From NCBI RefSeq assembly GCF_001194135.2, contig NC_068987.1, positions 36,651,382-36,696,560 of the forward strand: DNA of 45,179 nt. Reading direction: 5' to 3'. The stretch comes from Octopus bimaculoides. Its lineage: Eukaryota. This document shows, one piece after another, positions 1-45,179 of this stretch. The notes beneath the pieces were generated by a model. It searched no databases, was not told where the DNA came from, and saw only the letters and a program-made list of their open reading frames with translations. Position numbers and translations under genes: made by a program. Every line of letters starts with the position of its first letter. Position 1 is the first letter of the stretch.

Positions 1-26
1 TATATATATATATATATATATATATG
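1..26. repeat. (TA)n microsatellite
   Basis: Perfect TA dinucleotide run at the window start. Confidence 0.95.
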
Positions 27-180
27 CCTATCAAGATATCACCTTACAACGTTGTTCTCATCGCACGATCAAACTAAATAATTTAATTACATTTATTCAC
101 TTATTTATATATTAATCTCTAGTGTAACAAACGCTGTCATGCATTTTTCTTCTGTGTTTTTATTTTAAATGCAACCTTTA

Positions 181-224
181 CATTTCTACATTGCCATACA
201 TTTCTACATTGCCATACATTTCTT
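181..224. repeat. 18-bp tandem repeat (~2.4 copies)
   Basis: catttctacattgccata twice, followed by catttctt. Confidence 0.9.
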
Positions 225-1045
225 TCCTCTCGTTTTGTTATCTTTTGTTTATATCACCTTATTATAATTAACTTAAAATACTACAACGTATATGTATCTT
301 TTTATCATTACACACACACATGCTCGCACGCACACACACAAACACACGCGCAAACACACATACAAGCACTCATGCACACACACATATAGTGTTATGATTA
401 TTACGCTGTTGATAATATCAACTTCTAAGTTCTTATCACACGATTCAACTAAACTCTTTCTCATCACAGGTTTCAAATAAATTATTTAATTATTTCATTT
501 ATGCAGAAATATCCGATGTAAAGTACGCTCTCATATTTTTTTCTCACACCTTTAAATTTTGATTCCAAACCTAATCTCAACATTGGTCTATCGTCACTTT
601 TCTTTTTTTCTTGTCTTAGTTTTAATTCCATTCGTTTATTGATTTTAATCTTTCGTGAAAATTTCTTTGATTTTATATCTCGGTCTTCTCGATTAATATC
701 TGTCAAACTTTCTCCATTTTTATTCTCTTTAATGGCGCAGTTGGTTTCCATCTGTCTTTCTCCATTCAAAAGTATCCTGCTTTGTTCTCTCCCTCACTTT
801 TTTTCACAGTCTAATAAACAAAAATTAATACCTATTATATTATAGTTAGATAACTAGTTGCCTTCTCCCCTTTCTGCTGGGATAAAGCAAATTCATATTT
901 CTCACATATTTCGCTCTCTCTCTTATCTTTCGCCAGAGTGAGATCAACAAACTGATATCAATAAAGCACTCTCACTGGGTCTCTCCAACCAGTTTCTCTT
1001 TCGCCGCTATTGCAAGATAGTCAGTTCCACTCCCTCCTCGTATTA

Positions 1046-1046
<1 letters not shown>

Positions 1047-1078
<32 letters not shown>

Positions 1079-1315
1079 ACTCTCTCTCTCTCTCTCTCTT
1101 CCTCTCTCTCTCTCTCTCTCCCCATAGTAAAACTAATTGTTCCTCTTCATATCCGCAAATTTTGATCCAGTTTTCTCTATATAATTCTCTCCAAGTAATG
1201 AAACTATTAAGTTATGTTATTGCGCTCTTTCTCTTTTTCTCTCTCTCTCCTTCTCTCTCTCTTTCTCCCTTTCTCTCTCTCCCCTCCCTCTCTCTCTCTC
1301 TCTCTCCCTCTCTTG
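1047..1315. repeat. Two imperfect (CT)n tracts (~1047-1120 and ~1235-1315)
   Basis: Direct reading; these explain the SL/RE-rich ORFs at 1162-1473. Confidence 0.9.
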
Positions 1316-1809
1316 CTCCTTTCTTTTCGTTTCGTTTTTCGCTTCTCTTGCTACGCAGTGCACAATGGAATAATTTTAACTTGGAATGTACCATAGCTGT
1401 CATAGAACGGCCTACTGCTCTCTGTTTCTCATTCTCTCTGTCTCCGCCTTCTTATCCTCTCATGTATGACTAATGAATTGAACGCTTATTCTCTATTTCT
1501 TCTCTACATCTCTTTATTCTCCTCAAAACATATTGAACCCTTTTACTCTGTTTCGCATCTGAATTTCTTCTAAAGTATTCTTTAAACAAGGAAGACAAAT
1601 CTGAACATATATACTCACGGGCAAGTTGACTAAATTCCTTTATGAAACAAAACAAATTGCAAGCTTATTTAGCAACAGACTCAAGCAAATAAGAATTAGA
1701 AGATGCGATGCTGGCGAGTAGGAGAGTTGCACTCTTTCTTAATAGTGTAGAATAATATTGGGCGCTCTCTTTCAATCAGTCTAGATTTTCTCACAATTTA
1801 TAGTCATCA

Positions 1810-4800
1810 TAGTTCAATGGCGCAAATTGACAGGAAAGACAACAAATTTACCTGCCCTTATGACTTTGTCACACCATATTTACACCTGCTATAGTTGTCA
1901 TGAAAGAAGAAAATAAATTGCAGACGATGAAAGAAGCAATAGTAGTAATGCCAAAGACTCCAGTGTAGTCGAGAAGAGTCTGATATGATCAATGGGGGTG
2001 CCAAGAATCCCACTGCAAACACAATAGGCTCCAATACCATTAATGAGGAAAGTAGTAAAGATGCAGATGCTGAACAAGGTGAAGTTAGCTTTGTCATCAA
2101 CTACAAAAACGAGAAGCATTTAAAACAGACAGACTTGTGATTAAAAGCAAAATTAAGAATAAGCTTTTAGATTTCACATTCAAAAAATTACACCAGTAAA
2201 ATAACTAACAAAATCCTGTACGTTCCAGCTAAAATGCACCCTGATTGTATGGAGAAGACGGAACACATTTTCTCTTTGCTCGCTCTAATCTTCTTCTAAC
2301 TATGCTGAAAGGGGTAACTTTTTCCTCAGAAATCAACCGAAGGGTAGAAAATTACACCCAGTAACCGACAGAAAATCTTCAGTAGAACATGATAACCGAA
2401 GCTCAAAGACATGACCATCCACATAAAAAAAAACTAAACACACACTATCTACCCCACAGAAGTGAAGTAGAATACAGTCCCATATTTTTAAGCATTACAC
2501 AAAAGATTATACGGAAGTTAGCTTGGTTGCAGCAGATAATAAGAACAAGGTATGTTTGTACACTATTCTACGTTAATAGGCCATCCCGAGATGGCTGCCA
2601 CCAATACGCATCGAATCATCACATTGATATTACTACTAAATGTTAAAGAATTGATACCCATTAGAACTAAGAGCGAAATCCCTTGCTTATGAGATTTTAT
2701 CAAATGCAATCAGGTAATAAGATAAGCATTACCAATCACAGAAACCCATCAAATAGTAATATAGAAGACTGGTAGATCTAAATACTGATGTAGATCATAT
2801 TCATACTGACATAGAAGACAGAAACCATGGGAGAGTTGCCATATATGGCCTTGAAGACTATATCCCTTCAGTCTAGTTGTCACACTCTAACACCCATTCC
2901 AGCATATTCATAATACATATTAAGCCATATGAAGCAATTTCATGAAATTAAATCTACAACGTACCATCCATCACGTGCCTCAGACTATGAGGGTATGTGG
3001 TACCTCCTTAAATCATGAGGATATATTTGAAGAGAGCCTTATTAACAGAGATGTAACATTAACCAAACTGGACCAATATACTCTTCGGTGTTTTTAAGGT
3101 TCCTAACATTGAATAGATTGAAGTCACATTCTCTCTGGAATGTCACTGCATGAACACAAAGAAGCAAAAATAGCTACTCAATTTTTCTAAAAACTGTTCA
3201 TGGAAAAAATTGTTCCAATTTATCAAATTTAAAAATATTCCACATCTCTACTTTACAAACAACGTGCAATACATACCTTAAGTGGGGGTGACATCGACAA
3301 TTTACTCGAACCATAACCTAATAGAATTTGCAATATATAGCCCTATGAGAATCGTAGGAACACACTCAGTCAGAAGTAATGCAACATTCTCCAGCTTAAA
3401 TTTTTGCAAACCTCGTGGGGAAGTCAATTCAAGAAGAGATCCTCAAACAGGGTTGGTGAGAAAATTTTTCTCTAGGGGTCCATAACAGTTGAACAGTTTG
3501 TGTCATTTATGTACGCGGTATGCATGAAATATGTCCGAGACCGAAATTCCATGAGGTGCACTACAAAGATTTCAAATCAACTAAACGGTCAATAAAATAA
3601 ACAGAATGAGTAAATAGAAAGTAAACAACCCAGCTTAAGAAGGACACTTTGAAGACGTAGAGAAGAAAACCAAGCATTCTTACGATATAAAGAGACCAGA
3701 TAAAGCAACCATGTCTATAGAAAAATTTGCTATAAAATCAGTCTCTGTGCATCACAAAATTAGGCAATTGTCCTAAACAGATAACTCACTAATGTCAGAC
3801 CCTAAGGTATATGAAGTACTGAATGAGAAGTCCAAAAGTGTTTCTACCTCCTCACTGGGACACACGCAGGTAAGTAAACCATAGTAGTTCTTTAACAAAA
3901 CATCCCTACATAGGATGGTGGAAGCTATCATTGACATAAAGGAGGAAGATGTAAAATCAGTTAAAGATGAATTGAACTTAAATTCTGCAGCAGGCTCTGG
4001 TAAATTCCCTGCATCCATCATAAAAGCGTGTAAACAAACTCTTGCTAAGCCATTCTAAATACTCTTTCAAAGCTCTCTGACAAATGGGAAATCAGCGAAA
4101 AAGTTTTTAAAAGGTTTAATTTCCCGATTTATAAAAGAGAGCAGATGCTGAAAAATACAGGCTTATCTCACTGATTTCGCATATCAGGAACATCAGTGGG
4201 CTAATTATCAGACGAAAATTAATCACGTTCTTAAAATAAAATGTATCACTGACTAAAACTCAGCGCATATTTCGCCCAGAACAAAGTCACCTTACATAAC
4301 TCCTGAAACACTGCGACTTGGTGCTGAACTAGCTATTTAAGTCATGCGACTTTACAAAGGCTTTCGATAAGATCACTCACTAGACAACAAGGGTACACAG
4401 GACATGGAAAAATTGCAATTCCAAAATTGCACTCTGTTCGGGATCTGAGGAAAAGTTTGGATAATAAAATATCTATTCGTGTACATTACCAAAATAGCAA
4501 CGATGTGTAGAAGAATGGCGGAATAGATACTGAGATTATTCAGTAAGAAGAGCGGGACATTTTACTCTTTTTGTGGAGAACATTTTTCTCATCTGCCTGA
4601 ACTGATGTTCACAATTATAGCACTTCTAATAGCATCAAACGAACGGATAATGTAGAAGGAATCCAAAAGTTCCCTGCGTAAAGACCACCTCAATACAACA
4701 ACTAATTTAGTGAGAGATGTTGAAAGCATTAAACTTTTGGAGAGAAGACTGTAAATATAAGCAGTGATCTTTTCATTAAAGGTCCTCAACAGGTTTTTAT

Positions 4801-5200
4801 ACTGCAATGATTTGAAGCTTCTACTCTCCTCATCGAAAATTACGACCAAATACTGCAACTGTCTATGGTTTCTGTTATGTCTCAAGCTACTGTAATCTAG
4901 TACCTTCGGATGATCTCTACTCAACCGCTACACAACTACTATTCGACTGCTACTCAACACACCTACCACGGCCAGACTACCTCTAATTATATGTCTTGGG
5001 AGATCTTACTTCTTCGCCTGACAGCTTTTAATACCTCGTTAAACAAACTGAGTGGATAAAGATGAATATAAGGAGCACTAAGATAACCAAGCATCTGCGA
5101 TTTGGGATGAACCAAATCCAACTAAAGACAGTGGCAGCACACTCTCTAATTCAGCAAAGGTAAGTATTGAGTAAACAGTGCCAACTGCATAGGCCTAAAT
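1810..5200 (+). mobile_element. Decayed, internally deleted CR1/L2-group LINE (ORF1 relic, APE endonuclease, partial RT, C-terminus)
   Basis: APE-type motif HTDIEDRNHGRVAIY (2802-2846). RT N-terminal motif NSAAGSGKFPASIIKACKQTLAKP (from 3981), a KYRLISL-like motif (~4150) and DFTKAFDKITH (4348-4380). The sequence then jumps to a C-terminal-like region, with no QG/YADD motifs visible. Many stops and frameshifts. Clade assignment and ends are approximate. Confidence 0.8.
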
Positions 5201-6631
5201 GTGTGCAAATAGAGTTGTATCGAATCATTAAGCATGTGTTACAGAATTTGTCCTCTTACCATCATTTAGATGGTGTGTGTAAAATCCAAATTCATGTAAT
5301 TAAATTAAATTTCATTGATTTTATAGTTTAAGCGATGAATTGAAACAATTGTAGGTCTTATCACTGTAATGATAAATTTTCATTCATCTTATCTCCATCC
5401 CCTCTCTTGGTTTTTATAATAATAATAATAATATATGTGTGCGTATACTATAAGGTATTCAACCAATCTAATCTTGGATATTTCTATCCCCCTGGGGTTT
5501 GTATATTCTCACCTGTACTTTAATTTATACGTATATACGTATATAGGTTAGTAGAGTCAGCAGTTGGAATAACCGTCTAAGGGATAAGAATATCCGTTTT
5601 TACTACTGGTATAAAATTACCTATGTTAACCCTGAGCGCACATATGCAAGCATATTATGCTCATAGGATACAGACAACAACAAAATAAACAAGAGTTTAT
5701 CAGGAATCAAATTTAAATTAAGCTGAAAATGGAGAAAATTCTTTATTAACAAGCAAATTGACTACCTTCAATTATTATTTTTTGATACAAAACTTTATTA
5801 CATCTAACAGCCGTTTCTGCTACCAATTTCCCTCAGCGCTTCCAAAGAAATTTCTGAGAATAATATTCGTCATATTCTATAGCACATCCGATTTTGTACA
5901 TGGAGCTTCATGAGAGTGAAGAAAAATACGTAAAGTAAAAGAAGAGTAGAGGAACGAAAAGGGCTTCGAGATGAGGAACGAAGGTTAAATATTTTTGAAT
6001 CATACCATTTTGCAGTGTAACCTATATATATATACACAATGTACACAAAATTAAGGATTAAAAGGAATCAGATACTTAAAAGATTAACACCAACGAGGGT
6101 AGGAATAAACTTTTAAACAGCACCTTTAGTCGAATAAATATCATGAGTACCGAAGGACATCCAGTGAAAAATTCAGATTGTGTATTCAGACAATTTAACC
6201 GTTATGAGCATTTTTATAGCCTATGGGCTAATCCAAAAGTGTACGTTGTACTGATCATGCGTTATTTGGTATACTCCAGAATACCCGAGGGGTCGAGATT
6301 CCAGTCAGGTGTATTATGAACAAATAAATAAGTAACGTAATGGATACGTGATACTTCATCACAGTGGTTTCCAGCGGATTTCTTTAATAGTTTACTGAGT
6401 ACATTATATCATAACTAAAAATAACTCTGTTAAGCCAGCTTCGCAGGAATCAAGTTTGATTGTGGTAAAGTACTAATTTTACATTATTTTGAAATGCTAT
6501 GTATCATCTGATGAAAGCGTTTTTCTTTTGTTTTTTGTTTTTTAGATATGAAGTAATATACTCATTAATCTATTAAACAAATCCGCTGGAAACGGCTGTG
6601 AAGAAGTGGCGCATATCCATCGCTTTTTTTA

Positions 6632-6635
<4 letters not shown>

Positions 6636-6714
<79 letters not shown>
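6636..6714. repeat. (GT)n microsatellite
   Basis: Perfect GT run. Confidence 0.95.
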
Positions 6715-6717
<3 letters not shown>

Positions 6718-6945
6718 CTCGCTTGCTGTAGAGAGGTTGTCTTTCTTGTCAGTCAATAGATACTGCTTTTCCCGTAGCTAAGAGTTGCTTATATTCTTAT
6801 TTCTAGCAATGTGGGTGATGACTTTCACCCTTAGTCACTGTGCTTTTTGGTTTTAAATTGTGAGTAGCTATCTTAATAATATATGTGTGTGTGCGTGTGT
6901 TTATTATATTATATTATATTAAACCATTTGCGTCAGTAATTCTGT

Positions 6946-6946
<1 letters not shown>

Positions 6947-7004
<58 letters not shown>
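6947..7004. repeat. (CT)n microsatellite
   Basis: Near-perfect CT run. Confidence 0.95.
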
Positions 7005-7006
<2 letters not shown>

Positions 7007-8225
7007 ATTTTACTCGCTTCTGGTTTCATTTCTCTCTTCCTATCTCGTATATCTGAATCTCTTTACGTTAGTCCCACAGTCATTTTCTACTATTCTCTTA
7101 GTTATACTATCATTCCGACTTTGTCTATAAAGATATACGACAATGACACAATCAAGTAGAAATTGTTCAGACAAAAAGAACAAAGTAATTACAGGAAACA
7201 AAAGTTTAGAGAAGTACAAAACATCAACTAAAATTTAGTTGTGAACAAAGTATGAAGGAAACTATTTATCACCATTTGTTTTGCTTTGGTCGTATGTCTT
7301 TGAGAGTGATTGTGTATGTGTGTGAGTATTTAAATAGTACACCTTTATATCCAAAGATATGTTTTAGTGAGTGGAGCTGATATATATACACACACACACT
7401 CACAGAGATACAAAAACATATGTGCGCACAAATCTATAAACATACATACATATACACACACGTGTGTGTGTGTGTGTATGTGTGTGTGCGTATGTGTGTA
7501 TGTGTGTGATTGAGTGTGTGTTTCGCAAATACAACTTAATGTTATTTGTGTATACTACAGTGCTTAATGGATTTGGGCGTATTAAATCGAATTACATTTG
7601 AATCTGGATCAGTTTCATATTAGAAAGTGATAATTGAAAACAGCTCGAGTGTGAAAAGATCCGAAACACTGTCGCTAGATAATGAAGATTTAGCCACGAC
7701 ATTTCTCAACCCTAATTACGTGAAAGGTCGAGTTATTAGCCAACGTGCAGCCTGTCTTCACGTGATGGATCATTCTGGACCCATCTTGAATGTTCTAAGT
7801 ACAAGGGTTATAAATATGGTTTGTTTGAGCGCTAGCTTTCAGTTTGTGCCAAACTGCGGTCCACGTCATACACATCCCTTTCACTGTACGTAGTTGTTTG
7901 AACGATCCCATGCTCAACCTGGATATGTGTTACATCTGTCAGATATGAATCGATGTGTACAGATTCTAAAGTTTATCAAGCTCCAGTACGAAGTCATTGT
8001 GTCCATCTTAATATACATGTTACTCTTTTATTCTTTTATTTGTTTCAGACATTTGATTGTGGCCATGCTGTCGATTACAAAATGTAATTTCCAGAACTAG
8101 ACACAGAACGTTCACCCGAAAGGAAGCATTTGTAAAGTTCTGCAAATTACATTCGGTGTATTTTTCAAATGTCTTCAATCTGGCGCGCTGAGGCCGGAAA
8201 TAACTCAGCAGTTAATAAATTTCTG

Positions 8226-8420
8226 CAGCTAATTTACCGGTTTGAGAACATATAGGAGTCCACTTTTGGTGGTCATTCCTCTTAATTTTGTATCTAATAT
8301 AATTTTAATCTTCGGATTTTTTAAATATGCTAAGCCACTTGTTTTAATTGATTAATATCAATTTCTACCCGCATTATTAAATTTTTAAATAACGATGTTC
8401 TCAAACCGGTAAATTAGCTG
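8226..8420. mobile_element. MITE-like element or remnant with a perfect 26-bp inverted repeat
   Basis: cagctaatttaccggtttgagaacat (8226-8251) is the exact reverse complement of 8395-8420. The spacer is AT-rich and no TSD is visible. Confidence 0.6.
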
Positions 8421-9006
8421 ACCACCGGCCATCTTTCTTCTCCTAATTTGTGTTTCTTTCTCTCTGTTGTAGCTGGATCAAGGAAGACGTGTTCTTGTCT
8501 GTCTCCTGTCCAAGCTTGTTATACGCGTTCGCCACCACAACCTCGTTTAGGCTTAGCAGCCCTTTCTGTTTGTTTTCACTGTCCTGTTTATGTTACCAAT
8601 TCTGACCCTTTGCAAGATCACAAATTTTATTTAATTTGCTTTGCGGGAGCAACTATTTAATCGAAAGCGTATGGTATTGTTAAATGCTCGAAATACGAGA
8701 GTAGAAAAGCAGCCAACAACTGATGAAGGGTCATCCTTTGTGCTGTTTGCCTTGTTTTCCATTTGAGTCTTTCGTTGATTGAAAAAGAATAGTTCATATT
8801 CCATGTACTCGTACCTCGTATTTTATGTTGTACACGTTTCGTGACGTCCTGTGCCCACATATGCATATATATATATAAAACAAGCACGTGCATTATTTTG
8901 ACGCTCGGGAAGGTGAGAAAGTATTTTACGTTTCAAGCCTACGCTCTTCAACAGCAAGGAACACGATGAAATAAACAGAGAGAATATTAAAAAAACTTGG
9001 GGTTTT

Positions 9007-9025
9007 ACCGGTCAATCATATATAT

Positions 9026-9086
<61 letters not shown>

Positions 9087-9122
9087 AATGTATGTATGTA
9101 TATGTGTGTGTGTGTGTGTGTA
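9007..9122. repeat. Compound (TA)n/(TG)n microsatellite
   Basis: Direct reading. Confidence 0.95.
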
Positions 9123-11033
9123 TGCACGAACACAAAACTACTCGTATTAATCTTCCTTTCATCTTCTACAATCTTTTTTCCTCTAAGCAGTTACGACAGC
9201 GAAAGCAGATTACGTCATTTTATGTAAACTAGAACGAATATTTCTTTCTTTTATTCTTGCTCGAACTAAATGGGTATATAACAACATGCCAGCCGACACA
9301 AAAAGTCCCTAGTGAGATTTCTTTATCAATGTACATGAAGAGACCAAGACCGACAGGTCAAAACATATGTTGTACCTCATAAGAGTCTAATACGAACTCC
9401 ATCTCCTACTATTAGTTAATATTATATATTTATATATATATATAATATGAATTAATAGTAGAAGATGGACTTATATATATATATAGTTAAATAAGATTCA
9501 TTTACAGTTGAGTCGACATGTTGCAACGTGATATTAAATATTTTATCCAAATATTTTGCCTCTGTATGGTTCCGACAGGCAACCGAATTCCAGGTCCGAT
9601 CGCCATTTGTTGGATGCTTACCTCTTCAATTGCAATACCTGCTGTAAAGTATAAGTAAGCGTTTTGATGACTTGATCGTAATATTATAACACTGGGCTCC
9701 TAAGACGTTGTAACATTCTGCCTTTTATCAGCCTGCTCATGTCACAAGTGAAACGGATTTGTATCTCAACTGGAAATGAAACCGTATACCGAACACGCTA
9801 CATGTTAATTCTTTTTCTTTATTTCACAGAGTGTTTCTGCAGAAACGGGCGATGAATTAGTAAGGCATCGCAAATAATTGGAACCAACATCACGATGAAT
9901 TGTGACCTACAGGTATTAGACATTCAAGCTGAAAATTCGTGCAAGTACATGATATTAAATGTGAAATATTATTATTTTGCACATGGAAACAAAAAGACAG
10001 ACAAAGAAAGAGAGAACGGGATTGAGATAGAATTAGAGAGCTGAAGTGTATGTAAGTGTGTTACTAGGAAGAGTGAAGAGAGCGAGTAAGAAATGGAAAT
10101 CAAAAGAAGACAAAATGTGGAGGAAGAAAAGATGGCGAATGTATCTAATTTTGGAACGTTTCATACTTGATTAAATTCCAATATTTCGTTTTTAGTGGAA
10201 TGTGTAATGAAACAGTTATGTTTTATCAACTTTCCTGGTGGCGTGATAATTGCATTGTGTATTTTTTTAGATGGTCACAAACAAGAGTGAGCAGAGGTTA
10301 AGCCCGACTAATGAACAAATTGACTAAGGATTCTAGTGATTTAATAAAACAGAAATAAAAATTATAAAAGGAAACAAAACACACACAAGTAAGAGCAACA
10401 CTAACAACAATAAGATCAGCAACAACGAAAAAAGACTATCATTCTGTATCATCTGAAATAGTATCTGTAACTATAAGAGAGAAAAATATTTGAGTGATTT
10501 AACAACAAAAAGTAATCATACAAATTACTAAATAAAACCGAATAAGAAAAGGAAAAGTTTGAAAACAAAAATAAGAAGCTAGAGTAAAATAGCGATACTA
10601 AATAATAGAAATTTAATTGCAAGATGAAGGAAGAGTCAAAGGTTTAATTGACAGAACACGTGGTGTGAATCAGGACATAATGAAAACATCATTGGTAATT
10701 CATAATTGCTATGGTAACAGTTTGGCAGATAGAGTCTTGGCTAAACAGTTTAGCCACTAAATTCAACTAGCTGGAAAAATTAATTCTCATCACCTAGTTA
10801 GCCGTTAATCAATAACTTTAATTAATCAGTCTACAGCTCACCCGTTAATTTGACTGACGCTCTCTATTGGTGACAAGACTCCTTGGTACCGGGCCAACAT
10901 TGATATTGAGTTGAAAAGCAGAGGTGAGTTAATTCCTTCGAGGAATTAATATAATACCAAGGTCGGTGTGGCTAACAATTTTATTACTTAATGTAATGTC
11001 ACTTCTAGTACTGTCACAACAGTTTTGTTGGTG

Positions 11034-11037
<4 letters not shown>

Positions 11038-11103
<66 letters not shown>
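11038..11103. repeat. (ATT)n microsatellite
   Basis: Perfect ATT run; source of the poly-Ile ORFs. Confidence 0.95.
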
Positions 11104-11104
<1 letters not shown>

Positions 11105-12145
11105 TTGAGTTCAAATTCCGCCGAAGTCGACTTGCCTTTCGTCCTTTCGGGGTCGTTAAATAAGTACCAGTTAAACATTAGGAACGATGTAATCGATTAG
11201 TTCCCTCCCCAAAATTTCTGGCTATACGACACACTATCTGTATCCTTATATTTTCGAACAAGGGAGTTTAGCATCCCCACTCAGCACAAATCAATATCTG
11301 TGGACCGCGATACCGGGGTTATTTCCCTTCCTCAGCACAGAAAAATTGTTCGAAAACATATATATAATTTCCAAAGTGACACACATGATTTACATTATTG
11401 TTGACTTCAAATTCCGCCGAGGTCGACGTTGCCTTTCATCCTTTCAGAGTTGATAAATTAAGTACCAGTTAAACACAGGAGTCGATGAAATTGACTTACT
11501 CCCTCCCCAAAATTGCTGGCTTTGTGCCAAAATTTGAAATCATTATTATTATTATTGTTGAGTTTAAATTCCACCGAGGTCGACTGTGCCTTTCATCCTC
11601 TCGGGGTCGATAAATTAAGTACCAGTTAAGTACCTGGGTCGATGTGATCGACTGTCTCCCTCTCCACAAAATCCAGGCCTTGTGCCTATAGTAGAAACGA
11701 TTATTATTATTGTTAGCACGTTGGGCGAAATGCTTGGGATATCTCGTCCGTCTTTAATTTCTGAGTTCAAATTCCGCCGAGGTCGACTTTACCTTTCATC
11801 CTTTTGGAGTTAATAAATTAAGCATCAGTGAAACATTGGGGTCTATGTAATCGACTAGTCCCTTCCCCAAAAATTTCAGGCCTTGTGCCTATACTGGAAA
11901 GGATTATTATTATTATTATTATTGATTAAGGTGGCGAGCCGGTAGAATTGTTAGCACTTCCGTGAAATGCTTGGTGGTATTTCTTTACGTTCTGAGTTCA
12001 AATTCCGCCTAGGTCGACGTTGCCATTCATCCTTTCAGGGTCAATAATTTAAGTACCAGTGAAGCACTGGGGTATGTAATCGACTAGTCCTCTCCCCAAA
12101 ATTTTCATGCCTTATGTATTTGTAGAAATGATTATTATTATTATT
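11104..12145 (+). mobile_element. Head-to-tail stack of five tRNA-derived SINE copies, most ending in (ATT)n
   Basis: Recurrent body gagttcaaattccgccgaggtcgac..gcctttcatcctttcggggtcgataaattaagtaccagt at ~11104, ~11400, ~11557, ~11712 and ~11928. The last copy keeps the full tRNA-like head (ggtggcgagccggtagaattgttagc...gagttcaaattcc). Confidence 0.9.
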
Positions 12146-12442
12146 GTTTGTGGCCAGGACTACACTCCGTGTTTTATTGACTTGTTTTTATTCCTATAAG
12201 TCTAATTTTGTTTTCTTCTTTCGTGTATAGTGAGTCGTATTTTGAGAAGACCACAAGTGTTCGAGCAAAATTTTTTATCTACCTTAAGGTGCAAAATTTC
12301 GAATAGAAAACCTCTCTTTTCAAAATATTGTTTAAAATTTCAGTATGGTGGAGGCTTCTTCGTCAAAAGGAGAAGAAGGGCTGGTGGGAGATAGTTTTGA
12401 AGACAAAATTGGCTTTCACTGTCAAAATCCCCCGGCTGATCT

Positions 12443-12742
12443 AAAAGGTAAAGACTCCCTTCGGTCATGAATGACCATGATATTGCACCTAGAAAGTTTC
12501 CCTCCGAGGCACAAGTCCGGGCAAGGTTGTTTATAAAAAAACAGCAGTCGCTCGTGCATACCAGCCACCGATGTTATCCAAGGGAATGACAAAGGCCTCT
12601 ACATCTTGGCAGCAGTGACGTTGCAGCTCATTTCTACTGCTGTGTGATCTGGAGCAACGTGAAACACAACACACAGTCGCTCAAGGAATAGAACTCACTA
12701 CCTCATAATTGTGAGCCCGACGCTCGAAACACTGAGCCATGC
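12443..12742 (-). mobile_element. tRNA-derived SINE, second family
   Basis: Minus strand begins gcatggctcagtgtttcgagcgtcgggctcacaattatgaggtagtgagttc (A/B-box-like head) and ends toward ...gggagtctttacctttta. It resembles an abundant octopus SINE as I recall it. Confidence 0.75.
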
Positions 12743-12799
12743 TAATCTAACAACCACGGATAGAGATAGTAGCAGCATAATCAATAGTAGTAATGACAT

Positions 12800-14300
12800 T
12801 ATCACCACCACCAACACCAACAAAAATATACAGGAAAAAACGTGAAATCAACAGCGCAAGCACCACCACCGCCACCATCACAAAAGCCAACCAAAGCAAC
12901 AACAAAAATACACAAGAAAAACAGGAAAAATAATTTTAAAATTTCATGCATAACACGCGCAAATTCAACAAACACCGCCACCACTACCACAATTAACGCC
13001 AACACAGTCGATGAAAACGACAACAAAAAACACAAATCAAGCGTTAACGATTTCGCAGCTGCGGTGTGTCAGGCGCAACAATTATAAAGCTGTTAATGGA
13101 CGATTTAAAAAAGCAAGAGGCATATGAAAATTATTGAAGAAAGCTTACTGTTAACACTCCTGAAGTCGTTGTATAGGACACAGATAAGCAATAACATACA
13201 AAATGATAGGAGTAAAAATTTGTAAATTAGAACAGGCGACACAGCAACATGTTGAAATGTGTCTACGTCCTATGGAGAACAAGAAAACTTACGTTGCTAA
13301 GGGTAGTGATGTGGCACTGTAGGAGTGAGATTTGCCAGAGAAGAAGGTAAGGAAGGACTCCACTTTGGATTTTTGGGAATGAAGACCCTGTTTCTGGTAT
13401 TTTGATCGTAGAGTGGCGAAAATAAAAATTGCAGACATACCACCAGAAATAGACATCTGTCAGTTAGCGAACAGTCTTCCCGCACATCAGGGACAAAACG
13501 AATATCCTGCAGGTGCAAAAACTGCAAAACAAAACTCGGTGAGGCATGAAGTTTTGGATTCAGATAGATCACGTAAATCTAGAAGCAATCCTGGACATCA
13601 CAAATTTTGCAGATGACCCATTGATGAGAGAAAACAGAGTTGTCACCTGAGTAACGACATAAATCCTCTGAAGGCCTTTTGTCCTCGGCAAAAGAGAGAA
13701 GGGAGTTCCGACTTTTGCCGACGCCACCACAACAAGATCAACAGCAGCGACAGAGGCAGGTGACGACTACAAATGCAAAAACAACAGTAACAGTAGATGC
13801 ATCTCCCGTGTTCGGACCAGTAGAACATGTCTCTTTGTAAGTAGGACGACGTAGAGCTTAAATGGCAAAAATCAGAAGGTCTAGCAAAAGAAAAGGAAAC
13901 AAAATCACACCAACACTCACACGAAAACTAGCAGGTATGATCAAATGGAGAAGAGATCTTTCAAAAATGATATACAAACACCACCCCCAAGACCGCCATT
14001 AGAAGCATAACCCAATTCACACACACAACTCTCAGATCTCACATCCCAACACCAGCAAAATTTAAGAACAATAAAGAACTGCTGGAACGCACAAAGCCTT
14101 ACAGACATCATACACACCGATTTTGTTACAGCAACACGCATAAAATTCATCCAAACATCAAAAAACACATACAATGCCATAAAAAGTGAATATCCTGACT
14201 GGATTTCCCCTATGTGCCAATGTGGGCGTGGACCCCCAACTTAGTTCCTTCCAATACAACGCTCTGTTTCTCGAATGACCCATACGGCGTCCTTGTTCTC
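12800..14300 (+). mobile_element. Decayed L1/Tx1-like ORF1 (gag-like) relic
   Basis: Low-complexity T/P/K/N N-terminal ORF (12842-13087) and KIKIADIPPEI (~13416). 13641-13682 translates CHLSNDINPLKAFC, which has exact CX2CX4HX4C spacing; two ligands are each one nucleotide from the expected codon (agt/tgt, cct/cat). Confidence 0.6.
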
Positions 14301-14625
14301 AAGCTCCACACAAAATGTATTGTCCAAATATTCCTTTCCATAATTGTTACACTCGGAAACTTTTCTACCATCAACACTACTTTTTGAAGTTGTCCACCAA
14401 AGGATTTAACTGAACATCAAATATATTGATTTCACAGGTATGGACGAAGTGTAAAGGTCGTAAGAATTTCCCTTCTTTCACTGTCTAATAGATAGGAACA
14501 AAAAGATCAAATGTAGTAAACATCACGAGGATTAGATATCCTTTCTTTGCTTTTACATTTCTTTATGTGTACTCACGAATATTGTATATACGCATATAAG
14601 TATTGAATTCCTACAGTACTGTTAG

Positions 14626-14659
<34 letters not shown>

Positions 14660-14915
14660 CAGAAAGAAAGAGAGATACAACGATAAATTGTGAGATAGAT
14701 TTTGGTGTGATAACATGAAATTTGGTAGTGTGAGCCTTGTGAAGAATATACGTTTTCAGTACTCGAGTTCAAAGACGTCAACGATTTATTCTAACGTTTA
14801 TTGCAACTCTTTATATAACATATTCTAATCTTAGATGAGATATAGAGAAATAGTAGCTGTTGTCTTCTATGTATCAATACCATTTACCCACAAACTATGT
14901 ATCAATAATACTTAC

Positions 14916-15002
14916 CTAACTGCTTTGATTAAGCTGTTATTACAGAACAACACTTATTGTTCATGCAGTATTGGAGTGTTGGAACTGGTGAAGGTGACTA
15001 AT
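14916..15002 (-). other. Candidate spliced non-coding or UTR exon (87 nt)
   Basis: Minus-strand acceptor tattttattttttacag| and donor TAG|gtaagt are both near-consensus. All three frames contain stops. No transcript evidence. Confidence 0.4.
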
Positions 15003-15463
15003 CTGTAAAAAATAAAATATTTTTAAGCATTGTGTGTGGAAAAGTTTTTAATAAAATGTAAGCTGTCAAGATTTCAAAGAGTTTATTAAAATAGCTGAAA
15101 GTGAAAAGAGATTTTCTCGATAGAAAAATATAGAGAAATTTGAAGGAAAAATCTGAACATAATAATGTGAAACAGGAATTATAGACTATGGAATAAGTGA
15201 CCTGTTGTGACATTTGAACGGTAGATGAATGTATTTATAGCTTAAACGTATCTATTTCAAGAAGATGAACAGGGAATTGTGTAGGATTTGAGATTTAAAC
15301 AACACCTTTTGTTCATTAAGTTATCTTAACTTCTCAGATTCCCTTTGATCAGTTTCTCTTTACAAAGCAGAACAACAATGCATGCACACGCGTATGCACA
15401 AGTAGATATATATATAAATACTCGATTCAAATACAAACACACGCACACATGTATGCATATATG

Positions 15464-15465
<2 letters not shown>

Positions 15466-15511
<46 letters not shown>

Positions 15512-15573
15512 CATATATATACGCATACAGTCATACATACATACATACATACATACATACATACATACATACA
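15466..15573. repeat. (TA)n and (CATA)n microsatellites
   Basis: Direct reading. Confidence 0.95.
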
Positions 15574-15661
15574 TAGTTTCGCATTATTGTTTGAAAATAT
15601 AAATCTGGTGAATACAACTTTATACTGGATATATAAGGAGCTTGATTTAGTTGAGAAAATC

Positions 15662-15750
15662 GAATTGAGGTTTCGTTTAGAAAGTCCGGCAGTTGATAAC
15701 CTGCTGACGTGTAGGGTCGACTGTCAGACCTTCAAACGAAACTCTAATTC
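15662..15750. ncRNA. Pre-miRNA-like hairpin (candidate; strand uncertain, minus slightly favoured)
   Basis: gaattgaggtttcgtttagaaagtccggcagttgataacct-(10-nt loop)-agggtcgactgtcagaccttcaaacgaaactctaattc forms a long imperfect stem by manual pairing. On the minus strand a CNNC (caac, plus 15650-15653) lies 17 nt after a plausible 3' cut at 15670. It matches no conserved miRNA that I recall. Confidence 0.35.
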
Positions 15751-18679
15751 AGTAGGGGTAATCCCTGTTGATTACATATACACGTACACACACAGAGCCA
15801 CTCACATACACACGCACACACATACACACTTATGTGTATATATACTTCACTTATATATAATTTACCGTATTTACCGGTAGGCTGCGATTTGGAGTGGTGG
15901 ACAGGTGAGACACATCACTTCAAATATATACCCACACACACACATATATATGTGTGTGTGTGTATGCGTGTATAAAATTTAAAACACAACAAACAAAAAA
16001 TTTTACAAAAGCATGACAAACAGAAAATAAGTAGTTAATTCCTCATCAGTCAACGACTAAAAGATCATTGAAATATCATGCCTTTAACGTTGATACTGTT
16101 CCTTTTTTGTGGTGCCAGTGGAGAAAAACGACAGGGAAAAGCTAACGAATGTACAGGACAATGATGAAAACAAACATGGCAAAATAAAATATACATATAC
16201 AACAAAAAACAGTAGGACCGCAAGACAGACGGATATGGAGCAACGCAAAGGAAAGTTATATACATTGAGAGGTGGTGAGGAAGACAGACAGACAGACAAG
16301 CAGGCTGACTGATAGAGACAGAGACAGAGACAGAGAAAGGTTTGCGGCCATATCACATTGAAAACAATAGTTCTCTCTTGATCAGTGATGTTACGCAACA
16401 TCGAGACTACTTAATTAGTTACACGGTGACACTTGAGAAATTTTGGTATTGTATGCAAAGTCTTTAGTTTAAAATGCAGACATGCTGTGCCGTTAAGACG
16501 TTTGCTTTGCATTCAATTTACGAAACTTGTTTGCCCTGCTCAAACAATAATTATAAGCTATCCAACTTCAGGTTAATGTTCTTGAGGTGGACTAACAATT
16601 ATTGTTTACTTAATGATTAGCAGACATATTAATGGTGCCTTTATTCTTCTTCAAAACTTTACGTTTATTAACTACCATATCAAATCCTGTCAAAAACAAC
16701 AAGCAACAATCTACTCCAAATAATCCGCCTTTTGCATCATTATTTTCAAATACTTCCAAACACGAATCTGTTTTCTCTTATTTCTGGATAATACCTAAAA
16801 CCCTCACTCTTTGTTTTGAATAATTTGTTTGGCCAGGCTGCTCTTTAATTTTCAAGTCTTTCAATAGTTATTATCTGCTCTTACAGGAAATCAAATTTCT
16901 TTGTCACGTAAGCCTTGACTCGTCTCTTTTAATTTATATTCAATCTCTACTTGCCTATCTCACATATTCCTCGTATGTTTATATCCTTCACGCAGAGGTC
17001 GAGTTCAGTGCTATTCTCATCTGTATCTCCTAGTCAGCCTCATTCTCTACTCATATCCTATATTGATAACACCAAACCTCTAAATTTTCTTTGTTTTTTT
17101 TTTTGTCTATCCCTCAATGGCAACTCTCATAGTATCTGTAGATTCACATCTAGCAGAATTGTATTATGCCACGTTATTTACTAGTTCTTTCGACCCAAAG
17201 ATCTTCGTGGGAATCGAAATTGTTAACATGTGTTTCTCATAAGAACCACATTGCCACTATTATATACAAAATTTTTAGTTAAATTTCTAGGAACTATAGG
17301 GTAAAATATGTATTATAATGTTTTACCTTACCTTTAATCAGAAACAAATTTCCTTTGATCTTTTGCAAGTAAGTGTCCTGTGTAATTAACTTGACACTTT
17401 GCACTAGAAATATATGTATTGGATACGATGCCCAACACTATTAACAGAGCAATTGTCACAATGTAAAGAGACAACGTTTTACAACACCCTACCTATTCAT
17501 AAATAGGACACAACTAAGTCCCAAAAGCCAGAATAATTTATGATGCCCAATACAAACGACTAAATGTTCTATCATGGTAATAAAGCTACTTCTGAAAAAT
17601 TACGCTTCCATTTTAATAACTATTTAAGGTCCAGTGAGTAACTCGGCTTCTACGAATTTCAACTACGAATCAGATCTTTTACTGTATTGTTCACATACCT
17701 AGAATGGTACACAAACTATACACTCAAACATCTTTAATCTTCTCAAAATAAAAGTCATTCTCGTCAAAGGCTCCCACCAACTAGTTACAGTCATTGGTCA
17801 CAACGATGTATGTATGTATGTATGTATGTATGTAACAGGTTTCCATAGTGTTTCCATAGGTCTTGTGCATTGGGACTGAAACCCAAATCATCTGGTGGCA
17901 AAAAGAACTTCTTAATCACACAGGCATGTTGGTGTCTATTGATAACAGATTTGCCAAATTATTGCCACTTCTTAGAACAATCTTCTTAAATTTCCTTCTA
18001 TCTAGCAGTTTCATCTTAACTTTATATCCTTCAAATACTAATATTTCAAATTATGTGTATGAAATATAGTAATTATCCTTGAAATTACAAAATTACAGTT
18101 GCCCAGCACCTTTTTTTTGTTGTTTTTATTTCTTAAACCCCTTTACTGAAATAATACCGTATGCTTCGTAACAGGATATGGATATCTCATCGTTTATAAA
18201 GATATATATTATACAGTCCTCTACATCTTCACCCCAAATGTACGTCATATTTTTCATTCCTCTCTTCGGTCTCTTTTCAACTACTGATGGTAGTAATTGT
18301 GATGAGTGTAGAGATGGTAGGAGTAGAACGTCATTTCCTCACATATTTTCTGATGGATGAAAGTTAGTCACACATATTTATATTAGTGTTAAGTGTGGTT
18401 GTGATTGATAAAATGATTCTACGGGACAAAATAATTTACATATTTTTGACTATCTAAACATCAATGAATGTGTTAAGCTATCTTAGGACGACTATTAATT
18501 ATATTTAACCTCAGATTACCTGTGAACGAGCAGATCAACAATCAATGGCATTCCAGCCTTGATCGTCCTGTATTTTATGTAAACATAATGTATTCAAAAC
18601 TACATTATCTACAGTGTTATTTCTTTGAGTCGTTATTTAGCTCCAGATTAGACATCATCCAGCATATCTCTGAATAAAG

Positions 18680-20300
18680 ATGACTCGGCTGCGATCAACC
18701 CACCGTTTAAGCGTTTATCAAACTTTTTATCTCAAACCGCTTTACACTACCTGATCTCTCTAATGTTAATGACGGTAATTTGTTATTCAAGAACATTTTG
18801 GCTGCGATCTCTGGAATGTGGTCAAGTCATTATTTTGTTGCTTGTAGGATTTTTCGAAACCTACCGAGGTTTCCAATCTGCATTCTTCATATATATTTTG
18901 TTTCTTTACAGCCATGTAAACACGTTCAGCTGAACTTCTCTTCCTCAGCTACTTACTATGATCTGATATATCTTTATTAACAGACAGAATATTATAGTAT
19001 CTATACATTGATACCATTTTTTTTTCGTAATAGAAACAAATTATTAGTTTAGTGTTTTTGCAGCCACTCGTTTTGCTCACATTGGTAGGATCATTGTTGC
19101 TCAAATATTTGAGATGGACATTTTATTATCTTATTAAGATTTTGGTGCAATGTGTGAATGAAATATGGAGACGTTTTATCCAGAAATGTTAGATTTTTGT
19201 CTAATCCAGCTTACATCTAATAGCGTTTTGCGTTTATCGCTTGCATTATATGTTCCGCTGCAATATTTCTTATTTCTCATGATACTATTCAATATTTCTC
19301 TTGTTTTATGTTTTGTTATCTGCTTCCAATATATTTTTTCAAAATGTCAGTATTTCTTGTTCTCTAATTTGTATTTTGTTATATTTTGTTAAACTCTCTG
19401 TAAAATGTTTCCTTTATCTTCCTAGAACATTTTATTTTGTTTGTTTGCTTCATTCTTTTATCAAATCGATGTATTCTAAAAATTCCGTTTTCACCTGATA
19501 AATTAATCATTGCTTCTTTATTTCAGTTGTTCATCATTAATGTTAAAACTTCTATACAGCATTAGTTCTTTTTTTTACTTACCTTTTTTTTTTATATTCT
19601 TTGTTATATTTCTGGCACTCAATTGTTATGTATTCTTATATCTTTTTCTCTTTCTGTTGATTTCCTGTTCAAGTTTTCGTCTCGACGCTAATTTCTGATT
19701 TATGTTTTCTTATTTTCTCAAAGATTTCTACACCATTAGTTTAGTTATAACACACAGTGTAGTGTACATTAGTTTATTCATACCCAATATACTTGTGCCT
19801 TTTATTTCTTCTAGAAATATTTACAATGCAATGGTAACTTACCTAAGAAGGTGTTCTCTTCTCAGATGTAACATTATCTTCCTAGTCTTTTATGAATGTT
19901 ATCACTTCAGTTTTGTGTTTTATTTTGATATCCTCTCTCGAACTTTATAACTGGCTTTTCATTAACACGTATTAATGTCCTATTTGGTTTACCTAATTCT
20001 TACTTGAGTGTGTTGTTGCGTTTCTCTTGTTTTAAGTTACTGCTATTGTTGTATTGTTGTGTAGCACGTGTTTCGACGGTTTTTTGTGTGATATCCATTA
20101 TTGTCCGTTGCCATTACCCGCTATGTTGTGTTTCATTACTTCTTTTTTCATATTTTCTTATTCAGTTATTATTACTGAGTTTTTCGTAAAAAGTATTTCA
20201 TTTTCTTTGATAATGTTATGCTCAAAATTCGTACACAGGTATTGTGGTTATTTGTGCTACCCAATATAATAGAACAGTTATGTAATCATTTCGGATGGTT
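18680..20300 (-). mobile_element. Highly decayed R4/Dong-like LINE
   Basis: Minus-strand remnants RKLEQEINRKRK (~19645-19680), RFDKRMKQ..QNKMF*EDK..FYREFNKI (~19382-19470) and GCKE(Q) (~18900) match R4/Dong ORF N-terminal and RT motifs as I recall them. Ends are approximate. Confidence 0.6.
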
Positions 20301-23300
20301 TTAATGTGAAAGTAATTTTTTTTAATGTAAATCCTCAATTGTCGCTAAGATCAGAGTCAATCTCGGTAGAACATGTCTTTGACCAAAAACATTCCCACCA
20401 TCAACACATCGTATTTACACACAAATTAAATATACCTATCAACATTTGAACCTTGTACCTTTTCTTAGAAGTTAGGGTGTAATTTAAGAGGGTACTGGCT
20501 CTTATTTCTATCTTATCGGCTGACCACGTTATGGCTTTTTCATTGTCTTTTATATGACTATATTCATCAGGCAATAAAGAAGAAAGTTAAGTTCGCAATA
20601 TTCAACAGTTAACTTCATATGTCAGAAAAGATCTGCTCAATACAGTCTACTATATCCAGAATGGATTTTATCATTAAAATTTGCTACATTCACCAGTTGA
20701 TATCATACACCTGAGGTGTATGATATGCTTTTTAAAGTTCACATAAAACCTCGGTCTGGTTTTAAATCCCATGATATTTACCAGGAATCTTTCAAAACAG
20801 GACTGGATGTAGTTATTTAGGTTTACAATTTTCCTCAAAATTTGGTGTTAAAAACCATAGTGAATCTGATCAACAACCGTTATTATACACACCAGATAGC
20901 ATTGAAGAGCAGAAAGAACCTGGTATTCAAAGTTCATTATATTCAGTATTTGATTTCAAAGACAAGGGTGAATAGGTGAATATGATTTTGAAAATTCACT
21001 ATATAAATACTTGATTTAATGACTGGAATGCATTTAGTATTCAGGTTACATCATGCTTTTCATTTAAATTAAATACAAACACTGATCTGTTCTTGGAATT
21101 TCAGAAACTAAACTGGTTGACATTAAAAATCAGAGATGATCTGGTTTAAAGTTTACAAGTTTCACTAGTTTACTTTACAGATCAGGGTAATTTTGAAGAT
21201 CGACATGGTAACTTAAAAGACCAGTGTGTATCTTATCTTTGGTTGGTCTTTAAAACCACTATATTCACTAGATGAGAGTAAAAACCAGAGTGAACATGAA
21301 CTTTAAACTCCATCATATGCATTTTCACCATCTGACTTTAAAAAGCTGAAAGGATTTAGTTTTTAAAGACCTCTATATTCACCAAATGACATTAAATGTA
21401 AGAGTGATTCAAATCTTTAAAATCCTATTGTAGTCACCAGATGTCTTCCTATAAGGCAGATCTGGATATGATCTTCAAAATCAAATGTATTTCCCAAATG
21501 ACTTTAAAAACCAGATAGAATTTGCTTTGTAAATTCCAATATATTAACCTGCTGACATTAAAAACCAAGGTGGATCTGGTCTTTAGTGTCTATAATAATT
21601 ACCAAGTAACTTTAAAGACAACAGTTGAAGTAGTTTTTAAAACCCACAATAGTCACTTGTCAGCATCATATACGTGAGTGGGTTTGGACATTGAATTATG
21701 TTATATCACTATATAACTTTAAATAACACATTGGATCTGTGATTTAATGTCTGTTATATTTACAATTTCACATGAGCCACTAGAATAGATTTAGTCTTGG
21801 AATCCACTACATTTCACAGTTGACTTTAAAGAGTAGAATGGAGTTGATCTTCATTGTCCACTATATCCTCCAGGTGACTTTAGATGGGATCTCTTCTTTC
21901 AATTCAACATTTACCAGATGACTTTAAAAACCGGAGTAAACCACAGTAAACTTCATTATATTCACCAGCTAATTATACAGATTTAAGTGGATTTAGTTTT
22001 CAAAGTTCACTATATTTATGCAATAGACTAAAACTCACAGTGAAGTTTGTCTATAAATTCAACTGTATTCATCATATGACTGTTGGACCTGTTTTTAAAA
22101 TTCACTATGCTCAGCAAAATATAAAATATCACAAAGATTTTGTATTCAAACTGGTGTATACATCAGATGATTTTAGAAAGAAAATGTCAGGTCTTGAAAG
22201 TGCACTGTATCCGCAAGATGACTTTCAAGAATAGATTTGATCTAGATTTAAATTTCATCATATTTAGCTTTATATTTTTAATGCCACAAAGAATTTGGTC
22301 TTTAAATAAACTGTATTCATCAGATAGTTTTAAAACCAGATTCTTAAAAGTGAAATATATTCACCAGATGACTTTAAAATCAAGAAATTGTGTGGTCTGT
22401 AAATTCTTCTATATCCACAAGTTTTATTACAGTTTGAATTTGAAAATAAAGGATTCAGAAAGGTTTATTTTGCCCACTGTATTCACCAGCTGATTTCAAA
22501 AGCAAGAGGTGATTTTGGCTTTAAAAAACTCTATAAACACACCAGATGAGATTTCAGAACACAAATGAGTTAGGCTTTTAAGCTATTCCATACACCAATT
22601 AGCTTTATATATCAGAGTGTACCCAGTCTTGAAATATCCCTATATTTATCAGAGGGGTTTAAAAACCCGAGAGCATCTGGTCTATAAAACTGACCACATT
22701 CATATTTAACTTCAGCAACCAGACTGTCTAGTTGAATTCCATTATATTCAATATTTTATTCTAAAAACTGGAGTGAATTTGGCTTTCAAGTCTGTTATAT
22801 TCATCTGTTCACTTCAGACTAAATTTGGATGTGGCTTATAAAGTCACATATTCTCACCAAGTGACTCCAAAGACCAGAGTGCAACTGGTCAGTAAATTCC
22901 ACAATATTCACCAATGGACTTTACAGACCAGAGTGAATCTTGTCATTAAAGTCTGTAATTTTCACAAGATGACTTCAAAATCAGTAAGGTTGTGGTCTTT
23001 AGTGTCTACTATATTTACCAATTAACTTTATAGAGCAAATAACATCTAAATTTTTATTCCACTGCAGTATAGATGACCCCACACTGCAGAAAGGATCTTA
23101 CTTTTCAATCAACAGTTCTCATCAAATGATTTTAGAAACCAGAATAGATCTAGTCCTTAATGTGTTCAATATTCATCAAATAAGTTTTGAGACAAGAATG
23201 GACCTGGTATTTAATTCCACTTTATTCAGAAATTGACTTCAATCCATAGTGAATCTGGTTGTAAAGTCCAGTACATTGTCCTGGTGACATTAAAAGCCAA

Positions 23301-24704
23301 AGAGTAACAAATGTTTAAAGTCCAGAATACTCACCAGTAGATGACAACAGTAGATGTAAATTTAAAATTCACAATATTCATTAGTCAACAAAATATACCA
23401 GAGTGGATCTCATCTTTTAATTCTGCTCTGTTACCAGATGAATTTAAGTAGCAAACTGGATCTTGTTTAAAAATCCACTATGTTTACTATTTGACTTGAA
23501 GAATCTGTATGGATCTCGTCTTGGAATTTCACCATATTGATCAGTAGAGTATAAAACCCAAACCACACTGGAACTTAAAATATTTACAAGCTGACTTTAG
23601 AACCCAAAGTAAATTTAAATATAATTCGACATATTCAACATATTCAATTAAAAACTAGAGTAAGTCTGATTTTCAAATTTACTATTTTCACTATTTCGTT
23701 TTAAAATTTGTATGTATTTATTCTAGAAAGTTTGCTATATTCACCAGTTAACTTTAGAAACAGAGCGTATAAATTCCAATATACATAGTAGTTGAAATAA
23801 TTGGATTTTGATATAAAAGAGATCTTGTTTTTGAAACAAATGTAGTCACCAGAGTAGACTGGTATTTAAAGTACATTATATCCATATGATAACTTCAAAA
23901 AACAAGGGTGAATCTGGTTCATTATATTAACCAATTAATTATACAGAATGAAGTAGATCTGTTAAGTCTACTATATGCACATGTGATAGAAAATCAGAGT
24001 GAATATTGTTTTTAAAATTAACTGTATTCAATATTTAACTTTAAAAATCAGTTTGAATATGGTTATAAAATTGACTATAACCACTATTTCAAATCCCAGA
24101 GTAGTGCTAGTCTTTGGGCCCTCTGTGTTCAACATAATTTTAAAAACTTTAGTGAGTCATCATTTTATTGGTTCCAATCATTTATTTAATGTCAACTATA
24201 CCATTGATAGCACAAAATACTAGGTAAGTTGTATGTGAAGGCTAGAATGATCACAATAATATGTTTCTGAGCTTGCATATTTTTATATATTTGCCATTCA
24301 GCTTCAGAAGCCAGGGTGCAAGTGCTCTTTAACATCTACCATACTTGTTTATTAACTTTAGAAACTAGAACAGATTAACAATTAAACATCGAAACTTGCA
24401 TGAATTTGGTTATTTAAAGTACATGGTATTCACCTGCTGAGATTATTAAAAATTCAAAGTGGATCAGTCATTAAACTCCACTATATTCATCAATAGACTC
24501 TACTGACCTGAGTAGATGATGTTTATAAAGTTAACTGTCTGACTTTAAAAATCAAGATGGTTCTGGTTTATAAATCCAATAAAAACTCAGTGTGGACCAG
24601 GTCTTTCAAGTCCCTTATATTCATCAAAGGAGTTTATGAATATAGTCCATAGGTGAATATAAGTCCACCTATGGACTTTAAGAGTTCTAATTTTAAAGTC
24701 CATA

Positions 24705-24899
24705 GGTTTAGATGTGATTGTATGGTAAGAAGTTTGTTTCCCAACCACATGGTGCTGCATTCAGTCCCACTATATGGCACCTTCGGCAAATGTCTTCTAA
24801 TATAGCACCGGGCCCAACCAAAGTCTTGTGAGTGGATTTGATAGATATAAACTTAAAAGAAGCCCATCATATAAGTGTGTGTGAGAGAGAGAGAGTGTG

Positions 24900-24932
<33 letters not shown>

Positions 24933-25207
24933 ATGTATCTGTGTGTGCGCATGTGTGTGTGTCTGCGTGTTTATGTGTATGTATGTCTTTGTGTCTGTCT
25001 CTTTCCCCCATCACCACTTAACAATCAGTGTTGGTGTGTTTATACCCACTGTAACTTAGCAGTTTGGTAAAAGCGACCAATACAAGAAATACCAGACTTT
25101 AAGAAGAAGCACTGTGGTCAACTCATTCAAATAAAAATTCTTCAAGGTGGTACCTCAGCATGACCACAGTCTAATGACTGAAACAAGTAAACAATAAAAG
25201 ATAAAAA
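24705..25207 (+). mobile_element. CORE-type tRNA SINE with internal (GT)n, inserted in the array
   Basis: Head tgtatggtaagaagtttg..., CORE-like gcaccttcggcaaatgtcttcta, central GT microsatellite, and tail ...gactgaaacaagtaaacaataaaagataaaa. Confidence 0.85.
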
Positions 25208-26302
25208 AATATCTCTCCAAATGACTTTTAAATTCTAGAGTTGTCTATAAATTACACTTTATTCAGCACTTAATCATAATCTATCTTTAAATTCCACTCT
25301 ATTTAACAGTTGAATTTTAAAATTCAAAATCTATCTGATTTTTAATCTAAATTTACCAGATGAGTTTTTGAAACATGAGTGTATTAGGCCTTTACTAACC
25401 TAGAGTATTTAAAAAGTGAAAACTTTAAAGTGAAAACTATATCTAGTTTTAATAATCCGCTTCATTCAACATTGTCAGGGTTGAATGCCCATTATATTCA
25501 ACTGTTGAATTGAAAGACTAGAGGGTTGTTGGACATTAAAGAACACTATATTCTCCATTTGACTTTAAAAACAGTGTGGATCTGGTTTATAAATCCAATA
25601 AATTTGCCTATTGGTTTTCAAAACTTCAGCATGGACCAAATCTTTCAATTTCATTATATTCACTAAAGGAATTTAAGGAACACAATTCTAATCTTAAGTT
25701 CATTTATACAAGATATAGCTTCAATAACCAAGGTCTTCATGATTTTTAATGTCTACAATTTCTTCAATTAGACAGACCAGAATAGATCTCATGCTTAAAA
25801 TTCAATGTATTTAATGGTTGGCTTTACTAATAAGAGGAGATTTTTATCTTTGAAATAAACCATGTTCAGCAGTTGGCTTTACAAACCAAAGGAGATCTGT
25901 TCTTTCATGTCTATGACATTCACTAATTGAATTCAAATACAAGAATCCATGGGTTTTTAATGTCGACTATACCCTCTAATTGCATTTATAAAGAAGAGTG
26001 GATTTAGTCATTAAATCCACACTATTCACTACTTCTCTTTAAGGACCAGAGTGCATCTGGTCTTTAAAGTCCAACATATTCCCTAGTTGACATTTAAAAT
26101 CAGTGTGGATCTCTTTTTTAAAATGCACTATATACACCAGTTGAATTTAGAAACCAAAGTGATTCTCAATATTCACTAGATTACAGAAAGTGCAAGAGTG
26201 GATCAGGTTTTAAAATCTACTATACTCACAATTTGAATTTAGTTCCCAGATTAGATCTGGTCACTAATGTCTACTATATTTTCAACGACACCATTGATAA
26301 GA

Positions 26303-26725
26303 TCAGCTGCGGCTGTATGGTAAGAAATCTGCTTCCCAACTACATAATTCCAGGTTCAGTCCCATTGTGTAGCACCTTGCCTTCTTCTGTGGCCTTGGGC
26401 TAACTAGACCTTTGTGAGTGTATTTGTTAGACGAAAACTGTAAGAAGCAAATCGTGTGTGTGTTGGGGATGTGTGCATGTGTGTGTGTGTGAGCATGTGT
26501 GTCTTTGAGCATGTGTTTGTGCCTATGTTTGTCTCTCACCAACTCTTGACAACTGGTGTTGGTGTGTTTACATCCCTGTAACTTAGAGGCTTGTCAAATG
26601 TAATCAATAGGATAAGTACCAGGTTTAAAAATAAGTCCTGAGTTTGATTTATTTAACTAAAATTCTTCAAGGTGGTGTCCCAGCAAGGCTGCACTCTAAT
26701 GAGTGAAACAAGTAAATGAGAGAAA
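26303..26725 (+). mobile_element. CORE-type tRNA SINE, inserted in the array
   Basis: Same head, CORE, GT tract and tail organisation as 24705-25207. Confidence 0.85.
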
Positions 26726-27288
26726 AAATGAGAGATAACAGATGGATGAAGTTTAAAAAAGGGGAAACCGACATTGAAGACAAACAAGAACGCATCTGGT
26801 CCTCAAAGTTCACTTTCTTTTAACTCTAAATTTTAAAACAGACTTTATATCATGTTTAAAGTTTATTTTATGCTCAAGTTGACTTCAGTAATAATCTGCA
26901 TCATTTGATCTTAATAACCAGAGGAGATTTCATCTTTAAAGTCTACTACTTTCATCATTTGCTTTTAAAAATCAAGGTGGTTTTACTCTTTTAAGTTGCT
27001 TTTAAAAACCAGTGTGTTTCCGGTCTTTAAATAAGTCTATATTAAGCACTTGACTTTAAAGTCACTGTAGATATATACACCGATCATCATTAAATACCCA
27101 CGTGGATTTGGTCCTAAAATCCTCTATATTCACCCTTTGACATTGAAACCAGAGTGTATATGTTATTCAAAGTCCAATACATTCATCAGTTGCCTTCAAA
27201 AGTTATACAGATCTTGTCTTTGAAGTTCACTATATTAACCAGTTGACTCTAGTTAGCTTTAAAGGCCAGAGTGCTCTGTTCTATGACA

Positions 27289-28257
27289 TCTATACTATAT
27301 ATAAAACAGAGATGTGTGTGTAATCGCTTTTCACGTGAAATCGACTTCACCAAATGCTTCCATACTTGTGATGCATGATACTTGTGATGCATGAACAATT
27401 TGACCTCAGATAAATGTTAGGCTCTTCATTTGATTTTTTTAATTAAAAATAAATAATATTGCTTTATATTTAAGATTCACTTCTTTAAAAAGGTTCCTCA
27501 ATGTCAACTTCCAGTATTGACGTAACAACGGCAAAAAGCTTCACTCTCTATTTTGTGTGTGAGTGTGTATGAGAGAGAGAGAGAGAGAGAGTAAATACTA
27601 CATACACACCGCTCTCTCACTCTGTCTCACACACATACACACGCACACACACACCCCTTCACTCACTCACACTCTGTCTCTTACAAACACATACATACAT
27701 AAATGTATACAAACATATTTACCAAGACACACATATGTATGCGCGTGTGTGCGTGTTTGTAAGAGACAGAGTGTGAGTGAGTCAAGGGCTGTGTTGTCAT
27801 ATGCATACATCCAAAGATGTATGTATATTTATGCATGTACGTATACATGACAACAAACCTCTCTCTCTCACTCACACTGTCTCTTACAAACACACACATA
27901 CATAAATGTATACAAACATATTTACAAAGACACACGTGTGTATGCGCGCACACGTGCGTACATGCGTGGGGGGTTCCACAATCGCCATTTATTTCAATTA
28001 CTCTTGTGAGGATATTCACGTAAATCATTTTTTTCATTTAATCCCCATTTTAATTTTTGTAAAAGTTTCCAAGTACCAATGAGGCTTTTTGGCACATCTT
28101 CAATTTTTCCCATTCATGAGAGGCGCCCAGCCATCATTCATCTGAGAGTCCATCTACAGAATGTCCTCAAATTTCTATACAGCATATTTTGCCTTTTTTT
28201 TCTTCAAGTATATAAGCAATAATTTCATTCCCGAGCAATGCCGGGTACCTCTGCTAG
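27289..28257 (+). mobile_element. Non-autonomous Helitron
   Basis: 5' TCTATACTATATATAAAA, 3' hairpin cccgagcaatgccggg followed by CTAG (28254-28257). Inserted between A27288 and T28258 with no TSD. Joining the flanks restores a 54-bp array unit. Confidence 0.9.
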
Positions 28258-28362
28258 TACATTATATTCTCCAACTGACTTGGCAGAACAAGTGGATCTG
28301 TTGTAAAATGTTCACAGTTGACATTAGAAAACTTTAAGAGCCAGAATGCATCAGGTCTTTAA

Positions 28363-28581
28363 CACTTTAGCATTTAACGCAGCCATATTTAACCCAAATA
28401 TTCTACCCATTTTATGTTAAAAGTGGTCAGATCTAGCCTCTCACATGTACCCTACAATGTCATCTAAAAATAAGCAATCACATCATCAAAATCGTGAAGC
28501 TATGAGATAATGCATGATTAATTCAAAATAATGTGACTAAATAAGCATTACATTTGATAGAGTAATTTCAATGCTAAACAA
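28363..28581. mobile_element. piggyBac-type MITE
   Basis: ttaa|cactttagcatt ... aatgctaaacaa|ttag: decayed CCCTTTAGCATT-type TIRs and a TTAA-type target site. Confidence 0.75.
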
Positions 28582-29640
28582 TTAGTGTTCATAATATTTC
28601 CCAAGAGATATTATAAAAAACAGTATGGTCTAGATTTTTAAAATCGTTATGTTCATCAATTGCCTTTAAAAAATTAGAGCAGATCTATTCTTTAATCTAC
28701 TATTTAATTGCATTCACCTGATAACTTCAAACCCTCAAAAGATCTGGTGTTAAAAATTCCTCTTCTATTCACCAGATGTCTTTAATATTCACTATATTCG
28801 GCATTGATTTTTATAACCAGAGTTGATCTAGTGTGTAAAGTTTAGTATATTCAACAGTTGATTTCAGAGAACATGGAGCACGTGGATTTAAATTAGCTAT
28901 ATATAATATAACATTTGTTATTATCAACCACAGTTTCTCTGATCTTTGAATCCATGATATTTAACAATTCACTTTGAAAACAAGAGTCTGCCTGCTCTTT
29001 AATGTCCACTATATTTCCCTGATGACTTGGAATGCAAGAGTAGTTGTGACATTTAGAGTCTGCTGAATATTTTTGTTGGCTTTAATTCTTTTCATAGCAA
29101 CCCACTTAAAAGAGACATGACTCTTATCATACAAGCTATCTGGTTAAACTGATCTAAATTAAAATTTCCCCTTGATATATGAAGCATCAACTGAATGACA
29201 AATTCAAAATTCTTTAAAAATTAATTGAAATAAGGAAAGTGTATCAAAAATATCTGTCTTCACAAATAGACTTTATTGTATGGTACTGTTACTACACATT
29301 TCTCACTCAGAGATTTAAAACTAGTTGTTTTTCTCTTTACGAGATCAGCAACTGTATGTGACTTTAAAACTATATATTGTGAGCAAGGTTGAGTGGTGGT
29401 TGTTCTCAAGGAAGAGAAATAACCAAGGAGCCAGTATTCTACAGGTATTGCTAAGGCTAGAAAAGGGGCAGTAGACTCCCTTGCTCACAGTTTATGGACA
29501 CAGACCATGTGTCAGTAGCCAGCTGGAAATGATGTTTTCCTGGTAAACTAAACTAAAGGCTTAAAAAACAAACTGTATCTGTTCTTTAAAAACCATTCAA
29601 TACATTTGATAACAGCACAGCATTCAACAGTTGAATTTAG

Positions 29641-29790
29641 CCCTTTAGTATTTAAACCAACTATATCTGGACCAAATATTCTACCTGTTTTATGTTCAAA
29701 CTCGGCAGATCTGTCCTCTCACTGTACAGTGTGATACCTAAGCTAAAAAATCACATCATTACCAAATTTAAAGCCTGAATGAGACAGGTT
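29641..29790. mobile_element. Partial second copy of the piggyBac-type MITE
   Basis: ccctttagtatttaaacc...ccaaatattctacctgttttatgttcaaa...tctcac is colinear with 28363 onward. Confidence 0.7.
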
Positions 29791-29869
29791 TCTGTTAGAG
29801 GCCCATGAAACTTTAAGTCACATGGAGCCAAATCAAACTGTTTTCAATAATATATACATATATATATAT

Positions 29870-31727
29870 ATATTTGTTTTGCAAGATTTTTGATGTGAAA
29901 TCGTGTGTTGAAACAGATGTTGTTTTATTTGGGGATGGTCATATTGCCAGTTTAGCCAATAAAAAATACACGCACTGTATATTTGGTGTTAATTTGCTTA
30001 ATTAAATGAACATTGGAGGGAACTTAAGGAAGAGAAGAGCTCATCAGTTCTGTACCAGCATGCTGAACAGGATCACAGAGGCTCACTCAACAACACAGAA
30101 ATTAAAATCTTGTCCACACATAGAACAGATGCAGCACTTAGACAAATTACACTAGCTACACACATAATAGAAGATAAACCTAGCCTGAATAGGAAACTGG
30201 AATGGAACACTAACACACACCCCTAACAAACCACAACATATGACAATAAATTTCCCATAAACCGATAACAATATGAACAAAATATAATACAATACATAGA
30301 TAAACAAATAGAATTAAATACAACATACGTTAACAAAATTAAATTAAATACAAAACAAAACAAAAAAGAAATAGGTATAAACACATGAACAAATAAATAA
30401 ATAAAAACAAAAATAAACGAACATGTATTAACATTGAATATAGATAATACAGGCACTCCCCATACACACACATGNNNNNNNNNNNNNNNNNNNNNNNNNN
30501 NNNNNNNNNNNNNNNNNNNNNNNNNNNNNNNNNNNNNNNNNNNNNNNNNNNNNNNNNNNNNNNNNNNNNNNNNNNNNNNNNNNNNNNNNNNNNNNNNNNN
30601 NNNNNNNNNNNNNNNNNNNNNNNNNNNNNNNNNNNNNNNNNNNNNNNNNNNNNNNNNNNNNNNNNNNNNNNNNNNNNNNNNNNNNNNNNNNNNNNNNNNN
30701 NNNNNNNNNNNNNNNNNNNNNNNNNNNNNNNNNNNNNNNNNNNNNNNNNNNNNNNNNNNNNNNNNNNNNNNNNNNNNNNNNNNNNNNNNNNNNNNNNNNN
30801 NNNNNNNNNNNNNNNNNNNNNNNNNNNNNNNNNNNNNNNNNNNNNNNNNNNNNNNNNNNNNNNNNNNNNNTATATATATACATATATATACCTTATGTCA
30901 TAAGAATTTAGAAGGTTTTGGAATATGTAATAATCCTTTATAGAAATTGTAAATTTCAGAGCAAATATATATCATAGAGGGGGAGAGACAAGCAAGTGCA
31001 GGTATGGTTGTTTACTTAAGGATTTTGCTTCCTAACACTATTTTTTTGAGTTTAGTTCAATGTGTACTGCTACATGATGTAAGTCTCTTTTTTATAGCTG
31101 TGGGCCAAATGAAAGCTTTGTGCATAGGTTTGTTAGATGAAACTTCACAATGACCAATAGTCGTAGATAAGCAAAGTCATAGTTTTCCAGTATTCCTTAG
31201 AAACATCATCTTGCCATTATCTGGCTTGCTGAAAATAAGAGCAGCCAAGGTAAGAGCAACTGACCATAGAAGACCTACCACAACAAATTCCAGCTGACCC
31301 ATGCAAGGAAAATAAAGGTGATGTATATAAATACACACACACAAACATACATATNNNNNNNNNNCATGAACAAATAAATAAATAAAAACAAAAATAAACG
31401 AACATGTATTAACATTGAATATAGATAATACAGGCACTCCCCATACACACACATGGACTTACAAAACATAGACACACATAGAGGGATACAAAATACAAAA
31501 TACAAAATGGCTGATCGTTAGCAAGGAGGGACACACATAAGAAAGAAAAAGCAAAGAACCACTGATGAGGTCACAGAAGTGTGACGAAAGAACTCTAGCC
31601 GAAATAGGATTAATGTAATGTAATGTAATATAAAGCTGAAGCAAATTAACACCAAATATACAGAGCGTGTGTTTTTTATTGGCTAAACTGGCAATATGAC
31701 CATCCCCAAATACAACAACATAATATA
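29870..31727 (+). mobile_element. 5'-truncated Penelope-like element with an inverted terminal-repeat segment (gapped)
   Basis: 30002-30226 is open: LNEHWRELKEEKSSSVLYQHAEQDHRGSLNNTEIKILSTHRTDAALRQITLATHIIEDKPSLNRKLEWNTNTHP*, resembling a GIY-YIG C-terminus. 29917-29999 is a near-exact inverted copy of 31639-31721. A hammerhead-like core lies at 31562-31595. Confidence 0.7.
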
Positions 31728-32267
31728 NNNNNNNNNNNNNNNNNNNNNNNNNNNNNNNNNNNNNNNNNNNNNNNNNNNNNNNNNNNNNNNNNNNNNNNNN
31801 NNNNNNNNNNNNNNNNNNNNNNNNNNNNNNNNNNNNNNNNNNNNNNNNNNNNNNNNNNNNNNNNNNNNNNNNNNNNNNNNNNNNNNNNNNNNNNNNNNNN
31901 NNNNNNNNNNNNNNNNNNNNNNNNNNNNNNNNNNNNNNNNNNNNNNNNNNNNNNNNNNNNNNNNNNNNNNNNNNNNNNNNNNNNNNNNNNNNNNNNNNNN
32001 NNNNNNNNNNNNNNNNNNNNNNNNNNNNNNNNNNNNNNNNNNNNNNNNNNNNNNNNNNNNNNNNNNNNNNNNNNNNNNNNNNNNNNNNNNNNNNNNNNNN
32101 NNNNNNNNNNNNNNNNNNNNNNNNNNNNNNNNNNNNNNNNNNNNNNNNNNNNNNNNNNNNNNNNNNNNNNNNNNNNNNNNNNNNNNNNNNNNNNNNNNNN
32201 NNNNNNNNNNNNNNNNNNNNNNNNNNNNNNNNNNNNNNNNNNNNNNNNNNNNNNNNNNNNNNNNNNN

Positions 32268-32306
<39 letters not shown>

Positions 32307-32857
32307 GTATATATACGTAAATGTCAAATGACGAAAAGGAGCACGCTCAATACCACACTGATGGATATAATTTCTTTATTTGTGAATTAAGGCTACTAAT
32401 GGTTAAATGTAATGAAAAGTAGGAAAATATCTTAGTGTCTTGACAATTTTCCAAGCCAATCACATGGAGAAAGGTGTTCGCCTCCATTTTCAAAAACAGG
32501 CTCGTTTCACGTGAATAAGACAATGACTCAATGAATCAAGGAAAGTTACTCTTGGCTGGCATCTTTTAGATGTTTGTCTCCCTTAGATTTGTCTTTTGGG
32601 TAAATTTTTGTGTGGTCAATTTGTTTCCATTATTTTGTTTTTATTCTGGGCATGGTAATCTTATACTTATATATTGAGGTAATTCGTCATAGGGAGAATA
32701 TTTCTTCGTTGTGTGGAGTTTGTTTGTTATTTGTGTTCATGTTTAGAAAAGGAGTTATCCTGGTGGGGTTAATATCGCAGATAGGGGTCTTTGAAATATT
32801 TGAGAGTAAAATATTGCTTGTGCATGCAGAGCGAGGTTTTGATCCCTATATATATAC

Positions 32858-33009
32858 AGGAACAACGTGGCTATGTGGTAAGAGCTTGGTTCCCAGTTCA
32901 TTCCCACTGTGTGGCACCTTAGGCAAGTACCTTTTACTATAGCTTCAGGCCGACCAAAGCGTTGTGAGTGGATTTGGTTTGGTTGGCGACAACTGAAAGA
33001 TACCAGTCG

Positions 33010-33075
<66 letters not shown>

Positions 33076-33378
33076 TGTGCGTGTGTGTGTATGTATGTAT
33101 GTATGTATGTATGTAGGCATGTGTGTATGTGCGTGTTGTGTAAGTGTGTGTGTAAGTGTGCGTGTCTTTGTGCCTAAGTCTGTCCCCAACACCGCTCAAC
33201 AACCACTGCTGGTGTGTTTATATTCTTGTAACTTGGCGGTTCGGAAACAACGAATGATATAATAAGTAGAAGGCTTAAAAAATAAGCCGCGTGGTCGATT
33301 TGTTCGACTAAAACTATTTAAGGTGGTGCTCCAGCATGGACGCACACAAATGGCTGAAACAAGTAAAAGATAAAAGAT
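32858..33378 (+). mobile_element. CORE-type tRNA SINE with expanded GT/GA/GTAT middle
   Basis: Same family structure as 24705-25207. Confidence 0.85.
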
Positions 33379-33764
33379 ATATATATACATATANNNNNNN
33401 NNNNNNNNNNNNNNNNNNNNNNNNNNNNNNNNNNNNNNNNNNNNNNNNNNNNNNNNNNNNNNNNNNNNNNNNNNNNNNNNNNNNNNNNNNNNNNNNNNNN
33501 NNNNNNNNNNNNNNNNNNNNNNNNNNNNNNNNNNNNNNNNNNNNNNNNNNNNNNNNNNNNNNNNNNNNNNNNNNNNNNNNNNNNNNNNNNNNNNNNNNNN
33601 NNNNNNNNNNNNNNNNNNNNNNNNNNNNNNNNNNNNNNNNNNNNNNNNNNNNNNNNNNNNNNNNNNNNNNNNNNNNNNNNNNNNNNNNNNNNNNNNNNNN
33701 NNNNNNNNNNNNNNNNNNNNNNNNNNNNNNNNNNNNNNNNNNNNNNNNNNNNNNNNNNNNNNNN

Positions 33765-34738
33765 TGATTTTGTCGACTACACAGTATGATAGGGATAGTT
33801 GCCCACCGTCTAAGAGAAAGACAGCACCATAACGCAATTCAATCTGACAGAAATTTGGAAAAAACACGCTGAACTGCTTGACATTCGTGCCGAAGCTCCA
33901 ATGCAAATATTTCCGAGTGTTTGGGTGTCAATCAGAGGACAGTACAAAGGATTTAGAAAGAGTTGGATGAGAGTCTAATGGTGATTAAGAAGATACGGCA
34001 GCTTGGAAAACTCACTCTGATTGTTCTGATAAGAAAAGAATTCCTGAATTTGTTGGTGAGATCCAGGCCATGATTGACTACGATCCAAGTCAATCAGGTC
34101 TATCGCCAGAGTTATCGGAGTGTCTAAGTTTCTTATCAGGCATGTAATACATGAAGGCATTCGGTATTCCTCATGCAAGATGAGAAAGGGCCAATTCTTA
34201 TCCAAAGCCACCAAGAATACAAGGAACGCTACAAAGTTTTTGAACAAACTCAAGAATCCTCTCCAACCGAACATGCTTTTGTTTTCCTGAGACGATAAAG
34301 ATTTCTGCCAGGATCAGATGTTAAATACACAGCACAACCATTTGCTTGCCGTGTCTCCAAAACGTGTACCGAGAGTGATAAAAATCAAACATCCCGTCAA
34401 CATCATGGTGTTTGGAATGATGACTAGTGATGGCAACGTTATGTCTCCATTCATCTTCCCACATGACCTCAGATTCAGCACATGGGCCTACATTAAGTGC
34501 CTGGAGGAGGTAGTGTTGCTGGAAGACCCGATGGCTGGCAACAGAACTTTGCACCATGTTACACAAGCAGGAAAACCTAGTCATGGCTGTCAGACAATTT
34601 CTGCGACCACATCACTCCTAACATCTGGCCACCTAACTACCCAGACTGCAACACCCTTGATTATATCTGTTATAATGAGTTATCAGTGCTATTTTCATTT
34701 TTGCGTAATTTAGACGACAATTTATTCACCGCACCCTG
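33765..34738 (+). pseudogene. Tc1/mariner (maT/DD37D-like) transposase pseudogene with right TIR
   Basis: KHPVNIMVFGMMTSDG..PFIFPH..YIKCLEEVV and WPPNYPDCNTLDY (~34626-34664). Right end ...caatttattcaccgcaccctg|TA. The left end is lost in the gap. Confidence 0.85.
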
Positions 34739-34749
34739 TATATGCATAT

Positions 34750-34985
34750 ATATTTATGTCTATGTATCTTTGTGTCTGTGTTTGTCCCTCTATCATTGCT
34801 TGACAACCGATGGTGATGTGTTCATGTCCCCGTAATTTAGCAGTTCGGTTGAAGAGACCGATAGGATACCTACTAGGCTTACAAAGAATAAGTCCTGGGG
34901 TCGATTTCTTCGACTAAAATCCTTTGGGGCGGTGCCCCAGCATGACCGCAGTCAAATGTCTGAAAGGTGTAAAAGAATAGAATAT
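34750..34985 (+). mobile_element. 3' half of a CORE-type SINE
   Basis: tttgtgtctgtgtttgtccc...cttgacaaccg...ggggtcgattt...ccccagcatgaccgcagtc matches the 3' half of the SINEs above. Confidence 0.8.
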
Positions 34986-34990
34986 ATATA

Positions 34991-35130
34991 CGAGGGGAAG
35001 TAAAAAATTACCCGCACTTTCGTCATAACATATCTTTATTATTGTCACACTACCTTCTGCGCATGCGTGTTTATAGTTGGTACTAATGTGGTCATGTATT
35101 CAAATTTTGAGCCTGATCGCGCTATTTTTG
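34991..35130 (+). mobile_element. Probable left end of a mariner-type non-autonomous element
   Basis: TA|CGAGGGGAAGTAAAAAATTACCCGCAC resembles mariner-type TIR starts. No partner TIR was found. Confidence 0.45.
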
Positions 35131-35523
35131 TTTCTGGCTTTACAGTGTGACAGTGTATGCACACGCGCATGTGTGCTCGTGTGCGTGTGTGTGTGTGCGC
35201 GCGCGCGCGCGTGAACGGTGCCTTTTAAAATCAGCAAATAGTGTATGTATTATAAGTATATACTTCAGACTAGAGATTTCCATTGTATTTCAGAAGTGAC
35301 ACGAGTTTGCCACATTAATAAACTGCACCTATAGCGAAATGTGGCATCTGTCGCTTCCATGATTATCTCTAGTGTGATTTCATTTGGCCTAGTTCTGAAG
35401 AATATTTATTTTATTAACTTAATATTATACATAAAGGGATTTTTTCCGAAAGGTAAAGTTGCAACTTCTAGCATTTAAACAACACACATAAGTTAAGTAT
35501 ATATTATTGACTATATATATTCA

Positions 35524-36778
35524 TTAGGTTGTCCCAGAAGTAATGGCCGATTTCAGAAACATAAATTAATAATAGAAATGTTTTGATTAGTCAAAGTATG
35601 AGCCGTGTACATCTATGCATCTCTGCCATTGATCAACAAGATTATTTATGCCTCGTTGATAAAAACTTACTGGCTTTGATGCTAAGAAATCTTTGAAAGT
35701 TGATTCAACCGCTGGTTTAGACCTGAAAGTTTTATTACTTAAAACGTGCTTAAAGGCTTAAAAAACGGTTTTCAGTCAGTGAAAGATCAGGAGAATATGG
35801 AGGATGTGGTAAAGACTTGTATCCCACGTCTGTGAGTTTCTGCAGCGTCATTCTTGCAACATGTGACTTTGCATTATCGTGGAGCAGAATTGGGCCACGC
35901 CTATCTACCAATGCAGGCCTCATTTTTTGCAAATGAGCATGCATTTCATCGAGTTGATTGCAGTAAACCTCTGCTGTAATGCTCTGACTGGATTCTAGAA
36001 AGCTGTAATGGAGAACACCAACTGCAGACCACCAGACAGTCACCATAATCTTCTGGTGATGCAACTTTGACTTTGGGAAATGCTTGGGGGACTCATCACG
36101 GCCAAGCCATTGACCTGGTCGTTTACGGTTATCATAAAAGATCTACTTTTCGTCACAAGTGACTATTCGGTCAAGAAAAGGATCGTTGGTGTTTCGTAAA
36201 AAGAGCTTCGAGCACACTTCAAAACACCGAACTTTTTGATTTTCATTGAGCTCGTGCAGTACCCATTTATCGAACTTTTTCACCTTACCAATCTTCTGCA
36301 GGTTGCGTGAAACCTTTGAAATACCGATACCAAGTGCCTGAGACATTTGTCTGACACTCTGACGTGGGTTTTGTTCAACAATTGCTTTCAGTTGTTCATT
36401 GCCAACACTGTATGACCGTCCTCTACCTTCCTCATCTTCAAGGCTCTCATCACCACTACAGAATTTCTGAAACCACCTTCGTACTGTGCGATCACTTGTG
36501 GACCCCTCTCCTCACGCCCTGTTGACATTGGCAGCAGTTTGGGGGGTGTTGTGCCCAAGCTTGAACTCATGCAAGAAAAGAAGCGAAAGTCCTTTTTTCG
36601 TCATGTTCATAATTAAGCTTCAAGAATGTTTTCTGTCGGAAATAAGTAGAAAATTATCAAAGAGCATATATCAATTATCAAGTATGTCGAAATTCACCTA
36701 CAATATAATTAAAATACTATGATTAAAATTGCGTTTCAAAACACAACACTTAGAGCGGCCACTATTTTCGGAACCTAA
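35524..36778 (-). pseudogene. Mariner (DD34D-type) element with transposase pseudogene (~36604 to 35587)
   Basis: TIRs ttaggttgtcccagaagtaatggccg / cggccactattttcggaacctaa|TA. Minus-strand motifs LHEFKLGH, RIVTCDEK, KIMVTVWWS, LLHDNAKSH and HPPYSPDLS, with frameshifts. Confidence 0.9.
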
Positions 36779-36784
36779 TATAAA

Positions 36785-37000
36785 CTGGCAAGCTTGCAGA
36801 ATTATTAGCACTCCGGACAAAATGGTTAGTGGTATTTCATCCGTCTGTACATTCTGAGTTCAATTTCTGCTGAGGTTGACATTCCCTTTCAGCCTTTTGG
36901 GGTCGATAAAATAAGTACCAACTGTGCACTGGGATTGATGTAATCAACTTATTCACACCATTGAAATTGCTGGCTTTGTGCCAAAATTTGAAACCAATAC
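36785..37000 (+). mobile_element. tRNA-derived SINE (same family as the 11104-12145 stack)
   Basis: gcagaattattagcac...ctgagttcaa...cctttcagccttttggggtcgataaaataagtacc...gtgccaaaatttgaaacc. Confidence 0.85.
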
Positions 37001-37508
37001 ATGTATGTGTGTGTGTGTGTGCAATGTATTTATTGCACAGTTTTCTTTTAAATATTATTCATAAAGTATCTGTTATGCTCACTGCTTGGTAGAAGAGATT
37101 TGCCCAGAGTATCGCACTGAGATGTGGAACACAGGAGCATGACGGTATAAAATTACCAACTTAACCACACAACCATATTAGTGCAGGAATATAAAATTAG
37201 CAATTGCATTTTTCCAATGAATTATTCAACTGACATAGAGCAACATACAAACATTGTCTTTTTTTTCTATAGCAATCGTATTTGTATTGCGGATTCCAGT
37301 ATTGTGTCGCCTGGTGAGACAATTTAGAAAAGTAGGGGAAATGTGGTATAAAATAAAATAACATATAAACGAATCCATTTCCTAAATTAATAACATTACT
37401 AAACATACACACACACACACACACTCACTCACTCACTCACAGAGACAACCACACATATACACATATGCATACATATTCATATATGTTTATGCATTATTTG
37501 TTCATGTG

Positions 37509-37516
<8 letters not shown>

Positions 37517-37587
<71 letters not shown>

Positions 37588-37647
37588 NNNNNNNNNNNNN
37601 NNNNNNNNNNNNNNNNNNNNNNNNNNNNNNNNNNNNNNNNNNNNNNN

Positions 37648-37698
<51 letters not shown>
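37517..37698. repeat. (GT)n and (TA)n flanking an assembly gap
   Basis: Direct reading. Confidence 0.9.
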
Positions 37699-37701
<3 letters not shown>

Positions 37702-38387
37702 TCACATACACATATATGAAAGTATGTATGTGTTTGTGAGAGAGTTATGTGAAACTTATTAGGTTTTCTTATCTCTTATTTTCCATTGATTTGGTAAGTT
37801 AATGCTTTTTATTGAATTACACAGGCCTACTACAACTAACTTTTGTATAGCAAAGGTCTTTCGGATGGCTAATGATTTCACCATGGAAACCAGTTCGTCG
37901 GCTCTACAGGGAATCCTATAATGAAATAGCAGTGCCAGGAAAAGAGAAAGATTTTAAGAGAATAGCAATGTGGAGACACGACAATCACCAATTTAAGTAC
38001 ACAGCTTTGTTGATTTAATCACATCTAACATATTGAGTAAAGGGCTTTGAATGATATAACATATCATATCAATTTCGAAGTATATTCATGTGCTATAACA
38101 GGCACTACTTTTTGTTATTGGACAAAACATCAAACAATCAGCCACGTAGCTATAATAGACTGCACAGTGATGTCTTTTCCTATAAGCATCTGTAGTATTA
38201 TACCTTTAGTGTGTGTGCGTTAGCTTCACAGTATTGATATAAATTTCTTCTGAGGTAAAACGTTACCAGTCGGACTAATTCCATATCATATCCAGTGAAC
38301 TTACATCATATATCTCCATAAAAGATGCTCACTGGCACCTCGCCTAGTCTGCAAAAGTAAAATGCTTATAATAGAAACGATTGTATC

Positions 38388-38974
38388 AATAATATTGATT
38401 TCAAATTTTGGTATAAGGCCAGAAATTTGAGTGGGATGAATGAATTATATCAAACCCATTGCTCAACTAGAACTTATTTTATCGAAACCGAAAGAGAGAA
38501 AGACAAAATCAACCTCGGCAGAATTTGAACTCAGAATGTAAGGCTAAGCAGTTTGCCGGGCGCGATAATGATTCTGCCAGCACGCAAGTTTTATTGCATC
38601 AAAAATATTAATAATCTTTTTTACTAAAGGGAAAATACCTGCATTTTATGAGGAGGGAGGCAGTCAATTGCATCAACCCCATTGCTTGACTGGTACCGGT
38701 TTTATGGACCCAAAATGATAAAGGTTGACCACGGTGGTATTTCAGCATGATTCTGCCAGTTCACAACCTTGAAAGTAATAATTATAACTTTTTCTACTAT
38801 AGGAACAAAGCCTAAAATTCTGGATGAGAGTGCTAGTCGATTACAACGATCCCAGTATTCAAATGGTACTTAGTCTATCGAGCCTAAAAGGATGAACATA
38901 GAAACGTAAAAACGAACGAAATGGTGCTAAGCATTTTATCCGATGTGTTCACGTCTCTGCCAGTATGCCACCTC
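38388..38974 (-). mobile_element. Head-to-tail stack of three decayed tRNA SINEs
   Basis: Reverse-complement SINE bodies at ~38388-38585, ~38601-38770 and ~38777-38974, separated by short AAT tails. Confidence 0.75.

Positions 38975-39021
<47 letters not shown>
38975..39021. repeat. (AAT)n microsatellite
   Basis: Perfect AAT run. Confidence 0.95.
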
Positions 39022-39023
<2 letters not shown>

Positions 39024-39815
39024 CCTCTCTGGAAATTGCTCAATGATGTACAGTATGGTTATAAAAGGCTTGATAAAAATATAAATCATCTCATTTACAT
39101 GGATGATTTAAAGCTTTTTGCAAAGAATGACCAGCAACCACTGGATGCAATTTGGCCTTGATAAATGTGAAAAAGCTACCTTTATCAAAGGAAAAATGAC
39201 AAACATCCAATGTTAGTTTTGACCAGCAGAATGTCATAAAAGAATTAAAACTAGCAGAGAACTACAAGCACCTAGGGGTATTTGAAGGGGACGGTATCAA
39301 ACATTCAGTGATAAGGGAAAGGATCAGAAGAGAATGTTATCGCAGGGTAAGGGCAATACTCAAGACAGAGCCGAATGCAAGAAGTAGGATCGAAGCGATC
39401 AATACTTTAGCCATACCAGCCGTGACTTACAGTTTTAATATCATTGACTGGTCAATTACTGAAATATGTAATCTTGAAGAAAAATACGAAAATTATTGAC
39501 AATACATAGAATGCACCACACTAAGGCACATATAGAACAATTATATCTGCCAAGAAAAGAGGGAGGCCGTGGACTTTTACAACTGGAATTAACAATAAAG
39601 ATTGCCACAATCGGCCCAGACACCTACCTGAAAAACTCTGATGACTGGATGTTAAAACTTGCCTCAAAGCATGAAAACAAGAAAGTATCATACTCAATAA
39701 CAAAATACGCAAAGTAATATCTAAGTGAATTCCAAATGCAACAAATTTCAGAATTAGACGTACTAGAAACAAGCACAGAAAAAGCTAAGCGCATGAAAAC
39801 CCGTGTTAAAACAGC
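39022..39815 (+). mobile_element. R4/Dong-like LINE RT fragment
   Basis: HLIYMDDLKLFAKND (RT YMDD motif), IRRECYRRVRAILKTE..IEAINTLAIP.VTYSF and LYLPRKEGGRGL. It starts directly after the (AAT)n tract. Confidence 0.9.
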
Positions 39816-41084
39816 TAGGTCCTGGTACTTTGGTATTTTTCTATACCCCTCATACTGATTTTTTCATCCTTTGGGACTGTAAAGTCAATTATCTGATATT
39901 TTCTATTCTCTTTACCTATTACTACTAAATCAGACGCGTTTTTGAAGTTTTAGACATTGACACCGGTATTCTTTCTTGAAAAATCATAGTTCTAAACTTC
40001 TTTTATATTTTGGTAAAATGTCTGATTTTTCTCCTAGATCAAGCCTTAATACAGCGTTGAGTTCAATATCCAGTATAATAATTTTATGGTCGGTCCCTTT
40101 TCGCAATACTGCCTTCAGTTACACTTGATGGCTTCTTTCCAGACCTTTTCAATTCTACACAAAACAATAGTGGCGAATAGTTATCTAAAACAAATATTTA
40201 GTAAATAAAATAGCACCAGGACAGACCATTTTTGTGAGGAGAAAAATGTCTTATTTTTACGTATGTAAGAATAGAAACGGAAAGCTGAAGAAATGAAGGA
40301 GCGAGTGTGGAAGATACATTGTATGAATACAGTTAGTTGAAGAGTTATCAGGTTCAAGATCAATTTACCTCTTACCTCTCTGACTTAAGCCATAAAATCT
40401 CCACATCCTATTCACGTGCACACACACACTACGTTGTGTCGACTTACATATGTAGCTACAGATATTGATATAATGCTGATACTATTATAGGTGTTGCCAC
40501 TTAGTTATTCAAACATTTCCGGGTTAGTGGTAGTGGAGGTGATCTTTGTATTGGTTTTATTGGTTTTTGGTGATAGGTAGTTAGGAACTGGGGGTGTAAG
40601 GGGAATGTTTTTGATGATTGCATTGATATTTTTCTTGATGTCCACCTCAAGTCAATCCTCATTAATCTAAAGTGAAAGAAATGTCTTTCAACTTTTGAAA
40701 TACACCAAGATACAACATGATCTCATGTTATTGTTTCACATGCGGTTGCTTATCATCTTGTTCCTGCTGTTGTTACTGTCGTTGTTGTTTGTCATGAAGA
40801 AGTTGGTAGTTTAATAATGACGGTTGTTGCATTGATTTTGGTGTGCGAGAATGTGTATGTGTGTGTTATTGTGAAGATATAGATTCCTCTTAAAAGGGAT
40901 GTGTTAACACCCAATTTCCTCCGGTTTAGTCCTATATATCGATGAAATACTTAAGAGTCACGTTTTTCTTATTAGTATTGCTGTCTGTTGTTTAATAATA
41001 GGCACAAATATTACGGGGTTCAAGTATATTTTGGTAGATGTTTGTTCCACTTCGATATATATGGGTATATTTTAATACAGTCTA

Positions 41085-42575
41085 TGTTGAAGAAGAAAAT
41101 GGAGAGCTTCAACAGATAACATCAATTTATTAGCATATTGTCAATTTAGATTTGCCTACAATTGTTTCCATATCCAACTCATTCGAATTACAAACTTACA
41201 AATTAAAATTGCATTTTGAAAATTGCGAGTTAAATACTTCTCCTGAGCGAAAAATTGAAGCAAAAGTAAACATATCTTAATTGATTGAGTCTTCTCAACA
41301 GACTAAACATATCAACGGTCGTATATTTATGTGTGTATGTGCGTGTTAGTATTTTTGTAGTGACAAACGTAAATAAAAGTTGTGTTTGCAAATTTAAATT
41401 TAACTGCCCGTTTAAAAAATCTTACAAGCAAAAACACGTAATATAGAGGTGAGTAAAGTAGATTCAGAGAGAATAAATTATTACATAGGTTGCACGGAAA
41501 ATTATATAAAGAAAGAAATACCAACCATGAAAGCACATTTAGAAACAGAGACAAATTAACCAGCACGAATTTAGCCAAATTAATATGTGGGTGAAAAGAC
41601 AAAAATAAATACTATAGCCTAAAATGAGAAATAATCAGCCATACAAAACCCTACGAAATAGGGGATAAACACTGTAATTTATGCATTGATGAAATCTTCC
41701 AGATTTTAACCTCTAAGCACAAACTTCTAAATAGTAAACGAGAAAGAGGATTATCTTATACGTCTCTAAAAATACTTTTAAAATATACAATAAAAATAAA
41801 TTAAAACATAACAAATAATAGAATAAAATATGAATCAATTAATTGATAAATATAATTGGGTAATATATGTTCTTGAATGTAGACCTATGATATTAGTCTA
41901 ATAATAAATATAATTGCAACACAAATTTTGAGGACGTGGAACGCGAAGCCATATTCAAAGTACACTATAATAAAACCTAACCCGATCACATGATATACCA
42001 TAAACTCTACCCCAGTTTAATAGAAATTAAATTAATTTAATGAATAACAATTTACCCTTAGTACCAATAATTATGGCTAATTAACTTAGAAAATAATTAA
42101 TATAAATTATACTATCTTTTCATGTTCTCACAGTTAATAATATCTATTGAAATAAATTTATAGATTAACTTACTGTTAATCATAACAGAAAATAATACAT
42201 ATGCACATTTAACAGTTCATTTGTTTCCAAGCATATTAACACACACACACGCACACAAAAAATAAAAACATACACACTTATAACAGTCTCTTTTGTTTTT
42301 GAAACATACGCACACAAAAATATACGAAAGGTGATATGTTTAGTCTGTTGAGAAGACTCAATCAATTAAGATGTAATTACTTTTGTGTCAAGTTTTCGCC
42401 CTCACAAAATATTTAACTTGCAATTTTCAGAATGCAATTTTCAAAATACAATTTTAATTTATAAATTTGTAATTTGAGTGAGTAGGATATGGAAGCAATT
42501 GTATGCAAATCTAAGTTGACAATATGTTAATAACCTGATGTTATCTGTTAAAACTCTCCATTTTCTTCTTTAACA
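41085..42575. mobile_element. Non-autonomous foldback/long-TIR element (~260-bp imperfect TIRs, TGT...ACA ends)
   Basis: tgttgaagaagaaaatggagag (41085-) pairs with ctctccattttcttctttaaca (-42575). Complementarity continues through ttgattgagtcttctcaacagactaaacatatca / tgatatgtttagtctgttgagaagactcaatcaa. The centre is AT-rich and non-coding. Confidence 0.75.
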
Positions 42576-42729
42576 CGCATACACACACACGCATATGTAT
42601 GTATGTAACTAATATATACATATATATAAACACGCACGCATATATACAGGGTTATATACACACATATACATACATATATATATACGTGAATATATATAAG
42701 TATATGTCATATACACATATATACATATA

Positions 42730-42935
42730 TATTCTCTTATTCTTTTACTTGTTTCAGTCATTTGACTTCGGCCATGATGGAGCACCGCCTTTAATCGAGC
42801 TAATCGTCACAAGGAATTATTCATTGTAAGCCTAGTATCTATTATATCGATCCCTGTAGCCGAACCGCTATGTTACGAGGACGTAAACACATCAGCATCG
42901 GTTGTCAAGCGATAGTGGAGGGTCAAGCACAGACA
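42730..42935 (-). mobile_element. 3' half of a CORE-type SINE
   Basis: ttcttttacttgtttcagtcatttgac...ccgaaccgcta...cggttgtcaagc is the reverse complement of the SINE 3' half. It runs into (TA)n and a gap. Confidence 0.8.
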
Positions 42936-43303
42936 TATATATATATATATATATANNNNNNNNNNNNNNNNNNNNNNNNNNNNNNNNNNNNNNNNNNNNN
43001 NNNNNNNNNNNNNNNNNNNNNNNNNNNNNNNNNNNNNNNNNNNNNNNNNNNNNNNNNNNNNNNNNNNNNNNNNNNNNNNNNNNNNNNNNNNNNNNNNNNN
43101 NNNNNNNNNNNNNNNNNNNNNNNNNNNNNNNNNNNNNNNNNNNNNNNNNNNNNNNNNNNNNNNNNNNNNNNNNNNNNNNNNNNNNNNNNNNNNNNNNNNN
43201 NNNNNNNNNNNNNNNNNNNNNNNNNNNNNNNNNNNNNNNNNNNNNNNNNNNNNNNNNNNNNNNNNNNNNNNNNNNNNNNNNNNNNNNNNNNNNNNNNNNN
43301 NNN

Positions 43304-43337
<34 letters not shown>

Positions 43338-43344
43338 GAAAAAT

Positions 43345-43389
<45 letters not shown>

Positions 43390-44702
43390 TTGGAACCCCA
43401 GAAAATATATACAAACACAGAAAATATTCACATTAAAAATGTCAACCCACATTCGTTAGATATTGTGACGCAGACACATACACTTTAATGTACACACGAA
43501 CATATATATAAAGACATGTGTATTCGTGTGCGTGTGTGTGTGAGTCAGTATGTGCATCGTGGTTTGATGTGTGTGCGTCTGTCTATGTATCGTTTTTCAG
43601 ATTTTATTTATATTTTGATCTTAATCGCCAAGAAGTGGCCTTTTGGATAAAATGGTGTAGTTTTTGAACTTAAAATTTATCCGAGTTTCTCTAAGGATGA
43701 AGTTGCAGGCTTTATCCTGAAATTAGTGGTCATAAGAACGAAATTCCGAAACCGTGGTGACCGAGATGCAGGGATATCTGTATATACTTATATATGTGTG
43801 CGTGTAAGTAAATATGTATACATATATGTGGTAAATGAAAGTCGGAAGTTGGAATATACGAGAATCTTTATTATTCACAATTGTTTCCACACATTTAGCA
43901 CCGATTCCTCAAGAGTGGAACACTTAACAACTGGTTCAAGAGCATCTGGCTGTGCAGATGTGTCTCATCGGGTTATAAATAGGTATAATTCGTTAAAATA
44001 ACAGTTCCGCAATGTATCTTCTCATTTCGTAGAAAAAGATGCCTGAAAACAAAAGATACGTCTTCATTTATATAGATCAAAAATGAAATAACAGATGCAA
44101 AAAAGAAACGAACACGCAATACAGTGAGAAAAGTATTAATAATAACCGCTTACAGATATGGACGTATAAACGCCCTCGAGCAAGCTGCATGACGCGCGCA
44201 CGCTCGCTCATACAAACATACACGAAAATGTAAGCATATGCACACATATGATTTGGTGCACACATGTTCACATAGAGAGTGAAATAGCTACTTGCTGTTT
44301 ATAAGAATGGGGAAGTTAAAGTTAAACCTCATTCATCCATACCTTAAAGTAAATTATGTTGACAGTTACTCAATTCATTCCCACTGCATTGAGCGAATCT
44401 ACATTTATATGCATGTAGGCATCTTGAGAGTATTTCAGAAATTCTGTTAATGATCTTCTCATTGGTCCACAGAATACAGAGGGATTCCTTGGAGAAGAGT
44501 TATATCTACTTATCAAAAAGAATGTCGAAATAATTGTCGTGATTATTAAAAATTATCGTAAATCCCATCTTCCGTCTTTCATTCACCATATACATAACGA
44601 ACATTGTGAAAGTGATCGTGCTTTACCAGTAAGCTACCAGGTGTAAACCATTCATTTTATTATCTAATATATATATATATATCNNNNNNNNNNATATATA
44701 TA

Positions 44703-45179
44703 TCTAGTATATGTAAATTGCAGTATGTGTGTGTATAATAACGTATACATTTCCACAATTCTCATCCGATTTTCTCCAAACTTTACACACATATTACTTA
44801 TGTCCCAAGAATGGTCATGTACTATGACATTTTTCCCAGAGCTCCCGCGTAAATGGACGTAAATGGACATAGTTTTTTTTTGTATGTAGGGTCTTCCATA
44901 CTTTTTAATATTTTTATAAAAGTAAAAGGATTTTGTTTACTTATTTATTTCGACTGTCCACGCAGTCAGGAAACCCAGTCAGGTGACCCAGTCAGGAAAC
45001 AGGATTTGGAAGTTGTCATTTTCTTTTTATGTAGATGAATGTTTAAAAGATTTATCCAAAAAATCTTCTTTTGCTGTTATTTTTGGCAGAACACGTTATG
45101 TCTCCGGTAATTTTCTTTCATGTAAATAAATGTATATGTTAATTTAAACCATTTATCCAAATTCGTTGTACGTACATAG
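44703..45179 (+). mobile_element. Probable Helitron-like non-autonomous element (5' part)
   Basis: A|TCTAGTATATGTAAA...gtatgtgtgtg...ccgattttctccaaactttacacac is architecturally similar to the 5' end of the 27289 Helitron. The 3' end is not visible. Confidence 0.45.

What the first reader, a model, noticed from the sequence alone, without database searches (positions are those of the whole stretch)
20530..29640. ~9-kb ancient array of a 54-bp unit, each unit containing an inverted repeat
Seen: about 110-120 units with a strict 54-bp period and heavy divergence. In the consensus, actttaaaaaccaga-gtgga-tctggtctttaaagt is a 15-bp inverted repeat (one mismatch) around a 5-nt loop, followed by a ~19-nt linker (ccactatattcaccagttg). 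A well-preserved example is 26037-26069 (ctttaaggaccaga gtgca tctggtctttaaag). Inference: the period has survived long enough for SINEs, a Helitron and MITEs to insert. A transcript could fold into a chain of hairpins, a possible substrate for ADAR (very active in coleoids) or for Dicer. As DNA it could be a cruciform or protein-binding array. It could equally be a neutral satellite born from a small palindromic MITE. I do not recognise it as a described repeat.
Basis: partly seen in the sequence, partly recalled or inferred. Interest (0 to 1): 0.7.

Follow-up and report, generated by a model that had tools for sequence, protein, structure and literature searches.

The report
Decayed 54-bp palindromic tandem repeat relic
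A 9-kb stretch of an octopus-type genome is the worn-out remnant of about 120 head-to-tail copies of a 54-base unit that once carried a hairpin-forming palindrome; the hairpin is eroding like neutral DNA, so this looks like an ordinary dead satellite array and not a working RNA or DNA structure.

Summary
Window 20530-29640 contains about 6.3 kb (about 117-121 units, all on the + strand) of a 54-bp tandem repeat. Its consensus is GACTTTAAAAACCAGAGTGGATCTGGTCTTTAAAGTCCACTATATTCACCAGTT: a 16-bp stem with one mismatch, a 5-nt loop and a 17-nt linker. About 2.8 kb of later insertions interrupt it.

The period is not strict. Unit lengths run from 39 to 66 nt, and only 20% are exactly 54.

- **Equal decay:** arms, loop and linker are equally conserved (0.72, 0.69, 0.75, 0.75).
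- **No covariation:** 61.8% of arm cells pair, against 62.3 ± 0.8% in shuffles.

Present units keep about 8 of 16 pairs. They fold no better than random 54-mers (-6.3 vs -5.9 kcal/mol; the consensus gives -18.1).

Unit-to-unit identity is a flat 0.60 at every distance. That points to one amplification burst roughly 90 My ago or more, then independent AT-biased decay with no homogenisation.

Two SINE-like copies and two TTAA-flanked insertions sit in the array. Three of the five insertions keep the 54-bp phase across the junction.

No relative was found, but no cephalopod genome could be searched.

Verdict: a neutral relic satellite of low interest.

The parts
20530..29640 (+). Whole locus: a relic tandem array of a 54-bp unit together with later insertions.
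   Evidence: Autocorrelation peak at lag 54; wraparound alignment scoring 2892 bits; HMM hits confined to this span.
20587..24639 (+). Array block 1, about 75 units and the longest uninterrupted stretch.
   Evidence: Dimer-HMM coverage; unit table.
24640..25213 (+). Interruption I1. It holds a small foldback-like piece (about 24636-24712) and a SINE-like element (about 24713-25209). The element has a B-box-like motif, an internal (TG)n tract and an A-rich tail.
   Evidence: 72-73% identical to copies at 26314-26729, 32890-33387 and 34753-34986; sequence read; relatives in the O. sinensis locus L002.
25214..26281 (+). Array block 2, about 20 units. It includes the best-preserved hairpin unit at 26035-26088.
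   Evidence: The unit at 26035-26088 folds at -19.5 kcal/mol with z=-5.4. The region 25507-26289 folds with z=-5.2.
26282..26779 (+). Interruption I2: a second copy of the same SINE-like element. The array phase is continuous across it (about column 52 on the left, column 53 on the right).
26780..27298 (+). Array block 3, about 10 units.
27299..28255 (.). Interruption I3: a complex insertion with microsatellites and a long hairpin (arms 27649-27698 and 27745-27794). It also has a 90% direct repeat (27649-27745 and 27853-27948). Array phase is not preserved across it (column 7 on the left, column 34 on the right).
28256..28362 (+). Array block 4, 2 units.
28363..28583 (.). Interruption I4: a 221-bp MITE-like element with terminal inverted repeats (..TTTAGCATT / AATGCTAAA..). 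It sits at a TTAA of the unit (columns 30-33 are duplicated: TTAA on the left, TTAG on the right).
   Evidence: Junction phases go from column 33 back to column 30. A second copy lies at 29641 onward, 79% identical over the 86 bp that BLAST aligns.
28584..29085 (+). Array block 5, about 9 units.
29086..29560 (.). Interruption I5: a 475-bp insertion flanked on both sides by TTAA (unit columns 5-8 are duplicated). No clear terminal inverted repeats were seen.
   Evidence: Junction phases go from column 8 back to column 5; sequence read.
29561..29640 (+). The last 1.5 array units. The right edge abuts the second copy of the I4-type MITE (29641 to about 29850).
   Evidence: Dimer-HMM hit at 29561-29638, E=0.0034; alignment A3.

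Best explanation
This is the neutral relic of an ancient tandem (satellite or minisatellite) array in an octopod genome.

A 54-bp founder unit happened to contain a 37-nt near-perfect palindrome (16-bp stem, 5-nt loop). It was amplified head-to-tail to at least 120 copies in a single short burst. Since then the copies have not been homogenised. Each one has decayed independently under AT-biased mutation and small indels.

The array has passively collected transposon insertions. Its two TTTAAA motifs per unit offer TTAA targets.

The hairpin is a property of the founder sequence, not something selection keeps. The locus most likely does nothing today.

Shown: the array, the consensus, uniform decay, absence of covariation, the star-like relationship of units, and insertion after amplification.

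Inferred: the amplification mechanism (saltatory, such as unequal exchange, replication slippage or rolling-circle copying, perhaps helped by fork stalling at the palindrome), the age, and the lack of function.
For: 1. Real array.

2. Uniform decay. The mean frequency of the consensus base is 0.72 in the left arm, 0.69 in the loop, 0.75 in the right arm and 0.75 in the linker. What predicts loss is base identity: C and G columns changed in 38-42% of cells, A and T columns in 18-20%, mostly as C>T and G>A.

3. No covariation. On my alignment, Watson-Crick pairing is 0.577 vs a shuffle mean of 0.582 (z=-0.5). Double changes that still pair number 48 of 114, vs 46.7 expected. On an independent MAFFT alignment, 61.8% of cells pair vs 62.3 ± 0.8%, with 393 of 500 shuffles at least as high. 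The covariation score is 0.135 vs 0.141.

4. The hairpins have mostly gone. A mean of 8.4 of 16 pairs remains. Unit MFE averages -6.27 kcal/mol, against -5.92 for random 54-mers from the window and -18.1 for the consensus. Only 15% of units reach z<-2. The stretch 22601-23338 folds with z=-1.3.

5. Star-like history. Pairwise unit identity is 0.595 at unit distances 1 to 80, and its sd of 0.063 is close to the binomial 0.068. There is no higher-order repeat and no neighbour effect.

6. Age. Identity to the consensus is 0.736, giving a Jukes-Cantor distance of 0.325. That is about 90 My at the 0.0036 per My used for Octopus (rate from PMC13282606). It is a lower bound, because the better-scoring units were selected.

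7. The array is older than its insertions. The two SINE-like copies inside the array are 72% alike, about 48 My per lineage. Phase is continuous, or shows a 4-column TTAA duplication, at I2, I4 and I5.

8. Not coding. Only 13 of 23 in-phase units are open in the one open consensus frame, and there is no third-position effect.

9. No Rfam family matches the units.
Against: - A residual excess of structure remains in the best-preserved block (25507-26289, z=-5.2). Arm pairing at the true register (58-62%) exceeds slid registers (33-51%). Both are expected from an inherited palindrome, but they mean a transcript would still fold locally.
- Transcription, small RNAs, chromatin state and conservation of the locus in other octopods were not tested, so a sequence-independent role cannot be excluded. 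Examples are a heterochromatin block, a piRNA source or a spacer.
- There is a marginal strand asymmetry (A>G 119 vs T>C 90).
- The star-like pattern could partly reflect saturation.
Confidence: 0.8

Rival explanations
1. The array is or was carried by a mobile element. It could be the internal tandem-repeat region of a non-autonomous Helitron/Helentron or another DNA transposon. It could also have been seeded by a small palindromic MITE whose two terminal repeats form the arms. This concerns origin and is compatible with neutral decay today.
For: In molluscs many satellite DNAs occur as short scattered arrays associated with Helitron parts (C. gigas satellitome, PMC8268682). The founder is a near-perfect 37-nt palindrome, the shape of a tiny TIR-loop-TIR element. 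The linker begins CACTA (sequence).
Against: No solo or differently arranged copy of the unit exists elsewhere in the 45-kb window or in 37 kb of two fetched loci, one from O. sinensis and one from an unidentified ENA assembly. No terminal inverted or direct repeats bracket the array. The flanks 17500-20530 and 29641-30474 are not repeated in the sample, apart from unrelated small elements. The sample is far too small to be decisive.
Confidence: 0.12
2. DNA-level role: the dyad-symmetric units form cruciforms or bind a dimeric protein. An example would be a former centromeric or heterochromatic satellite of the kind proposed to work through non-B-form DNA.
For: Dyad symmetries are a common feature of centromeric satellites in many eukaryotes (PMC5889037). 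The consensus stem is strong (-18.1 kcal/mol as RNA).
Against: The arms are no better conserved than the linker. Watson-Crick complementarity equals the shuffle expectation. Only about 8 of 16 pairs survive per unit. There is no homogenisation. The array is 6 kb and riddled with transposons, unlike a living centromeric array.
Confidence: 0.05
3. Functional RNA: the array is transcribed, and the chain of hairpins is used as an ADAR substrate or sponge, as a Dicer/siRNA source or as a piRNA precursor.
For: The founder unit folds into a 16-bp hairpin. A few units still do (26035-26088), and the block 25507-26289 folds better than shuffles (z=-5.2). The window is octopod, and coleoids edit RNA heavily (background knowledge).
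Against: There is no covariation and no stem-over-linker conservation. The mean unit folds like random sequence. A 16-bp stem with a mismatch is short for Dicer and poor for ADAR even when intact (background knowledge). No Rfam match to the units. Transcription is untested.
Confidence: 0.03
4. Pseudogenised coding repeat: the unit once encoded an 18-residue peptide repeat (TLKTRVDLVFKVHYIHQL in the only open consensus frame).
For: One of the six consensus frames is open (and the sequence itself).
Against: At this AT content about 1.4 open frames of 18 codons are expected by chance (my estimate). Only 13 of 23 in-phase units are open. There is no third-codon-position excess of change. No protein in 5.8 billion clusters resembles the translated repeat, even at E<=10.
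Confidence: 0.01

Closest known systems
Satellite and minisatellite DNA whose monomers carry short dyad symmetries (survey by Kasinathan & Henikoff 2018, PMC5889037)
   Same: Head-to-tail array of a short monomer, one orientation, AT-rich, with an internal inverted repeat able to form a hairpin or cruciform in the consensus.
   Different: Living satellites are homogenised (concerted evolution), usually span tens of kb to Mb, and sit at defined chromosomal domains. Here units are about 60% alike with no neighbour effect, the array is about 6 kb, it is invaded by transposons, and the dyad is decaying at the neutral rate. Chromosomal position is unknown.
Mollusc satellite DNAs organised as short scattered arrays, often Helitron/Helentron-associated (C. 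gigas satellitome, PMC8268682)
   Same: Mollusc genome; a relatively short array embedded in transposon-rich euchromatin-like sequence instead of a heterochromatin block.
   Different: No Helitron-type flank or terminus could be shown. From my own knowledge, the bivalve monomers are mostly longer, around 150-170 bp. No second locus of this unit has been seen.
MITE-derived or foldback-derived tandem repeats (recalled from the literature, not checked here)
   Same: The monomer is dominated by a palindrome, as if two terminal inverted repeats had been joined by a short loop.
   Different: No solo MITE with these arms, no target-site duplication around single units, and no inverted second array as in Foldback elements. 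All units are on the + strand.
dsRNA substrates of ADAR formed by inverted repeat pairs, e.g. paired SINEs (background knowledge)
   Same: Repeats that could base-pair within one transcript.
   Different: Such substrates are long, near-perfect duplexes formed by oppositely oriented copies. Here the stems are at most 16 bp, mostly broken, and all units are co-oriented.

Membership tests
Tandem repeat / satellite DNA | Many head-to-tail copies of one unit in one orientation that share a consensus | tested here: met
   121 units, all on the + strand, with a 54-nt consensus.
Tandem repeat / satellite DNA | Ongoing homogenisation (concerted evolution; neighbours or higher-order units more alike) | tested here: not met
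   Pairwise identity is 0.595 at all unit distances from 1 to 80, with an sd close to binomial. This makes it a dead relic, not a living satellite.
Tandem repeat / satellite DNA | A family present at several loci or at high genomic abundance | not testable with these tools
   No cephalopod genome collection was available. There were 0 hits in 37 kb of two fetched loci (O. sinensis and an unidentified ENA assembly), in metagenome and viral contigs and in the protein collection searched with the translated repeat.
Structured (hairpin) RNA family | Compensatory or covarying changes that keep the stem | tested here: not met
   Pairing equals the shuffle expectation on two alignments.
Structured (hairpin) RNA family | Stem positions more constrained than unpaired positions | tested here: not met
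   Arms 0.72 and 0.75, loop 0.69, linker 0.75.
Structured (hairpin) RNA family | Copies fold more stably than composition-matched sequence | tested here: inconclusive
   Mean unit MFE is -6.27 vs -5.92 kcal/mol for controls, and 15% of units have z<-2. One 780-nt block gives z=-5.2 and another z=-1.3.
Structured (hairpin) RNA family | The sequence is transcribed | not testable with these tools
Known Rfam families (including miRNA precursors) | Match at or above the family's gathering score | tested here: not met
   0 matches at gathering scores over the whole window. At E<=1, nearly all sub-threshold hits lie in insertion I3, one in insertion I1, and a single chance-level hit (E=0.49) falls on array units.
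MITE-derived satellite | Solo elements with the same terminal repeats and target-site duplications elsewhere | tested here: inconclusive
   None in the window outside the array or in 37 kb of other loci. The sample is too small.
Helitron/Helentron-associated satellite | Array flanked by recognisable Helitron segments or termini that recur at other loci | tested here: inconclusive
   Flanks are unique in the sample, and no bracketing repeats were found. No Helitron library was available.
Centromeric dyad-symmetry satellite | Dyad symmetry in the monomer | tested here: met
   The consensus has a 16-bp stem with one mismatch. It holds in the consensus only.
Centromeric dyad-symmetry satellite | Large homogeneous arrays at centromeres bound by centromeric histone | not testable with these tools
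   There is no chromosomal placement or chromatin data. The local array is small and heterogeneous.

The most novel reading that the evidence does not exclude
The locus could be a stray, fossil copy of a still-living octopod satellite family with a palindromic 54-bp monomer, for example a centromere- or heterochromatin-associated repeat working through non-B-form DNA. Alternatively, the array could still be transcribed, with its surviving hairpins feeding small-RNA or editing pathways. Neither reading is excluded, because genome-wide copy number, chromosomal position and expression could not be examined.
Probability: 0.06. Interest if true: 0.5.

Novelty: new member of a known kind. Interest (0 to 1): 0.13.

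Why it matters
It matters little as biology. Decayed tandem arrays are a normal part of large, repeat-rich genomes, and this one shows no sign of selection.

It has three modest uses.
- It adds an apparently undescribed, TRF-invisible tandem family to octopod repeat libraries. Recent O. vulgaris annotation still leaves part of the repeat fraction unclassified (PMC13282606).
- About 120 copies started identical and decayed independently. That gives a clean internal estimate of the neutral mutation spectrum (strong GC-to-AT bias, indel rate) and a dating anchor of roughly 90 My or more. This pre-dates the 13-33 My O. vulgaris/O. bimaculoides split, so an orthologous array is predicted in other Octopus species.
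- It is a worked example of a conspicuous consensus hairpin that is inherited and not maintained.

Tried and rejected
- **Reads:** No RNA-seq, small-RNA, editing or DNA-read test was possible, and read laying was never usable.
- **TRF:** it misses the array almost entirely. A first iterated nhmmer profile drifted down to 40 columns, so I replaced it with a wraparound profile alignment.
- **Protein trick to find other arrays:** the one open consensus frame repeated six times, and a 13-row profile of translated units at E<=10, both found nothing in 5.8 billion protein clusters. All three protein searches are now used.
- **DNA pattern:** the hairpin-core pattern gave 0 matches in JGI metagenome contigs and in IMG/VR. 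It gave 10 matches with up to 3 mismatches inside the array, against 0 expected by chance.
- **Fetched loci:** the nearby mariner remnant led to one O. sinensis locus and one ENA locus. Neither contains the unit. I judged further random sampling of 20-kb pieces too unlikely to hit and did not do it.
- **Synteny:** no host-gene exon could be found in the window to use as an anchor. Only mariner and reverse-transcriptase remnants are present.
- **Literature:** no paper holds the core sequence strings or a 54-bp octopus tandem repeat. The O. vulgaris repeat paper describes no satellites.
- **Not run:** The search of protein representatives (my profile contains synthetic rows, and two related searches were already empty), and genome contigs (bacteria and archaea only).
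- **Readings considered and rejected:** a coding 18-residue repeat, a CRISPR-like repeat-spacer layout (the linker is as conserved as the arms), an assembly artefact (units are about 60% alike, so not a collapse or duplication), and a Foldback element (no inverted second array).

Full report

Yes. In window 20530-29640 the strongest autocorrelation lag is 54 (match fraction 0.330 against a median of 0.280, z=6.1). Lags 53 and 107 follow, and four control regions of the window show no such peak. A sliding scan puts the signal between about 20.8 and 29.2 kb.

TRF reports only 2.4 copies, at 22839-22965, because the units are too diverged. The repeat finder independently returns a dozen families whose copies lie 54, 107-108, 161... 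bases apart, all between 20598 and 29599.

The '-' strand hits all overlap + hits and reflect the palindrome.

A wraparound (cyclic) profile alignment converges on this consensus and threads the region at 2892 bits:

GACTTTAAAAACCAGAGTGGATCTGGTCTTTAAAGTCCACTATATTCACCAGTT

A dimer HMM built from that alignment gives 91 hits at E<0.01 in the region. It gives 0-1 in each of 20 context-preserving shuffles and none in the other 36 kb of the window.

**2. Anatomy**

Array-derived sequence lies in six blocks:
- 20587-24639
- 25214-26281
- 26780-27298
- 28256-28362
- 28584-29064
- 29561-29638

Together these make 6306 bp, or 117 unit equivalents. The alignment delimits 121 units. All are on the + strand.

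The consensus folds as a 16-bp stem (columns 1-16 with 22-37, one A-C mismatch at 10:28), a GTGGA loop and a 17-nt linker, at -18.1 kcal/mol as RNA. Its example at 26037-26069 is the best unit in the array (-19.5 kcal/mol).

The period is not strict. Unit lengths run from 39 to 66 nt, the mode is 53/54, and only 20% are exactly 54.

**3. Interruptions**

- **I1 (24640-25213) and I2 (26282-26779).** Both carry the same dispersed element, 72% alike. Further copies lie at 32890-33387, 34753-34986 and 42741-42935 on the minus strand. The element has a B-box-like GGTTCAGTCCC in the I2 copy (degraded to ATTCAGTCCC in I1), an internal (TG)n tract and an A-rich tail, so it is SINE-like. Relatives occur in an Octopus sinensis locus.
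- **I4 (28363-28583).** This is a 221-bp element with terminal inverted repeats. It has a second copy beginning at 29641, exactly at the right edge of the array, 79% identical over the 86 bp that BLAST aligns.
- **I5 (29086-29560).** This is a 475-bp insertion without clear terminal repeats.
- **I3 (27299-28255).** This is complex and microsatellite-rich, and contains a long hairpin.

Junction phases show that the insertions entered an existing array. Phase runs straight through I2 (about column 52 to 53). At I4 and I5 four columns are duplicated and read TTAA (TTAG on the right side of I4), which fits a TTAA target-site duplication. I1 and I3 are rearranged. Each unit offers two TTTAAA motifs.

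**4. Is the hairpin maintained?**

No, on every test I could run.

- **Equal conservation.** Across 98 well-aligned units the consensus base is kept at 0.72 in the left arm, 0.69 in the loop, 0.75 in the right arm and 0.75 in the linker. What predicts loss is base identity. C and G columns changed in 38% and 42% of cells, A and T columns in 20% and 18%. C>T and G>A are the commonest changes. This is the signature of AT-biased neutral mutation.
- **No covariation.** On my alignment, 57.7% of arm cells form Watson-Crick pairs, against 58.2 ± 0.8% when 3' partners are shuffled among units (z=-0.5). Among 114 cells changed on both sides, 48 still pair, against 46.7 expected. On an independent MAFFT alignment of 92 units plus the consensus (A1), the pair-counting tool gives 61.8% paired against 62.3 ± 0.8%, with 393 of 500 shuffles at least as high. 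The covariation score is 0.135 against 0.141. With about 1340 cells, an excess of 2 percentage points would have been visible.
- **Loss of fold.** Units retain 8.4 of 16 pairs on average. Their mean MFE of -6.27 kcal/mol is indistinguishable from the -5.92 of random 54-mers from the same window, and 15% reach z<-2.
- **Longer pieces.** Results are patchy. The stretch 22601-23338 gives z=-1.3 and 25507-26289 gives z=-5.2. Pairing at the true register exceeds slid registers. This is what an inherited but unmaintained palindrome leaves behind.

**5. History**

Pairwise identity between units is 0.595 whether they are 1 or 80 units apart. Its sd (0.063) is close to the binomial expectation (0.068). 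The most similar pairs are not neighbours. So there is no higher-order repeat, no local homogenisation and no staggered duplication. The tree is a star, which implies one rapid amplification followed by independent decay.

Identity to the consensus is 0.736, a Jukes-Cantor distance of 0.325. At the 0.0036 substitutions per site per My used for Octopus, this is about 90 My (PMC13282606, citing Albertin et al. 2015). It is a lower bound, because I selected the better units. The two SINE-like copies inside the array are 72% alike, about 48 My per lineage. This fits the roughly 56-My transposon wave reported for Octopus and an array older than its insertions.

**6. Organism and context**

A mariner remnant at 35563-36774 is 84.7% identical over 1.2 kb to an O. 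sinensis chromosome locus. Its best named protein hit is O. sinensis 'SETMAR-like'. Several dispersed repeats are shared with that locus at 75-88%.

It is a gapped draft assembly with seven N runs. I found no host exon, only transposase and reverse-transcriptase remnants. So the array is intergenic or deep-intronic, and no synteny anchor was available.

**7. Other readings tested**

- **Coding repeat.** One consensus frame is open (TLKTRVDLVFKVHYIHQL), but this is expected by chance at this AT content. Only 13 of 23 in-phase units are open, and there is no third-position effect. Nothing in the protein collection resembles it.
- **Known RNA.** No Rfam family reaches its gathering score. At E<=1, nearly all sub-threshold hits are generic hairpin models on the I3 palindrome. 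One lies in I1, and one chance-level hit (E=0.49) touches array units.
- **TE-borne array.** No bracketing terminal repeats were found, the flanks are unique in the sample, and there are no solo units. This is unresolved, because the sample is tiny.

**8. Relatives elsewhere**

None were found. I searched metagenome contigs and viral contigs with a 22-base core pattern. I also searched 37 kb of two fetched loci (O. sinensis and an unidentified ENA assembly), the protein collection and full-text literature.

None of these is a real search of cephalopod genomes.

**9. Verdict**

This is an ancient, dead tandem array whose founder unit happened to be palindromic.

The closest known kinds are satellite DNAs with dyad-symmetric monomers (PMC5889037) and the short, scattered satellite arrays of molluscs (PMC8268682). 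It differs from living members of both in lacking homogenisation and in showing no constraint on the dyad.

I file it as a new (undescribed, as far as I could check) member of a known kind, with low interest.

Noticed in passing
window 11086-12149; also 36791-37031 and 38389-38544 (-); L002 15066-15617: There are five head-to-tail copies (spacing 157-298 bp) of a roughly 160-180-bp unit with a tRNA B-box-like motif (GAGTTCAAATTCCGCCGAGGTCGAC). The same unit forms a 182-bp x3 tandem in the O. sinensis locus, at 80-91% identity. This looks like a SINE-like unit that occurs in small tandem clusters in both genomes.
   Followed up: partly
window 30384-30474 and 31365-31455: A 91-nt stretch is 100% identical at two places, each directly abutting an N run (30475-30870 and 31355-31364). 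This is probably a scaffolding or gap-closing duplicate in a draft assembly.
   Followed up: no
window 29917-29999 and 31639-31721; L002 16554-16656: An 83-nt inverted repeat is 96% complementary with 1.6 kb between the arms, and the second arm lies next to the N run at 31728. A related copy sits in the O. sinensis locus. It is either a dispersed element in inverted pair or an assembly inversion.
   Followed up: no
window 27635-27806 (inside insertion I3): A long CA/TG-rich hairpin (arms 27649-27698 and 27745-27794, 90% complementary) matches several unrelated miRNA-precursor models on both strands, well below their gathering scores. It is a generic hairpin, not evidence of a miRNA. A 90% direct repeat lies at 27649-27745 and 27853-27948.
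   Followed up: partly
window 28363-28583 and 29641 to about 29850: Two copies of one MITE-like element both start C(A/C)CTTTAG(C/T)ATTTAA immediately after a TTAA/TTAG of an array unit. This suggests a TTAA-targeting (piggyBac-type) family that used the array's TTTAAA motifs.
   Followed up: partly
window 24713-25209, 26314-26729, 32890-33387, 34753-34986, 42741-42935 (-): Five copies of one SINE-like family carry an internal (TG)n microsatellite and an A-rich tail. They are 68-73% alike to each other, with relatives in O. sinensis.
   Followed up: partly
window 34078-36774 and 38931-39714: There is a decayed mariner/Tc1-type transposase (Pfam Transposase_1 in its relatives; 84.7% DNA identity over 1.2 kb to an O. 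sinensis locus). A reverse-transcriptase fragment with a YMDD motif is also present. No host-gene exon was seen anywhere in the window.
   Followed up: partly
array units, 20587-29064: Substitutions away from the consensus are strand-symmetric except for a marginal A>G excess over T>C (119 vs 90, about p=0.05 before correcting for six comparisons). This could hint at past transcription of the + strand or be noise.
   Followed up: no
window 24636-24712: Just 5' of the first SINE-like insertion lies a small foldback-like piece with three copies of AGTCCATAGG, one of them inverted. It shares TTTAAAGTCCA with the array unit. It may be a rearranged unit or a separate tiny element.
   Followed up: no
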